Shown here: one piece after another, positions 1-64,000 of the stretch
Numbering within the stretch: the stretch's first letter is position 1
How the letters are laid out: the number at the start of each line of letters is the position of its first letter
From: Amphiscolops sp. MND2022
Taxonomy: Eukaryota
Assembly: GCA_964187785.1 (NCBI GenBank)
Contig: OZ076409.1
Location: 40,240,001 to 40,304,000 of the forward strand
Direction: 5' to 3'
Length of the DNA: 64,000 bases
Position numbers and translations under genes: made by a program
Notes under the pieces: model-generated
Seen by the model: the letters and a program-made list of their open reading frames with translations, nothing else
Told to the model about the DNA's origin: nothing
The model's database searches: none

Positions 1-2540
1 GCCGGAGGCTCGGAAACTGGCGTCCGTCATCAGGACGTACTGTCGTCCTGTGATTGGTTGTTTGAGTTCCAAACCGCAAGCTTGCGCCAGTGCTGCGTTG
101 ATAGCTTTGTAATGGTCAAGTAATTCTTCTGTGATTTTGATTTGTTTATCTGCTTTCAACAATTCATAGAATCCGAGTAATTTTTCTGATAATCGCGGGA
201 TGTAATTGCGATAATAATTGACAAAACCAATGTATCTTTGTACCTGCTTTTTTGACTTTGGAAATCGTGCATTTGCCCGAAATTTTTGTATTTTATGATC
301 TTGGGGGGCAATTCCTTGTGGAGTGATTGTTCTTCCGAGAAATTCAACCTCAGTCACCCCGAAATGGCATTTTTCTATGGTTAGTATAAGCCCCGCTTGT
401 CTGATGCATTCGAAAACGGCTTTGATGTTACGTATCAGTTGCGTCACTGAATTGGCTGCGATCCCGATATCATCCACATATTGTGCGCACTGGTCGGCTT
501 TGATCACTTTGTCTAAGTATTCTCTCATGAAACTTGAAAATGCCGACAGAGCCCTGCTCAGTCCTTGTGCTAAGCGTCTGTAGGCAAACGTCCTGCTTGC
601 GAAGTTAAACGCCAGCATTTCAATGGATCTTTGATCTGCCATTTGTAAGCAGTGGTATGCTTGAGAGCAGTCTAATTTGCAAAATAGCTTTTTACCAGCT
701 AGGTGTTGAGCCGCATCTGACAAGGTGCTAACTGGATGGTTATTGTTGATGTAGTCATCTGAGATTAGTGCGTTTATTTTTCGCAGGTCGACAAGTAGAC
801 GCAATTTGCCATTTGGTTTCCTCTGTGCGAAAATTGGCTTGAATACTTTGAAAATGGTAGGGTCGTTATTATGCCGTACCTGTGCATTAGCGCCAATTCG
901 ACTGTTAGGTCTTCTTTCAAAATGATTGGTACCGGCAAACTTTGCGTGTAAATCGGACGCTCGTCTTTCGGAGTTAATTTGACTTTGAAGCTATTGTTGA
1001 TTCCAATGTCAAGGCGATGACGCGCAAAAATGTCGTTGTATTCGATTATTGTTTGTTCAAGTTGCTTCCTGTCATTGCCTTCGATTTGGGAGCCTTCCCA
1101 CTGGAACATGTCAAGGAATTTTTGTCTTGATTCTGGGTCTTTGGTTGGATCTAAGTTTTCCTTTTGGATGAGTTCACGGATTTCCTTCAAGATCCGACGT
1201 TGGATTGGCGTATGTTCTTCTTCGTTTCCTGGATTCTCGGGTGTGGGGAACCAGAAATTTTCATCACCTTGTTCAGTTTCGTTGGCTTTCATAAGCTCGT
1301 TGATGTACATGTGTGTGTCATCAGGATCTTCTAACAATTTGAGTGCGGCGGCGTCAACTGGTCGTATTTGTTTCGTGTCCTCAGGTTTGAGGATTTGTAG
1401 TTCTGCCAGCTTTGTATGATTCTTTATTGTATGTGGGAAATCCGTTAGGTTGGCGATTCTGATGTTGAGCCTTTTGTTATGGGCTGTCGCCAGAGCTGGT
1501 GCAACAATGATTGTTGCTGTTTCATCAAATTGTGGTAGTGGTTGTACCGCACCAGTGACGTCATGCATGTTTGTGGTTATGACTATTGCGTTTACTGTTG
1601 TTGTCTGTTGAGGCGGCAGTGTCTGATGTCCTTCTGCCATTATTTGAAGCGGTTTTGGGTTGCATTTTTTCATTTCGTCTGTCATGGCTAACGTCATTTC
1701 GACGTGCGGGAAATTGATGGTTCCGTTGGCAGTGTCAATTACTGCTTGGTGATTTCTCATGAAGTTCAATCCTATGATAGGGAATGACGTTTTCGATAGG
1801 ATGACGAAGGTATTCGTGAAGGTATATGTTCCAATATTGAACTGGATGTCCGCTGTGGCTATTGGTTGTTCTAGTTGTGCGTTTGCGCATTCGATCTTGA
1901 AGGGGGGTTGAGGGTATTCTTTTATGACACAACTATCACTGTTCATTTTGATTGCGTTGTAATCTGACCAGGACATGGCATTGATGAACGCGCCTGAGTC
2001 GACAAGTCCATCCATTGTTATCTCGCCAAATTCGAGTGGCAAGTACAGCATTCTCCTTCTATTCTTGAGGACTATGGTGGAATGAAGGGGTATGTATGTT
2101 TCTCCATCTTTTTCAGTAACATACTCTTTGATAGAGTTAAGAGATGTGGGGAAATCCTCTGGGAAGATAGGTACTTGGGTGGAGCCATAGGTATCTTCCT
2201 TTGTCTGTGTTGACGATGGTTGGTCGTCGAGGCCGTTTTCGGTTTGTTCTGTTTGGGTTATGACGGATTGTGTTGTATTGGTGAGGGGTGGCTGGATGAG
2301 AAGATTTGGGTGTTGTTTGTGGTCGTCGCCATGATCCTCATCTTGTGTCAGTTCCTTTTCGGTTTGTGTGAGGGGTCTTCGTATGGAAGCGAGTGCTTGA
2401 CGTCTCAGCCAGTCCTCTGTTGGGGTTCCGTCGCATTCTATAGTTGTTTCGTTGGTGTATGTAGTAGGGGGATCATTTGGTGAGTACGCCCTCGCGTCTA
2501 CTGTTTCCCCGAAGCGCAGGCGCGGCGTATCTAGTTTTTT
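1..2540 (-). pseudogene. pol: E1 pol (protease, dUTPase-like spacer, RT, start of RNase H), frameshifted near 840
   Basis: LVDSGA protease motif; QYVDDIGI RT motif at ~460-483; VLMTDASF RNase H motif at ~13-36. Confidence 0.92.
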
Positions 2541-3963
2541 GATTCAATGACAGAGTTGGCTGTCGTTGGTTGGACGGGAACGTCCCTTTTTAATTCCGGG
2601 ATATTGTGACGCTTAGGTCGTGGATCGTTGGCAGAGTTAGCTCCGTTCCAACAATCTTCCGTTTTGTGAGGTTTGCCGCATGTGTCGCATTTAAGCGACT
2701 TGCCTGCACTAGAGTTGGTTTGACCATTGTTCTTCCTGATCTGCATCCATTTATCTCTCTTCATTTTCCTACATTCCGCTTTGTAGTGTCCAAATTTGTT
2801 GCAGTAGAAGCAATATCCTTTTTTGACATTTTGCGTCGTGCTGTCGACTTGTTTGGGTTCAGTTTTTGTTGGGGCCGGTTCTACTTTATTTAGTGGTACC
2901 AGTGTTACTTCATCTGGCGCCCCAAGGCCGTTAAGCCTCATTTTTCTAAGTGTAACACAATGTCATTATATGGCTTGTCTTCGAGATACGCCCTGTTTAG
3001 TATCTTTTTTACATGATCTGGCTTTTTTGCGTATATTGCCTTGTCAATGAATTGTTGGGCTTCAGATCCGAAGGCTTCTTTGGCCGTTTTTTGAAGTATG
3101 TCTAGAAATTCATGGAGTTTCTGGTTCGAGGGGTCAAATCTGAGCGCATCCCATTCGCATCTTGCTTTAGCCGTAGACAGGTAGTCCCCGAAACGTCGTT
3201 TGAATATCGTCATTATTTCGTCAAGGGAATCTTTTTTCGCGTCTTCTATATTGCAAAACGCCTGGAGGGCGTCTCCTTTGAGTAGCGAGTGGAAATAGTT
3301 AATTTTCTGTATTTCCGTGAGATGGGGATACATTTTTATGTTGTTGCGGAAAAGATCTTCGAATAATTCAAATTTTTCCGATTTCCCGTCGAACGTTGGG
3401 AGAGATGCCGTTAGTGCCTTTGGCATGGGCAGCGTTGTGCTGTCACCTTTTTCCGATGTAAACAGGGTCCTTGCCACAACTGGACGTTCTTTTGACGTTG
3501 GCTGACTTTGGGACCGGGCCTTCGTTCTTTTTGGCTGGTTAGTGGAGTCGGTTAAAACTCCTGTCACCATGTTACGACATGCTATCGAGTCGTTTTGAGT
3601 TGAACTTATCCTCACTGACTTTGTAGGGGTATAAAAGTTTCTAGTCTCCTCTTCTACTTCTTCCTCAGTATTTTCCCTGATACTTCCCCTTGTTTCAGGT
3701 TTTAGTAGTTTCAACATCTCTCTCTGGGATTCGGCAAGAAGAGTCTTAATTTCCGATGTTATCTCATCTTTCAAGGATGCCCTTAAACTCTCCAAGAAAC
3801 TATTTTCAATTCGAGGAGATTTTGGTTTGGAAGGACCCGACACGTCTACGTCCTGGTTTGAAGAACACGGATTTTCTACCACTATCGGTGAAATAAAACC
3901 TTCACTTACGTCCTTGTCGCCTTGTTGCTCATTCCTTCTTTTCTGGCTTCTAGTTGTAGACAT
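2531..3963 (-). pseudogene. gag: E1 gag (one frameshift near 2940); two zinc knuckles
   Basis: ORFs 3963-2938 and 2941-2531. PTFDGKSEKFELFEDLF capsid-like motif shared with E2/E3. CFYCNKFGHYKAEC (CX2CX4HX4C) and CDTCGKPHKTEDC. Confidence 0.9.
3558..3569 (-). promoter_or_regulatory. Primer binding site of E1 (TGGTGACAGGAG), probably tRNA-Leu
   Basis: Directly after LTR end and identical in E2 and E3. One mismatch from the complement of the typical eukaryotic tRNA-Leu 3' end (TGGTGTCAGGAGT). Confidence 0.8.
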
Positions 3964-6058
3964 TTTGAAGAAAAGCTTTATCTTGAAGAATTGATTTTTC
4001 CAAAGATAATTTTCAACAAAGTTAGCTGAGATTAGAGTTTAGCGAAATTGAGAATTCAACTGAATTAAACAATTGCAAAAGACTGAGTCCCTGAGTCAAT
4101 GAAAATCATCCTATATATACCCTCCTAGCATCATTTGATCACGATTAAAATCCTAATTTTCCTCGAACAATTAGTCATTTCCTGTATTTTCGATGAAAAA
4201 ATCATTTTGTTCCCAATTTTACGTCGATAACTCGTCAATTTTTGAGACACGACAATTTCAATCTAGCATTAGTCATCAACCACGATCATATCATTTCAGC
4301 TCGGCGTCCTTTGCTTTCCTCCCAAGCAGGAAGTAGATATTACTTCAGTCTGTCAAACCGGAAATGATTCCCTGTTTTACTGCTTTGGTTCGTAGGAAAA
4401 TGACGCGGAGGTGACGCTGACGTGAACAACTAATACCTGATTTTGAATTTTTACTTGAAGGAAATGCTATGACTAATGTTTTCAGCTTTGGAATTTCCAA
4501 TGATGCTAGGAAAAGTAAAGACAAAGCTATGGAATTAGCTTCAATTTTTGAGTTGAATTCCCAATTCAGATAAATAGTAATTAAACCAAATTAACGTAAC
4601 ACCAACGTTTACATTAGAAAACTAGAATGATTTGGCAACAGCTCTTGGCTACTACAAAATTGGCTGAAAAGGTGGACGGAGCTATGACGTATTAAAATCA
4701 AAGGTATTAACGAGTATGAATTTCATAATTGAATTCATTCGTACTCGAGTTTAAACTTTGACGTCTTAACGTCGTTGGACCGAACTAATAAAAGTGAAAC
4801 AGTCAGTTGCCAAAAGTGGTATGAAAATGATCACAATGAGATGTATAAAAACAACAACAAGCACAGTTATATTGGGGGAGAAACACGAACATGAATATTA
4901 CAAAAATATGACCTCATTATTAAAATATAATCTTTGCTGGTTCATAGCCCATAACTTTTCAGATACGTCAGGTTGACGTCAGGTTACACACAATCATATT
5001 TATGGTCTGCTTCAAACAGCATAAAATGTACATTAATAGCATTCCCCCTTTGGAATAAACTGTGACTTTAATTATGAAGAACATGGAAATCCTAATCGGG
5101 TCATTTTACAATGTGATTCCAAAAGATTAGTATTTTTATTGACGGGAACAGGACGTAAATTATCAAGTTTTATCCTTAACCTCGTAGAGTTCAAAAACAT
5201 CTTTAAACGTTTCTTTTCCGTCAAATCCGACATATTAATATTCATTCTACTGAATTGGATGGATTAAATCGACTATTTTGATGGATTTCGGACGTAACGT
5301 GGACGTACGTATTAAGATTGGCTATAGACCGCCGGCATTGGACGTAACGCGGACGTAAATTTGAAGTAAGAATTAGTCCGCGCCGAGAAGGCAATACCGT
5401 GACGTCACTATGGCGGAAAATTGGAATGATTTTAAGTAGTGTCACTAATATAGGCGGTAAATTGGAATGGTTGTCTAGTGAGCGCGGACGGAACGGTGAC
5501 GTCACATTATATACTTTCAAGTCTGCTTCTTACCGACGCCTAATATACATGTATCCTTTATTTTGTTTACCTAGCGCAGTGCCGACGTCCTAATCCGCAC
5601 TAATTGCTGTTCAAAGAGCAATTAAGCCGCCTTTCTTAGAAAAGGAGTATATATTTCAGTGTGTCATCTCAATGTACTTTCTATTTTAGATCCAGATAAT
5701 GTCCTTTTTCCAGTGGTGATTTTGGGTATGTTTTCGTTTAGATCGGTCTATGGTCTTTATTTCAAGACGTATACTTAATTAAGTTTTCAGGTGGCGAAAT
5801 GTTTCTATTTTGACGAGATGAAAACGTCCTGCCGGAAGTGTGTGAAATCATTTTGGCTCATTTTAGTTTCTGTTCTCATTTTCATTTAAACTTTTGCGCA
5901 AGCTAGACGTACTTTTAGTCACAGTTTATTCTAACATTAGTATGAAAGTTCAAGTCAGTAGCCAAAATACCTTTTCGAAAGTTTCGCCGTACAGCCGTGT
6001 CCTCGTCCGAACCCAATCCGTCTACATCCACAATCCAGTCCAGTAGCGGACTGTGACA
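3570..6058 (-). repeat. E1 5' LTR (~2.49 kb), contains TATA (4112-4119) and first 131 gag codons
   Basis: Inner end fixed by the PBS. Outer end inferred from the TGTCACAG motif shared with other families. Partner LTR is outside the window, so no TSD check is possible. Confidence 0.7.
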
Positions 6059-7279
6059 GTTAGTTATCTAAAAGTTGTATATGTTAGTTATAGTGACCAC
6101 TGACTCAGAGAAAAGAAACTAAAGAAGCAGAAAGAAGTTTCAAAAGTTTACTAATGAATACAATGCACTGAAAAAACGGCTTGAGCAAACCTAACTAAAA
6201 ATGTATGAAATGTTGCTTAAAAAAATCAGGAAAAATGTACCATGGGAAATACCTCAAATACAAACAAACCGGAGTTTTTGGCAGAAAAGCAAAAACTCTT
6301 GCTTTTACATTACAAATTGAGGTGAGTTTCAATAGAATTGTCAATTTAGGACATCTGTAACGTAGGCGCAGAATTGATTGGAAACAAACTACATGTTTCT
6401 GTCAGAAAAAATGTCCAGGTTGCTCTCTGGTTATAAGAAAAAACTGTAATTTCAAAAAAAAATTGACGTTACGAAGCTTTGTTCTATTGTTTTCGCAACA
6501 CCCATCCAATATTTTGAACAAGACCGTTTTTTATTATAATTTTTACTGGAAAATAGTGGCGAGTTTTCAAAATTAAGAAATAGTAACCAGATTTGCAATT
6601 TTGATTGACAAGTGTGCACTTTGGTTAAAGAATACACAGTACGTTTACCGATTATTTGTGATGGAGGACTACTAATTTTCAGACTGTCTTCTAATGGTCT
6701 ACTGCACGAAGAAAGTAGGGCTTTTTGACGAAGGAGCCTCAGATAATTTTGCCCTAAATTGGGGCTAACCAAAGTATTATTACGCTACTTCGCTCTCAAT
6801 GTTTATAAATTATATGTATAACCTCGCACTTTGAGAACTTGGGTTAAGAACAAAATTTTGTGATGTTTTATGGAAAGTGATATCCAAGATCTGAAACAGC
6901 CTAAAGAACAGAAATCAAGCATGTGAACTATTGAAATCCAATGATTCAAAAGAAAAACCTACTTTATCTACACCACCGAACTTTTTAAATAACATTAAAG
7001 AGTTGTTATGTATGTTGGTAAAAGGACCTTGGACAAATTGAGGAAGCCTTAAGCCATGGAACACTGGAAAGTATATGAAAAATGGAAGAAATTTTTGAGT
7101 TTTTCTTTGTATCTACTATAGTCAAATCTAATATAAAACAATAGTGAAGATAATGATACTGATTCCTTGCCAATTAACTGAGCCGGAACAGTCGATTCTT
7201 CAGAATCATTTTGAACTACGTGAATGTAAGTTCCAGAATTTTTCTACTCAATGTGGCATATCGGCGAGGTCTTGAAAGT

Positions 7280-7434
7280 ACTCCGAAACAGTTGCGTGAA
7301 GTACTTGAAAGAGCTCCGATCAGTTGAATGCAAGTTTTATATCATTGCTGAACAGTTAACTGTTCAGCAATGATATAAAACTTGCATTCAACTGATCGGA
7401 GCTCACCAAGTACTTCACGCAACTGTTTCGGAGT
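7280..7434. repeat. Spacer-less fold-back palindrome centred on GTTAAC (7355-7360)
   Basis: 7311-7357 is the exact reverse complement of 7358-7404. Arms extend to 7280/7434 past a small indel. Confidence 0.95.
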
Positions 7435-8480
7435 CGGACAATTGTCGGCTCAATTAATTGGCACGGAAGTTCCCACGGAAGAACAACACAACTAAGAGAA
7501 ACAGAAGACCCCGAAGCATCCTTTCTGAAGACTACATCGTGTCTTCGCAAACTCATGCAAGAGAACGCCAAGCTGTCATTACCAAAATGCAAAATTTGGA
7601 TGGCGATTCATTCGTTTTCAGTCGGCGTTTCCATTAGAAAAACTCGACTATATCAGTGTCGTTATTCAAAGACCACCGAACTGACAGACTATTTAGGCTT
7701 TTCTATGAATTGTGACAACTTAGTAACTTCTAATTGCCACGTGGCCTAGAGGTTAACCCGATTTTTCCGAGGTCTGGGAATCAGGAGTACGTGGGTTCAA
7801 CGCTCGCACTAAAGCAAAAGAAGACGGGAGACCAGAGGGTCCACCCTTTTGTTTTTCGGCACTATGCGTTTTACAGAAGAATTTTTTGAAAGAAGTTTTG
7901 GAAATTTTTTGGAAACATAATTTTTTGATGTTATTGGTTGAGAAAAAGCGTTTTGCCAGTCTTAAAGATGACATCTTTGATTTATTGTGGTCGTGTGGGA
8001 CTAACGAGAGTTTTCTCAATAAGTTATTCCGTAAAAGACCAATGGCTTTTTTCGGCACTATGCGACATTCTTTCGAAACATTTTTTTTTGGTCAAACGTT
8101 ACCTCCTCTCATTTAGGAATGTTTTTGTCCGAATAGAGCGTTTTGCAAACTTGAAAAGTCTTCGTTGATTTCACAAATTAGGTGCATTGAGTAGAGGAGA
8201 TCAGTTTTCGAGTTTTACGGGTACCTTTTCGAGGGTGTTTTTTGGATACTTATCTGAGAATGCCATTATTCCTATCGGTAATTTCGACGGAAATTTACTG
8301 AATAATACCCATATTGCATATTTTAAGAATCTTTGTGTTACGACGACTGACTAACGGAGTTTAACTAGTGACAGCCGTTTTGGCTCTTAAGGGAGCTGAA
8401 GTAGGTGCTAAGAAGGTTCTAAGGTTCAGAATCAGAGTCTCCTAGGTTTTGTAGGTTAGAAGATTTCTTGACAGAAGGGG

Positions 8481-9741
8481 TATCAGTTTTAACATCATGA
8501 TCTCCTTTTGACTCTCAGCAATGATTTTGGTGAGATTGGACATTGAGACGTTTTGATCTCGTCGAGATTTTCAAAATGTAGTCTAGGGGATTTACTAGAA
8601 GCCGCTACGAGGTTCTCTGTCGGATTATTCTCAGCTAATCTAGAATACAAAACAACAGAAATTTAAGGAGTAGCACCATAGTAAATACGGTTTGTTGAAA
8701 TTGTATTACCCATGTATGAATTGAGCTTGCAAGTTTAATTCAGCAACAAGTATTCGTCTTCTCGACGAGAATATAAAATGTTTCCAACACTTTTAACTAA
8801 AATTGCGACACTTTCAAATGGACATGCTTCTTCACGAACACCATTGGCGTTGACCTTACATTGCATTTCGATTCATCTACTAAAAAAATCGAATAACATG
8901 TTGAAACATTCAATCACGATTCTAAGGAAAGCATGTAGCGTAAGGTCAGCGTGTTTTCATGATTAGTGCTGTCATACATTTTGAAATATTGATTTCGCGT
9001 TATAAAGGACTCCTTTTGGGAACATAAAAAGATCTTCATGCTTTACCTTACAACACAGCTTTTGATTTGACCTATTCAATTAGGATAGTCATTCGAAACC
9101 TCTGAACTTCATCACTTCTTGAGGAAACTTTTTTCCAATATACGTCTAAATCTCCTTTTTCAGAGAGAGAGGGTATTAAAATTGCAACGAGGTTTCTCCA
9201 TGTGTACTAAGTTGAGATATAGTTGACCACCGGTTGACGGAGGGTTTGCAGCGAAAGTATTCAAACTCACTAGTTAGCGACGACACAAAAATAGTTACTA
9301 TTGACATGAGCGCAAATACATCAACCAGGTGGTAATGCTATTGGTCCATTGAGCTTTTATTACAACATATCAACCTCACTGCGCGGTCATACATTAGGTC
9401 GTATAAATTTGCTGAGATTACATACTTGTAACTTTGGTAAGTTTTGACAACCCCTTCGAACTAAAACTGTTATTCTGTTTTGGGTACGTATTTCATTTTG
9501 GGTTGTACGTTATCCGTTGGGATCACGGACTTAAATGTTGTCAGTATTTGATTTCAGAATGAAGAGGAATAGTTTTCTTCTTGGATTCTATGTCTCTGTT
9601 TTGATATTTAGATCGATATGGAAATTGTCCAAGAAGTAAAACCGGAAGCGAAAGATAATTACACGCGAAATGTTAGATCGTTATCAGTTTTAACATCATG
9701 ATCTCCTTTTGAATCTCAGCAATGATTTTGGTGAGATTGGA
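8481..9741 (+). repeat. 60-bp direct repeat pair (8481-8540 and 9682-9741)
   Basis: TATCAGTTTTAACATCATGATCTCC...GTGAGATTGGA present twice with one mismatch. Confidence 0.85.
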
Positions 9742-11510
9742 TATGATCTCTTTGCTGAGAGACGTTTTGTGAAAATTTGTCAATTTTTCGTAAGATTTTT
9801 GTGGTTAGAATGTGAAATGATCAACAAGGAAAGCATTCGTTGCACAGTAGTTTGTTATGGAATTCTAATTTCAGTTTTTCAAAATCAAAATGACCCAAAG
9901 TGTATGCTGAAATTACGTTTTACTGATAATATATGATCCTAAAATGACAAAAAGTATAAAATTTCCAAATTTTTACCGTTTTTGCAATTTTTTTCAATCT
10001 TTTGACAGACTTCGTGGATAAGTATGTTAAAATGTTCAACAAGGGAAGGATTCGCTGCCGATTAGGCTTAGTGAGGAGATGAAGGCAGTTTTCCGAATGG
10101 AAAAGCACCGACTTGACACCGAGAAAGACAAAAGTTCTAAATTCATTGATTTTAAACACTGTTATTTAGTTTGTCAACTTTTTGGTAGTGTTCACTGTTT
10201 ACAATGTTAAAACTGTTCAACAAAGGAAGAACTCGTTGTCCAGTATGCTTCAGTGAACCGACTAATACAGTTTGTAATAAGAAACTGCCTCATTTTGACC
10301 CCGAAAATGTCAAAAATCAACCATTTTAAAATTGAAAGAACTAATTATGCAGTGTGCAGCACTTTGTTTAAAAATACTCCAGAATGACTACAAACGAAAT
10401 TCGGGAAACCTGAAAAATACAAAATTTTCACAGTTTTCTGCAGTTTTAAGTTCTTTTGGAAATGTATTGAAGTCAGATTATAGCAACCGTTCAACAATAA
10501 TTGAACTCGTTACTCAGTAGGCTTTTTCGAAGGCATATTTGCAGACTTCTGTTGGCAAATGCCTCAAATCGACAGCGATTAGTCAAAAATGTCAAAACTT
10601 TTGCCGACTTTGGACATTTTAACAATTTTTTTTCGGATTGGTAACACTTGGTAGCGTGAAAGCTTCAAAAAGGCTCCAGTTGATAATACTAGGTTCCCAG
10701 CACGCATATTAGAGGGAAACGTGCAGTTTTATGGTCGAAAAATACCTCTGAATCAATATGCGTTTTCTTCTTTCTTTCGAAGGTATTTGCTTTTTGCATT
10801 TTTGTAGTCCATCAGCAGCTATTCAGCCTCAGAATTATGTCGTTGTAGAATAATTTTGGTGCGAAAAGTCTCTCACGGGTCAGCAGGATTTCTCTGAAAT
10901 CGTAGTTTCAGTTGTTATGGATAAGATTTTTTTTCAGCGACATACGGTTTACTGATCGATGTGTAATTTTTGTCGATGTAATCTTCTATCAGAATTGCGT
11001 AGAGGGTGGCTGCGAAACTTGCGTCAGTCTTCGGCGCTATTTTTTGTTACGTGTCCATGATGCTTTTTCGAAGAAGGAAACGCAAAGCAAAAAGACGTTT
11101 TCCCAAAGCAAAAGGAGCATATTGAGACCGAAATTGACAAAAACTCCAATAGGTTCGAGGTTTTTACATTTTGTTTTGAAATATCTGTCATTTTTCCGGT
11201 GGACTTCGCGTGTTAGAAAAAAGAAGAAAAAGAAATGTTCAACAAAGAAAATTGTGTTGCCCAGGAGGCTTGTTTCAACGAATTAATACAGAAAAAAAAT
11301 CTCAATTTGAGACAGAGATTGACAAAAAACCCAAAAATTTCAAATACATTTCTTTTTTCTGCAATTTTTTAAACCTGGCCTAAAAGTTTGAAATGGTAAA
11401 AAACATGAATTTAGAGTCAAGAGGTTCGTTTGAAGACATAAATGCAGTTTTGTAAAAGAACAAAATGCCTCAATTCAAAGTGAATTTGAAAGAAACTCCA
11501 AAAGTTTCTG

Positions 11511-12173
11511 TTACTTTGTTTTTTTATTGCAATTTTTTGTCAACTTTTGAAGACTTCGCGTATTGAAGAGTAAAAACGTTAAACATGAAAAGAGTTCATT
11601 GTCCATGTGATAATCCTCTTCATCGGATTCTTCATTCGAAAGTATTGTTGCATCTACGTCAGATTCATTTTGGAATAAAGGTTTTACGGGTTGTTTTAAG
11701 TCTTTCATTTTTGAAGCCCTGAGAGGATAATTGTTGCTTTCGAAAGCTGAATTTTCGTTGTTAGATGCGTGAATTTCGATAGACTGTACTTTTTCGGATC
11801 CCAAAAATTGCCTATTTTGCATTACGTTCAATTCAGATCTTGGGTTCGTTACTGTTGATGCAGTTTTGTTAGATTTAACCTCTTTCGAAATTGCTTCAAA
11901 TTTTTTAGCCATTTCTTCTCTTATCTTTTCAATCTTATCATCGTTCTTTTGCTCCATTATTTGAGTCCAAACTTGGATTTCGTTGCTGAACTGACTGGGC
12001 TCAGCCAACTGGTTTTCTGAGTTATTTTCACCTAAACTTTCATGAACATTGACGTTAAAATTAGTTAAAGTTGCATTTTCTGGGTCGAGTGTTTCTACTT
12101 GTGTTTCACTTAATCTTCTGTCAGGAGATGGTGTTCCCAATCTTCTGGACCTTTTGTTCCTCTTGTTTCTCAT
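11511..12173 (-). CDS. LTR-encoded Gag N-terminal segment of E4 (189 codons) running out into flanking DNA
   Basis: MRNKRNKRSRR basic start and a coiled-coil-like middle. Ends EEDYH|M exactly at the LTR terminus, in the same phase as E1/E2/E3. Confidence 0.7.
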   Translation of the reverse strand: MRNKRNKRSRRLGTPSPDRRLSETQVETLDPENATLTNFNVNVHESLGENNSENQLAEPSQFSNEIQVWTQIMEQKNDDKIEKIREEMAKKFEAISKEVKSNKTASTVTNPRSELNVMQNRQFLGSEKVQSIEIHASNNENSAFESNNYPLRASKMKDLKQPVKPLFQNESDVDATILSNEESDEEDYHMDNELFSCLTFLLFNTRSLQKLTKNCNKKTK

Positions 12174-13970
12174 CTCACTCAAGTGAAAAGATGTATTTTG
12201 TTCGTTGGGGAAGTATTTGAATTGCTCCAAAGTATCTAAGATCCAAAAAAAGTGAAAACAAAGCAATTATTGAAAGAAACTGCTTGCACAATGTAATCAG
12301 ATTTGTGGATTTAGCAACGGAATGCGATGAGGGTTGAAACTTGAATGTTCTCTATATTATAACTACTTTCATTACGATACATATGCTGCAACAAACTAGC
12401 AAGATCTTGCTAGTTCGATTAACAGCCAATAGAAACGCGGTATTATTTCGGATACGCGTTACGAGTTTTGCTCGTTACACTGTGTGGTTTGGCGTTACGC
12501 GTAGTGATCAAACTACAGCAAATGACTACTTTACACTATCTACAATTACGTACTTTGACTGGTTTCCACTTCACACACGAAGACGGATATTAATTGTTTC
12601 ACACTTTAACCTGGTACACAATTTGACTGGAATTCACTTTCAAAGTGAAAAACAATCAAAGTGTGTATTCTAGTGATTACTTTGACTGTTTTCCACTGTT
12701 AAGCATTCATCATTTTCTTTCTAACCTGGTACACATTTTGACTGGAATTCACTTTGGCAAAGTGTGTACGTTAGTGATTTTGATTAGGATATATGATTAT
12801 GCCAGCACTCTTTAAAAATTACATCATCTGTTGTTGAATTGCATCTGTCAGCACTTCAATGTCCTTCGAATTAGTTCTTTCCTGAATCACTGATGAATTA
12901 AACTTGTTACGGAACGTTAGTTGATTTCATTGTGACGACTAGGTATTACCATCCTAATCTTACTTGAAACTGGGACAACCGCCCAGTCACTTGACTAAAA
13001 TTCTTGAAATTCTTGACTGGTTTCCACTTTTCTCTAATTACGCTCAATGACCACCATCCGCAATTTCTGATTACACTGTGCATCAGAATTCACGATGAAC
13101 ACATTGCACTGTTTGACTAGAATACGGTTCGTTCTCGTTTTACAGAAAATACACTTTACACTTAATGATAAATTTCACTTTTGCGGCATATGTATCGTAA
13201 TGTTGCTTCTGAAAAACTGGGATCATAACACTCGTTTTGAGAGAAGTCATACAAACCTGGGATACAAAAATAGAATAACGTCACCATTACGCCAGGATAT
13301 TTATATTACACGCAAAGTTGACGATAGGTCCTAGAAAACTTGGAAAACTGCACAAAATACTGTATAGCGCGTAATTGCGAATATAATTCAATTGTATAAT
13401 GGCAGAGTCTCTTTTGAACGGTTATTAGGCTAAAAACACATACTGACGAGTATACGTCACTTGTAGAACCGCAGGGTGCTGCATAGTGTTAATCCGCATT
13501 TTGACGAGTAATCGTCAGTTATCAATCCGCAGGATGCCGCATAGTTCAAGTAAAATAAACGTATGATTGCGAGTAATCAAAAAGGCTCAAAACGCATAAT
13601 GTTGCATAATCATTAGCATAAATGATCATTTAACGATGTCGTATTCAGAAAATGGTTTTATTATGCAATCAATTAGTCATCTGATGAGCTTTTTGGGTAG
13701 AAGGTCTCAAGTTTTAACCTAATTCAGGCCTTCTGGGAAGTATAAAACAAATTCATTATGCAAGTGTTGTTTAAAATATTCAGATGACCTCTCCAGAGCG
13801 GCAAATCAATCAAATAATCACCAATTAAAAATGTTTGTACAAGTTTGCGAAAACGAGTTGGGTGATTAAGGTTTCTTAACGGCAGGTTAAAGTATCGGGG
13901 TGAGAGCTGTCTCTGTTCGTCTTCAATCACTGTTGCATACGGGGTCCAGCACAGCTGCTAAGCTAAGACA
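11606..13970 (-). mobile_element. E4: 3' LTR (~2.37 kb) of a truncated element of the same clade
   Basis: Minus strand starts TGTCTTAG at 13970, after purine-rich AAAGGAGCGGGAC, and ends ..ATCACA at 11606. Not followed by a full PBS. Contains the gag N-terminal ORF and TATAATATA (12353-12361). Confidence 0.8.
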
Positions 13971-14335
13971 GTCCCGCTCCTTTGAAGATGAACAGGGCTG
14001 CCTCGAACCCATCAATGAATGCTCTCGATCTAACTCCGTGATCTCTGACGGTTTCATCATCGTAGGCAGTTGAACCTAAATAAACCCCCCGTGTCTCGAG
14101 GGGCACCTGGACGTATGTTTTCCCACAGTGATCGCAGCAGCTACATTCGGCGTCACAGTGGGGAACAGCCGAAAGTCCCGTCTCGGTAAACTGGAAAAGT
14201 GGGCTCTTGGAACCTGCCAGGAACCCCTCTTGGGGGTAGTTGAATTATTGGAGGGATGTTCCCGGCAGTGGGATTGTTGGGTGCTCCTCCAAACGTCGGC
14301 ATGACGTGTACACTTGCAGTTTCCACGTTTTGCAC
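13926..14335 (-). pseudogene. E4 small CxxC ORF ('ORF-X') overlapping LTR start; frameshift near 14160, stop at the conserved SQ position
   Basis: CDHCGKTYVQV..RSRAFIDGFEAALFIFKGAGLS*LSSCAG aligns without gaps to E2 ORF-X (16/64 identities by eye). 5' boundary uncertain. Confidence 0.7.
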
Positions 14336-15223
14336 ATGCTCTTGTTGTGGGTAAAAAGCTGCGGCCTCCGGATTGTAGTTCGGAGGGTAACTAGCTAATA
14401 TTCGACTAGTGTCATTTACCTAGTTACCATTTCTGCTCGGGGTAGGAAGGATTGCTGTGGTCGTGCGTAGGTGGATATTTACCAGCGTATTTTCTGTAAT
14501 GGTCGTATCAGTAACTTCGGGTGAGTCGTTTGTCTCTTCAAATAGAATTTTGTGGAGATATAGTATTGTTTGATATGAAATTTCACCAAAATTACAAAAT
14601 ATACCAAATTGATCCAATTTTTGTCGTTATTCATACATTTTAAGTACAGTTTTCGAGAGTTTTTATGAGTAACAGTGTTTAGGACGTTCGAAAGCGAAAG
14701 AACAAGCTATGCTGTACGCCTTTTTGTATAGAACGTTGCAGTGTTCCGTTTCAAAAACAAGTCAGAAGTGCTCCAAAAATTACTCCAACGCCAGAATTAC
14801 TCCAACGTTGGTGACTTTATGTTTGGAAAAGATCCAGATGATACAAATAAGTTCACAGCACGCCCTTGTAGGAGAAATTTGCACGTAACATTTGGTTGTA
14901 AAAATCCTCATGGTTAATAAAATTTCCAAAAAACATAGTGTTACAATCTAACCAAAAAATTCAGAATGTATCGACGCTTTATGCTTCTTTTTATATAGTA
15001 TATAAGGTATACACAGGTATATAAGTGGTATTTAAGGCATGTTTGTGGTATACAATATCTTTAAAACTCACTTCCGTCTAATATCCGGTATCCAGTAGTC
15101 TTTTCTGAAGGTTTCAAAATATATTCTTCCTCAGCCTCAAAGGCTTTAAAGGTGCTTGGTAGCTTATGAAATCATGTAAATATTTCAACTAGAGTAATTA
15201 TTTCACGTAACCCCATACTTTGC

Positions 15224-17166
15224 TGTCGCAGGCTGCCGCCTGTGACGGTACTAAAATCACGACGACAGCAGAAGAGCAGGAAATAGCGACCGGTACCCTA
15301 CCAATCTATTAGAGAGGTAAACATTCAAAACTCAAACTTTTATGTTTATCTGTTAGGTTTATAAGTTGAATTTGTTAATGTTGCTAATTTCTCATTTGAT
15401 ATATACTTTTGCCAGTATTAGTCTGTTGAGGCCAACGATCAAAAGGCTCAGATGATCCGTTGATGTTTGTGAGATTCAGAAGTGCAATACAATAAGGTAA
15501 TTGAAGCAATTAGAAACACGGCTAGATAGCGTAAAGGAAACAAGTTCAAGTGAACGAAACTCCAATTCCGGGGACGTCACTTGAGCTCATCTCGCTAGCC
15601 AATCACATTCATTCATTCCTGCAGTGCTATTGCTGTATTTATTAGTTGGCCGGTTAAGGCCGCATGACGGAACTCCGCTTTCATTACTCGGTGCTTTAGT
15701 CAAACGGCCGGTTCCGGCCGCAAAGCAATAATGGAAGATGTATGTACTTTGTTAATGATAGTATAGTTGTGCTTTTATACTGGTTAAACGCTCATTTTAG
15801 TAATTTGGCGCTTTGTTCTAATATTTGGCCGAAGAAGGCCGTTTGCCTGATCATTATCTCTTGTTGCTAGAACCAACCAGACAGTGGCCGGTTAAGGCTT
15901 CTTTTCAAATAAATTATTCGGATGCTATATCTAACCAATTCGCGTACTCTAAATGTCATGTATGGTTGTGATTGCGATGTAAACACTCATGTAACTCCCT
16001 AAATTATTTAGTGCAATCAATATTAGACTATGTTGTTGCTACAAACGCCGGTCTGAAAGACCTATCTGGTTATGCCCACCAGTTAACATGTACAATCTGT
16101 GGCCATATCAGATAAAGTTTAACATGTGCAATAACATGTAATACTGTTGCTCACTAGCCAATTCTGTCTGCTAACGGGGCACGTGCCGACACGGGATTGT
16201 TAGCATTCCCCGAATATTAGCGGCTTGAGTAATTTAATTGATGATAATTGATGCACTGCGTGCCTTTCAAATGTTTACTACTGTTGTCGAAACAAGAATT
16301 TGAATGGCCGCGTGAATTTCCTGATCACATTTCAGCGGCACTTTGATGTTCATATAGCTGTGTAAATCAGGTGCTTCCGGAATGTAGTCATCACATTTTT
16401 TAAGTGTTTGTACTATGTATGTCACGCCCGAGGCAGTATATATAGGAGCTACTCCCTTGGGTGAACACAATTTTGTTCTGCTCCTTAAAATCAGTTTGTA
16501 AAATAACCTTCTGTTACAAACCTCCAAACAAGATACTATTTCCAGGTGTTAAATAATTTATTATTTGACCAGGTTTGTCTCAATGCCTACAACTAGAAAA
16601 CAAGAAAGCGAGAAAGTCCAGAGGACTTGAAATGTTGTCAGATATCAAGAATTTAGATATTATGTTAGGTGAGAATCACTTTAATGCAAGGGAGAGAGAA
16701 AGTAGTTTAAATAGCAATTTGCCCAGGAGATCTAGAAGCTTTGCGAGCAATGAATCCGAAAATGAAGATGGGGACATAGGTAGAAATCAGAGAAATGTTA
16801 ACTCTAGAACAAATGCCGAATGTGACCGAAATTCAGTTACAGGCAACTCTAGTGCTGAGATAAACAGGTTGTCAAGTGGAATAAATTCTCGTATTTCACG
16901 AAAAATGGACGAAATGATGAATTCTGTGAGTGTCCAGATACAAAGGGCCATAAGTGATGCGATAAGTACCCAGGTGCTTCCACAAATCCAAAATGTTATT
17001 ATGGCCAGATCAGGACACGGGACCAGAAAGGGATGAGACGTTCCGTCTGAGAGACCGGAACTAAATTCCGAAGTTCAGCGAAATCTAAACCCAAAGAACA
17101 ACTTGAGAAATGAACAGAATGAGAACCAGTTAAACAATGATTACCCTGATCTGAATGTTCATGACA
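15224..17166 (+). repeat. E2 5' LTR (1943 bp)
   Basis: Matches 29669-31536. TATATATA at 16437-16444; gag ATG at 16583. Confidence 0.95.
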
Positions 17167-18292
17167 TGGTGACAGGAGACAACGAATCTCCAAATCAGGT
17201 TCCTGAGTTTCTCACAGGACGTATCCCATCAAGAAGTCATCTCAGTCAGTCCTCTGAGGACATCAACCTTGACACGACGATCCCAGCGCATGAGAGAATC
17301 GGTACAGCTGCAGATCCTGATCCCATTACCAGATTGGTCGACGTCTTGACTACAATGCAGAATAGACCAACGGCTCAACAACTCACAATACGCCCAGTCA
17401 ACTCTAAACACTATGACTTTCGATGGCAAGAGTGAGAAATTTGAGCTGTTCGAAGATCTTTTCCACACTATGATCCAGATGCAGCCAGAAATGACCGAGC
17501 AGATGAAAATTAACCATTTTCATTCACTATTGAGGAAATATGCTCTCCAGACGTTCAGAAACATCAATTCGACAAATCGCCAAACCCTCGAAGACGTACT
17601 AGTCTTTTCCCGACGAAATACGTCAAACCTGAATCACAGGCAACCGCCAAACATAAATGGCACTGTCTGGTCTTTGATCCCAATACGATGAAACTGCCTG
17701 ATTTCCTTGAAGAATTAAATCAAGGCACAGGGAAGGCGTTCGGAGAACACGCACAGAAAATGATTGACAGACTCCTGTACGCAAAATTGCCACCAAAACT
17801 GAAAAGGTCAGTCAATATGGCCAGACTAGAAAACGGCTCATACGATGAAATAGTTGCTCATTTGGAGAGAGAATTTGAGCTTAACGCCCTCGAGGAGTCA
17901 GACGATCTACCTATGGCAGCAATGACTTCCTCATCTGCTAAGCCCAAAACTCCCCTGTCCACTGGGCAAATGTCGGACATCACTTGCAATTACTGCAAGG
18001 AAAAGGGCCACATGGTCAAGAACTGCGAAAAATTGAAAAAGAAAAAGAGAAAGATGCCCAACAAGGCAAATTGACTCAGAAGAAAACATACCCGGAGTGT
18101 GGCACTTGTGGCAAAAAGAACCACCCGGAGGAAAGATGTTGGCAAGGTGCCGGTGCGCATCTTAAACCCAAACGCACTAGGCCCGAGGACTCAAATGACA
18201 ATAAGCCTAATTCAAAGGCTCAGAAACCTCAGACCAAAACGACATCATCAAGCTCCCAATCCTCATCTTCCAATGATGAGTCAAAAAACTAA
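16583..18292 (+). pseudogene. gag: E2 gag, starting inside the 5' LTR; several frameshifts and stops
   Basis: MPTTRKQ start (a 2-bp deletion relative to the 3' LTR copy). MVTG at the PBS, TFDGKSEKFELFEDLF, CNYCKEKGHMVKNC and CGTCGKKNHPEERC; ends ESKN*. Confidence 0.9.
17167..17178 (+). promoter_or_regulatory. E2 primer binding site TGGTGACAGGAG
   Basis: Follows the 5' LTR only; the 3' LTR is followed by the TSD. Confidence 0.9.
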
Positions 18293-21200
18293 CTTCGCCA
18301 CGACTTCAATACAACGAACTAATATCCGTCCGACAATACATCAGATCGGACCCTCCAACGCAAACCTTTCATCAAAACAATCAGCATTTGATGGGCTATC
18401 CCTATGTTGTCTGGCAGCAACAGATGGAAAAAGCCACCATCATTACCTACAATAACACCCATTTGTTCCAGAACCAATTCCTGTTTGGGATCCTGATTAT
18501 ACAACTACCTTTACAACCCTGTTCAGGCCCATTCCCCTGATCGATGATTACAATCCAACATACATCCTCCCAGACTATGACAGAGTTCCTTATTGGGACA
18601 CCGAGATTTATAACCAGGATCTATTGCAAATCCAGTATTTTCTAGACGACATTGAACACTACAACAAAACAGTCCACGAGAACCCCCCCAATTACCCACA
18701 ACAAGAAAACACGGGCACTAATCAAAAATTAGCAAATGAACGATGGTACAAACCACCCAGTGTTCCCAAACCCCCTGGGGACCGAGAATCCTGAAAATAC
18801 TGCTGAATCCATACCACAATCACTATTAGACGAGAAACAATTCCAGAATGTGCTCATAACCAAAGATGGTGAACCAGGCTGTATACCCCTGTCAACTAAC
18901 ACTAATCTCAAATGCAAGAAACGCATGCTTTATTTCCCAATGGACTTTAGGGAATTGACCATTGATGGACTTAAGACACCGGGGCTCTCTCCAGTGCAAT
19001 TCCTGAAATGGACTTCCGGAAAATCCGCCTTCTATCTCCACAATCTGTCATCCGGGAAGGTCCGCCTCCGAACTTCCAAATCATGGTCACTAATGGGCAA
19101 CTGGAAACTCCCAAGAGTAGCATAGAGCTCAAATTCGAAGTTTGTGACATTGAGTTCAATGAAATCTTCATAGTGATGGAACATTTGACAGGACCGATCA
19201 TTGGACTAATGTTCCTTCAGAGAAATCATACAGTTCTAGACATGAGACAAGGAATCCTGAATTTCCCGTTCTTTTCAATGCAGCTCAAAACAGCTGATCA
19301 CAAATACTCAAACGTGCTAGAACCAATTCTCAACCCTACTGAGATAACCATTCCGCCAAATGATAGAGTCCTAATTAGGACCAATTCCTTACTCTACCCT
19401 GAGAATGCTGTCACGGGGATACTGCAACCGAGCGACCTTCTCCATGATGAAGGCGACATCACATTTTGCCCAGCTTTGGTCACTCTGAATGACGGCAATA
19501 TATTGATACCAGTCAATAACTTCACAGACCACCCTTACAAACTCAAAAAGAGACTTCATATTGCCAATTTCTTTGTCATGACGACAGAACAAATGAAGTA
19601 CGTCAAACCGGTCGATCCGGCATCAACCTGGTACCTCTTGCAAAATGACCAAGAGCAGGCAGCCCATTATGTCAGCAGCCTCATCAAAACGAATAGAAAT
19701 CCTCAAAATTCCAAAAAATACTGGTTCCCAACTCCAGAAAACCCTGGAAACCCCGAGGAACACACGCCCGTCCAGAAAAGAATTCTACGTGAACTACAGG
19801 CCTTACAGGACCTGGAGACACTCGACCCCACCAAAGATGAAGAATATCGTGCAAAGATCCTAGAAAACTTTGAATGAAAAGATTCCACTCTCACTCCTGA
19901 AGAAAAGGAAAAAATTGAGGAATTGCTAGTGGAATTCCATGATATATTTGCACGACACAGATTTGACATAGGCATGAACGAGGAATTCAAGGTGAAATTG
20001 ACACCTAAGGACGATTCCCCAGCCTCTAGCCAGAGCCTCCCAGCTCTACTACCCTGAAGGAGGACATTCTAGTCGAATTAGCCATGTTACACAAATATGG
20101 CATAATCACCACTCTTCCGTTCTCGAAATATGCGAGTCCAATATTCGCACAAATGAAACCCAATGGAAAACTCAGACTCTTGGTTGACTTGAGGAAAATC
20201 AACAACCTCATATCCGATGATTACATAAACAATAATCACCCCGTCAGTACTTTAGTCGACGCCGCCCAACACTTAGCGGGCAAAAAACTGTTCTGTAAAT
20301 TAGACTGCTCACAAGCATACCACTGCCTGTCGATGGCTGACCAACGATCGATTGAAATGTTGGCCTTTAACTTCGCCAGTCGCACATTTGCATACAGACG
20401 TTTGGCACAAGGCCTTAGCAGAGCTCTGTCCGCGTTTTCGAGCTTTATGAGAGAATACCTCGACGAAGTCATTAAAGCGGATCAATGCGTCCTGTATGTG
20501 GACGATATCGGCATCGCAGCCAACGATGCTGACCACCTCATAGCTAACCTGAGAGCAACGTTCAAATGCATTCAGGAAGCTGGCCTTAAGTTGACAATGC
20601 ACAAATATCACTTTGGTGCAAAAGAAATTGATTTTCTCGGACGAACTATTACTCCACAAGGCGTCAAACCCCAGAAACAGAACGTACAGAACTTCCTGGA
20701 AAAGACCAAATTCCTGAAGTCGAAAAAGGCTTTACAACGCTATTTGAGATTCCCAAACTACTACAAGAATTATGTCCCAAGACTTTCAAAACGCCTTGCT
20801 CCATTCTACAAGATGCTGAAAAGTGACGAAATTTTCCTTGTATCGAAGGATTTAGTCCAACAATTTGAAGAAATCAATAAAGCACTAGACAAATGCTGCG
20901 ATTTGGCACTACAACAACCTATCCCGAACGAGCAAATTGCACTAATGACTGATGCAAGTTTTGGTGCAGCTGGATACGCGGTCCTAATTGAAGACGACCC
21001 AAGCCAGAAATTTACGTCAACCAGAAAGTCCTATGCCCCTGTTGCATACGGATCAAAAACCTTCACCCCAGCACAGATCAAAATGTCAATTTATGCCAAA
21101 GAATTCCTTGCAATTTATTTTGCATTCAAAGAATTTGGACATTTCTTCTGGGTGCGCCGAAACCGGTCTTTATCCTAACTGACAACAAAGCTGTAACACG

Positions 21201-23485
21201 ATTTTGCCAAACGAAAATACAACCCCCAGCCCTGTGGAACGCGTGTGACTACGTGATTCAGTTCAATTTTGTCATAGGGCACATCCCAGGAGCACAAATA
21301 ACAGCTACCGACTATTTGTCCCGTTTGGAAGCAGACCCGAAGGACAAACTAGTCATGAAGATCCGTGAAGACGCACAAACGCTACCAATCGAAATAAACG
21401 TCTAATCAGCAGGGGTGTCACAGGAAGAACAAATCTTCTACACTAATGACGACGATGAGACAGAGGAACAATACTGGACAAGGAAAGAAGCAATCAGGAA
21501 AAATCCAACTATTGATGAGCCCACGGTTACAATACAAACTCTGTCAACAAATCTGGTCATCAACAAACAAGCATCACCCTGACATACAAGTCCGATTAAG
21601 GAAGACGAATCAAATCATTATCGAGCAATCCAAAGATGCTGTACTACATTAATTGAAAGCAAAACTCCTTCACGAAGAATACTCAGAGAACCTACTGCAC
21701 CAGGATGCCCGATACAGACATTATGCAAACAATCTGGAACGAATTGTACTTAAGGACGAAATCCTGACAAGGCAATACTTTGATGAAACAGGGAACGTTA
21801 AAGACCACCAAATTTTGCTTCCGCAGCACTTACTCCAGGAATTGCTTCAGTCTCTTCATGGGACAGCGCACAAACACCCTGGTATCTCAAAAATGTTGCA
21901 GGAAATTCGACAGAGGTATTACTACCCTAGCGTGGCTAAACACGTCAGAAAATGGGTAGAAGGGTTTGAAGAATGTGCAAGGGACAAACGAGTCCCCAAT
22001 GCAACAATTACGTTTGAACTACTCAACTTGCCCGAATGGGACTTTGGACCTGAAGACGCCATGCAAATCGATTTATTGCCGAATCTTCCCCCAAGTGGAG
22101 GCTACGAAAACGTCCTAACAGCAATTGATGTGTTCTTCAGATATTTGTTCGTCTATCCCCTTACGGACGCGTCGGCGATCAATGTAGCAAAAGCGCTCAT
22201 TGACATTATGACCAAACACGCATATTTACCGACAACACTTATTACTGACAAAGGTTCTGCATTTACTTCTACAATTACTACGGAAATTACGCAAATTTTT
22301 TGGGCATAACACTCAAAGGTGCAGCAACAAAACATCCGCAAGTAATTGGGAAATTAGAGCGGACCCATGCCTCACTAAAAACAAACCTCAAAATGGCTTG
22401 TGGAGAATATCGCCGACAATGGCACAACTACTTGCCATTAGCAGTACTAAATCACAACACTAGTTACCATGCCAGCATCGGTTGTGAGCCGGCGAGAGTA
22501 TTTCAGGAGGAATTCCATATAATATCTTGGATCACAAGCTTAGAAAAAATCCAAATGAGCAGGTCAGCCCAACAACCGAATTTGCTGAAGAAATACAAAA
22601 CCGGACAAAAATCTTGATTGACAAAACAAAGCAAAGTATTATGCAGTCATATATCAAGTACAAAGAATATTATGATCGCGAGGCAAAAGCCGCTCCACTG
22701 AAGGAGAATGATTATTGCTTTGTATTACAGCCGAAAGCGGATCATCAAGGATCAAAAATCCCATTCCATGATTATAGATGGGTCGGACCAACTATAGTCC
22801 AAAAAATTCTACCTAACAAAAATTACATTGTACGACGAATCAATACAAACAAGACTCAAATATTGCATCGGATTCGAACCAACCGCTTGAGGACAATTTC
22901 CGAGAACAGCGGTTACAGCCTGATGAAGAGATTGTCATTCCGCAAGATGACTTATATATCATAACGTGGGAAACAGACTTTGGCGAGCAGCTAATTACAC
23001 GAGGACACGATCCTATTCCGACTAGCCTACCGAATGGCGAACAGCCGAATGCGGCAGAACTGATTCATAGTGACTTAGACGAGAATGAAGCGGATTACAT
23101 AATCACGACAGACGAAACAAATTACGCTGACCACGCGGCGCACAGCCGAAATGAAAGATTAAATGATGACGTCACCAAAAGAAATGCAGCTAGTGAAGCG
23201 ACTAGAAATGAAGAATCTGATTGGCCGAATCCGGCCGTTTTCCCAAAAAGTCAAGAAAAATCTTTGCCGAATTCGGATGAAGGACAAAAAAACTATGAAA
23301 GTTTTTCACAAAGAAACCCGATGAAAGAAAATGATGCACAAAATTCTCCAAAAAGGGGGGATGATATTATCGTGCCCGAAATATCGGAAGACGATACCAG
23401 AAATGAACGTCTGAGCCCTAGAGGAGGGAAATATAATCTCAGACCTAACCCCAACCCAAACTACATAGAAGATTTTAGATACTAA
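18283..23485 (+). pseudogene. pol: E2 pol: PR, dUTPase-like spacer, RT, RNase H, integrase
   Basis: IIGLMFL protease end; LYVDDIGI; LMTDAS; H..HKHPG integrase zinc region; MQIDL, ITDKGSAF and LERTH as the DDE triad; WVGP (GPY/F). Gypsy domain order. Many stops and frameshifts. Confidence 0.95.
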
Positions 23486-23719
23486 AGAATTGAATTCTTC
23501 CCGAAAATGGGAGTTCTTTTCTTTTATCTCTTTCATCTTTTCAGCCCCTCAAGAATTTTTTGCAAAAAATAATAGGGCTTTCCAAAGGATCCCTTGTGAA
23601 AAAGAATAAATATGGGATCAAGGAATCAAAAGAAACGTAATGAGAATACAAATCCGGCAACAAAACAGAAAATAAACGAAGTTTACAGTTTGTAAGTACA
23701 TAAAGACATATGTACAAAA

Positions 23720-26700
23720 TCAGGACTTAGTGGAGGAATCTTTACTGGGACTTCCAGCAACAGAAGAAGTGGACGACCTCGAACCGCTCCTACCCCTCTT
23801 TCGCTTTTTGCTGCTAGGGAACCTCACAGCAGATTGGTCACCCACAGTACTACTTCCTTCCAGATCACCTTGCGCTGAGGCCCTTTTCGGAGCTGAATCG
23901 GCTTTACGATGGGTGGCTAAGAAGGACTTATATATTTTTGACCGACCAAAAATGTCTGTGTAAGTCCAAGGGTCGTACTCTGGGGAGAAGGCAGCGCGTC
24001 CAAAAGACGCAGCGAGGGCAGAAAATTTGGCAAGGCTGGAATCTTCACTGCTTCGAATGACGGAACCAGCAACATTGGCCATGTAACTCTGACAAGGTAA
24101 AACCAGGTCAGTGAATCGGTTTTGCCCTCCAGCAGCGGTGACATCTCCAAAGACGACAACGGTTGTACACAAACAGCTCAAATTAAAGAGGTGCAAAAGG
24201 TGAGAACGCTCGTGGAGAAACTCGAGCCCCATCAGGAACTCGATCAGATCGGCTGCCACGCTAGTGATGTCAAAGCTGGAACCGTAGGCAGTCCGGAGGT
24301 GGTCTAGTAGCTGAATGTATTGGTCTCGACACAGAGACCTGTTCGAATCATCGACCCAGGATCGAAGCGCAAAGGTATTGTAAAGCACGTCAAAGTGCCG
24401 CAAAGCCACATCTATCGGCCTCTTTAGCATAATGAAGGGATCAAAGGCTGCTAGTCCCTTCACGAGATTGGTGCTGAGCCCAGTCCTCTGGAGAATTCCA
24501 TTAATCAGGAACTGAATGTATTGCTGGCTGTCCTTGACGAAGTCAGCTTTCACTGTCTCAGCAGTAGCTAGGATGGCGGCCCGTTCAGTCTTCTGGCTGA
24601 AATGGAAACCCCCGGCCCTTGCCTTGCACGCAGTTGACACCTTGTTGGTCATCTTGAGCCGGATCAGGTACTCATCCCCAGGTAGGAAAGTGCCCTCGCT
24701 TGTCTGGAAACGGAGGAGGAGAAACCAGGCATTAGCTACAGGGGCAGTGTCTGGGGTTTAGATGCGAGAGCAGAGCAGGCTGAGGAAATGGCTGACCTCC
24801 CTGCATAGGTAGAAGGACGAATCACGACAAAACTGCAGGCTCACTGAGAAACTGGTCACGACTGAAAACAAAACTAATGTCCAGTTCAGGACAACTTACC
24901 CTCACCGGTTTTATAACAAACTATACTTACAATCACTGACAATTTTACTGAAGAACTCCAGCTTGACGATGCAGAATTCGTCCCATATCAGTGACCATTC
25001 AAAGCTTTGCACCTGGAACAAACCAACATCAATCCAATAATTGAAAATGGACCTTAGATCAGCCAAGTGAAGAAGGACGACTTGAATTCCTATGGGTTAA
25101 AGTGGAAAATGAGGAAAATCTAATCCTCCCTCTAGATCCTGAACCTTCTTGCAGAGGTGCATGGGTAGTGAGGTACCAAACCACAGACTTCCATTCGACG
25201 ATGAGTTCCCGACAGAGGATGGGTAGAGTTGTCACATCGAGTTTACAACTGGTTATAGCCTGGAAATAGCAAACGGATCCAATTATACACGTTGGACAAA
25301 TGAAACATTCCCTACCTAGGCCCTATCCCTCCAGTGGAAATTCTGTGAAGAAACTACTTACTTTAGTGAGTTCTGGACTACGAATTACCCAGTCTTCCAT
25401 GAGGGATCCGCCCAAAGAGACCATCAGAGCTTGAAGGACGGAGAAGAAAGCGATCTTTCTGAAGACACTGTTGCTGGTCTTGCGCATGAGTCGTGACAGG
25501 GAGAAGTGCTCGAAACGTAAGCAACTCTGAACCCCCTGGTTGTAATACTCTGACTCGTCAATGGCTCTGGGTAGGTCTGGGTGACATCCGGAACAGGCAA
25601 CTATTCCGGGTTTGGTGGACACGGCAGAGAGGATCCGGGAAAGGGACCCCAGTTCCCCGGTCACGTCAGTAGTGGTTCGAGAGCTTCGGCAAATGAACAC
25701 TCTACAAAGCTCGGAGCCTTTCCAGAACTTGACAGACATATGCTTGTAGACTCCAACTGTCTCAAACTCAAGGGAAAAGCACTGTTGGGAGTTGACTTGC
25801 TCTGCTATGTCGTCAAGGCAGCAGATGAAGAAGTGCTGGAAGATTGCCTAGGGACAAAACCCTTTTTAAAACCTTAGCTGGAACCGGCAATAAAGAACTA
25901 AAACAAACTGTACTAACCGACAATCTCTCTTCCCCCCAATTAAAGTCATTGAAGGTGGCTTGGTGATTGGTGAACGACCCCACCCGGGACCACAGATTGC
26001 GCAAGACCATCATATCATTCCTTGAGTCTTAATGAAGTCTCCGACCAGACAGAGTTGGGTCCTGATGCGGGCTTCTGGAGTGACTAGGGCAGTTGTGAAC
26101 CCTTTGACGAAATCCTCGTAGAAAGGGAATCGTTTTCCTATGTCCACAAGTTCAACGTTCTTGAATTTGGGCAATTCCTTAGCCAGTTCAACTTGGTCAG
26201 AAGCTTCCCATTGCCGCCACGGACCCGGTGCTGCGTCTTCCCAGTAATTGGGCCGGTACTTCGCAAGTGTTCGTAGCGCCAGCGCTGGTCTCGTCGAAAA
26301 TGACGCTCTGTCCGGTGGTGTCAGAGTATCTCGTAGGGGCCTTTGGACTTGATGGAAAATTTTTTCTTACAGATATGACACCAAACCATATGAGGGTTAT
26401 GGAGCGGGTCAGCTGGTCCAGAAATGAAAGATCTCGTCCATCCGATTTTAGAGAAGAATTCCTTTCGCATGGGGACACCTCGTTTAGAAAGATTCTTGTT
26501 GCCTTTCTTCTTCCTGGACTTGGACGAGCTGGCAGTGGTTGCACACAGGGCTTGATCTCTGACCTCAAGCAGTGTGGCATCTTGACTACTGTACTCTGGC
26601 GCGTCAGTCTCTGTGTCTTCTTTGACGTCCTGGCTCGACGATTGAGGCACTGGGGCATCTTGGACATTAGTAGTCATCTTGGAAGATTGGGTTATTAAAT

Positions 26701-27911
26701 CCATTTCGGTGGCACTATCAGTCTCCCCATAATACGAGGAATCACCGGTTTCTCCAGAACTGGATACCTCCGTGTTTTCGCCCCTTAGCGTAGCTTCTCC
26801 TTCAGTGTCACTTCAACTGGAATCTTCTGCACTACCGGGACCTGGGGTTTGTGCGCGCCTGCCTGAGTAGAAGTGCCCAGTTCTGGATGGAGCAACAGTC
26901 GGTTTACCTCGGACTGCATCAATGACCATGCGTTCCATAGTCGAAAAGGACCTTCCGAGGGTCTCATCAGTGAGGACTCCAAGAAGGTGGAACACCTGCG
27001 GCTCAGTGAAGGTGACGGTGGTTTGTCCTACTGGAAATCGAGTAGAGGGAGGTTCGTCGAAATACTCCTTGAGGATCGCTCGACTTCTTCCGGAAAGGTG
27101 CGGAGGCTCTTTCTGGATTGTGCCTTGTCCGGGCGTCTGCCCACTGGTGCCGGGAACCAGAAGCTTAGGTTCGGTCTCGTCTCCCCATTCAGTTTCAGAG
27201 GCGTGAGAAAAGGGATGACAACCATCTAGGGCTACTGGAACGATCACGCTGGACTGATCAGTTGCACCTTCGTCTCCACTGGGGTCAGTCAGATATCGGA
27301 CCTTGAATTCTCCGCCAGGGAGAGGGGGAGCGTCGCCAACAGAGGATGCTACTTCAGTGTCCTGTTGTGCGGGTGAAATGCCACCCGTGTTGTTGCCTGG
27401 AAGGTCAACAGTCCACAAGTTCAGCCAATTGAGAATCCGACGTCTCTACCACTCGGAGGGCAGACTCTAGAGCAGACTGATCAATATTTGGGGTTTCTCC
27501 TTCATTGACTGAGAGTGGCGTGCTTGCTCTTCTGGTCCCTGCAGTAGGCGAGGCAGGAGGATCTCCTTGAGTACTTGGGACAATATCCTGAGCTGGCTCT
27601 ATTTGCCCTGCTCCTCCCTGTGGTTGGTCGGGCACTTGTGCTCCTTCTAGCTTGCGTACCATGTTTTCCGCGTATGCAGTTACATCTGGGTCACTATCAG
27701 CACTGTGTGTAGAGGTGACGTCATCTGCTCGACTGCGTGGCGTTTCTTGGGATGGAGTCGGGTATTGGACTTGCCTACCCTGCTCAGTTGGGGGATTGAC
27801 TGTTGGAACATTGATAGGAGGGTCGGCTGGTGTGCTGGCAACTTCGGTTGACTGATTCTCTAAACGAAAAGAGATAAAGTTTGACGGTATGCTTCCTCGA
27901 AAAGAATCCAT
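23720..27911 (-). pseudogene. E2 antisense multi-exon accessory gene: disordered N-terminus, C2H2/BED-like finger, hAT-transposase-like body
   Basis: VWCHICKKKFSIKSKGPYEIL(R)HHRTERH finger. GT-AG introns at 25848-25917, 25260-25361 and 24862-24930; removing them gives near-gapless alignment to the E3 antisense protein. True start uncertain. Confidence 0.8.
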
Positions 27912-28968
27912 ATTACCGCGTTAGAAATCTTCCGGAAGTGTTTCAGATTTGAACAAAATGTGTTGTCACGAACCTATTAGTGGAAACAGGAAGCGCTGTA
28001 TGAAAGAAGTCTAGCCTTGATCAAGCTAAACTAGTTCAATATGTGAAAACTGAACCAACTTGTAATTGAAGACATGTTTCTCCAGTACTGTTAACCCAAC
28101 TCGAAGAGTCTCGTACTAGCTGGCCGGAATCGTGGAGTTGTGCCAATCTCGTTAGAAGAAGAGGGGAACCAGGGATTCTCCGAAACGAGGAGTTGTTAAG
28201 CGCAAGAGAGATGGTGACGTAAATAGACTGGTGCCAATTGAAAGGATATGGATGGGAAGACAAAAAGAAAATAACCAGAATCGAATCGGAATTAAAAGTA
28301 GATAAGAGAATTGGAATGTTGGAGTTCGTGGCTGAAGAGATTACCAGACTAATACTATATAATTACTTACATATTTAAAATTGTGCATGGAGTCTGCCAG
28401 CGAAATGTACAGAAGATCTTCGTTGTTTACAGTTTACTTAGTTAGTGGCCGATTATGGCCGTTTGCCTTACTTTGATTTGCCATTTTGTTCCGTTGCCCT
28501 AGTTACCCTTAGTTAAAAAATTTGTCATTTTGAATCATTTTAGTTAATTTTTTCGCCATTCTATTTATTCATTTTTCATTCTATCAATGGGAGTGTCTGA
28601 TTGGCTGAAGCCATTTTGAGAAAGTTTTGCGACGCATGCCGTTAATTACCTTCGAGCTGACGTTAATTACCCACTTGAAACGGGTGAAGTTAATTTTTAC
28701 AACTCAAGCGTCGTTCACACCTCTCATAGTGATGGTATTGATGAGCGGTAAACACTGAATTATCAAAGGATGCCGACTAATTATGAAATTCCGTTCAGGA
28801 ATGTTTATGCCGGATTAGGACGATTTACCGAAGACTCAACCGCCAAAACGAATTGCCGGGGAAAAGCCCGACTTGGCCAAATTCTCGAGTTGGTGAATTC
28901 ATTCCACCTTGAAATCTTGATCAAGCCAGTCGACTTTCCTACTTAACGAAATTGCTAAAAAACTGATA

Positions 28969-29757
28969 ATGCAAAGATACAACTTGACTAAAAAGCTCTT
29001 CGACTTTGAAGAAGAAGAATCAGAAAGCTCAACTAACTCAGTGATCTACATATCTAGCAATAGTGAAAATGAAGCTTCAAGCTCCTGGGATTCAGACTGG
29101 TCCACAGATACGGAGGCCATAATAGACAGGATCGAGCGAGAGGTTAAGGCAGTCACAACCCCTATTGCGGGGCGCGGGATGACGACGGAAGACTCAAACG
29201 ACGAAATGGTAGCGGGGCCCAGCAATGCTCAGCCTGTTCCGCCCTCTACCCCCATGCTGGGATTCGAATACTTCAACAGAGAGATGTGCCTAGCGCCGTC
29301 TAAGAAACAGAAGAAATCGAGAGTCGAGCTTTGTACTACAGTGCTACCTGTCTTGGAATCTCCACTGTCTCCTCCTGATCACGAGAGAAGACCCAGTATT
29401 GACACCCCTCTTGTACAGCCGGCCTCAGGGACCTTCTACGCTTCATACCATGTGCAGAATATCAAGCCATACCAAAATATCAGTGAGAGTCTACACACAG
29501 GCTGTATGGTATGTGGTAAATCAAGGGATCAGATAAAAGAAGAAAAGATCAACTGGTATATGGAGAGATCGACGCCCAAAAGTGAACTCGCCTACATCAC
29601 CGCATTACGACGAGAAGCCTACTCTATTGGTTTGAACGCAGGTAGTTTACTTTTCCTAACATCCGCAGTGTCGCAGGCTGCCGCCTGTGACGGTACTAAA
29701 ATCACGACGACATCAGAAGGGCAGGAACTAGCGACCGGTACCCTACCAATCTATTAG
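28969..29757 (+). CDS. E2 ORF-X, 262 aa, acidic N-terminus plus CxxC domain, ends 89 nt inside the 3' LTR
   Basis: Uninterrupted ORF with SSWDSDW and GCMVCGK. Homologous segment in E4. The C-terminal SQAAACDG is also encoded at the start of E5. Confidence 0.8.
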   Translation: MQRYNLTKKLFDFEEEESESSTNSVIYISSNSENEASSSWDSDWSTDTEAIIDRIEREVKAVTTPIAGRGMTTEDSNDEMVAGPSNAQPVPPSTPMLGFEYFNREMCLAPSKKQKKSRVELCTTVLPVLESPLSPPDHERRPSIDTPLVQPASGTFYASYHVQNIKPYQNISESLHTGCMVCGKSRDQIKEEKINWYMERSTPKSELAYITALRREAYSIGLNAGSLLFLTSAVSQAAACDGTKITTTSEGQELATGTLPIY

Positions 29758-31536
29758 AGAGGTAAACATTCAAACCTCAAACTTTTATCTTATTCTGTTA
29801 GGTTTATGAGTTGAATTTGTTAATGTTGCTAAATTTTCATTTAATATATACTTTTGCCAGTATTAGTCTGATAAGGCCAACAATCAAAAGGCTCAGATGA
29901 TCTGAATAAGGCCATTTGCCTGATCATTATCCCTTGTTGCTAGAGCCAACCGGACAGTGGCCGGTTAAGGCTTCTTTTCAAATCAAAAGCTCAGAACGAG
30001 TTCAAGTGAACGAAACTCCAATTCCGGGACGTCACTTGAGCTCATCTCGCTAGCCAATCACATTCATTCATTCCTGCAGTACTATTGCTGTTTTTATTAA
30101 TTGGCCGGTTAAGGCTGCATGACGGAACTCCGCTTTCATTACTCGGTGCTTTGGTCAAACGGCCGGTTCCGGCCGCAAAGCAATAATGGAAGATGCATAG
30201 CTTAATATCATTGTACTTTGTTAATGATAGTATAGTTGTGCTTTTCTGGTTAAACGCTCATTTTAGTAATTTGGCGCTTTGTTCTAATATTTGGCCGATT
30301 AAGGCCATTTCGTACTCTAAATGTCATGTATGGTTGTGATTGCGATGTAAACACTCATGTAACTCCCTAAATTAATTAGTGCAATCAATATTAGACTATG
30401 TTGTTGCTACAAACACCGGTCTGAAAGACCTATCCGGTTATGCCCACCAGTTAACATGTACAATCTGTGGCCATATCAGATAAAGATTAACATGTGCAAT
30501 AACATGTAATACTGTTGCTTACTAGCCAATTCTGTCTGCTAACGGGGCACGTGCCGACACGGGATTGTTAGCATTCCCCGAATATTAGCGGCTTGAGTAA
30601 TTTATTTGATGATAATTGATGCACTGCGTGCCTTTCAAATGTTTACTAGTGTCGTCGAAACAAGAATTTGAATGGCCGCGTGATTTTCCTGATCACATTT
30701 CAGCGGCACTTTGATGCTCATATAGCTGTGTAAATCAGGTGCTTCCGGAATGTAGTCATTACACTTTTTAAGTATTTGTACTATGTATGTCACGCCCGAG
30801 GCAGTATATATAAGAGCTACTCCCTTGGGTAGACACAATTTTGTTCTGCTCCTTAAAATCAGTATGTAAATTAACCTTCTGTTACAAACCTCCAAACAAG
30901 ATACTATTTCCTGGTGTTAAATAATTAATTATCTGACCAGGTTTGTTTCAATGCCTACAACTAGAAAACAGAAGAAAGCGAGAAAGTCAAAAGGACTTGA
31001 AATGTTGTCAGATATCAAGAATTTAGATATTATGTTAGGTGAGAATCACTTTAATGCAAGGGAGAGAGAAAGTAGTTTAAATAGCAATTTGCCCAGGAGA
31101 TCTAGAAGCTTTGCGAGCAATGAATCCGAAAATGAAGATGGAGACATAGGTAGAAATCAGAGAAATGTTAACTCTAGAACAAATTCCGAATGTGACCGAA
31201 ATTCAGTTACAGGCAACTCTAGTGCTGAGATAAACAGGTTGTCAAGTGAATTAAATTCTCGTATTTCACGAGAAATGGACGAGATGATGAATTCTGTGAC
31301 TGTCCAGATACAAAGGGCCATAAGTGATGCGATAAGTACTCAGGTGCTTCCTTAAATCCAAAATGATATTATGGCCGGATCAGGACACGGGACCAGAAAG
31401 GGATGGGACGTTCCGTCTGAGAGGCCGGAACTAAATTCCGAAGTTCAGTGAAATCTAAACGCAAAGAACAACTTGAGAAATGAACAGGATGAGAACCAGT
31501 TAAACAATGATTACCCTGATCTGAATGTTCGTGACA
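29669..31536 (+). repeat. E2 3' LTR (1868 bp) with second copy of gag N-terminus (30951-31536)
   Basis: Direct repeat of 15224-17166 with substitutions and one internal block rearrangement. Confidence 0.95.
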
Positions 31537-31785
31537 TTTGCCGTAGCTTCTCACGCAGTTGCGGTGAATGTGGCGTTTTACAAAACACACATGGAGCTAA
31601 AATAATACGGAATTCGGAAGAAAGAAATGTAGTTGTAAAAAAGAAAGAAAGGAAGTAAGAAAAGTTGATTTGATTGGAATCATAACATAAATACCGAAAC
31701 ACATTTAAAATTAAACAGAAGAAACCAATCTGGACAGGAAAAGATCCTATTGCCTCATCAAGATCCTGCCTTGAACAACCAATTT

Positions 31786-31873
31786 TTTTGCATCAATGAT
31801 TGTCTATAAAACTCCCAAAATCATGCTAATTAGCATGATTTTGGGAGTTTTATAAACAATCATTGATGCAAAA
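31786..31873. repeat. 88-bp spacer-less palindrome centred on CTAATTAG
   Basis: 44-bp arms with one mismatch (31804/31855). Confidence 0.95.
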
Positions 31874-33220
31874 TATTTCCCTGATGCAGTGCTATTTCTT
31901 CAGGTATTTATTAGGATTTCTATCCAATTTGTCGGGTTTTCAGAGCACATCAAGGAATTTAAAGAACAAAGTCCACGCAAAATTTTGCAGGTTTCCGCGG
32001 GCAAAACCTCAATTTGTATACGCACAGACAGATGATGTAAACAAATAGTCAACGAGTGCCTTGTGGCAAAAAAATTCGTAATACTGAAATGTGATGTGTT
32101 CTGTATCCAATATAAGGGTTCTGTGTTTCGTTTTCCTCAAAACAACCAACTCCGAAAGCATTTTTGGACTATGATTTTGCATAATTTTAATTTGTAGATC
32201 TTCACTAGTTTTTAATTTTTAATATTGATTGCAATTCAGTTTTTTAACTCTTTTATTAGGCTGAAGAGATGATGGCCTTTTTGAGAGAAGTGAGATTAAA
32301 AAATACGAAAGATTGCGTCCTTTTCAGGATTTTTGTCAAGGCTTAGTGGATCTTTTTCTAAGTTTCTAGAAAGTGCAGGAAAGTTTTCCAAGATTTTCCA
32401 AGATGCAGGGAAAGTTTTTAAAAATTTTCCATGCAGGGTCTCTGAGTTTTCAATGTTTTATCAAAAATTAGCCTGCATTTCATTCATGTGTTTACAAATT
32501 TTCACGGCATTCTCAACTAGGGTAGCGAGGCGATATTTCTTTCCAGCTTCGCTCGCGAGAGATTACGTATTCATCTCAGAAAATACAGAATTTACTGCAG
32601 AGTTGTTTTATTCAGTATTCATTCAAAGACATGTTTCTGTTCGAAGGCTTTTTATGCATTGAAATCTGTTGAATTTTGTGAGCTTTCTCATAGCTAATAT
32701 TTGCTTGACACTTCGTCTACCGAAGGTTAGCTGCATCATCGGAATCATCGTCTATTGATCTTACCCGCTGATCAAACACTGCCTCAATTTGACCAACTTC
32801 ATAAAGATGGACAATCCTTTGCTTTTGGACAATTTTTTCATCTTTTAAATGTGGAAGAGAGAAAAAGGTTGTATTGTCTCCAGGTTGTTTTTAATTCAGA
32901 TCATTCAAGCGTTTCGTTTATAGACCCTTCTGAGTGCTCGTGTTGATAGTCAAAACCCATCTTCCAAATAGATATATTCTAAACATCAAACTCATTTCGC
33001 AAATTGCGTTTCAGAAACGCATATTGTTTCTTTCTTTTTGCAACCTCAAGGAAACATATTGGAGTCGCAACATCACTGAAAAACCTGCTTTTATTTCGCA
33101 TTCTCATGGTAATTAGATTGTTCAATCGATTGCTTTAATTTAGTGTCTCAATGTTTTTTTTGAATAGATGAATACCTCCAAAGGTTACAACGAATACATT
33201 TTACAAACTCATCAGTCACC

Positions 33221-33791
33221 ATGAAAAATTTCTCTGATTCATTCAAATTTGTTGAATCTGTAACCGTGCAGAAACGTGAGTAAAAACACAAAATTATGTA
33301 AAGTCGCTATTCCCAAGTGCCATCTAATTTGTTTTCCGCTTTTCTGCCTGTGCTTCACCTTTAAATTTCAAGAATCAATTTCTTCCATTTGTAACGACAG
33401 GCACTTGCCGTCGCTTCTCCGTCAATGAAGTCGGAGAATCCCATGACATGGGTCTTTGCCCGGTACAGGCGCCATGCCAGGAGCCCATTTTGCCTCCTGA
33501 GGTAAAAACAGTGCCGTCAGGAGGGAAATTTTATCTCTGAGGAGCGTTTGCCAGCTTGATCCAGTCTGTAATTGCTGTCGATAACGTTAATTACGCTTTT
33601 ATTAACAAAAGAGCTCGACTATTACAGTCAGTTGTTTTTTTCTTTATTTTCAGACCGACTCGAAGCGACGAAAGTTTTATTCACTTTGTTCAACTAAACG
33701 AATACCTGGGAAACGCATCTTAGTTATCCCAAAGGGTCACTCATTTCCCCAAGGGAACACTCCTGTTTTCGAACCTCCGCCTCATCCTTAA
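33221..33791 (+). CDS. Tentative 3-exon small host gene, 97 aa (33221-33275, 33401-33501, 33654-33791), unknown product
   Basis: CACC-ATG start; donors GTGAGT and GTAAAA; acceptors ..GACAG and TTTATTTTCAG; phases join into one open frame. No recognisable domain. Confidence 0.35.
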
Positions 33792-33859
33792 TTAAACGCA
33801 ATATAGTTAGGATATAACGTCAAAAGTTCGGATATAGCGCTTCACTTCGGATATTACGA

Positions 33860-34143
33860 GGCTCCGTTTTGACAGCTGATCTTTTGCTCATTTTTTCCAT
33901 TTTTTCCATTGATCTTCACCGGCACTCCCCATCTGCACCATGGGCACAAACAAGATGAAACAAGACGGATCGTCTAAAGTCGGCACTATATCTAAGGCTC
34001 AAAAGTGCAGTGCCTTAGATATAGTGCCGACTTTAGACGATCCCGTCTTGTTTCAATTTGTTTGTGCCCATGGTGCAGATGGGGAGTGTCGGTGAAGATC
34101 AATGGAAAAAAATGAGCAAAAGATCAGGTGTCAAAACGCAGCC
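33860..34143. repeat. Long inverted repeat (~135-bp arms, 13-nt spacer 33999-34011)
   Basis: 33860-33998 versus 34012-34143. The inner ~45 bp of each arm is the terminus of the dispersed repeat also seen at ~39915-39963. Confidence 0.93.
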
Positions 34144-34326
34144 AGCTGCAGAGAGCGCCCTAGTGTCAGTAACGGTCCCATAAGAAATAAATTCTGAAAA
34201 CATCAGCAAGTGGAGGATGATTTATAAAACAGGTCATCGCATCTCAATTTTATTGAACGTCCAGACAGAAGAAAAAGGTGTTGATTCTAAGGTAAGTTGT
34301 ATTCGAAGGATTGTCAAGTTCATGAC

Positions 34327-35892
34327 TGTCGCAGGCGGCCGCGTGCGACGGAAACTGGTGCTCGATTTCATATAATCACTATAACACTCTCACTGGCACG
34401 ATCCCCCTAGACTGAAGAAAAAGGACTTGAAGTCTAAAAGAACAAAGATGGAACTGATGAACCTATCTTGTACCTAGCTGTAATATTTTGTAATTGTTGC
34501 TAAATTCGAAATTAATAATCGGACTTGTAGTTCAATTAGCGTTCCTTTAGTTTATGTCGATGAAATTGAATTAATATGTTGTTACTTTAATATACTCATA
34601 TACGTTAACGGTGATGCATTATTAGTAAATAGACACCAAGGCGTACAGATAAAGGAAACGTGTACAAAGGTTTCTTTGCATGTCGCTTTGGACAGCTAGT
34701 CCCGTTGAATTTAGACCAATCATATACAAGTATTCAATAACTTGCTGCGCTGTGAGTGCTTCTATTTGAAGGCCGTACTTGGCAGTCCACCTAATTAAAA
34801 TGGCCAACAACGGGTTTGAGACATCCATTTCAAATTGAAAGTGCTATATTGCTGAAATGAACGCTTAAACAAGGCCCGTATGGCTCGTTGGAAGTTGCAG
34901 TTTATAGTAGTAAATACATGAATTTGTTGCCTGAAGTACATGAAAAGGGAGAAATTGTCCTTCCCCCTTCTTTCATAAATATTCATGCAGGATACATGTA
35001 TTCAAAATGCATTCCCCTACAATGTTTGATGTCATGTCGGCGAGGACCTCAAGGCCATACAAACATTTTGCTTTGTCATATAATCTATATTTAAATATAA
35101 CGTCATGATGCTGTTTATAGAAACGTATTCAGATTACTGTTACTTTTTTTAGACCTTTTTTCTAAAAATAGCTAATGACTTACTGGTTAATGCAAGTCAT
35201 GGAAATTTAACTATAAATACCCAGGACACCTAGTCCCGAGGAGAAGAGAATATACCGGTGCACTGGATTACGGTTAATAACACAAATTACAATTTGGAAG
35301 CTGAAGATAATTATTTCTCTTCTCTTGTGAACAACCTCTTAGAGAACCTTCCACTAGAAGACAAAAAGCAAAAACTAGAAAGTCAAGGGAGATGGACATG
35401 ATGTCCGACTTTGAAAATATGGACGTTATGATAGGGAATGGAGAGTCTAACACTATTGAAAGGGAATTAGCAAGCGCAATTGAGGAATCATTAATACTTG
35501 TGGACGTAGAGTCTAATATGTTTCCAAGAAATGAATTCAGAGAGACTAGTGATGAAAATAATGTTCCTGGGCAAAATGAGCCCAGAGACTAAATGGAAAT
35601 TTTCTCAAATGAGTTTAACCTAAGGCTATCTCAAGAAATGGATTCCATGATGACCATGATGCATTCGCAATTTAACAGAGCCATAAGCTCATCCGTTTCC
35701 GATAGAGTTATCTCCGAAATAAAAAATATCATGGGTTCGATGTTTTCGTCAGGAATTAGGGACACTGAGGCCAGTTCGTCTCCAAATAGCCAGGAGAATA
35801 GGGAAAACAATCCTGGATTGAAAACTAAAATTACGAGAAAGGACTCTCTTCCGTCGTTGATCTGAGAGACACGGAGGTCTTGGGTCCTTAAA
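34327..35892 (+). mobile_element. E5: solo LTR (1566 bp) related to E2
   Basis: Starts TGTCGCAGGCGGCCGCGTGCGACGG (SQAAACDG). TSD ATGAC at 34322-34326 and 35893-35897. TATAAATA at 35212. Decayed gag N-terminus PSTRRQKAKTRKSREMDMMSDFENMDVMIG (35344-35865). Terminal ACA appears mutated to AAA. Confidence 0.88.
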
Positions 35893-37304
35893 ATGACAGC
35901 TCTCCCTCATGGACACTTGCGCTGATCGAAGATTCCGTGGCTGGTTGACGGCACTTCGACCTACAGCCCTACAGCTTTGTATTAAAGTATTTTTGAAAAG
36001 CATAATAGATCTCCATAGTTGAAACAAGAGGTTGGGAAAAATGTAAAGGTGCTACGAAATGTCTGTTTTTGGAGTTTTTTTGAAAAGATTCACGTGGCTC
36101 CCTTGATGAGTGCGATGTTTGTCAACTCAATGAAGCGTCAAAACTACCGCGTACTACTGGATTTTTTTCTCAGTTTTGTCGTGGTTCGAGTTGGGACATG
36201 ACGCAAACCACAAAGTGTACTCAGTATCTGGTGGACAAAACTTCTCAAACTGTGGTGCTTCCGGCAACGTGATTGTGAAATCCCGCTTCCCCAAACATGG
36301 GTGAAAAAAAACAAAGGTACGAAACCTTCCCAAAAAAACAAAACCTGAAATAAATGGACTATTTCACCATTGTCAACCATCTTGGTACTTTCAGTGTTGG
36401 GCGGTTCCCGACAAACAGCTTCTTCTTTCAAGTGTTCACGAATCAGCTCCTATCTTCAGAGTAAAAAAGAGTTTGTTCATGCGAATATCTAAGCTTGAGA
36501 CTAGGGACGTTGAAGTGAAAAAGATATAAAGTATCCAAAAATTTCTTCAATATATTATCTAAAATCATCAAAACATTCCGATGATTCAAGATCTGGATGC
36601 TCTAGATATAGGTTTTTCTAGAATAGTTTAGCTTAGTTCAGCTTTAATATGAGCAATTGCATCATTTTCCGCTTTCGGATCGTTTTTTTTACTTCCTTTT
36701 CAAATTGTTTGAGGCAAGCAATGCAATTTTTGTGAGAAGTTTTTCAGATTTATGCATTTTCGTAACATTCTGAGCAAAAAATGCAAATCTTGCTAGATTT
36801 TTGCAAGATTTGGTTTCAAAAATGCATTTTCTTACAAGATCTTACAAGAATTCTTTATAACAATTTTGCAAGAATTATGATTTTCGTAACTTAGGGTAGT
36901 GAACAACTTTTTGTGTCCTGCATAATCAGTGTTAAAAGTGATTGCTGAGCCGTTGAGGATTTGAACGGAAGAAGAGAAAATACAAAGTTCACAGCTGAGG
37001 ACGGGAAGTTACTATTTGGAAGTCCGGTTCTAGATCATTGGAGAGTATAGATTGAAAGTAACAGTTACACGACATATTATTATAAAAACAAAAATCGTGG
37101 AAAGATCGTTGAAGAAATTGATTCAGTCGGCGCTTTTCTTGAAAAGAGCCGACTGTAGTCATGGCTTTTCGTCAGTGTTTTTTTTGATACACCTGAAGTG
37201 ACCAAAATAGTTCCACCAAAAGTTCTAGAAAATTTTAAATCGTACCTGCTGGCCCAGGCAACTGAACCAAAAAGGGTTTTCTTTTTTTGCCGCCTGACAT
37301 GCAA

Positions 37305-37598
37305 TACTTGGCGAGACTAAAGGGTCCCCCTTTGAGTTTTTTTCGGCATTGTGCGACTTTTTTCAAAAAAAACTTCCCCAAAGGATCCCCTTTCAGTTTT
37401 TTCGGGGTTTTGCGACAGAATGGATGTTGAAAGTTCCCAAATTGTCCTCCTTTTCAGTTTTGGCATTGTGAGATTTTTTTTTCAAAATTTTCTCTCATAA
37501 AAGGGTCCCCAATTAACCAATATTTTGACATTTTGAAGTCCTTTTGCTATTTTTGAGCTTTAGATATGGCGCCGACTTGAGCTGGTCCCGGCTTGTTT
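37305..37598 (+). mobile_element. Dispersed non-autonomous repeat, possibly Helitron/Helentron-like; related copies ~39520-39963 (+), ~40813-41420 (-), ~7760-8240
   Basis: Shared ACTAAAGGGTCCCCC(T)n and TTTTTCGGCA motifs. Shared end GATAT(A/G)GCGCCGACTT..CC(C)G(G/T)CTTGTTT in T-rich context. Class assignment is inference. Confidence 0.5.
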
Positions 37599-38072
37599 AT
37601 TTTACATCAATCTTGTAAATATGCAGCATTTCGTTTTTAGGATTGCCATCGTGATATCGACATCTTTTTTCATATCAGCGGCTGACTTATCCGTTTCATC
37701 GCTTTCGTATCTGTCTTAAATAAACAAAACAAGGGTTTGTAAAAGTAGATACCTATAAGCCGCGACCAGAAATAATTAAATAATTTAGATGAAATTAGAA
37801 TGTAGATTCTCATTCAAGGCTCACCAGTGTGAGGACACCAAATCAGTTACAAGAACAATTTAGCATGTTTTAATAATCCTAATCATCATGTAATTTCTCT
37901 GAATTCGCGATTTGCACTTTAATAATCGTAACTGTATGAGAAACAAATTCAATGTCGAATTTTTATCAAAGCACAATACTGTTCAAAAACAAAATCGCCA
38001 TTGCTGCTCAAAATTGCAAATCAAGCTTAGGTAAATGCACATATTTCAGCATTACAGGGGTATTTAAGCCAA

Positions 38073-38172
38073 CCCAGTGTAAAATATCTTGAAACTCTCG
38101 TCCAGAATCTTACATATTGCTGAAACCCTTGATAAGGATCATGGCAAAAGTTGCAAGAGATTTTTCACTGGG
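38073..38172. mobile_element. 100-bp MITE with CCCAGTG termini and 2-bp flanking duplication AA
   Basis: Left CCCAGTGTAAAATATCTTGAAACT versus reverse complement of right end CCCAGTGAAAAATCTCTTGCAACT (21/24). Confidence 0.75.
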
Positions 38173-40714
38173 AAAAGATATGCAAGAAGAGCATATCAAT
38201 ACTTTGAATAAGCTGGATTTTGAATAATTGAAGGTCGTTACCTCTTCTTTCGTGACATGAGTTGCTTTTTTTCGATTAGCGGGCATCAGTATAAATTAAT
38301 ATTGTTGCTCTCCGGGTCCAAGTTTTTGTTTTTAGTTTACAAAGGCATTTTCAGTTGTAAGCCAGGGTAAACATTCCGTAGATATCTTGCCAACAGGCAT
38401 GTTTTCACGAAAAATCCTGCTAAGAACGCCAAGTGGCAAGAAAGCACTTGCTAAAATCTGCATAATCACGAAAGAAAGGATTGCAAAATTGGTACTTTTT
38501 TAAATGGAAACAATTTCAATTGACAACAATTTTTTGCAAATTACGTCAGACAGAACTAAAAATTTGGCTATCAAAATTTTGCCAGCATGTCTCTGTGGAG
38601 AAAATGACATTACATCATTTACAACGCAACACAAGTTCAGAAAAAAAATTGGTCTAATTAAGTAACTAGAAACTCAAATCCAGCAACTTTTTTGAGCACA
38701 CTGAAATACCTATCAGCTCAAAACATATATTTTTGTAATACACTGGTTACAGTTTGGAAAATTTAAGTTGCTCAAAATTTTCTTCTCACGTTCAAGAGCT
38801 GGGCTGACTAATTGTTTAATCACATGACATTTCGATAAACTTAATCAAAACTACAAGAATTGGCAACTAAGAAGTTCCAGTAACACAACCAAAAAAGAGT
38901 GTAATCTATTTACAATTTGGTCCAAAATCCATTCTGTGACAGAGATGCTTGAGAGAAGTCTCACTTGTAACGCCTCGAAAAAGGGGCATGATATACAGGT
39001 GGGAAAATGCTTAGATTACGTAGACAGGAGACCTTAATCCTACAGAAACCTAAACAATCGTTTTCAACCTGAAGAAATGGTTTCCTGTGGGACTTTTAAT
39101 GTGTCGACGAGGCTCCTCAGTTTAGAGCTCCGTGACGACATGCCGGCTCACTCCAAGTCCGGGCTCGTCCCATAAACACGCCAAGACGAATCCTAGGGCT
39201 CCTGTGCGTTCATATATACCTCCGATCTCTGAAAATGACATTAGACAAAATTAAAAATGCATCAAATTGTATGGAATTGTGAAAATCACAGATGTGCATC
39301 ATCATGTTTTAAAAATACCTGGAAATACTACAATAATACAGTCTTTCACCGTCTTCATTGCGATTTAGACTCTTACAGTGACATTTTTTTCTCCAGACCA
39401 GAGACTTCACACTGAAACGTCCATTTTTCACAAAAACTACTAAAACTACGAGTCCGTCTAGCGGAAACTTAGTGCAAAGGGTCCCCTTTCAAGTTTTACT
39501 TTTCAAACGTAACATACAAAACCAGACGAAACTAAAGGGTCCCCCTTTAAATTTTTTTCAGCGTAGTGAGACTTTTTTCGAAAATGTTTCTGTTTCTAAA
39601 CGGTCCGCCGTTCATTTTTGAAAAAAATTTTTGCATAAGAGTGGATGTTAACAAATCCTAAAGAAACCCCTTTTGAATTTTTCAACACTATGAGACTGTT
39701 CAAAATTCTCATTTTTCGTCCTAAATTAGTTTTTCTCAATATATATCTATAAATATATATTTTTTCAGTAGTCGCAGAGATTTTGACGTTATATCTAGAG
39801 TAAAGCACCATATCCGAAGTTTTGACGTCATATCCAAACAATATTGCATTTTACAAAGGAGGGGCGGAGGTTCGAACACAAGAGTTTTACATAAAAACGT
39901 TATAAAAACTGCGCATTTTGAGCCTTGGATATAGCGCCGACTTTAGACGTTCCCGTCTTGTTTCAGCAAACACAGGGCCGCAGTGAGAGCAGGATCTGCG
40001 GATTAATCCTCATACGCCGTATTACAGGATCTTCTAAGTAAAATCGTGCAATATCATTTTTACCATCTTTGAATGTATTTGGATTTATTCGGGGTTCTAT
40101 AGGGTGGTTTGGGTTTGGTGTTCTGTATTTTTCACATTTTTACGTTTTCTGTACTGATTCCGGATAGCTGCCAAGTTGCAAGAACACGCTGGAGAACTTA
40201 TTCTACGTGGTCAGTTTTTAACGAGTTTTCTGTCTCCAAGCCAGCTGACGTTACAACTAGAGCAAAAAATGAAAAGTCAAACTACCATAGATTTAACCAA
40301 TGAACTTGATAATATTTAATTCGTTCACTGAGGACTTTTGCGTGAATAAATACCTCTGGCACGCTAAAAGGGGGACATATGTGGATTTTTAACATCCATT
40401 CTGTTGCAAAGTATCCAAAAAGTGAAAGGGGCCATTTCGAGACATTAAAATTTTCAAGGAAAAAAGTCTCACAATGTCGAAAGAAATTCGAAATGGGGAC
40501 CCTTTTGTCTCGCCCGGTATTGTATGTTACGCTGAGAAAAGGAACAACATGTATAGTTCAGTTCCTTGAGCCAAATTTGACAGCATAAAACTTCGTAGAT
40601 CTTTGTAGAACAATTTTGGTCAGTTCGTCTGGATTGCAAAAAAGAGTCACTAGTATTATAGTTGCGTTTCACTTCATGAAGCGCCGACTAAAAACAGTTG
40701 ATTACGATATTGAT

Positions 40715-40766
40715 TGCGACATAGGTGCGACATAGGTGCGACATAGTTGCGACGTAGTTGCGACAT
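40715..40766. repeat. 11-bp minisatellite TGCGACATAG(G/T) x ~4.7
   Basis: Direct inspection. Confidence 0.9.
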
Positions 40767-41827
40767 TTCTACAGTGTAGTGTATCGAGCTCGATTATTGT
40801 TTTCTAAAGTATAACAAGCGGGGAACGGCCCAAGTCGGTGTCATATCTAAGGTTTAATAGTATTCGAGGAAAAACTCCACCTATTGTGAAGTTTTTCATT
40901 CATCACACAATACCGAAAAATCCCGAAAGGGTTTTCCGCGAAACTCGAAAACAGTTTTTTTCTGCTCCGGAGACATCAGAAAAAACTGAGTTGCCATTGA
41001 CAAAAATTTAAATTTTTCAAAAACAGTATCTGATAAAAAAGTCGCATGATGCCGAAAAACCCAAAAAAGACCCTTTAGGCTCATTAAACGTTTTTTTACA
41101 AACCGACAATTTCAAAAAAATTCAACCCTTCGACAGAATTCAAAACTTTTCGGAAGAAAAGTCGCTTAGTGCCGAAAAAAACCAAAGGGGACCCTTTGGT
41201 CTACCCTCTACTTTTGGAAACATTAAAAAACTTGTGGTTCAGTGCGAGACTCCAACTCACGCTTTCCTGCTTCTGAAAGTCTGAAAATTAGTTGGCGCGA
41301 AGGAGTTGACTTTTTTGTTCATTTGTTCAATGAACAGAAAAAGTGGACCGATCGCGTTGAACTGGCGAAAAAACTAGCCACTGTAAGAGTCGTGCATTTT
41401 TTTCGAAAACGCCGACTAAAAAGGCAATTGCATCTGATTAAAATTGCATCCGATTAACGAAATTGAGAACATTTTTTCTGTGTGCCCTCAACATCAACAG
41501 TAGCCAAAATAGTAGAACAAAAAGACTAAAAATCTAACCAACAAACTTCAATTCTAAATTTACTTTCAAGATGACCATTTAGGATTCAGATGTGAACTTT
41601 GCTCACACTATCTTCTTACGAAGTCATGCAATCTTGATGACGAAATCAACAAGGCCAATTTTTGAATTATACAAAAACATAGTTTTCAACGTAATTACTG
41701 TGGAACTGCGTGGAACAGAAAATCTTTTCCAGAAGTTAACATTGTTATGGAAAAATTTCACTTTTGTTTAGGCCAGTTTCAAAATGGTTTTCGTGTCAAT
41801 TAGAAGTGATGTCGCTGAAATTCGGTA

Positions 41828-43162
41828 CCCAGTGACACGAATCTTGGCACGCTTGCCAAGATGCATGGGTATGCTTGCCAAGATCTTGGCAAGATCTTGC
41901 CAAGATCTTACCAAGGCTACCATGATCATGCAAGATCATGGCAAGGCTGACCATGCGTCTTACCAAGCGTACCAAGATTTTCCATGTATCTTACCAAGCT
42001 TTTCCATGTGTCTTGCCAAGCATACCAAGATTTTTCTATCCATCTTGCCAATCCAACCAGGATTTTTTCATGTATTTTGCAAAGCATTCCAAGATTTTCG
42101 TTGTAACTTGCAAAGCTTAATACGTTCTACGTGTGTTTTTGAGCCATTTGAGATTTTATATTGAATATTTTCGAAAACTGGAATAACCAAAATTTAATTG
42201 TTTCAATTTTCAAATATTATAACAGTAAGTATTGTAGTTGCAGCACCAAAGAAAATTGGAAAATCATGCGAAAGTTTGACAAATGGAGTTTGTTTCTTCC
42301 ACGGACAGCAACACAATTTGCAAAACTTCGAAAGCTGGAGATATATTATCCATTAAACAAAGAATGAGTTCTGATGGCAGTATTCTTGATCTGAGCAGTT
42401 CAAGCACTACAGGGGACGATGCTGAAGTTGTCGCATGTACCTGGAAACATTTCAAAACATGAATTGTGAAGAACTACATAAAAAAATGCGATACTCGAAA
42501 AGAGTAGTTGTTGATCTGGAAAAAGCTTGAATGTTCCGCTCTAGCGTTGCGAAGTACATTTTTCTCAAGTTAGGAACACATTTTCCAAATTTTCTACGAA
42601 GTGGAGAAGCAAATCATTCGAAATGAAAAGAAAGCAAAAGAGAACAATGAAAAACTTGCAAACGAAAAAAATCGAACTAGTCAAAGGTTTCAAAGACTCA
42701 TTTTTAGCACTGCCAGGCCTACGGGTTCCATTGGGCAGGAACACAATTTACAAAAAAAACATCTTCAAAAACAGGAGAGAAACTTACCATCCAACAAATA
42801 ATGAGTACTGCTGAAAGGCGCTGAGATCCGGGAATTCCAATCACCACAGGCGACGAGGCTGCATAAGTTGTTCCGTCTCCCTGGTCATGTAATGACAATT
42901 AGATTGGGTTAAACAAGTTTTTTTCAGTTTTTCTGAAGAAGAGATCTTCATATCATTTGCTTGCCAAGATCTTGATAAGATCTTGCCATGATCTTGGCAA
43001 GCATTTCCACATGGAACGCTTGTCAAGATCTTGCCAAGATCTTGCCAAGATCTTACCAAGCGTAGCATGCATCATGTTTTTCCATGCGTCTTGGTAAGCC
43101 TACCATGCGTTTCCATGTTTTTCCAAGATCTTGGCAAGGCTACCAAGATTCGTGTCACTGGG
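41828..43162. mobile_element. 1335-bp non-autonomous TIR DNA transposon
   Basis: Perfect 20-bp TIR CCCAGTGACACGAATCTTGG, flanked by TA on both sides. ~250-bp subterminal arrays of (C)CAAGATCTTG at each end. No intact transposase. Confidence 0.9.
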
Positions 43163-44185
43163 TATTCATTTAATGAGCACTTTTTTATCAAGTGGCAAAA
43201 TCGGCCAGAAAGGATTTTTCAGAGCTGGTTTCAATGAACCTGAGTTCGTTTGGATTGTTGCTTCTTGAGAAAAGGTGATAGATTAATCTCAAATATTGGA
43301 TATTCCATCATCATCATCTTTTTACAGGACTCAAAACACTGAAAACACCAAAAATAGAGATCTGGATTTATTATCGAATAACATGCCATAAAAATATCCT
43401 AAAAATAACCAGTATTTTCATTTTGGTTTCAGTGTGAGTTATTTGTTGGAATGGCCTTTTCAGTGAAGTAATGTTTTTGATACACACAAGGATGCTTTGG
43501 TACACACTGAAAATCAGCTAAAACATTGGATATGTTTGAATAGTCTCAAGAAAACTTTACTCTTTCATCAAATTCCGGTTGCTCTGCTCGAAATGAAAAG
43601 CATACTTGATAACATAGGAATCCTAATCCAAAATTTAGTGTGTTCAAAAAGCGCCGTTTGAGACAAACAAGAGCCGGTATTGTTTCAAGTCAATTGTTGC
43701 TGTAAACTTTTGTGTCTGTAGTGTAGGGAAGCGTTCGCACTGTCGTCACAGATTTTCGATTTTTGCAAAGCTTTCACAATTTACAATGGCTTATTTGTCT
43801 CTGTTCATTTTACCTAATTCATTTCCCAACTTTCATTTTAAAACTTATTTTTTAAAACGAGAAAGCACTTGATTATTCATCATCATCGTCATCAAAACAA
43901 GCAAAACTAGCTTCTTCAATAACAAAATAAAGTAATCAAAAATACATCAAGTTTGTGGACAGTTTAACACTATATTTATTTCTCAAATTATATTCTTTCG
44001 AATAGCTTTTGTATCGTGAAAGACAACCGACTTAGCTCGTATACAACACTTCTGGCAAAATTTGTATTTTTCCTTCTTCTAGAAAAAGAAAAACACTGAG
44101 TTTGTTTGATTTTTTTTAAACTTTACTCACCTACAAATTCTGTCAATACTTAAATTGCTTTTGGGTGGAATTTGAAGATGGTAGG

Positions 44186-46092
44186 TGTCACAGCCCCGCC
44201 TGAGCTGCGAGCACTGCAACAAACACAACCCAGTCTTCGAAGAATAAATTGGGAAAAGAACAAAGAAGAGGAAATAGACAGCTGACAAACAATCAGAAAC
44301 AAAGGAGTTAAACAATATAAACTTGAAGTTAAATAAATAAATATTTGCATATTAGTATTATTATCACAATAATGTACACTTATATAAATACGTACTTACG
44401 GAATAACGGAGCTATTCGTGCAGTTAATAATAATACAATACTATGTAATAATAATAATCGAATTGCACCGCTCAGTGCACGAACTGAGAAATTAAAGGCG
44501 GAACTGAGGCCTGGCAGCCGGCCTCAAATACTCGCACTAAAGCGGCGGCCTGGCAGGCAGCCTGAGAATTGTAAACTCAGCAAACTGATATGCAAGTGCG
44601 CGCTATAGTGAATACATGTAAATGAACTAATGTCTAGTGCAGTGATTTATTAACAATACGAGTGCAAATATACCAACAATTGAGATTTCTGTGCTAACTT
44701 AAAAGAACATCACGTACCGCGGCCTGAGATGCGGCCTGAGAATTACATACGATAAATCAATCACGAAAGTGAAAGATGATGATGCTACCGTGTAACTTTG
44801 TCTCGAAACGAATCTAGAGATTTTTATCTATGATCTTAAACTATTTTGTCGTTTAAAATATCGCATATAACGTTCTTTTACATGTAAATATTGATTGATC
44901 TATAAACAGGCCTGAACCGCAGCCTGGACCAAAGATTTAGTACCGAATATCAAACCAAGTGTTAATAACATGTATATCCTGTTCCCTGAATCCGTTGTCG
45001 TTTAATTGCATTAAATACCTTTCTGAACAATGTATCTGATGCTGTTTATAATTAATAGTTGCTTTACTCATTGAACAAGTTTGTCCGTCCCAGACTATGG
45101 CCTGGGACCAGGCTTCGTGATCTTAACCAAAAATCAGAGCCGTAAATACTGTAGAAGCAATTCTACTCTTTCATTTAAAACCTAATGTGTGATTTGTGTT
45201 AAATTTCATTCAAATTGTTGCTGATTTATTTAATTTAGGGAAATATTTGTAAAGGAAAATTGGTTGTCATCATTTTTTTCCAAATTTGTGCAGTTAATCA
45301 ATCTTATTCAATGACTCATTGCGCGTGTCTTTGATAATTTTTTCAGTTCGGCGTCCTGAAGAGGCGGGAAGATGGAGGCGAAGGGAAGCGGAGTCGCAAC
45401 TCAGGCCGGAAGTGGATGCGTGCTTTCTTCGGAAAGCATGAACAAGCCGAAAGCCTGAGTTCGACAAAGCGGAACTGAACTTCCTGTTTCCCTGCCTCGG
45501 ACGGACGCCGGACTGAACAAAATGTGAAGTATGTTCGTGTCTTTTCCCCGCTTTCCGGGATGGAAAGTATAAATACAATGGGAGCTAAAAGCCATTTTAG
45601 TTGAATTTTGTTATTTTTGCGAAACAATTATTTCCGTTTAACGATAATTAAAAATCTTGAAACATCACGCTTTGTCACTTGAGAACTTGCTCTAATTTCC
45701 TTAAAAAGAAAATTGAGAATCATCAAGCCTGAGTAAGATGCCAGAACGTAGCTCCAGAAGAAAAGCCAGAAGGGATTCCCCTGTGAACTCCTTAGACGAA
45801 CCTGAATCTTCTAGCATGAGGACTGAAAACGCTCCTAGTCTATCTGATAAAGATTTTACGGAATTATCTGAAAAGATAGAAAAGTCTGTAAGTAAAAGAA
45901 TCAAAGACGCAGAGGTCGGACAGCGCGAGATTCTGAAGATGATAGAGAACCTGACCTCTAAAATTGATACACTGGCAGAAAGACCGCCTAACAACATGCG
46001 TCATGACCCCGACGACGAGGGCGCGGGAAACACGGATTACTGATTTAGAACAGTTGAACCAAGTGATTTACTCCCGAATCACGGTCAACACA
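44186..46092 (+). repeat. E3 LTR1 (1907 bp)
   Basis: TGTCACAG..CAACACA; matches 61200-63107. TATAAATA at 45568-45575; gag ATG at 45738. Confidence 0.95.
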
Positions 46093-47366
46093 TGGTGACA
46101 GGAGTTACTACAACCCAGGACATACCCACCCGATCATCAAGTCTACCCCCGCCCAACATGAGATATCCAGACGATATCGTGGACAAATTGCTCGAATCCC
46201 TGAAGAATGCCACACAACAGAGCGCGGGACTGCCCAGACTCCCGAAGGCACTCTCAACAACCATGCCCACATTTGATGGCCGCAATGACAAACTCGAGCA
46301 CTTCGAGGACCTGTTTATGACGAGCCTCAAAGTATATCCAAATATCTCATAGGAAGAGCCAATTCACTACTTCTACTCCCTCCTGAGAGGCGATGCCCTA
46401 CAGACGTATCGCAATATGACAGACGCAAACCGCGCCAGTTTAGACGACATCATTACCACATTCCGAAGACGATACGTTCGCCCACAATCTATAGCCACCG
46501 CAAGATGTAAGTGGGAACAGCTTTACTTCGACCCGCCGGACGTATCGCAATATGACAGACGCAAACCGCGCCAGTTTAGACGACATCATTACCACATTCC
46601 GAAGACGATACGTTCGCCCACAATCTATAGCCACCGCAAGATGTAAGTGGGAACAGCTTTACTTCGACCCGTCGGCGACTCGACAAACCTTCCAAGACTT
46701 CCTGGAGCAATACCAGAAATTGGCACAGGAGGCATATGGCGACGACGCCCCAAAGTTCATAGAAACCTCATTCTATGCAAAAATGCCAGCGCACTTAAAA
46801 CGAGTCCTTGACCAGGCAAGACTAGAAACAGAGTCGTACGACCTGATGGTCCAACACCTGGAGCGTGAAATGGAGTTGAACGGACTCCTGGCCCCAAGCG
46901 AAACCAACATAACAGGAGTACACCAATCGATGTACAAGATGCCCCACAACAAACCGCCAATCCACCCAAACCAGCAGGCCCGTGTTTTGGATGTGGCAAC
47001 TCAGGCCATGTAATAAAGAACTGCCGGAAAACTGCTCGAGAAGCCCGCAACCGAGGCAATAGGGCACCGACTAAAATAACAAACCCATGTGATACCTGCG
47101 GCAAAAAGAGCCATACGACACAGGAATGTTATTCTGGCGCCAACTGGGCAAACAGACCCCAATGGTGGAAGACCCCTAAAGCAACTTCACCGAATAACAT
47201 CCCGCTGCCACAGAATACACAATGTCAGTACCCCCCAGACAACACACCAGTACATCAACAGCCATATAACAACCAAACAAATAGCCAAACGGGCTACCAA
47301 CCCATGCTCCCGCAGACCACTCAACCTCAAAACCAAACCCAGGAGCTCAGCCAATCAAAAAACTAA
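45738..47366 (+). pseudogene. gag: E3 gag, starting in the LTR; in-frame stops, 136-bp tandem duplication (46403-46674), frameshifts
   Basis: MPERSSRRKARR start; MVTG at the PBS; PTFDGRNDKLEHFEDLF; knuckles CFGCGNSGHVIKNC and CDTCGKKSHTTQEC; ends QSKN*. Confidence 0.9.
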
Positions 47367-50300
47367 ATATGCCACATCTTCGATTTGGGGAGACTGTCGA
47401 AACCCGACAGTACACAACATCCGAACCCCCAAATTCCTATGACCACGAAAGGAACACCGAGCGACATGAAGAACCATCTCTCGACTGGCAGCGAAGATGG
47501 CAGATTCACAAGCTCCACAAATATAATCGCCAAAACACTGCAAAGAAAGACTATCCTCAGTGGTACCTCGACAACCCGACTGCTTACAATACTCCTAAAC
47601 GACCCCTACCAGAAAGCACTTCCCCTGAAACCTACTTCCACGACTCTGACTTCAACTGCGACCCATACTACAACCCTCAACTGTATGACAAGACGACCCT
47701 AACGTTCAAACAGCAGGAATGCACGCCATTTGAAGAGTACATCAGAAAAACAGGGATGAATATTTCCACCGAACCACGTCACAGATCCAAAACCGTCCAA
47801 TCTATCCCAGACTACAACCAGGACGCCGAACACGTGACAGAAATCCTAGTTGATATCTCACAGAACAACGCCAAACCTATACTCAAGAACCAGGGATTCT
47901 ATACCAAGGCTCCCCATTCTCCACCAAAAGACCGACCAATAAACCCTATCAGAGCCGGTATCATACGATCCCCAACAATGGACGTGGCACCAGACAGCCA
48001 CCAACATAGAAACCTCACCGACAGGACCACGATCGAAGCCGTGGACCTGGCCCCACCTACACCCAATTCGGAGACAAACATCTCCAAACCAAAAACCAAA
48101 CGAATAAAGAGATCTCTTCTCCTGGAACCCTCCGTTCAATACGAGACACAGCTCGCACCCACTATCCTCAATAATCAGCTAGAAGATGAAATTGACACCA
48201 ATCGACACATCATAGCTGACGCAACCAACATGCAGTCTGAATTCCCATCAGGTGCTGCAAACGGCACACCGCAACAGGACGTTCCCAGGTCCTACCCCCC
48301 TGAGCAGAGTGCAGAATATCTGAGGAACAACAAAATTCCAGTCAGAGAAATCAACGTTCCCACCTCTCTCTCCAGTAGGCAGACCGGAAACGAAGTCGAG
48401 GACCCTCGACCCCTCAACCCTGCCGCAACTAATACACAATCTGGATCCCCCACCGGTGTTGTAAACGACACACCACCCCAGGACGAACCCCAGTCCTACC
48501 CCCTGGCCCAGATTGCGGAACACCTCACGAGAGACCCCATAACAAAAGAAGAGTGCATACCAATCTTTTCAGCAGTATCCCTCAAAAAGAAGAAGAAAAT
48601 GCTCTTCGCCCCCATGGACTTCCAGGACTTGACCCTGGACGCCCTTATTGACTCTGGCGCCCTTGTAAACTGCATCTCCGAAACCGATTACAATAAAATC
48701 CTCCAAATGTCCCCCAAAGACATAGTTAAAGAGTTGGAACCACCCCCTTTCAAACTCCAAGTCGCAAATGGCGACATTGAAACGCCGAAGACATCGAAAT
48801 CGGAGACTGGAATTTTAAGGAAACATTTATCGTGGCCAAACGACTGACAGGCCCAATACTTGGCCTCACGTTCCTTAAAAATAACAGCGCCATCCTGGAC
48901 GTGAGCCAGGGCCTGCTACACTTCCCCCACCTCACATATTCAATCGAAACCGATGAATATACCCGTAACAGGAAACTGTACAAAGTACAAATAAAGAATC
49001 CACTCACTATTCCCCCTGAAACGACACAAACAATAACAGGCTCCACAGATATACCATCCAACGTCGACACAACCGGTGTCATCAACCCAGCCACCAACCA
49101 CTGCAGTGGCGACCCCCTCGTGGTAGCCAGTTCAATCTCAACAGCCTTAAACCGAAAAATCGACATAAGAGTAACAAATACCACCCCTACACCCTATACC
49201 ATCAAACGAAACACAACAATAGCAGAATTCAAAATCCTGTCCCCCGAAGAGGCAAAAGAACTCAAACCACTCAACATAGCAGCACTCAAAGTACTCGCCG
49301 AAGACGACTCCGAAGATGCGATGGTGTACATCAACGAGCTCCTGAAAACCCCAGAAAAACCATTTCACAATCAAAACTTTTAGTTTCCCACACCAGACCA
49401 CCCCGGAGACCCTGCTACCCACACCCCGATCCAGAACCGAATTCTCCGAGAAATCAAAGAACTGGAAGAAATCCAGAAACTCGACCCAAACAACAGCGAA
49501 GAGGAACGAAAAACATTCCTCCAAAACTTCAAATGGGACGATTCACAACTCTCCGAAGATGACAAGAAAGACATCGAAGAAATACTCATAGAGTTCAACG
49601 ACATCTTTGCAAGACATTGACTGGACATTGGAATCAACCATGATTTCAAAATCAAACTCACACCGAAAACAGACGACCCCGTCTACTCACAGAGTTTGCC
49701 CTGCCCCATTAACCTGAAAGAAGATCTGACGGTCGAATTGGCCCTAATGCATTACTTCGGGATTATAACCACGCTCCCGTTCAGCAAGTATGCCAGCCCC
49801 ATTTTCGCCCAACGGAAGCCAAACGGCCGCCTGCGCCTACTAGTCGACCTCACAAAAATCAACAATCTGATATCTGATGATTACATTAACAACAATCATC
49901 CAGTGAGCACACTAACAGACGCGACGCAACACCTCGCCGGTAAGAAGTTGTTTTGCAAGCTTGATTGTTCACAAGCCTACCACGTGCTGCAAATGGCAGA
50001 CCAGAAGTCCGTTCAACTTCTAGCATTCAACTTCGCCAGCAGGACATTCGCGTACCTCAGGCTGGCCCAAGGACTGAGCCGCTCACTGTCATCCTTCTCA
50101 AGTTTCATGAGGGAATACCTCGACAAGGCCATAAAGGCGGACAAATGCGCTCAGTACGAGGATGACATTGGAATCGCCACCAACACTCCCGAGGAGTTAA
50201 AGAACAACTTGAGAGAGGTTTTCCAATGCATCCGCGCAGCAGGACTCCGGCTCTCCATGGCAAAATGTCAGTTCGGCGCCAAGGAAGTCGAATTCCTTGA

Positions 50301-53077
50301 GCGAACAATTTCCCCAGCAGGGGTGGCACCCCAGAGCCACAAGATCCAGAAACACCTTCAGACCATCAAATTCCCCTGGACGAAGAAGGGACTTCAAAGA
50401 TACATCGGCTTTGTAAACTACTACAGAAACTACATCCCCGATTATCAGAGAAGATTGCCCCATTTCATTAACTCATCAAATCAGACAAGCCAGTAAAGGT
50501 AGATCAGGAACTCATATCCAATTTCGAAGCTATCAACAAATCGTTAGACAACGCATGCGGCCTTTGGCTCAAACAGCCACTGCCAAACCGGCAGTACGTA
50601 CTAATGACAGACGCAAGCTTCAGGAATGCCGGATATGCCTTGTTGACTGAAGAAGACCCGGAGCAAAAGATCACCTCCACCAGGAAGACTTACGCTCCAG
50701 TGGCATTTGGCTCTAAAACTTTTTCACCATCCCAGTTGAAGATGTCGATCTATGCCAAAGATTTCTTAGCCATCTATTTCGCTTTTATGGAATATAGTCA
50801 CATCTTGTGGGGTTCATCCAAACCGACCATTGTCTTAACCGGCAATAAATCAGTCACCAGGTTTTTTCAAACCAAGATGATACCACCCTCCTTCTGGAAT
50901 GCCTGCGATTTTGTACTGCAATTTCACTTTAAATTCGCCCATGTGCCGGGAAGGATGAATACAGCAGCCGATTTCCTCTCCCGATTAGACATTAGCCCAA
51001 AGAAAAAGTCCTTCTCCAAATCAGAGAAGACATTCAAACAACGCCGATCCAGGTAAAAATACAATCCTCCGACATCCATGAAGAAGATCAGTTCTATTTT
51101 CTACCAGAGGACGACACTGAGACCGAAGAAGACATTTGGGAGCGTAAACAACAAGCCAGAAAACAGATCTACACACCCCATGAACAGAACTCCGACCCCA
51201 AGAGTGAAACTGCCCAAGCCATCTCCCAACCCGAGAACCTACCCTTGGTCTGCAACAACATCCAAGACCCAGAGCAAGAACAGCGGCGCCAACTTCACAG
51301 TGACACAAGGTTCCCGCGCAGTCTGAGACCGTACCAAGACCAGGACCCCGTCCTCAGAAACCTCAAACTGAAAATCCTAAAAGAACCGTACGACACCCAA
51401 CTTCTGAACGACAACCCCAGAGCGTCCAAATACCTCACACAAGATGACCGCATCATCATAAAAGATGGACTCCTGTATCGACAATATTTTGGCGATACAG
51501 GGAAAGTCAAGTACTTGCAAGTACTACTCCCCCAGCAACTGGTTGATGAATTCATACAACACCACCATGGCAAATTCGGGAAACATCCAGGTATAGCTAA
51601 AACCATCCAGCAATGCCGCGAAAAGTACTACTTCCCGGGGCTAGCCGCTCGAATAGCCACCCACATTGCACAATGCCCAGAATGCACTCAGACGAAAAGG
51701 ATACCGAATGCCAACATCACACCCCCGCTCATCGACATGTCCAAAATAGCAATGGGTCCAGAAGACGCACTACAAATGGACATCGTCCCCTTTGACGACC
51801 CTTCGTGAGGATACACCGCAGTTATCACAGCGATGGATGTATTCTCCCGTTATCTATTCGCGTATAGCGGCGCCAGAATCGACACCAAGACTGTCACACG
51901 GGACCATACAGATATCATCACAAGACACTGCTATCTCCCCACAACGATAATCACGGACAAAGGATCCCAGTTCATATCGGAGGCAATGCAACAAACAACA
52001 GCCATTTTCGGAATCCAACTGAAACATGCCACCACCAAACATGAACAGACGATAGGCATCCTAGAAAGGACACACGCCTCGCTCAAAGAAAGCCTAAAAA
52101 TCATGACGGGAGAGAGGCGAACGATGTGGCACCAATTCTTACCAATGGCAGTATTAAATTACAACACTTTCTACCACACATCATTAGGCTGCGAACCCAG
52201 ACGAGTTTTCCATGGAAGAGTGCCATACAACGTACTCGACCTAAAGTACGGTCTTAAACCCCAGGCCACTGCCCCAACCAACCACGAAATAGCTGAGGGA
52301 GTGTTACAACAAACACAAGAAATCCTCAACCAGAGCCAACAAGCCCTGATGCAAGCCTACGTCCGACATAAGCGTTATTATGACCGGAAAGCGTCAGCAC
52401 ACCCCTTGGTAGTAAACGACTACTGCTATGCTTTGCATCCAAAGGCGCATAGCCAAGCGACGAAATTGCCGTTTCGGGAATACCTTTGGACGGGACCATA
52501 TATCGTGGTCAAAACCCTACCCAACAACAACTATCTCATACGCAAACTCCAGACCAGTTTCACACAGATCCTGCACAGAATCAGGCTACGCCCCTTCGCA
52601 AGCAGCCACAAGCTGCCTGACACTACAGTCCCACCCAAGGATTTCCAGCAGGATACAGAGGTAACCATACAGCACGACGACCTCTTCGCAATGGCGTGGG
52701 AAGAACTTTACATAGAATGCCCTAACCAACCCGAAAACAAACAATTACCAGAACCTGAAGTGATCCAACCAACCCCAGAAACAATCAATGACCCCACCCA
52801 CCCCGGCCCCCCAAGCCCTAACCTAGTATACGACCCCGAATTCATTCCTAACCACCCAAGTGACCAGACACAGGACCCACTAATCGATATCGATGATGAA
52901 CCCGAAAATAATACACCCGCACCTCAATCCCCCCGGAAATCCCACTACAACCTTCGAAAAAACCCGACGTCAAATTGGAAACCAGATTATGCCTATTACA
53001 ATGCCCTAACAGCCAATTCAACAAACTTGGCATATTATTCCGACAACTGGACAACGGCCCAGAGTTACGGGTTTTAG
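47357..53077 (+). pseudogene. pol: E3 pol: long Pro/Thr-rich leader, PR, dUTPase-like spacer, RT, RNase H, integrase
   Basis: LIDSGA; QYEDDIGI (YVDD in the relatives); LMTDAS; HHGKFGKHPG..CPEC; LQMDI, ITDKGSQF and LERTH; WTGPY. Confidence 0.95.
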
Positions 53078-53450
53078 CGGACCTCGGCCCAGACGGCAGT
53101 CCGAGATCAGAAAATTACTCAGGCCCAGGCACTGGCCTGGACCACAATCCTGTGACCTGACTTCAAATCTCTTCAAATTACAATGGCTTTCACTCACTCT
53201 ACTGTACTCTACGACTTGGATGAAAACAATACAGAGGCTAAATACTAAATTGATAAAACCCAGTGGACCACCGAGCTGCCTCAAATTTTTTCTTCGCTCC
53301 ATAATACCAGAGCATTCTTATCCTAATTTTCTATCTATTTTATTTTCGCAGACGGAACCGACTAGCGGAACCCTGTAACATCAGAACAATGAAAAGAAAC
53401 AACAAAGAAAATAAATCAAAGCAGTTCATCAACGTAAAGTTTCAAAAAAC

Positions 53451-56400
53451 TCAACAAGACTTCTCTTGGCGAGATCCTTTCTTCGACACCGCTCTCTTCT
53501 TTTGCACCGACGAACTCGTAGAGGCCTGCACTGGTTCGGACGCCTCAACCACAGAAACAGTCTCAGCAGCAGACGTAGTACCAGACGGCACACCACCGGA
53601 TGATCGCCCACTAGCCAACCGAGCTCTCCATCCCTCAACCTGACCAGTGTAGTAGGCGGTGTAACAGCGAAACAAACTCTCAAAAACCTCTGTCCAAGCA
53701 TGACGACTGATTTCTACCAACGGATCGAAAGAGGTGCGCGCCAAGAACTGATGCCCCACAGGCAAATTCACCTTTAACTCCTCCAAACACTCCACGGTCA
53801 GTAAATCATTCGAGACAAACTTGGGATGGAGAACAAACGAATGCACTGCACTGATCCCTGAACAGATAACAGCTGTAGGAAGACCAACTCCACTACTTCA
53901 AATATTCACCGGAGGCATGGCATTTGGCCCAGAACACACCATCACTCGCAACAGACGAAACACTTGTTTGACGTAGCCCCGGCACTGATAAACATCACTA
54001 GCTTCCAAAAATCCGAATACATCACAAATTTGTTCAGGATCAGAAGACTGTTGACGCAGGTCTACAACCAGAGACTTGAACTCATTTACAGAGGCCTCCC
54101 GGTCAACTCCACTCAGAAAGCTAGCACCATGTAAACAGCTCACCAGATTTTGAAACAAATCTACCACATACTCAGCATCTCCACACAGCAGCATGTTTAC
54201 ACTCAAACAGCTGAGCGAACGGGCCACACGGGAATTACAATAAGCTGAAGATCCAAGCCGTTTCAACAACTCAAGCAAGGAGCCCTGACACTCACGCTGG
54301 AAGGTGCGGCGAGGAGCGTCATCAAAACCGCGCAACGCCGTCATGATGCTGGGCTCGGACTGCAAACACTCCCCAGCGGTAACATTCGCCCAATTGGTCA
54401 GAGGCTGATCAATGTACTCAAACCAATTATCCACGGAAGGCAACTGACTAACTTTCTTCACCTTGCCCAAAAGACTCCAGTAAAAAAAGCGAAAGTCAGT
54501 AAAATTGCGACACGCGTAATCCCGAACCTTCGGATCCTGCTGCCTCCTGAAGTTCGAATTGTAGCACAGCAACACAACGTGCAAAAAGGCAAAGCGCGGC
54601 AAGACCAGACGATCAGCACACAGAAGAGAATATAGATCCACAACATTCGCTGACTTCTTCATCAATAGCACATTGTTCAATAAGCACAGCTTCACGTCAG
54701 CCCAATTATCCAGAAGTTCCTGCAGAATCCCACACAAAGACGCAAAGGGCACGACTCCGGTTTCCAAACATAGACGCAATTGAGGCAGATTTAATAACCA
54801 CGCCTGATGACGCACCCGCTTGAGACGCTGAACCAATTACTCCAGAGCTGAGAACGGATCCACAGACCCCACACACACAATACTGGACTCATTGATTAGA
54901 CGCCGCAACATATCGGGATCGAAAGCCATAGCAACAACAGGCACAGGACGACCAACGGTCTGACACCAGTCGATATACCCATTAAATAGAACAGGTGGGC
55001 AGTTCAAAATTGAAGCAGGTCCACGAATGGTCGACACAAGGGACAGAACACGTGCGAGACACCGCATCTCAGCCTCACAGGATGTTTCACCATGAGGTTC
55101 TTCAAAGAGGTGTACCTCGCGGAGACAGTCATCGGGGCAGCATCGGACGATACACTTCACACCGGAGTATGAAGACTGCAGCGCCAAGCTAAACGGGCCG
55201 TCCCCAAGCCATGACTTCACACGACGAAGAACACGAGGATAGAGAGTCTGCACAAGGACCACTAATGTCTCCGTCTTACTCCAAGTAACTGAAGCGTATG
55301 CACTCTCGACTGGCAAAGTAGTCCGGAACTGGTTCCACAGCCGACGCAAGAATAACTGGGACCCTCCACTCTTCAACAGTTCCAACAAACATCCCACAAG
55401 AGTCGTTGGGGGCACATTGGATGGGACGCCAACCAGTGCGTCCACTTCGTCTTCCAGAAACGTATTCATCCGCCCCAATACTACAGGCGGAGTTTCCTTA
55501 ATCTCGGCACGTTGTTCAGCACTCAGGTCAGCAACTCGGATGGGATCAAACTTCTCCGTATAAATCACATCCTCGTGATCGTAACGGTACCGACGATCTT
55601 TGAGGTAGTGACCCTTGCACTTGAAATGCCGCCAGATGCCTCGTGCAACCCGAGACAGAAAGGAAACATCTTTCTTGCAAATTGAACAGTTGAACCCATT
55701 CGGACTCTTGTCATCCCGTCGACTGACAAACAACCGGGGAATCGCATGGTCACTCATGGCTTTTGTCAACACATGACGCTCCGTCTGCCGTTTTGCCCGT
55801 CCTTCATCCCGAGCCAACAGGCTTGCCTTCTTCGTCTCTAGAGGATCCAGCACTCGTCCAGGGCTATCAGCGTCAATGCCTTTCCCTTTCAGGAGCCGAG
55901 ACAACTCCTCAAATTCTAAACATAACAACAAGTAGTCAAACAAATGACAGCATACAACAACACTTCATACAAACATCCAAGAGATAGAGACAACAAAAAC
56001 AACCCAAAAGAAACCACCGAAGAAGTCAAGAAAGCCAAACAACAGAACAACAACAATACACTTACGCTTAGCCAGGCTTTTGGTTTCTTTAAGAGACTCA
56101 GTCCGCTCTGCTCGGGCAGCACTTCGGGCCTGTAACACACACTGCGCCGCGGACATCATCATTGGTGAACCAGGAGGAACTGCATCCAGACCAGCTGACA
56201 ACAAACAAGCAAGTTTCACAACACCATATTTGACGCTAAACCGCACCATGAGCAAAAGTACACAACACGAAGAGGGCATAAAGAGAGGAATGGAAATGAA
56301 AATTCAACGTACCATTTTCCCAGTCATTATACACAACTGAGGCCTCCACCCCAACAGCGACTCGTCCGTGCTGAGTCCTGCCACGCTTGGACGACACACC

Positions 56401-57294
56401 GGGTAGCTCCGAGACAGCATCACTGACAGGGGCAGGAGTATCACCCGCCACCTCACACACAAATACATCACTGTCCTCGGAAGACTCAATTCCCGGCCCA
56501 GGCACTGCTCCAGCAACTATAATACAACCAAAGTATGAACAACAGGAAATGCAGAACAAGTGTCCCTACAAGCAATACACGAACCCATTTCATTGTACTT
56601 GACACCCCTAGAAAGAGAAAGAGAAAGAATACCTACTTTCAAGAGTCTGAGAAGCAGAAATCATGGGGGGCACATGGTCATCTCCCGAACTGTCATGAAC
56701 AGAGGGCGGCCTGGTAATCGAACCAGAAATGACATCCGCCAACCGAACCTGTTTCGCAGACTGCACACTGGTAGTTGACAACATTCGACTGGCCCTTGTC
56801 TTCTTCTTCCCTTGGGACCTCGTACTACGGATCGGGGCATAATCCTCATCAGATCCATCATCGGTAGCTACAGAAAGTAGATGAATAGAACGCGTTCATA
56901 AACCTAGAAAAGGCTGGCCACCTATTAATTTCTAGAAAAGATTACCTTTCTTCCGTGCCAACTGATCAATGTCATGCCGATCATCACTTGTGGCAGAATG
57001 GAAAGACCCAGTTGCAATAACACTCTCATGCTCTCCACTACTGTCATCACTGGAATTTGCTCTGTCACCAAAGCCTGGCACATGTCCCTCTGCTTGCTCA
57101 ACAGACCCACCAGCTTCCTCCTGAACGCCGCCTCCACTCGCCTCTTCATTTTCATCATCACCGCCACATCCACTAGTTTTTTCCTCTCCACGGAAAACCG
57201 ACTCAACCACAGACTCAACTTCTGCTCCACTCTCAACCAACTCTGCTTCTCGACTGCGGTGCAACAATGCACTATCTTCTTCAGTAGAACACAT
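53451..57294 (-). pseudogene. E3 antisense five-exon accessory gene, ~1125 codons, two premature stops; hAT-transposase-like with C2H2/BED-like finger
   Basis: Exons 57294-56946, 56867-56637, 56516-56313, 56194-56066 and 55915-53451. Four phase-1 GT-AG introns keep one frame. FNCSICKKDVSFLSRVARGIWRHFKCKGH finger. Stops at 54837-54839 and 53898-53900. Confidence 0.8.
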
Positions 57295-57514
57295 AATCAA
57301 TTGTCTGAAAATAACAAACCATGATAAAATAAAAAGAAGATGTGGCGTAAAGCAAGGAAATTTCTACTATCAAAAGTTATCTACTATATAAGGAGAGTTG
57401 TTCAGTCTGCCAGCTGAACAATTCATGGAGTTGACACAAATCGTGTGAACAAATTTTCCAAGCGAAGCAAATCAGTTGTAGTAAAAATTGACTGACGCTT
57501 AGTTTACTACTACA

Positions 57515-58099
57515 ATGAATCATCCAAATTCAAACAGCAAAATGGACGAAGACGTCTTCATTCTCGAACGAGATCAACACCAGCAGCCCGAACAAAGAGC
57601 CGGTACACCGTCACCAGATTATAACCTAATTACCACGCGGCAAATTAACATTACTTACGAAATCATTAAAACACAGGACTACCACGTAGTCCTAGTACAT
57701 GAAGAAACGCCGGACGATACTACGAGCACAGAAAGCGAGACGGGAGTCATCAGACGTTTCACGCAAGACAACCCGGTGATCCCCGAAGACACATTTGTGA
57801 GCCCGGTCAGGCAATTCGACCGTGAAAGTTACGATGATCCCGACAACAACGTTGATAGCCCAATAAGTTTCTACAGTAGCTCAGAAGGCTACTATTCGGG
57901 CAGCGATTGGTAGACAGACTCATCTTGGCGATCCTACAATTCCTTAACTGACGATCTCCCAACGCTATTTGAGACCCCGATTCGATCAATTTCCCAATTT
58001 CTCTTTCCCGAGGGAACTGGGTACAGAAGCCGAGGACTGTCAGAGCCCCGCCTGAGCTGCGAGCACTGCAACAAAAACAACCCAGTCTTCGAAGAATAA
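57515..58099 (+). pseudogene. E3 ORF-X copy 1 (premature TAG at 57911-57913)
   Basis: Near-identical to the intact copy at 60677-61261. Confidence 0.8.
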
Positions 58100-60676
58100 A
58101 TTGGGAAAAGAACAAAGAAGAGGAAATAGACAGCTGACAAACAATCAGAAACAAAGGAGTTAAACAATATAAATTTGAAGTTAAATAAATAAATATATGC
58201 ATATTAGTATTATTAACACAATAATGTACACTTATATAAATACGTACTTACGGAATAACGGAACTATTCGTGCAGTTAATAATAATACAATACTATGTAA
58301 TAATAATAATCGAATTGCACCGCTCAGTGAACGAACTGAGATATTAAAGGCGGAACTGAGGCCTGGCAGCCGGCCTCCAATACTCGCACTAAAGCGGCGG
58401 CCTGGCAGGCATCCTGAGAATTGTAAACTCAGCAAACTAATATGCAAGTGCGCGCTATAGTGAATACATGTAAATGAACTAATGTCTAGTGCAGTGATTT
58501 ATTAACAATACGAGTGCAAATATACCAACAATTGAGATTTCTGTGCTAACTTAGTAGAACATCACGTACCGCGGCCTGGGATGCGGCCTGAGAATTACAT
58601 ACGATAAATCAATCACGAAAGTGAAAGATGATGATGCTACCGTGTAACTTTGTCTCGAAATGAATCTAGAGATTATTATCTATGATCTTAAACTATACCG
58701 TCGTTTAAAATATCGCATATAACGTTCTTTTACATGTAAATATTGATTAATCTATCAACAGACCTGAACCGCAGCCTGGACCAAAGATTTAGTACCGAAT
58801 ATCAAACCAAGTGTTAATAACATGTATATCCTGTTCCCTGAATCCGTTGTCGTTTAATTGCATTAAATACCTTTCTGAACAATGTATCTGATGCTGTTTA
58901 TAATTAATAATTGCTTTACTCATTGAACAAGTTTGTCCGTTCCAGACTATGGCCTGGGACCAGGCTTCGTGATCTTAACCAAAAATCAGAGCCGTAAATA
59001 CTGTAGAAGCAATTCTACTCTTTCATTTGAAACCTAATGTGTGATTTGTGTTAAATTTCATTCAAATTGTTGCTGATTTATTTAATTTAGGGAAATATTT
59101 GTAAAGGAAAATTGGTTGTCATCATTTTTTCCCAAATTTGTGCAGTTAATCAATCTTATTCAATGACTCATTGCGCGTGTCTTTGATAATTTTTTCAGTT
59201 CGGCGTCCTGAATAGGCGGGAAGTTGGAGGCGAAGGGAAGCGGATTTGCAACTCAGGCCGGAAGTGGACGCTCGGGCAGCACTTCGGGCCAGTAACACAC
59301 ACTGCGCCGCGGACATCATCATTGGTGAACCAGGAGGAACTGCATCCAGACCAGCTGACAACAAACAAGTAAGTTTCACAACACCATATTTGACGCTAAA
59401 CCGCACCATGAGCAAAAAAAGTACACAACACGAAGAGGGCATAAAGAGAGGAATGGAAATGAAAATTCAACGTACCATTTTCCCAGTCATTATACACAAC
59501 TGAGGCCTCCACCCCAACAGTGACTTGTCCGTGCTGAGTCCTGCCACGCTTGGACGACACACCGGGTTGCTCCGAGACAGCATCACTGACAGGGGCAGGA
59601 GTATCACCCGCCACCTCACACACAAATACATCACTGTCCTCGGAAGACTCAATTCCCGGCCCAGGCACTGCTCCAGCAACTATAATACAACCAAAGTATG
59701 AACAACAGGAAATGTAGAACAAGTGTCCCTAAAAGCAATACACGAACCCATTTCATTGACTTGACACCTCTAGAAAGAGAAAGAGAAAGAATACCTACTT
59801 TCAAGAGTCTGAGAAGCAGAAATCATGGGGGGCACATGGTCATCTCCCGAACTGTCATGAACAGAGGGCGGCCTGGTAATCGAACCAGAAATGACATCCG
59901 CCAACCGAACCCGTTTCGCAGACTGCACACTGGTAGTTGACAACATTCGACTGGCCCTTGTCTTCTTCTTCCCTTGGGACCTCGTACTACGGATCGGGGC
60001 ATAATCCTCATCAGATCCATCATCGGTAGCTACAGAAAGTAGATGAATAGAACGCGTTCAAAAACCTAGAAAAGGCTGGCCACCATTTAATTTCTAGAAA
60101 AGATTACCTTTCTTCCGTGCCAAGTAATCAATGTCATGCCGATCATCACTTGTGGCAGAATGGAAAGACCCAGTTGCAATAACACTCTCATGCTCTCCAC
60201 TACTGTCATCACTGGAATTTGCTCTGTCACCAAAGCCTGGCACATGTCCCTCTGCTTGCTCAACAGACACACCAGCTTCCTCCTGAACGCCTCCTCCACT
60301 CGCCTCTTCATTTTCAACATCACCCCCACATCCACTAGTTTTTTCCTCTCCACGGACAACCGACTCAACCACAGACTCAACTTCTGCTCCACTCTCAACC
60401 AACTCTGCTTCTCGACTGCGGTGCAACAATGCACTATCTTCTTCAGTAGAACACATAATCAATTGTCTGAAAATAACAAACCATGATAAAATAAAAAGAA
60501 GATGTGGCGTAAAGCAAGGAAATTTCTACTATCAAAAGTTATCCACTATATAAGGAGAGTTGTTCAGTCTGCCAGCTGAACAATTCATGGAGATGACACA
60601 AACCGTGTGAACAAATTTTCCAAGCGAAGCAAATCAGTTGTAGTAAAAAATGACTGACGCTTAGTTTACTACTACA

Positions 60677-61261
60677 ATGAATCATCCAAATTCAAACAGC
60701 AAATTGGACGAAGACGTCTTCATTCTCGAACGAGATCAACACCAGCAGCCCGAACAAAGAGCCGGTACACCGCCACCAGATTATAACCTAATTACCACGC
60801 GGCAAATTAACATTACTTACGAAATCATTAAAACACAGGACTACCACGTAGTCCTAGTACATGAAGAAACGCCGGACGATACTACGAGCACAGAAAGCGA
60901 GACGGGAGTCATCAGACGTTTCACGCAAGACAACCCGGTGATCCCCGAAGACACATTTGTGAGCCCGGTCAGGCAATTCGACCGTGAAATTTACGATGAT
61001 CCCGACAACAACGTTGATAGCCCAATAAGTTTCTACAGTAGCTCAGAAGGCTACTATTCGGGCAGCGATTGGGAGACAGACTCATCTTGGCGATCCGACA
61101 ATTCCTTAACTGACGATCTCCCAACGCTATTTGAGACCCCGATTCGATCAATTTCCCAATTTCTCCTTCCCGAGGGAACTGGGTACAGAAGCCGAGGACT
61201 GTCACAGCCCCGCCTGAGCTGCGAGCACTGCAACAAACACAACCCAGTCTTCGAAGAATAA
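60677..61261 (+). CDS. E3 ORF-X copy 2, 194 aa, acidic, ends 62 nt inside LTR3 with CEHCNKH
   Basis: Intact ORF at the same position as in E2/E4. The LTR start TG TCA CAG is read as L-S-Q in the same phase. SGSDWETDSSW resembles E2 SSWDSDWSTD. Confidence 0.72.
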   Translation: MNHPNSNSKLDEDVFILERDQHQQPEQRAGTPPPDYNLITTRQINITYEIIKTQDYHVVLVHEETPDDTTSTESETGVIRRFTQDNPVIPEDTFVSPVRQFDREIYDDPDNNVDSPISFYSSSEGYYSGSDWETDSSWRSDNSLTDDLPTLFETPIRSISQFLLPEGTGYRSRGLSQPRLSCEHCNKHNPVFEE

Positions 61262-63107
61262 ATTGGGAAAAGAACAGAGAAGAGGAAAGAGACAGCTGAC
61301 AAACAATCAGAAACAAAGGAGTTAAACAATATAAATTTGAAGTTAAATAAATAAATATATGCTTATTAGTATTATTAACACAATAATGTACACTTACATA
61401 AATACGTACTTACGGAATAACGGAGCTATTCGTGCAGTTAATAATAATACAATACTATGTAATAATAATAATCGAATTGCACCGCTCAGTGAACGAACTG
61501 AGAAATTAAAGGCGGAACTGAGGCCTGGCAGCCGGCCTCCAATACTCGCACTAAAGCGGCGGCCTGGCAGGCAGCCTGAGAATTGTAAACTCAGCAAACT
61601 AATATGCAAGTGCGCGCTATAGTGAATACATGTAAATGAACTAATGTCTAGTGCAGTGATTTATTAACAATACGAGTGCAAATCTACCAACAATTGAGAT
61701 TTCTGTGCTAACTTAATAGAACATCACGTACCGCGGCCTGGGATGCGGCCTGAGAATTACATACGATAAATCAATCACGAAAGTGAAAGATGATGATGCT
61801 ACCGTGTAACTTTGTCTCGAAAGGAATCTAGAGATTATTATCTATGATCTTAAACTATATCGTCGTATAAAATATCGCATATAACGTTCTTTTACATGTA
61901 AATATTGATTAATCTATAAACAGGCCTGAACCGCAGCCTGGACCAAAGATTTAGTACCGAATATCAAACCAAGTGTTAATAACATGTATATCCTGTTCCC
62001 TGAATCCGTTGTCGTTATATTGCATTACATACCTTTCTGAACAATGTATCTGATGCTGTTTATAATTAATAATTGCTTTACTCATTGAACAAGTTTGTCC
62101 GTTCCAGACTATGGCCTGGGACCAGGCTTCGTGATCTTAACCAAAAATCAGAGCCGTAAAAACTGTAGAAGCAATTCTACTCTTTCATTTAAAACCTAAT
62201 GTGTGATTTGTGTTAAATTTCATTCAAATTGTTGCTGATTTATTTAATTTAGGGAAATATTTGTAAAGAAAAATTGGTTGTCATCATTTTTTCCCAAATT
62301 TGTGCAGTTAATCAATCTTATTCAATGACTCATTGCGCGTGTCTTTGATAATTTTTTCAGTTCGGCGTCCTGAATAGGCGGGAAGTTGGAGGCGAAGGGA
62401 AGCGGAGTCGCAACTCAGGCCGGAAGTGGACGCGTGCTTTCTTCGGAAAGCATGAACAAGCTGAAAGCCTGAGTTCGACAAAGCGGAACTGAACTTCCTG
62501 TTTCCGTGCCTCGGACGGACGCCGGACTGAACAAAATGTGAAGTATGTTCGTGTCTTTTCCCCCGCCTTCCGGGATGGAAAGTATAAATACAATGGGAGC
62601 TAAAAGCCATTTTAGTTGAATTTTGTTATTTTTGCGAAACAATTATTTCCGTTTAACGATAATTAAAAATCTTGGAACATCACGCTTTGTCACTTGAGAA
62701 CTTGCTCTAATTTCCTTGAAAAGAAAATCGAGAATCATCAAGCCTGAGTAAGATGCCAGAACGTAGCTCCAAAAGAAAAGCCAGAAGGGATTCCCCTGTG
62801 AACTCCTTAGACGAACCTGAATCTTCTAGCATGAGGACTGAAAACGTTCCTAGTCTATCTGATAAAGATTTTACGGAATTATCTGAAAAGATAGAAAAGT
62901 CTGTAAGTAAAAGAATCAAAGACGCAGAGGTCGGACAGCGCGAGATTCTGAAGATGATAGAGAACCTGACCTCTAAAATTGATACACTGGCAGAAAGACC
63001 GCCTAACAACATGCGTCATGACCCCGGCGACGAGGGCGCGGGAAACACGGATTACTGATTTAGAACAGTTGAACCAAGTGATTTACTCCCGAATCACGGT
63101 CAACACA
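61200..63107 (+). repeat. E3 LTR3 (1908 bp) with gag N-terminus 62753-63058
   Basis: Direct repeat of 44186-46092. Confidence 0.95.
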
Positions 63108-63591
63108 TGGTGACAGGAGTTACCACAACCCAGGACATACCCACCCGATCATCAAGTCTACCCCCGCCCAACATGAGATATCCAGACGATTATAAGGTAA
63201 CCAGGAGCTTTCATTTTTCCAATCTATCGTTGTCAATGTATGACCTTATGATCTGCTGTTTGATAAAGAGTTTTTCGGCTATAATAAAACAGGTTTTAGT
63301 GTCATTCAAATGCATCAACTACCATGATTCTTGTAAACCTATTGAATTCGATTTAAGATTTCACTGCGCTGTCAATTCCCTGGAGCTTATTGTGATTTAC
63401 TCTTTCTGAGACCCGAAGGAGGCCACGTTCTTGTCGTGGGTCTTGTCAAGTGCGAAACTATGTATCTCACGAGCTGAGTGCCTCCCTAAAAATACAGCAT
63501 AAGGACCTCGGCAACAAATTTTTGTGCATCTTGTGCGCAAGTGGTTGCCTTGTCCGACATCTATCTGATAAGAATTGAACTTTTGGGTTTT

Positions 63592-63730
63592 TATGATTTC
63601 AGGTTGTCCATACTCTGGACCATTTATGATTTCAGGCTGTCCATATTCTGGACCATATATGGTTCCATACTGGACCATAAAAGTTTATGGTTTCAGGCTG
63701 ACCATACTCTGGACCATATATGATTCCAGG
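63592..63730. repeat. Degenerate ~32-bp minisatellite (TATGATTTCAGG(C/T)TGTCCATACTCTGGACCAT)
   Basis: About four imperfect units, each with an internal GTCCA..TGGAC inverted motif. Confidence 0.8.
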
Positions 63731-64000
63731 CCGATCATAGCAAGATCATAGTAAGGAAATTTGTATGATTTGTATGGTGCCATAATATGGTCAGATTATG
63801 ATCGGCATGGTCGGGAAACCCGGGATGAAATAAGACACCCGCCCAGCTGCGGAATAACTTCCGCCAGGAAATAAATTGATAAATTGGCAACAACATATTC
63901 TTAGGGCTCGAAAAACAACGATCATGCAAAAATGCTCGAGAAATCGAAGTTTTAAAAGTTCGTAACATCTGGCTTTTTATGGAAAAAACACCAAATTGTT

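Follow-up and report, generated by a model that had tools for sequence, protein, structure and literature searches.

Gag of a Ty3/gypsy-type retrotransposon lineage probably starts inside the LTR, in a coding segment that is likely exchanged between copies

We report that in the E1 lineage of LTR retrotransposons Gag very probably has its start codon 100 to 220 codons before the end of the 5′ LTR, with the frame continuing across the att end and the primer site for tRNA-Leu, and that the LTR-coded part, which is under purifying selection, is exchanged between copies, likely via transfer of minus-strand strong-stop DNA. Element E1 lies on the minus strand of the window, i.e., the whole 64,000-nucleotide stretch of DNA that was analyzed, and the following features were assigned to it.

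6064-6060, minus strand: CTAAC target-site duplication of E1, flanking both element ends
3570..6059, minus strand: E1 5′ LTR of 2,490 bp, TGTCAC...GTAACA, matching its own 3′ LTR (L031/L032) at 99.4–99.8%, with the same 5-bp flank on both sides
4111..4119, minus strand: putative TATA box (TATATATAG), 156 nt above the ATG, at a position common to many families
4080..4093, minus strand: putative U3/R border with the initiator-like TCAGTC at 4086-4081, placed by the parent switch between TATA+26 and TATA+39 in recombinant copies
3571..3963, minus strand: LTR-coded Gag N-terminus of 131 codons (frame, dN/dS, AlphaFold2), with a basic tail (residues 1–10), a predicted helix (52–87), and disordered linkers
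3703..3810, minus strand: predicted amphipathic helix, residues 52–87, with pLDDT of 74–92 in residue blocks 51–80 and a hydrophobic moment peak near 95 degrees
3557..3570, minus strand: att end and primer-binding site read as M-V-T-G, i.e., the terminal A (3570) and TGGTGACAGGAGT (3569-3557), complementary to the 3′ end of tRNA-Leu(CAG/CAA) plus CCA
2941..3420, minus strand: capsid-like helical domains, Gag residues 182–340 (AlphaFold2, Pfam, Foldseek)

The E1 Gag frame is open for 341 codons from the ATG at 3963, and the first 131 of these precede N|M-V-T-G. The window contains the 5′ LTR only, the 3′ LTR having been found in neighboring genome stretches. Because the similarity between the two LTRs ends exactly at the A of ...GTAACA and CTAAC is present on both sides, the LTR measures 2,490 bp and has as its last base the A of the junction methionine codon, which starts at 3570. 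Thus, the frame and the LTR end together confirm the preliminary description of this DNA in that Gag of E1 opens within the LTR and passes in frame through N-M-V-T-G. The start had been placed "deep" inside the LTR; inside holds but deep does not, as ATG 3963 is 393 nt before the last LTR base, i.e., within the final 16% of the LTR. Among 30 LTR matches of the family, the end motif was found in 27, all of which keep the terminal A; in 10 of these it is followed by TGGTGACAGGAG and in 17 by unrelated flanking DNA.

For the primer site TGGTGACAGGAGT, complementarity was found to two tRNA 3′ ends, that of tRNA-Leu(CAG) plus CCA and that of an intron-bearing tRNA with the anticodon CAA (read from the sequence) that is located in a tandem array. 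This array starts at 35.59 Mb on G000:C8 (L099) and consists of 101-nt intron-bearing tRNA-Leu(CAA)-like genes with a period of mostly 296 bp; their 3′ ends match the primer site, and they were missed by ARAGORN. The 3′-end motif of these genes has 980 matches genome-wide, 966 of them on one strand. M-V-T-G is not usable as evidence of protein constraint, since the search pattern selected for it and its bases are set by the att end and the primer site. Accordingly, the coding component of the dual constraint that had been proposed for the terminal CA and the primer site gains no support from the invariance of M-V-T-G, for which the att end and the primer site alone account.

By its domain content and order, the E1 lineage is of the Ty3/gypsy type. 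Direct LTRs, TG...CA ends, target-site duplications (CTAAC in E1, TTTGC in E2), and an adjacent tRNA-Leu primer site are all present. Pfam profiles RVT_1 and RT_RNaseH were matched in E2, and rve was matched in E3 downstream of a stretch homologous to the E2 reverse transcriptase (RT); the pol order of RT, RNase H, and integrase is therefore pieced together from E2 and E3, with the E1 RT aligning to both. The best PDB matches of the RT are 8r0s, 7ksf/7kse, and Ty3 4ol8. On the Gag side, the E1 protein matches DUF1759, and across 24 Gags the matches were DUF1759 (17/24), Retrotrans_gag (10/24), zf-CCHC (8/24), and Ty3_capsid (3/24). Bel/Pao elements combine a DUF1759 Gag with a Pao-type RNase H (Peptidase_A17) and DUF1758. 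We rejected this assignment: DUF1759 is frequent here, yet the scanned pol pieces match RT_RNaseH/RT_RNaseH_2 and not Peptidase_A17 or DUF1758. Ty1/copia was rejected as well, as it requires the integrase upstream of RT, while here the integrase follows RT and RNase H. No clear purine run was seen upstream of the 3′ LTR in E1 (L031), which is young, or in E2 (window about 29650-29668), and given this absence plus-strand priming in these two elements may be atypical. A purine-rich stretch is present before the inner E3 LTRs.

The layout is not peculiar to E1. A search of the 1.07-Gb genome for the junction motif CATGGTGACAGGA gave 7,839 occurrences vs. 3 for the reversed control, so that these junctions mark a major component of the host DNA. 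The frame was tested at the first 90 of these sites by position on contig C1, unselected for frames. The junction frame is stop-free over 100 upstream codons at 69/90 sites; the two other sense frames are stop-free at 0/90 and 0/90, with 6.9 and 11.5 stops per 100 codons, and the antisense frames at 0/90, 3/90, and 0/90. Upstream openness was observed at 60/67 sites where the 100 downstream codons are also open and at 9/23 where the downstream part is broken. A chance origin of the open LTR frame is excluded. Family-typical Gag starts, found for 57 loci, are localized 103 to 216 codons above the junction in 56 of them. Identity of the families to E1 Gag is about 23–37% at the far end, and their N-termini are hardly alignable, but most of them show a basic N-terminal stretch and a helix-like block. 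Range searches outside this genome yielded 2,800 and 2,853 protein matches, which neither show nor exclude other hosts; the matches listed in one of these searches and the 10 clusters looked up are ENA entries. Among the 150 best library matches, M-V-T stands at the very start in 12 and internally in 28.

The LTR-coded part of Gag is under purifying selection. Of 91 loci, 49 with an ATG-initiated LTR part of 100 codons or more and an open interior of at least 200 codons were compared, hence the estimates refer to open frames only; 114 pairs were at least 55% identical, and dN/dS was computed for pairs with dS of 0.1–1.2. The median dN/dS is 0.143 (maximum 0.40; 51 pairs) for the LTR-coded part and 0.053 (60 pairs) for the Gag interior. 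Across 17 disjoint pairs, the LTR-coded values range from 0.06 to 0.40 and are thus not neutral. In nucleotide-only alignments of these 17 pairs, mismatches at codon positions 1–3 number 290/248/755 in the LTR-coded part vs. 217/219/188 in the upstream non-coding control. The share of indels with lengths divisible by three differs weakly (19/59 in the coding part vs. 26/143 upstream). Frame loss in young copies was also looked for: in a set of 30 E1-family members, comprising E1 and copies chosen by their interior, the LTR part stays open in 29. The full 478-codon Gag is present in 18 of the 30, while the frame of E1 itself stops early, at 341. The family Gag stop is directly 3′ of A AAA AAC (AAAAAAC TAG, window about 2536-2527, minus strand), which we take to be a slippery heptamer of the canonical type for −1 frameshifting; the open frame of pol is likewise −1. 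Identity across 41 relatives is 0.88 in the first ten residues, 0.66–0.70 in the helix, and 0.38–0.6 in the linkers.

The AlphaFold2 model of E1 Gag (mean pLDDT 62.5, pTM 0.31) predicts that the LTR-coded part comprises a basic tail and one amphipathic helix, followed by a disordered linker that holds the junction. Confidence is low at residues 4–49, 90–128, and 137–179, around the helix at 52–87 and before the helical domains at 182–340. As the junction falls within a predicted disordered linker, the protein would tolerate the fixed junction bases. The frame had been described as running into the capsid, and it does so in frame, but not directly: the fold starts near residue 182, about 50 residues past M-V-T-G. 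In a Foldseek search with the model, the top matches are all capsids, none at E ≤ 0.001; the fold resembles dArc1, PNMA2, and retroviral CA (E 0.02–0.1, weak). A sub-threshold match to DNTTIP1_dimer coincides with the predicted helix, and an ESM Atlas search with the 131-residue LTR-coded part returned only unnamed clusters under 0.9, giving no lead. The LTR-coded part probably serves self-association and nucleic-acid or nuclear targeting, the role assigned to the helix being a guess.

A TATA-like hexamer lies 125–175 nt upstream of the start in 32/71 matches in 57 loci, so that the TATA box previously reported about 125–180 nt above each start is indeed common, but it is absent in several families. 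The E1 subfamily has two short upstream ATGs beside the TATA box, at or above the putative transcription start. TCAGTC fits the initiator TCAKTY named in the available part of PMC3601003. Across families, the initiator motif is spread from TATA+28 to +66 in 32 loci without a sharp peak, and the positions of AATAAA/ATTAAA are not conserved across 57 loci. From the recombination breakpoints described below, transcription likely starts 117–130 nt above the ATG. As the breakpoints place the start there, R-U5 would span about 520 nt, of which three quarters are coding, and this supports the earlier suggestion that R/U5 is largely coding. A U3 stretch 700–800 nt before the LTR end (window about 4370-4270, minus strand) shows 6–10% divergence between subfamilies vs. 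15–30% around it and is a candidate enhancer.

Comparisons between copies revealed steps at the junction: in many pairs, dS of the LTR part far exceeds that of the interior, and in some pairs the reverse holds. Below, breakpoint positions are given relative to the terminal A of the LTR, with the TATA box at −548. Both breakpoints were predicted before mapping, and copies were then fetched by interior similarity alone. Two of 29 E1-family copies (L161, L181) show about 1% divergence from E1 in U3 and the interior but 17% in a block before the junction (74/425 and 71/409); the donor subfamily was found by a search with that block. In L161, informative sites are E1-like up to −522, donor-like from −509 or −497 (depending on the donor) to −12, and E1-like again from +14. 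The block edges in L161 and L181 thus correspond to TATA+26 to +39 and to the LTR end, within identity tracts of only 12–25 nt, and the foreign block is present in both LTRs of both elements (L250-L253). The 5′ switch recurs in L257. In the E2-type family, 6/28 copies combine the reference U3 and interior with a block that is 17–19% different and ends at −4 to −8. Their best changepoint is at −574 to −538, i.e., at the ATG rather than at TATA+30, while mismatches to the U3 parent start at −671 (TATA+36); the sole donor found is imperfect, and this edge is uncertain by about 100 nt.

A systematic triplet scan of 158 loci from six families returned 14 rows. On the 3′ side, 3/3 breakpoints are at −12/+14 or −11/+14; on the 5′ side, L161, L181, and L269 break near −524 to −497 (L269 at −524/−504), and L270/L271 do not fit, breaking at −697/−690. 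Distance congruence has minima at −500 (r 0.27) and 0 (0.54) for the E1 type (17/44 copies after thinning) and at −600 (0.50) and 0 (0.37) for the E2 type (24/36 copies); the MNPD family (15/36 copies) shows a weak dip at −650 and none at 0 (r 0.92). Copies had been selected for resemblance to the interior or the block, which favors steps near query edges, but the 5′ edge in L161 and L181 was found without selection on that region. L161, L181, and possibly L257 may represent one event, and the six E2-type mosaics probably do, so that independent swaps are few, perhaps three to five. A second shared recombinant block, 9–16% from E1, is located near the gag/pol border, about +1000 to +1900 from the junction, in nine copies (L165, L166, L171, L172, L177, L180, L183, L188, L189).

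These observations suggest the following course of events. The promoter would fire about 30–35 nt past the TATA box, the ribosome would scan about 120 nt of leader before reaching the ATG typical of the family, and translation of Gag would proceed through R-U5, the att end, and the primer site. Starting at the primer site and running to the RNA 5′ end, reverse transcription would copy the LTR-coded segment first, as strong-stop DNA. A jump of this DNA to the other packaged RNA would yield R-U5 and the Gag N-terminus of one parent with U3 and the interior of the other, in both LTRs, and the second transfer, at the primer site, would join the swapped segment to the interior of the second parent, leaving a breakpoint at the junction. 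Joining of R/U5 of one RNA to U3 of the other at the first transfer, and the second transfer at the primer site, are described in PMC6894440. Co-packaged subfamilies would thereby exchange N-terminal domains, since it is this segment that the first jump moves and the primer-site join never leaves the frame.

The coding layout could be real and the mosaics nevertheless be products of gene conversion among integrated copies or of ordinary template switching, combined with faster LTR evolution, in which case they would say nothing about the transcription start. Crossovers elsewhere speak for this, namely L278 near +200, blocks inside gag-pol, and six E1-family copies with shorter blocks starting at −364, −351, or −157; given L278 and the shorter blocks, ordinary template switching also acts in the lineage. 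The selection of copy sets on flanking similarity and the higher dN of the LTR-coded part compared with the interior point the same way. Against it, however, two elements carry the block in both of their LTRs, and the block edges are confined to tracts of 12–25 nt at the two positions expected from strong-stop transfer. Nor is the interior simply more conserved, since the donors are 15–21% from E1 just inside the primer site. We consider this explanation unlikely, though worth keeping in mind, and prefer strong-stop transfer.

Less credible still is a main Gag that starts at the junction ATG (M-V-T-G), with the upstream part forming a minor long isoform or a small protein made from 3′ or solo LTRs, e.g., a self-limiting factor similar to Ty1 p22. 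While the junction always supplies an in-frame ATG, this codon is forced by the att end and the primer site and is situated in a disordered linker, the capsid fold starting 50 residues further on; moreover, a scanning ribosome would meet the upstream ATG first, and in intact families the two parts are never divided by a stop. A separate LTR protein finds some support in the primer-less E1-type LTRs, as the frame is open in 18/18 scored and stops 2–39 codons into the flank (29/60 loci matched the motifs used). Finally, the open frame might be non-coding and owe its existence to base composition or to a recent expansion of nearly identical copies. Beyond the A-rich strand nothing was found in favor of this, and it is contradicted by the stop densities of the other sense frames, by dN/dS far below 1 at dS up to 1.2, and by persistence of the frame across families with barely alignable N-termini; its probability is negligible.

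Proteins encoded in LTRs are known from retroviruses, where MMTV sag, HIV nef, and foamy-virus bel are accessory genes located in U3. The E1 lineage resembles them in having protein coded in the LTR, but differs in that the coded part is the start of Gag and lies on the R-U5 side. A closer parallel is Ty1 of Saccharomyces cerevisiae (Ty1/copia), for which the available excerpts report a 53-nt 5′ UTR (PMC5454406) and a primer site at RNA nt 95–104 inside GAG (PMC4974528). On these excerpts, the GAG start is above the primer site and the latter is translated, as in the E1 lineage. About 14 LTR-side codons were computed from the Ty1 positions, consistent with the earlier remark that Ty1 GAG starts shortly before the LTR end, against 103–216 in the E1 lineage, a tenfold larger number. 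Unlike Ty1, the E1 lineage has a selected LTR part with a predicted helix, belongs to a different superfamily, has LTRs of 1.9–2.5 kb, and uses tRNA-Leu rather than initiator tRNA-Met as the primer. With Ty3/gypsy (Metaviridae-type) elements it shares the RVT_1, RT_RNaseH, rve order, the Gag profiles, and the TG...CA ends; in contrast, the primer site of Ty3 is outside the gag frame according to the excerpt of PMC4974528, and AATAAA, conserved in animal Metaviridae LTRs according to that of PMC3601003, is not conserved here. Our literature search found no long LTR-coded Gag N-terminus (100–200 codons) for gypsy-type elements, although repeat databases or supplements could hold one; the accessible portions of PMC1142308 and PMC5408684 contain nothing on the subject. 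Mosaic Ty1 elements with breakpoints near gag borders (PMC7055915) and fission-yeast elements with breakpoints near the U3-R junction (bioRxiv 10.1101/2022.12.06.519325) have been reported. Where first-transfer recombination is described in such sources, the exchanged piece is presented as regulatory DNA, whereas in the E1 lineage it carries 100–200 Gag codons. The comparison supports a layout that is new in size relative to Ty1, and a recombination consequence that rests on few events.

The working assumption of a non-coding LTR is broken by the E1 lineage. Annotation of Gag from behind the primer site would lose about a quarter to a third of the protein, and LTR-based trees in this lineage reflect protein selection. 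If strong-stop transfer is the route, a known replication step is tied to protein-domain exchange, amounting to built-in domain shuffling; it predicts a cap site at 4093-4080 and breakpoints at the primer site, and the U3/R border would be readable from recombinants without RNA. Thousands of 3′ and solo LTRs carry the promoter, the start codon, and the LTR-coded domain. A bolder reading, possible but on balance doubtful, is that the strong-stop segment has taken in a whole Gag domain, with the result that an N-terminal module is swapped between co-packaged subfamilies, at fixed in-frame joins, in every intermolecular first jump. Such swaps could speed escape from host control or change co-assembly, and the thousands of 3′ and solo LTRs could make family-limiting capsid-less fragments or host fusions.

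Besides E1, the window contains several further copies of the LTR-coded N-terminus.

16580..17178 (start approximate), plus strand: E2 5′ LTR-coded N-terminus and junction, phase kept, with one frame break and one stop
45738..46104, plus strand: E3 LTR-coded N-terminus and junction, 118 codons, one stop
62753..63119, plus strand: second E3-type LTR-coded N-terminus and junction, 118 codons, one stop, truncated soon after
11606..12173, minus strand: orphan LTR-type N-terminal frame, 189 codons open, with no primer site or capsid behind it

The preliminary description had the same phase holding in E2, E3, and a further element, E4. The phase is indeed kept in E2 and E3 but is broken there by stops or a frame break: the E2 5′ copy has a frame break near its start plus a stop, and the 3′ copy has two stops. 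The 189-codon copy at 12173-11607, probably identical to E4, is open, but lacks the primer site and capsid; a search for a target-site partner of this copy (11.6–12.2 kb) found none. Decayed orphan copies of LTR-coded N-termini from two other families were observed at 35290-35872 (plus strand) and 8640-8343 (minus strand), and one of them may be the decayed copy earlier named E5. Long antisense frames lie between pol and the 3′ LTR in E2 and E3 (23723-27920 and 53454-55964, minus strand), together with a sense frame at 28969-29757 and 60677-61261 on the plus strand; the four frames scanned in these intervals had no Pfam match. The end of E3 is a 3.16-kb tandem duplication (56110-59271 and 59270-62433) within window positions 56110-63190, and the last E3 LTR is followed by the primer site and about 65 nt of interior before the element breaks off.

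What the first reader, a model, noticed from the sequence alone, without database searches (positions are those of the whole stretch)
15224..31536. A clade of giant four-gene Gypsy elements with a shared, non-standard genome plan
Seen: E2 (bounded by TSD TTTGC) has the order LTR[gag N-term]-PBS-gag-(-1 frameshift)-pol, then a convergent antisense spliced gene, then a divergent sense ORF-X that ends in the 3' LTR. E3 has the same plan although its LTR nucleotide sequence looks unrelated. E1, E4 and E5 show the parts they retain. Established: standard Ty3/Gypsy elements carry gag-pol, sometimes a sense env, and antisense extra ORFs are best known from plant Tat/Retand elements. Inference: five diverged families keeping this layout points to an old lineage under selection, possibly undescribed.
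Basis: partly seen in the sequence, partly recalled or inferred. Interest (0 to 1): 0.92.

Follow-up and report, generated by a model that had tools for sequence, protein, structure and literature searches.

The report
Retrotransposon carrying a disarmed DNA transposase
A very abundant group of copy-and-paste jumping genes in this animal genome carries, on its opposite strand, a conserved gene whose protein folds like the cutting enzyme of a cut-and-paste jumping gene but seems to have lost the cutting residues, so one kind of mobile element appears to have tamed the enzyme of another, perhaps to control its own expression.

Summary
The layout is real. E2 (15224-31536, TSD TTTGC) is a decayed Gypsy copy: gag starts inside the LTR, then PBS, a -1 slippery site, pol, a convergent antisense gene with introns, and a sense ORF-X ending in the 3' LTR.

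Homologs occur in three families whose RTs are 73-75% identical. The gene follows RT almost always (8 of 8; 102 of 134 plus 6 of 7 re-checked; 32 of 120 plus 9 of 10 re-checked), is never seen free-standing (30 of 30 beside gag/pol), and is under purifying selection (dN/dS mostly 0.03-0.2).

LTRs carry family-specific repeated dyad motifs, so an LTR-binding regulator is the likeliest role (inferred, about 0.5).

Corrections: only the E1, E2 and E3 types show the gene; ORF-X is not alignable between families; 16 kb is not giant. RT placement and expression are untested.

The parts
15219..15223 (+). E2 left target-site duplication TTTGC
15224..17166 (+). E2 5' LTR (TG...CA); its last ~585 nt code for the gag N-terminus
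15648..15899 (.). Four GGCC-N6-GGC(C/T) dyads in the E2 5' LTR (15648, 15706, 15827, 15886): candidate binding sites
   Evidence: 0 of 100 shuffles reach the count
16583..18292 (+). gag (DUF1759-like capsid part, two CCHC-type knuckles); broken by stops and frameshifts in this copy
   Evidence: intact in sister L052
17167..17178 (+). PBS complementary to the 3' end of a host tRNA (read as Leu-CAA), inside the gag reading frame
18283..18289 (+). A AAA AAC slippery heptamer before the gag stop; pol lies in the -1 frame (frameshift inferred)
18290..23485 (+). pol: PR, dUTPase-like stretch, RT, RH, IN; broken in this copy, 1735-1738-aa open frames in many relatives
23720..24861 (-). Antisense gene, last exon: hAT insertion and C-terminal part plus basic tail
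24930..25270 (-). Antisense gene, two small internal exons between short GT-AG introns (inner limits approximate)
25362..25847 (-). Antisense gene, exon for the RNase H-like core (no conserved catalytic Asp)
25918..27911 (-). Antisense gene, large 5' exon: acidic low-complexity N-terminus, then BED-like C2H2 finger (about 26267-26443) and DNA-binding/dimer helices; 5' end uncertain; frameshifted in this copy
28447..28460 (.). Same dyad motif in the divergent region between the antisense gene and ORF-X
28969..29757 (+). ORF-X, ~262 aa, acidic Ser/Thr-rich and mostly disordered, CxxC plus helices near the C-terminus; ends 89 nt inside the 3' LTR
29669..31536 (+). E2 3' LTR; no purine tract directly upstream
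31537..31541 (+). E2 right target-site duplication TTTGC
44186..63190 (+). E3: same plan (LTR 44186-46092, PBS 46093, gag-pol to 53077, ORF-X, LTR 61200-63107 followed by a second PBS); tandem remnant with a 3.16-kb duplication
53451..55964 (-). E3 antisense hAT-derived gene core, intronless; two stops in this copy, 820-838-aa open frames in relatives
1..6059 (-). E1: LTR (about 3570-6059), PBS at 3569, gag, 5' part of pol; runs off the window; a close relative (L032) shows the antisense gene and an ORF-X-like frame
11590..14400 (-). E4: truncated relic (ORF-X-like piece, LTR, gag N-terminus); limits approximate
34327..35892 (+). E5: solo LTR with gag N-terminus, TSD ATGAC

Best explanation
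An ancestral Gypsy element acquired a hAT-type DNA transposon (or a hAT-derived host gene) in antisense between pol and the 3' LTR and kept its transposase as an accessory gene.

Shown: homology across three families, the Hermes-like fold, near-universal linkage to RT, and purifying selection.

Inferred, step 1: the antisense orientation lets its introns survive reverse transcription, because they are not spliced from the sense genomic RNA.

Inferred, step 2: the DDE site decayed while the BED-like finger, the DNA-binding/dimer helices, the scaffold and a basic tail were kept, leaving a nuclear, sequence-specific DNA-binding protein.

Inferred, step 3: it binds the repeated family-specific dyads in its own LTR (and, in the E1 and E2 types, in the divergent region), as hAT transposases bind subterminal repeats. 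There it acts as the element's own transcription regulator or anti-silencing factor, and protein and sites diverge together.

Odds: hAT-type origin about 0.85, catalytically dead about 0.85, LTR-binding regulator as the selected role about 0.5.

For: Conserved residues: the finger C-x2-C..H..H and W385 are kept (W in 24 of 24 and 19 of 19), while strand 1 and strand 4 have no invariant acid.

Linkage: 102 of 134 RT matches, with 0 on the same strand; 32 of 120; 15 of 17 sampled 'misses' carry the gene after all; 8 of 8 sampled E2-type RTs; 30 of 30 antisense loci lie beside gag or pol. A pol-less copy keeps an 837-aa open frame.

Selection: dN/dS 0.03-0.21 in the 24 of 36 E3-type pairs with estimable dS, and about 0.05 between E2 subfamilies.

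Dyads: 6 of 7 LTRs are significant against 0 of 10 control regions, and each motif is absent from the other families' LTRs.

Precedent: hAT N-termini bind their own subterminal motifs and were repeatedly domesticated as DNA-binding proteins (PMC8097297, passages).
Against: No sequence-level link to hATs: Pfam finds nothing, profile-profile comparison with five host hATs gives probability 0.08%, HMMs miss 11 host hAT loci, and the PDB profile search misses Hermes. Identity to Hermes is only 12%, and the finger region of the model is low-confidence.

The catalytic register comes from secondary structure and motif spacing, not from a residue-level superposition. Position 683 is D/E in 24 of 24 E3-type rows, though in only 35 of 162 wider rows.

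Only an E3-type protein was folded; the E2 type is linked to it by HMM (E 5e-7 to 6e-11, three collinear exons).

The dyads were chosen after the fact. The E2 sister LTR (L052) is not significant. A contiguous 12-mer test did not separate LTRs from controls. No E3 dyad was found in its divergent region. The sites could serve host factors.
Confidence: 0.5

Rival explanations
1. Same hAT-derived, catalytically dead protein, but selected as an integration cofactor: it binds LTR ends or chromatin and tethers or imports the pre-integration complex, in the manner of a targeting factor.
For: The whole transposase scaffold, not just the finger, is conserved with low dN/dS. It has a basic C-terminal tail. 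It is kept in a pol-less copy.
Against: The dyads lie inside the LTR and in the divergent region, not at the termini. The accessory half is more diverged than pol between sister families (dS 1.8 or saturated against 0.6-0.8), which fits exchange independent of integrase.
Confidence: 0.2
2. A counter-defence or competition factor: the dead transposase acts as a decoy or dominant-negative against host silencing proteins or host hAT-family factors, without binding its own LTR.
For: Fast divergence between families (at most 27% identity against RT 73-75%; at least 31 clusters at 60% among 141 pieces). The host has many canonical hATs.
Against: dN/dS shows purifying, not positive, selection in the pairwise tests. 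There is no sequence similarity to the host hATs sampled. It does not explain the family-specific dyads.
Confidence: 0.15
3. The donor was a related DDE superfamily (Mutator-, Kolobok- or P-like) rather than hAT, and Hermes is only the nearest solved structure.
For: Only 12% identity and no Pfam hAT hit. ISCth4 (IS256/Mutator kin, recalled) is second in the wide search.
Confidence: 0.1
4. The protein is still a nuclease or strand-transfer enzyme with a shifted active site, giving the element a second way of cutting or moving DNA.
For: The full catalytic fold and the Trp are conserved, and there is an invariant D/E at 683 in the E3 type.
Against: No invariant acid on strand 1 or strand 4 (Asp at 259 in 0 of 23, at 317 in 4 of 23). 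No TIR relics. TSDs are 5 bp and pol keeps an integrase.
Confidence: 0.04
5. A passive nested DNA-transposon insertion, or an antisense RNA whose protein is irrelevant.
For: Nested insertions are common (PMC7264820). No expression data were obtained.
Against: dN/dS far below 1 at dS above 1 in every exon tested. Hundreds of open frames. Same position and strand across families.
Confidence: 0.01

Closest known systems
Ty3/Gypsy (Metaviridae) LTR retrotransposons
   Same: TG..CA LTRs, 5-bp TSD, tRNA PBS, gag with CCHC knuckles, PR-RT-RH-IN order; best solved relative of pol is Ty3-G Gag-Pol (E 2e-47).
   Different: 130-197 gag codons inside the LTR with the PBS in frame, no purine tract next to the 3' LTR in the E1 and E2 types, and two extra genes, one a transposase derivative. 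No named clade could be assigned.
Plant Retand/Tat elements with antisense TRP28 (PF04195) ORFs; Grande gene23
   Same: Long pol-3'LTR region with a clade-wide antisense ORF thought to bind DNA and regulate (PMC11963269 passages; PMC7264820 parts 1-2 of 3).
   Different: Animal host, no PF04195 hit. Those papers report no similarity of the plant ORFs to other known TEs and call their origin unknown; here the gene has a full hAT-transposase fold, introns and a BED-like finger.
Hermes and other hAT transposases (PDB 4D1Q, 8EDG)
   Same: BED-like finger, DNA-binding/dimer helices, RNase H core with a large helical insertion and C-terminal part, collinear over Hermes 135-609; Trp probably matching W319.
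   Different: No conserved D180, D248 or E572 equivalents (numbering from PMC6027215), no TIRs, 12% identity, and it always sits inside an LTR element.
Host-domesticated hATs (ZBED, CGGBP, FAM200/GTF2IRD2-like)
   Same: hAT-derived proteins reused for DNA binding (PMC8097297 passages; Atlas neighbours).
   Different: Here the domesticating host is another transposon, with hundreds to thousands of mobile copies.
Other captured accessory ORFs: bdelloid ORF3 (GDSL, DEDDy), planarian Burro, Gypsy-borne PMD
   Same: Extra, family-wide genes in Gypsy elements (PMC5408684, PMC6431247, PMC5418596; passages).
   Different: None of the passages seen mentions a hAT transposase. 'Transposase', 'hAT' and 'intron' have 0 occurrences in PMC5408684; 'hAT' and 'antisense' have 0 in PMC6431247.

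Membership tests
Ty3/Gypsy | LTRs TG..CA with 4-6-bp TSD | tested here: met
   E2 TTTGC, sister copy ACCAG, E5 ATGAC
Ty3/Gypsy | pol order PR-RT-RH-IN | tested here: met
Ty3/Gypsy | PBS complementary to a host tRNA 3' end | tested here: met
   12-13 nt match to a host tRNA gene
Ty3/Gypsy | Polypurine tract next to the 3' LTR | tested here: inconclusive
   No purine run abuts the LTR in E2, L051 or L032; only a loosely purine-rich stretch in E3 and L033
Ty3/Gypsy | RT closer to Ty3 than to other solved RT groups | tested here: met
   Ty3-G 164 bits, next foamy virus 106 bits; BEL/Pao not represented in this comparison
Named Gypsy clade (Mag, CsRn1 and others) | RT/RH/IN tree position | not testable with these tools
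   No reference set could be loaded; the 120 best pol relatives are all unnamed ENA records
hAT transposase | [quoted passage not shown] | tested here: met
   C89, C92, H109, H115 conserved across families; no Pfam zf-BED hit, so BED-like by pattern only
hAT transposase | RNase H core with large helical insertion and C-terminal region (Hermes fold) | tested here: met
hAT transposase | Catalytic D180/D248/E572 | tested here: not met
   No invariant acid in the strand-1, strand-4 or post-insertion windows across families; register inferred; D/E683 invariant only in the E3 type
hAT transposase | R318-W319 | tested here: inconclusive
   W385 invariant, preceding residue A/P/S; equivalence inferred
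hAT transposase | Detectable sequence homology (PF05699 or hAT profiles) | tested here: not met
hAT transposon | Free-standing element with TIRs and 8-bp TSD | tested here: not met
   30 of 30 loci beside gag/pol; no perfect inverted repeat of 10 bp or more between the flanks in 3 of 3 copies
Retand/Tat | Antisense TRP28 (PF04195) ORF | tested here: not met
   No hit
env-bearing Gypsy (errantivirus-like) | Sense third ORF with fusion-glycoprotein features | tested here: not met
   The large gene is antisense with a transposase fold; ORF-X is short, acidic, mostly disordered and has no Pfam hit

The most novel reading that the evidence does not exclude
A transposon domesticated by a transposon: a whole, still-active Gypsy lineage uses a disarmed hAT transposase as its own sequence-specific regulator. 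Each family carries a protein that reads a private dyad code in its LTR, and the accessory-gene-plus-LTR module is exchanged between pol lineages. This would be a traceable DNA-transposon origin for an antisense accessory gene of LTR elements and a natural set of orthogonal regulator-promoter pairs.
Probability: 0.4. Interest if true: 0.9.

Novelty: new variant of a known kind. Interest (0 to 1): 0.78.

Why it matters
A review of antisense accessory ORFs in LTR retrotransposons states that their origin and function are unknown, and that the idea of an inserted transposon lacks sequence support (PMC7264820). Here such a gene has a recognisable DNA-transposase fold, is fixed across a large active clade and is under strong purifying selection. 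That makes both questions testable: the donor by structure-based phylogeny, and the function by binding assays on several natural family pairs of protein and LTR motif. It also shows that sequence-only TE annotation (Pfam, BLAST, HMM) misses class II modules inside class I elements.

Tried and rejected
Pfam scans of window ORFs and of 8 and 57 further proteins gave no family for the antisense gene or ORF-X. The PDB profile search with A1 found nothing meaningful. hhalign of A1 against five host hATs was not significant. Three weak tblastn hits to a host hAT locus lay in a stop-ridden frame and were rejected; HMMs found nothing. DUF4371-type hATs: no match in the genome, and the control did not ring either, so this is uninformative.

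Metagenome scans with A1 and with RT, and a viral-contig scan with pol, found no relatives. Sequencing runs: none was listed, no RNA holder listed. The homodimer prediction gave no answer. The ORF-X model was too poor to search (pLDDT 33). ORF-X homology between the E1, E2 and E3 types was not detected. The contiguous 12-mer repeat test did not distinguish LTRs from controls. ARAGORN missed the intron-bearing tRNA that Rfam found. No TIR relics.

Whether singleton homologs on short ENA contigs (such as P0261) come from a second host stays open. Earlier findings of the scan: none.

Literature searches listed no paper whose title or abstract start describes a hAT-derived gene in an LTR element. 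Repbase, Dfam, GyDB, most subscription journals and all supplements were not seen and could hold a description. The acoel searches followed a recalled resemblance only; the passages seen in PMC9911081 give LTR content but no element structure, and the host lineage was not determined.


Full report
Setting. The window is G000:C1:40240001-40304000 of a 1.07-Gb genome that has Wnt genes, so the host is an animal. Its lineage was not determined.

Observation. E2 has LTRs at 15224-17166 and 29669-31536 with TTTGC on both sides. gag starts at 16583, about 195 codons inside the LTR; E1 has about 131 such codons and the young sister copy L052 about 197. The PBS follows the LTR with no gap and is read in the gag frame. 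It is complementary over 12-13 nt to a host tRNA that Rfam recognises and whose anticodon I read as CAA, Leu. E1, E2, E3, L022 and L052 all end gag on A AAA AAC plus stop, and in E1, E2 and E3 pol lies in the -1 frame. The frameshift itself is inferred; the downstream fold is weak in E2 (-7 kcal/mol) and was not tested against shuffles. Pfam gives RT, RH and IN in Gypsy order, and Ty3-G is the best solved relative. The window's copy is dead, with many stops and frameshifts. The clade is young and large: about 28,000-30,000 first-look RT candidates for each of three overlapping searches, many 1640-1950-aa pol frames, and a sister copy whose LTRs differ at 2 of 1849 nt. E3 has the same plan but is a tandem remnant with a 3.16-kb duplication. 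E5 is a solo LTR and E4 a truncated relic; neither shows the antisense gene.

Catalysis. Hermes needs D180, D248, R318, W319 and E572 (PMC6027215, passage); the host hATs show the matching motifs. In A1 and in 272 further domain alignments, strand 1 and strand 4 carry no invariant acid. At position 259 there is no Asp in 23 and 22 rows; at 317 Asp is in 4 of 23 and 0 of 19. After the insertion, 683 is D/E in 24 of 24 E3-type rows but in 35 of 162 wider rows. The finger ligands and W385 are conserved. The register is inferred from the model's secondary structure and motif spacing. No TIR relics were found in 3 of 3 copies.

It belongs to the element. From the RT side: E3 type, 102 of 134 RT matches have a listed antisense match 3.6-6.8 kb downstream on the opposite strand and 0 on the same strand. 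E1 type, 32 of 120 (window row left out). Both lists are truncated, and 6 of 7 and 9 of 10 evenly sampled misses carry the gene when the DNA is read. E2 type, 8 of 8 evenly sampled rows of 108. From the gene side, 30 of 30 loci lie tail-to-tail with pol or, in one pol-less copy, gag. These samples are the best-scoring copies, so they speak for young, near-complete elements, and Gypsy lineages outside the clade were not sampled.

Selection and age. Pairwise Nei-Gojobori dN/dS is 0.03-0.21 in the 24 of 36 E3-type pairs with estimable dS (12 saturated), 0.05-0.33 for E2's last exon (about 0.05 between subfamilies), 0.07-0.21 for its other exons, 0.13 and 0.25 for ORF-X, and 0.04-0.06 for RT. dS above about 1.5 is imprecise. 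The three types are at most 27% identical in the C-terminal part, with at least 31 clusters at 60% among 141 pieces, while RT-RH is 73-75% identical. Between sisters, dS is 0.6-0.8 in pol but 1.8 or saturated in the last exon or core of the accessory gene, and identity drops at the end of pol. This suggests exchange of modules or constraint on pol codons.

Introns. E2-type copies share short GT-AG introns. The E1 and E2 types break at the same point near profile position 213, where the E3 type reads through. Antisense introns are not removed from the sense genomic RNA (established logic of retrotransposition), which explains their survival; splicing itself is inferred.

ORF-X. It is conserved within the E2 clan (127 scored matches of 6,499 candidates, 62-100% identity), acidic and mostly disordered with a CxxC and helices at the end. 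It is not alignable across types, so it is a positional analogue. Its function is open; an activation or partner subunit is a guess.

Mechanism. Six of seven LTRs contain a repeated spaced dyad reached by 0-2 of 100 dinucleotide shuffles, against none of ten pol, antisense or intergenic controls (27-100 of 100). Each motif is absent from the other families' LTRs. Copies also lie between the antisense gene and ORF-X in E2, L031 and L032, but not in E3. The E2 sister LTR is not significant, the motifs were picked after the fact, and a 12-mer test was uninformative. hAT N-termini bind their own subterminal motifs and have been domesticated many times as DNA-binding proteins (PMC8097297, passages). 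I therefore favour a self-encoded LTR-binding regulator (0.5) over an integration tether (0.2), a decoy (0.15), a non-hAT donor (0.1), a live nuclease (0.04) or a passive insert (0.01).

Comparison. The closest parallel is plant Retand, with antisense TRP28 ORFs in 97% of clusters, possibly DNA-binding, with no similarity to other known TEs (PMC11963269, passages). PMC7264820 (parts 1-2 of 3) calls the origin of such ORFs unknown. Bdelloid ORF3s, Burro and PMD are other captures (passages). The searches listed no description of this arrangement; repeat databases and supplements were not seen.

Verdict. A real, clade-wide feature and a new variant of Gypsy element. Its accessory gene has the fold of a hAT transposase but fails membership as an active hAT. 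Interest 0.78.

Noticed in passing
G000:C8:35587798-35635277, G000:C11:5996586-6003685; L050: The 3' end of the tRNA that matches the PBS occurs 1,246 times in the genome (control 0), partly in tandem arrays with 200-300-bp spacing; the gene carries an intron and reads as Leu-CAA. Primer-tRNA amplification beside a huge LTR clade may be linked.
   Followed up: partly
window 29629-29668; L051, L032: No polypurine tract abuts the 3' LTR in E1- and E2-type elements; the stretch is pyrimidine-rich ORF-X coding sequence, so plus-strand priming is unexplained.
   Followed up: partly
L022:2-3564: A pol-less derivative in which gag abuts an intact 837-aa antisense frame.
   Followed up: partly
G000:C10:2575401-2603614, G000:C12:14843707-14878737: Head-to-tail tandem copies at 13.6-kb and 14.5-kb spacing, apparently sharing LTRs; E3's trailing PBS at window 63108 fits the same pattern.
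   Followed up: no
window 49380-59271 against L033; 19800-30100 against L031: Identity falls from about 86-89% in pol to 55-80% right after the pol stop, and dS rises two- to five-fold: possible recombination between pol and accessory modules.
   Followed up: partly
window 53451-55964 against 23720-27911: The E3 type lacks the core introns present in the E1 and E2 types: intron loss (for example through the spliced antisense cDNA) or gain.
   Followed up: partly
P0146 residues 336-417; window about 19330-19580: A dUTPase-like stretch between PR and RT (PF00692, E 5e-6 in one relative).
   Followed up: no
L040-L044: The host also has canonical hATs with 597-697-aa open frames and intact catalytic motifs.
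   Followed up: partly
window 7311-7404, 31781-31878, 33885-34126, 41841-43076: A perfect 47-bp-arm palindrome, two other hairpin-like inverted repeats, and a 1.2-kb unit flanked by inverted arrays of an 11-bp repeat; MITE-like pieces also recur at 37180-41216.
   Followed up: no
P0261, P0266, P0268, P0334, P0369, P0403, P0415: Divergent singleton homologs on short (1-8 kb) ENA contigs, unlike the long-contig majority; they may come from a second host.
   Followed up: partly
window 46403-46675, 48202-48520: Internal duplications in E3 gag (136 bp) and in the pol N-terminal spacer (about 204-bp period).
   Followed up: no

Follow-up and report, generated by a model that had tools for sequence, protein, structure and literature searches.

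LTR retrotransposons are expected to be without ordinary multi-intron genes. The described systems closest to the locus reported here are the plant Ty3/Gypsy elements of the Tat/Retand lineage. Nearly every member of this lineage has antisense extra ORFs (TRP28/PF04195, PMD; gene23 of Grande, RIRE2) between pol and the 3' LTR, for which DNA binding has been predicted and a regulatory role proposed (PMC11963269, PMC7264820, PMC4408406, PMC6317226). One of the two papers on Retand and its antisense ORFs (PMC11963269 or PMC7264820) urges a search for antisense and spliced transcripts. Spliced antisense genes are found in deltaretroviruses, namely, hbz of HTLV-1, APH-2/3/4, and AS1/AS2 of BLV, which code for nuclear regulators of the provirus (PMC10186651). 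Penelope-like elements keep introns and an antisense template has been proposed as the reason (PMC3846280), while the only intron of Ogre is in sense orientation and separates gag-PR from pol (PMC4408406). Among animal elements, LTR retrotransposons of bdelloid rotifers have captured an ORF3 of the env, DEDDy, GDSL, CC, and TM types (PMC5408684). Annotation of transposable elements seeks extra ORFs of at least 250 codons without splicing (PMC6317226) and, as splicing is ignored, genes of the type described below would be split up or missed.

The window, by which we mean the whole stretch of 64,000 nucleotides of Amphiscolops sp. MND2022 DNA that was analysed (GCA_964187785.1, OZ076409.1:40240001-40304000), contains a complete Ty3/Gypsy LTR retrotransposon, E2, at 15224-31536, flanked by a 5-bp TSD. 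Our overall reading, to which we give a probability of about 0.6, is that E2 belongs to a Ty3/Gypsy family with a five-exon antisense gene between pol and the 3' LTR, that this gene is under purifying selection and likely spliced, and that its predicted product is a catalytically dead hAT derivative, likely a DNA-binding regulator of its own element. The features of E2 are as follows.

15219..15223, + strand: 5-bp TSD TTTGC, second copy at 31537-31541; 5-bp TSDs likewise in the 7 other copies printed
15224..17166, + strand: 5' LTR (TG...CA), followed by a PBS-like TGGTGACAGG; 93% identity to the 3' LTR
16569..23485, + strand: gag-pol (zinc knuckle, RT, RNase H, integrase), fragmented in the window copy; the gag frame starts within the LTR
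23720..24861, - strand: exon 5 to the stop TGA, with a basic tail at its end; one in-frame stop in the window copy
24862..24930, - strand: intron 4 (I4), phase 1, 69 nt, GTAAGT..TTTCAG; GT/AG conserved in the alignment
24931..25012, - strand: exon 4, 82 nt (82 nt in 33 of 34 copies)
25013..25124, - strand: intron 3 (I3), phase 0, 112 nt; donor broken in the window copy
25125..25259, - strand: exon 3, 45 codons (135 nt in 32 of 34 copies)
25260..25361, - strand: intron 2 (I2), phase 0, 102 nt, GTAAGT..TTCCAG; common to E2 and family L147 only
25362..25847, - strand: exon 2, 162 codons, predicted RNase H-like core, the fold being taken from the E3-family model
25848..25917, - strand: intron 1 (I1), phase 0, 70 nt, GTTAGT..CCCTAG; same site in other families
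25918..27911, - strand: coding part of exon 1, ATG at 27911; frameshifts and stops in the window copy
28325..28401, - strand: putative promoter of the antisense gene, internal to the element (CTGGCAGAC motif and AT-rich stretch), conserved in E2 copies
28921..29757, + strand: additional ORF in sense orientation (278 aa), which extends into the 3' LTR and is divergent from the antisense gene
29669..31536, + strand: 3' LTR, forming with the 5' LTR a pair with TG..CA ends

The domain order RT-RNase H-integrase in gag-pol is that of Ty3/Gypsy elements. The window copy is decayed in both pol and the antisense gene, and in the young copies L067 and L061 pol is unbroken with 1737-1746 aa. The 5' LTR is followed by a PBS-like TGGTG to which a matching tRNA was not assigned. 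None of the 8 copies printed has a purine-rich tract just before the 3' LTR (29640-29668 in the window), the sequence there being pyrimidine-rich, which leaves plus-strand priming unexplained. No env match was found in the E2-type element.

As in the plant Tat/Retand elements, the antisense coding region of E2 lies between pol and the 3' LTR, and it does so in 44 of 44 loci. Unlike those elements, no TRP28 (PF04195) or PMD (PF10536) match was obtained here in Pfam at E of 1 or below, and a hAT-length transposase fold was found instead; four to five conserved spliceosomal introns are present, whereas the word intron is absent from the main text of the two Retand papers (PMC11963269, PMC7264820). 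The likeness to hbz is that an antisense gene, here one that is probably spliced, resides in a reverse-transcribed genome. Deltaretroviral antisense genes differ in that they start in the 3' LTR and code for small proteins such as the 31 kDa HBZ (PMC10186651), whereas the gene of E2 would code for ~1290 aa, is interrupted by four introns within its coding part, likely has a promoter inside the element, and probably comes from a transposase, and the element has no env match. Introns persist in E2 as they do in Penelope-like elements, which are however of the non-LTR class, and, unlike the intron of Ogre, those of E2 are antisense and several. Like the bdelloid elements, E2 is an animal element of the Ty3/Gypsy type with an extra captured gene, but neither intron nor transposase occurs in the text of PMC5408684. 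The gene of E2 would work like the plant antisense ORFs and hbz but belongs to neither family. Antisense extra genes and spliced antisense genes are thus already known, and the part that appears to be new, in that our literature search (subscription literature, supplements, and Repbase-type entries lay outside its scope) returned no such LTR clade, is a multi-intron hAT-derived antisense gene across a whole clade.

The origin of the antisense protein was approached with a structure model of the protein of the E3 family (25 sequences, pLDDT 71), E3 being a second element of the window whose antisense gene is homologous to that of E2. The top Foldseek match of this model was the Hermes hAT transposase (E 4.3e-4, prob 1.0), and in VIA Hermes was again first (Z 12.2, rmsd 4.8, 401 aligned residues; the next match 6.9) and was the only chain among 48161 with a Z of at least 8. 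The match spans 215-716 of the model, which is the whole hAT length, and the model has the RNase H-like core, the helical insertion, and the N-terminal zinc finger of the hAT fold, to which E2 is tied via profile matches. In the viral model library a hAT-family protein was the only match at E<0.001, and the Atlas leads, which are leads only, were also hAT-like (0.87-0.88). Sequence comparisons gave no such signal: Pfam scans at E of 1 or below returned nothing relevant for the antisense protein, the PDB sequence search returned a single irrelevant match (E 0.087), hhalign against 9 genomic hAT transposases was not significant (prob 0.8% and 0.1%), a cluster look-up returned no names, and PF14291 had no match in the genome and none in the controls either. 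The own model of E2 exon 5 was poor (pLDDT 52) and had no structural match. Based on the one predicted model of the E3 family, the antisense protein is very probably of hAT origin.

This genome has 150 scored matches to true hAT transposases. The acidic residues and the CxxH typical of such enzymes are present in the 9 genomic hAT transposases. By motif and secondary-structure comparison with these enzymes, the DDE triad, CxxH, and a conserved glutamate are absent in the LTR-borne proteins, the matching strands of which have variable residues or glycine instead of acidic residues. The alignment of the E3 family has an invariant tryptophan at a hAT-like position. From positions read in this way, the antisense protein is probably catalytically dead. 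Its predicted fold, N-terminal CCHH finger, and conserved tryptophan are those of hAT transposases such as Hermes and of domesticated proteins of the ZBED/FAM200 type, from which it differs in having no conserved DDE or CxxH, no TIRs, and no 8-bp TSD and in moving with an LTR element instead of staying at one locus of the host. The predicted layout of the E2 protein after splicing (~1290 aa) is an acidic arm, a CCHH zinc finger, a hAT body, and a basic tail; the product of exon 1 has an acidic low-complexity region, a basic stretch, and the CCHH zinc finger (~26380-26300).

We propose that a hAT transposase gene entered an ancestor of the clade in a single capture, in reversed orientation, between pol and the 3' LTR, and that the terminal repeats and catalytic residues of the captured gene were then lost. 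In this orientation its introns would go unrecognised when the genomic RNA is spliced. A separate antisense mRNA, started at an internal promoter near 28400, would be spliced and code for ~1290 aa. The E3 lineage would have dropped the 3' introns, probably via recombination with a cDNA of the spliced mRNA. The step of which we are least sure is the action of the protein, which in the nucleus would bind to the DNA or chromatin of its own element and would promote or tune transcription as an anti-silencing or accessory factor. That the antisense protein regulates its own element we hold to be an even bet. We put at a little under even the wider proposal that a recently active LTR clade domesticated a hAT transposase as an intron-rich accessory gene, spliceable thanks to its antisense orientation, the product of which is a sequence-specific factor used to escape silencing or to steer the cycle, and that, while resident in the retroelement, the gene undergoes intron loss and perhaps intron gain. 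If so, the core enzyme of one class of transposons appears to have passed into the service of another, where selection has maintained it in many families, and this gives a structural handle on what the antisense accessory genes of retrotransposons do.

The promoter of this scheme is a candidate only in E2- and E3-type families. An identical 11-nt motif lies upstream of both antisense genes (E2, 28391-28401; E3, 57404-57414, - strand) in spacers that are otherwise unalignable, and it is a candidate promoter or binding site. The motif is common to these two types and was not found at the same place in other families, and a k-mer test of the spacers gave nothing common to at least five families. 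The candidate promoter lies ~1.3 kb inside the LTR boundary.

The best surviving alternative to regulation of transcription is that the spliced hAT-derived protein works at the cDNA or integration step, by binding LTR ends, by nuclear entry, or by tethering to chosen chromatin; nuclear entry has been discussed for the plant antisense ORFs (PMC7264820). The transposase-like fold together with the zinc finger, the basic tail, and the co-inheritance with pol would fit such a role. It is nevertheless unlikely, and the long acidic arm of the protein, more typical of transcription or chromatin factors, speaks against it. Dead transposase derivatives can serve as repressors, and the protein could be a dominant-negative repressor of, or a decoy for, host hAT transposons or silencing factors, with an indirect benefit to the element or to the host. 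The richness of the genome in true hAT transposases speaks for this but, since alignment with 9 hAT proteins of the genome revealed no sequence similarity between them and the antisense protein, mixed oligomers are unlikely, and we regard this role as improbable. Somewhat more improbable still is that the protein, its active site having changed, still works as a nuclease or transposase and gives the element a second activity at the DNA level: the whole hAT-length fold (215-716 of the model) is kept under strong selection and the tryptophan is invariant, but there is no conserved acidic triad or CxxH, TIRs are absent in that only chance-level pairs of 11-19 nt were found around the gene in 4 copies, and insertions have LTR ends with 5-bp TSDs, no 8-bp TSD being present around the gene.

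The place of the gene was examined in copies of E2 and in other families. Of 20 E2 relatives fetched, 19 have an LTR pair, with an LTR identity of 94-99.9%, and the 20th is truncated yet still adjoins integrase. In the 24 loci of other families, which were chosen from hit lists, a direct-repeat pair and a pol on the opposite strand were present in every case. Thus in 44 of 44 loci examined the antisense gene is opposite to gag-pol and beside pol, in a sample of top matches that is biased to intact LTR-bound copies, and the gene is clade-wide and not confined to E2. The pol proteins of the families with the antisense gene are ~45-57% identical, and the RT tree, which is unrooted and was made by a quick method, has the same main groups as the tree of the antisense protein. 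These findings weigh against a recent intron-bearing hAT DNA transposon that is nested in the LTR element as a passenger. Such a passenger would account for the hAT fold and, since DNA transposons commonly have introns, for the introns, but it would not be expected at the same place and on the same strand in all 44 loci, across families with so diverged a pol, with no inverted repeats, with purifying selection, and with matching trees. We consider a nested hAT transposon largely refuted on these grounds, and very unlikely.

Introns in sense orientation are lost on retrotransposition, whereas introns spliced only from the opposite-strand transcript are kept. The RNA that is reverse-transcribed is that of the gag-pol strand, on which the introns of the antisense gene read CT..AC and are unspliced, and each new copy would therefore retain them. 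In 9 of the 20 fetched E2 copies the LTRs are at least 99% identical and all four introns are kept there; since these copies have near-identical LTRs, retrotransposition preserves the introns. It had been suggested in the preliminary description that antisense orientation lets the element carry an ordinary spliced gene. The part on orientation stands, with the gene opposite to gag-pol in 44 of 44 loci and the introns present in young copies, but the gene is not an ordinary one if, as predicted, it is derived from a hAT transposase.

The exons and introns were defined with copies from the genome of the window. A DNA search of this 1.07-Gb genome gave 930 candidates, 40 of which were scored (76-100% identity), and 30 copies from the search with 4 more off the same list made up an alignment of 34. 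The three introns of the preliminary description (25917-25848, 25361-25260, and 24930-24862) were recovered with the same coordinates and ends and with the peptides quoted for their junctions. A fourth acceptor, suspected there at 25013, proved to be real and its donor was located, giving I3 at 25124-25013. The window copy, one of 2 such copies, reads AT at this donor, which was revealed by the alignment. Intact splice sites were found at I1 in GT 34/34 and AG 34/34, at I2 in GT 32/34 (1 AT, 1 gap) and AG 33/34, at I3 in GT 31/34 (AT in 2, TT in 1) and AG 33/34, and at I4 in GT 34/34 and AG 32/34, and 25 of the 34 copies have all eight dinucleotides intact. A comparison of GT/AG with intron interiors, which had been proposed as a check, favoured the introns: mean column conservation is 0.985 at the 16 splice columns versus 0.83 at 268 intron-interior columns, a value matched in 0 of 100000 random draws, although the copies are related and this is no true p-value. 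The introns have the sequence features of the U2 type, with GT..AG ends, a GTRAG-like donor, a T-rich 3' end, and splice sites conserved above the interior. Their lengths differ among copies by non-multiples of three, whereas exons 2, 3, and 4 hold 486, 135, and 82 nt in 26, 32, and 33 of the 34 copies, and gap patterns shared among copies number 16 within the introns (353 nt) versus 1 within exons 2-5 (~1800 nt). In six young copies exon 1 is a single open frame of 683-686 aa and the frames of exons 2 and 5 are likewise unbroken; the E2 exon lengths total ~1290 aa, exon 5 of the window copy being 21 nt short of the commonest length.

Conservation of codon positions 1, 2, and 3 in the spliced phase is 0.95, 0.97, and 0.81 in the 34-copy alignment. 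For exons 2-5 in the spliced frame dN/dS is 0.02-0.13 in 21 of 24 exon-by-pair values from six copy pairs, the other 3 being saturated, against 0.85-7.9 in the other two antisense frames; for exon 1 it is 0.11-0.18. It is likewise low (0.04-0.28) in the mirror frame on the gag-pol strand, as is expected from shared third positions, and no mirror frame of at least 250 aa was found in young copies. In 8 copies, all 32 intron-by-copy cases have an in-frame stop or a frame shift. Since every intron blocks unspliced reading, the downstream exons that are under selection need splicing. Removal of the introns restores the frame that is under selection, in register with the intron-less homologue in E3. 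Divergence of intron interiors is 0.49-0.81 versus 0.7-2.3 at synonymous sites, which indicates that the interiors are not fully neutral. Selection of this kind on the coding frame indicates that the antisense product benefits the transposing lineages. Judged from sequence, the antisense gene is almost certainly a real spliced gene. That the introns, which are known here from DNA alone, are unspliced and consist of decayed or inserted sequence flanked by GT and AG by chance has next to no probability in view of the splice-site conservation, the low dN/dS, the blocked frames, the same sites in other families, and the exact register with the intron-less homologue.

The genome was also searched for processed DNA copies. 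The intron-bearing form of the I1 junction motif gave 58 matches (control 0) and the intron-less form gave 0 (reversed control 9); thus there is no intron-less copy of the E2 family at the I1 junction. When 1.84 billion proteins were searched with a profile, 804 matches were obtained, many of which are exon-sized pieces. No spliced full-length protein of the antisense gene was found among 5619 longer candidates and no junction-spanning protein among the fragments retrieved from intron-bearing families. Protein searches of the 1.07-Gb genome gave 7000-8500 first-look candidates each, which are not copy numbers.

The E3 gene has a different intron arrangement.

53451..57294, - strand: E3 antisense gene, homologous to that of E2, ATG at 57294; stops in the window copy
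56945-56868, 56636-56517, 56312-56195, and 56065-55916, - strand: E3's own phase-1 introns, followed by one long exon without I1-I4

The homology of E2 and E3, on which the preliminary description had relied, is borne out in young E2 copies, in which three profile matches (E 4e-10 to 5e-8) are collinear. E3 is intron-less, as stated there, over the aligned part but not over the whole gene, which has the four phase-1 introns upstream. These interrupt the region for the acidic N-terminal part, and the internal exons measure 231, 204, and 129 nt. The E3 N-terminal introns (55916-56945) have no counterpart in the 2-kb exon 1 of E2. Many relatives of the E3 protein have open frames of ~820-880 aa, and E3 relatives with unbroken frames have 837-838 aa. 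The 3' end of E3 has a 3.16-kb tandem duplication (56110-59417 and 59270-62856), as a result of which the 5' part of the antisense gene is present twice, as is a part of the LTR.

When a strict automatic rule was applied to 14 loci, 9 of them had I1 at the same codon and in phase 0, behind the same tryptophan motif, the intron being 68-174 nt long, and by eye L159 also has I1 at the matching site. I3 (phase 0) and I4 (phase 1) are at matching sites in L125, L147, L159, L207, and L211. Intron 4 of L147 (oriented context 8503-9199) is ~700 nt long, apparently by an insertion, with site and phase kept. Two database proteins, the top genome matches of which are at 30-35% with no close one, end at the I1 site, and their intron is placed by the protein end only. 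The introns of the antisense gene of this clade are, on this comparison of sites, old. In a tree built on the zinc-finger region, the 9 rows without introns fall into one clade (100/99), which is nested among rows of the I1 type (99/97 with sisters); the trees were midpoint-rooted, and the RT outgroups are too distant to serve as a root. Since the intron-less clade is nested, loss in the E3 lineage is most economical unless the root is on that branch, and it is likely, as far as the tree goes, that the E3 lineage lost introns of the I1-I4 type. With intron-bearing and intron-less families side by side, intron loss mediated by reverse transcriptase becomes testable, and if our reading is true the clade is a natural test bed for it.

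Several other features were seen. The gag frame starts inside the 5' LTR both in the window (16569-17166) and in young copies L059-L069, and hence every 3' LTR bears a gag N-terminal ORF of ~250 aa. The sense ORF at 28921-29757 is conserved, with ~280 aa, an acidic N-part, and a C-x2-C motif, and it has no Pfam match and no Atlas lead; ORFs of ~190-270 aa are at the matching place in most other families checked. Some pol proteins of the clade (P0224, P0236, and P0260) carry a precomputed dUTPase domain (PF00692). A third element, E1, is at 1-4038 (- strand) of the window; its RT groups with the L125-type intron-bearing family and its antisense gene would fall outside the window. At three places in G000 (C10:2574537-2602675, C12:14845839-14874860, and C149:24162-52913) there are three matches each that are ~13.6-14.5 kb apart, a spacing that suggests tandem arrays of whole elements. 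The window also contains MITE-like small inverted-repeat elements and perfect or near-perfect hairpins at 41866-43069, 33885-34126, 7311-7404, and 31781-31878.

Follow-up and report, generated by a model that had tools for sequence, protein, structure and literature searches.

The question raised by this locus is whether an open reading frame that runs from the internal region of a retrotransposon into its 3′ LTR is a gene and, if so, what its product might do. The frame, designated ORF-X, comprises 262 amino acids (28969..29757, forward strand) and lies in E2, one of a cluster of LTR retrotransposons (E1 to E5) present in the window, that is, the whole stretch of 64,000 nucleotides that was analysed. 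Sequence comparisons indicate that ORF-X is a real gene of E2, conserved as a protein in a family, and that the copy present in E2 is drifting.

Organization of element E2

E2 is a full-length Gypsy element (15224-31536, forward strand) with a pair of LTRs ending in TG...CA and flanked on both sides by the 5-bp target site duplication TTTGC. The 5′ LTR (1943 bp, 15224..17166, forward strand) repeats the ORF-X tail (15226-15312), and gag begins within it (16583). The U3 of the 3′ LTR (1868 bp, 29669..31536, forward strand) starts with the ORF-X tail, and the distal part of this LTR includes a copy of the gag N-terminus. The gag-pol region (16583..23485, forward strand) encodes a zinc knuckle, a protease region, reverse transcriptase (RT), RNase H and integrase; the Pfam order RVT_1, RT_RNaseH_2, Integrase_H2C2, rve is that of Gypsy elements, and among the matches found the RT resembles the caulimovirus, foamy and Ty3 enzymes. 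The PBS-like sequence TGGTGACAGGAG (17167..17178, forward strand), TGG-initial and common to E1 and E3, is located inside the gag frame. Judged from these sequence features, E2 works as a Ty3/Gypsy element, everything tested agreeing with this class apart from the purine tract. Rfam gave 0 matches over 27800-31600.

The gag frame opens deep within the LTR (about 130-195 codons) and continues over the PBS (16583-17178), and further LTR-borne gag N-termini were observed at 4038-3560 (reverse strand), 35371-35760 and 11511-12266 (reverse strand). Both LTR boundaries are thus coding, and solo LTRs bear gag N-termini; Ty1 has a milder version of a gag start within the LTR. The gag N-termini may resemble those of acoel-worm elements. 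The two LTRs of E2 carry unrelated blocks of about 90-100 bases at an equivalent place (15440-15540 versus 29903-29995), and in their distal 1.2 kb they show 42 differences in 1224 aligned bases.

Head-to-head with ORF-X, E2 has an antisense zinc-finger ORF of about 1400 codons (23720..27911, reverse strand, read from 27911 to 23720), and the two are separated by a spacer of 1.06 kb (27912..28968) that is a candidate internal promoter. E3 also has an antisense ORF (about 53451-56000, reverse strand), placed between pol and the 3′ sense ORF as in E2. The two antisense ORFs have a C2H2/BED-like finger in common (56 aa at 36% identity, E 5e-5); they also match weakly in another block (103 aa at 28%, E 4e-4). 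Neither was assigned in Pfam or PDB, and the Atlas returned nothing for the E3 antisense protein; an origin from a hAT transposase, guessed by eye, was unsupported by the searches. The antisense ORF is possibly of equal interest to ORF-X.

Codon 234 of ORF-X contains the first base of the 3′ LTR (29669), and the final 29 codons plus the stop are LTR sequence, for which reason the tail recurs in the 5′ LTR. The first-pass annotation had noted that ORF-X was intact while gag and pol were disrupted. The frame is indeed open and gag-pol is broken at 15 places at least, with at least 10 breaks in the antisense ORF, but intactness carries no weight: from at least 25 breaks over the 3697 codons of gag-pol and the antisense ORF (a lower bound, in which one break is perhaps the natural gag-pol junction), the probability of 0 breaks in 262 codons is 0.17-0.18. 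Compared with 49 close relatives, E2 ORF-X is altered at 6 of the 113 positions that are strongly conserved (63, 96, 141, 207, 220 and 232). In the tail, which both LTRs of E2 carry, the two versions differ by 3 non-synonymous changes and by no synonymous one. The copy in E2 is an inserted copy in neutral decay. Selection would work during the multiplication of copies, and inserted ones such as E2 would decay afterwards.

Conservation of ORF-X as a protein

Searches with the single sequence showed that 166 of 842 candidates match ORF-X, many of them at full length with 52-87% identity. A full HMMER scan yielded 361 representatives at 50%, many being fragments, and with a wider profile 1246 of 4964 clusters matched, with identities down to about 25% and up to 163 members per cluster. 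The 414 proteins retrieved included 200 of full length, forming 14 groups at 50% identity. No named member was found among those read in five and then ten clusters, none of the longer or fused forms (560-2000 aa) was found, which is weak evidence, and the viral contigs contained no relative DNA. Prokaryote genomes gave two motif matches; neither exceeded 9.3 bits, a score due to the motif by itself, and both were regarded as chance hits.

Alignment A3 was composed of 102 chosen rows: 86 full-length representatives at 90% (one of the 87, P0088, whose C-terminus is aberrant, was left out), 15 distant or partial proteins, and L001, the single metagenome locus with DNA of an ORF-X relative (a 1.3-kb contig, 1-1310). 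Counts given below as fractions of 96 refer to the rows of at least 230 aa, and hence reflect open copies and not every copy. For ORF-X no Pfam family was obtained at E 0.1 and the 102 rows gave weak scattered matches only, while the PDB sequences gave 0 matches to the family profile at E 10. In the family, frames remain open over their full length at 25% identity, and their indels are in frame.

The ORF-X relative of L001 is open and divergent (24-27% identity to E2), keeps the CxxC and the LTR-start DNA, and is devoid of equivalents of C122 and H161 in the alignment. Upstream of the LTR, the same codon is used at 12 of 43 residues shared with E2, and the identities at first, second and third codon positions are 0.35/0.50/0.28 and 0.38/0.57/0.21. 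Third positions saturated with residues kept are the pattern of purifying selection, and here they come from the single pair E2 and L001. The upstream DNA of the two is weakly similar (score 46, against 30±4 for shuffled sequences and 27-36 for window controls); similarity of the E2 spacer to the upstream DNA of E3 and E4 was not significant.

Within the window, a gapless match between E2 and E4 had been noted, and it was reproduced: residues 179-242 align with 13945-14136 (reverse strand), 16 of 64 being identical, with one in-frame stop. By itself this identity is slightly over the window background (next best 13). The family HMM, built as the first-pass annotation had suggested, scored E4 with 28.4 bits, and with 28.3 bits when the profile was made of distant members only; E5 scored 25.5 bits. 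Shuffled windows (20) did not exceed 0.5 bits, and no match was obtained in E3 or E1. The E4 segment is a relic of the C-terminal domain spanning the LTR start of that element at 13970. E5 is a solo LTR (34327..35892, forward strand) with ATGAC on either side and a related ORF-X tail at 34329-34412. By these profile scores the E4 and E5 segments are true relatives of ORF-X and the E3 ORF is not. Genomic context is provided by E2, E4, E5 and the 1.3-kb L001 contig; since the C-terminus is shared, the other homologs can be placed at LTR boundaries as well, by inference.

The positional counterpart in E3 is a stop-to-stop frame of 198 codons (60665..61261, forward strand), acidic and with a CxxC of its own within the LTR. 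It had been described as sharing position and acidic character with ORF-X without the full domain, which was right, but homology to ORF-X is undetectable altogether: the N-terminal profile gave -0.8 bits, under the shuffled 95th percentile of 1.0, and the E3 ORF was rejected as a homolog. The likeness is due either to convergence or to divergence past detection. Like ORF-X, this ORF enters the LTR in the S-Q frame; a second copy lies at about 57503-58100. A tandem duplication of about 3.16 kb (98%) at 56110-62433 affects the 3′ region of E3, with spacer and sense ORF included as well as some of the LTR. The 3′ repeat of E3 extends 82 bases beyond the PBS-like motif (63108-63190), like the 5′ copy, which suggests a tandem or truncated second element. 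Short-period repeat clusters were observed at 41841-43076, with both orientations present, and at 63590-63739; they may be the ends of a non-autonomous DNA element.

The LTR-initial TG-TCN-CAG is read in the S-Q frame in E1, E2, E3 and E5, and in the same frame with a stop in E4, as annotated. The TGTCNCAG end is common to unrelated LTRs, so S-Q comes along with it. The octapeptide SQAAACDG does occur in E5 with 4 of 8 codons different, as had been pointed out, but it does not constitute independent protein evidence. The LTR start of E2 forms a hairpin of 9-10 bp (29669..29692, forward strand) that also encodes SQAAACD, and the motif reads SQAAACD on either strand. E2 and L001 use the same codon at 8 of 9 places in this stretch. 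RNA z values are -3.63 for E2, -1.94 for L001 and -0.55 for E5, and stability exceeds that of about 97% of synonymous resamples for E2 and 92% for E5. The synonymous changes of E5 replace one wobble pair by a Watson-Crick pair and disrupt another, and are consistent with both a hairpin and a protein constraint. Judging from these comparisons, AAACD is under double constraint, as hairpin and as protein. A hairpin at every LTR start was rejected: E3 and E4 were no better than shuffles, and E1 and E5 were not significant.

The codons shared with L001, the stability of the hairpin, the reading of SQAAACD on both strands and the neutral decay of the E2 copy are what would be expected if conservation acted at the nucleotide level, on the LTR end, hairpin and priming signals, with the ORF incidental. 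This explanation accounts for 9 codons only, whereas elsewhere third positions are saturated and residues kept; full-length frames persist at 25% identity and E4 retains the domain without a good hairpin. It is largely refuted and retains a very small probability.

The name given to the boundary in the first-pass annotation implied a polypurine tract, and this was contradicted: purines make up 6 of the 15 bases ahead of the 3′ LTR in E2, and 11 of 15 both in E3 and in E4. At 29649-29668 E2 is without a polypurine tract, though complete and amplified. Plus-strand priming in E2 would use a non-canonical signal, perhaps aided by the adjacent hairpin. Distant rows read G-G-V or R-G-V/L ahead of the LTR, residues whose codons would give a short purine run. 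The bases at the U3 start are in triple use, as integrase end, hairpin and protein, with the canonical purine tract lost in the subfamily.

Features of the protein and its possible role

The N-terminal half of ORF-X is predicted to be disordered and acidic, bearing short motifs, and a helical hairpin is predicted to follow the CxxC. The C-terminal domain (29449..29754, forward strand) includes H161, the CxxC (C179, C182), the hairpin (186-201/208-224), C240 and a hydrophobic tail. Near-invariant positions are S29, S30, C122, P127, the S/T-P-x-S-P block, H161, C179, C182, G183, I189, Y197, E206, A217, G221, G225, 234-242 and P260. The set C122, H161, C179, C182 and C240 is complete in 85/96 rows; C240 falls in the hairpin-constrained stretch, so that its conservation is not independent. 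Zinc would probably be held by C179 and C182 together with two of C122, H161 and C240. In the AlphaFold model the core of the helical hairpin (186-201, 208-224) exceeds a pLDDT of 90 and the rest is low (mean 59.2 for the whole protein and 64.2 for the C-terminal part alone; below 50 in the H161 and C240 regions), and the zinc site therefore comes from conservation and not from geometry. The earlier proposal of a small accessory protein, likely zinc-binding, is supported by the family, with five near-invariant Cys/His, no transmembrane helix and a purifying-selection pattern, but the grounds given for it were weak.

A RING or SUMO-targeted ubiquitin ligase of the ICP0/RNF4 type was rejected, given five conserved Cys/His versus eight ligands and no RING in the Pfam matches of the 102 rows. 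The Spin-doc C2H2 finger (PF18658) was hit by 12/102 rows (best E 0.0052) and the Rad50 zinc hook (PF04423) by 2/102 (best E 0.023), in neither case by the query, and no paired His follows the CxxC in the alignment. In the ESM Atlas the best score for residues 150-262 was 0.81, at chance level; Foldseek gave nothing at E ≤ 0.001 against PDB and BFVD; and the best VIA-align results (Z 4.7, rmsd 2.7, 46 aligned; Z 4.5, rmsd 4.0, 54 aligned) were generic helical hairpins. These null fold and library searches do not show a new fold.

The position between pol and the 3′ LTR is the slot of env, and residues 222-240 are mildly hydrophobic (KD19 1.22), as would suit a remnant of env or a small fusogen that mediates spread between cells. 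That value is the maximum of the query, and KD19 reaches 1.6 in just 3/102 rows, in agreement with the previous statement that no transmembrane helix is visible. The absence of a signal peptide was likewise upheld, by hydropathy only: the N-terminus is acidic and the median best 8-residue hydropathy in the first 30 aa is 1.06. N-glycosylation sequons are at chance (75/96 versus 75.9), and one of the 102 rows has a weak env-family score (E 0.15). With no transmembrane helix or signal-like stretch and chance-level sequons, env is rejected, with a very small probability left to it.

The most telling feature of ORF-X, as read from its sequence, is an N-terminal SIM-like motif (29041..29073, forward strand), in which the core VIYI (residues 25-28) precedes two serines and further acidic/Ser residues. 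SIMs are defined by a hydrophobic core with a CK2-type serine/acidic flank (available text of PMC12751080 and PMC4276917) and are loose motifs (PMC12751080, same portion). The strict pattern (a four-residue core with at least three residues of V/I/L type, SS, then D/E/S) is present in 76/96 rows (shuffled mean 0.31, maximum 2) and a looser one in 80/96 (shuffled mean 0.43). The core has 17 variants among V/I/L, always hydrophobic, while the surroundings diverge, and CK2-type serines with acidic residues adjoin it in 82/96 rows versus 0.4 in shuffled sequences. The 20/96 rows failing the strict pattern include the query, in which N replaces D/E/S at the last position. The subclade P0303, P0404, P0328 and P0413 has an aromatic S-S-Y-F/Y-type core in place of the SIM core; its support of 99 comes from a quick tree of 29 rows used for seeing subclades only. 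Around the motif, pLDDT is below 50 over residues 10-39, low pLDDT being a proxy for disorder. In sequence terms, ORF-X has what characterizes a phospho-SIM and, with its conserved Cys/His, a metal site. Neither the SIM-like motif nor the head-to-head antisense ORF had been pointed out in the first-pass annotation.

The acidic region is followed by a predicted helix at residues 44-61 (29098..29151, forward strand; pLDDT 62-76), a basic NLS-like cluster at residues 112-118 (29302..29322, forward strand) and C122 with the S/T-P-x-S-P motif (29332..29376, forward strand), the last present in 87/96 rows against a shuffled mean of 2.2. The basic cluster is weakly conserved, with a K/R median of 5 in close rows and 4 in distant rows and 0 in one row; 4-of-6 basic residues occur in 24/96 rows versus 11 shuffled. 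LxCxE and PxDLS were each present in 0/96 rows. A ψ-K-x-E site at K190, found in 50/102 rows and lost in distant rows, was rejected.

According to the preferred reading, to which we assign a probability of about 0.4, ORF-X would be an accessory protein of the nucleus that works at SUMO-marked chromatin and keeps the element expressed. ORF-X lies 12 kb downstream on the genomic RNA and needs a subgenomic message or splicing, from which an internal promoter is inferred; reading from such a promoter in the spacer of about 1 kb, head-to-head with the antisense ORF, is fairly likely. The protein would enter the nucleus, and its CK2-type phospho-SIM has about an even chance of binding SUMO. By docking on SUMO-modified chromatin proteins it could relieve silencing of the element; that it counters SUMO-dependent repression of the element, and not another nuclear step, is a tentative proposal. 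Having no RING, it would work by competition or as an adaptor and would not be a ligase. Against this reading are the single SIM, the lack of a RING or known effector domain and the poor conservation of the NLS-like cluster. As background, transposon silencing in fly and mammals depends on SUMO (PMC9406493), SIM-like motifs are used by HSV-1 ICP0 against SUMO-based repression (available sections of PMC3174244), and internal promoters serve the 3′ ORF (env) of the Oikopleura Tor elements (PMC4402516, accessible portion) and gene23 of maize Grande, an extra protein that is nuclear (PMC7264820). A bolder version of the preferred reading is rather unlikely on the present sequence data: an animal Gypsy lineage would have acquired four genes in the manner of a complex retrovirus, with the antisense zinc-finger protein and ORF-X both driven by one bidirectional internal promoter, and ORF-X, as a phospho-SIM/zinc protein, would suppress SUMO-dependent (piRNA/SETDB1-type) silencing.

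An acidic stretch with hydrophobic residues also fits an activation domain. ORF-X could then be a Tas/Tax-like transactivator without any part for SUMO, its acidic aromatic N-terminus activating and its zinc/helical domain binding the LTR, a host factor or the antisense protein. The acidic pI (4.9; family median 4.7) and the conserved aromatic and hydrophobic residues of the acidic region agree with this possibility, as does, by analogy, the 3′ position with LTR overlap and an internal-promoter layout like that of foamy virus tas/bel. However, the order of beta-branched core and SS-acidic residues is kept in 76/96 rows across 25% identity; to our knowledge, activation domains seldom hold such a fixed order at this divergence. 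The sequence is also without an evident basic DNA-binding surface. Regulatory roles have been proposed for the extra ORFs of plant elements (in the text available of PMC7264820 and PMC11963269), and a transactivator is, overall, unlikely.

A Vpr-like particle or integration cofactor, packaged with Gag or paired with the antisense protein and aiding nuclear import or target-site choice, possibly via SUMO, would suit a small, soluble protein with short docking motifs and a helical hairpin incompletely folded alone. ORF-X is kept beside the antisense ORF in E2, and nuclear-import roles of extra ORFs have been discussed (PMC7264820). E3, however, has the antisense ORF and an unrelated ORF in the ORF-X slot, so antisense ORF and ORF-X are no obligate pair, and the cofactor explanation is considered improbable.

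Comparison with known systems

The 3′ accessory genes nef of HIV, sag of MMTV and bel2 of foamy viruses, all from complex retroviruses, overlap the 3′ LTR. As in these genes, the frame of ORF-X crosses the PPT/U3 boundary, and LTR signals and protein are encoded on shared bases; unlike them, ORF-X belongs to a retrotransposon, and its boundary in E2 is without a purine tract; no sequence match was found in Pfam or PDB.

Extra ORFs of LTR elements are already known, common and mostly unexplained (PMC7264820), and it is the protein family of ORF-X that is unnamed in the libraries searched. No description of the family was found among the titles and abstracts listed by searches of open-access literature, and no open-access paper was found that joins an additional ORF of an LTR retrotransposon with a SUMO-interacting motif. 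ORF-X is apparently an undescribed accessory gene family of a four-ORF Gypsy lineage. One acoel genome is reported to be LTR-rich, and extra ORFs are unmentioned in the available part of its description (PMC9911081).

The ORF3 types of bdelloid rotifers encode env, a GDSL esterase or a DEDDy exonuclease (PMC5408684, available sections). Together with Oikopleura Tor, they resemble E2 in being Gypsy-type elements with an additional ORF in the 3′ slot, some with an internal promoter; unlike rotifer ORF3 and the Tor env, ORF-X has no transmembrane helix or detected enzyme motif, and it is a fourth ORF. In plants, the Ty3/Gypsy elements Grande (gene23), RIRE2 and Retand (TRP28) carry extra ORFs downstream of pol and ahead of the 3′ LTR (PMC7264820 and PMC11963269). 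E2 shares with these elements a long pol-to-LTR region, conserved extra ORFs of unexplained function and an antisense ORF. Grande has an own promoter and a nuclear product for its extra ORF, and both are proposed for ORF-X. Unlike the plant elements, E2 has an antisense ORF head-to-head with a non-env ORF in sense orientation, and the latter enters the LTR; the host of E2 is probably an animal.

The N-terminus of ORF-X is like those regions of PML, DAXX, PIAS1 and ICP0 in which a four-residue hydrophobic core is followed by serines and acidic residues of the CK2 type (available text of PMC12751080, PMC4276917 and PMC3174244); unlike the phospho-SIM proteins and ICP0, it has a single motif and no RING, and SUMO binding is predicted. 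ORF-X constitutes a deep, highly amplified family whose motif points to SUMO, a transposon-silencing pathway of animals, and the long-open question of whether animal retrotransposons encode protein suppressors of silencing becomes testable with it. If such a role were true, ORF-X would be a retrotransposon counterpart of the ICP0-type counter-defence of herpesviruses, and would help to explain the very high copy numbers.
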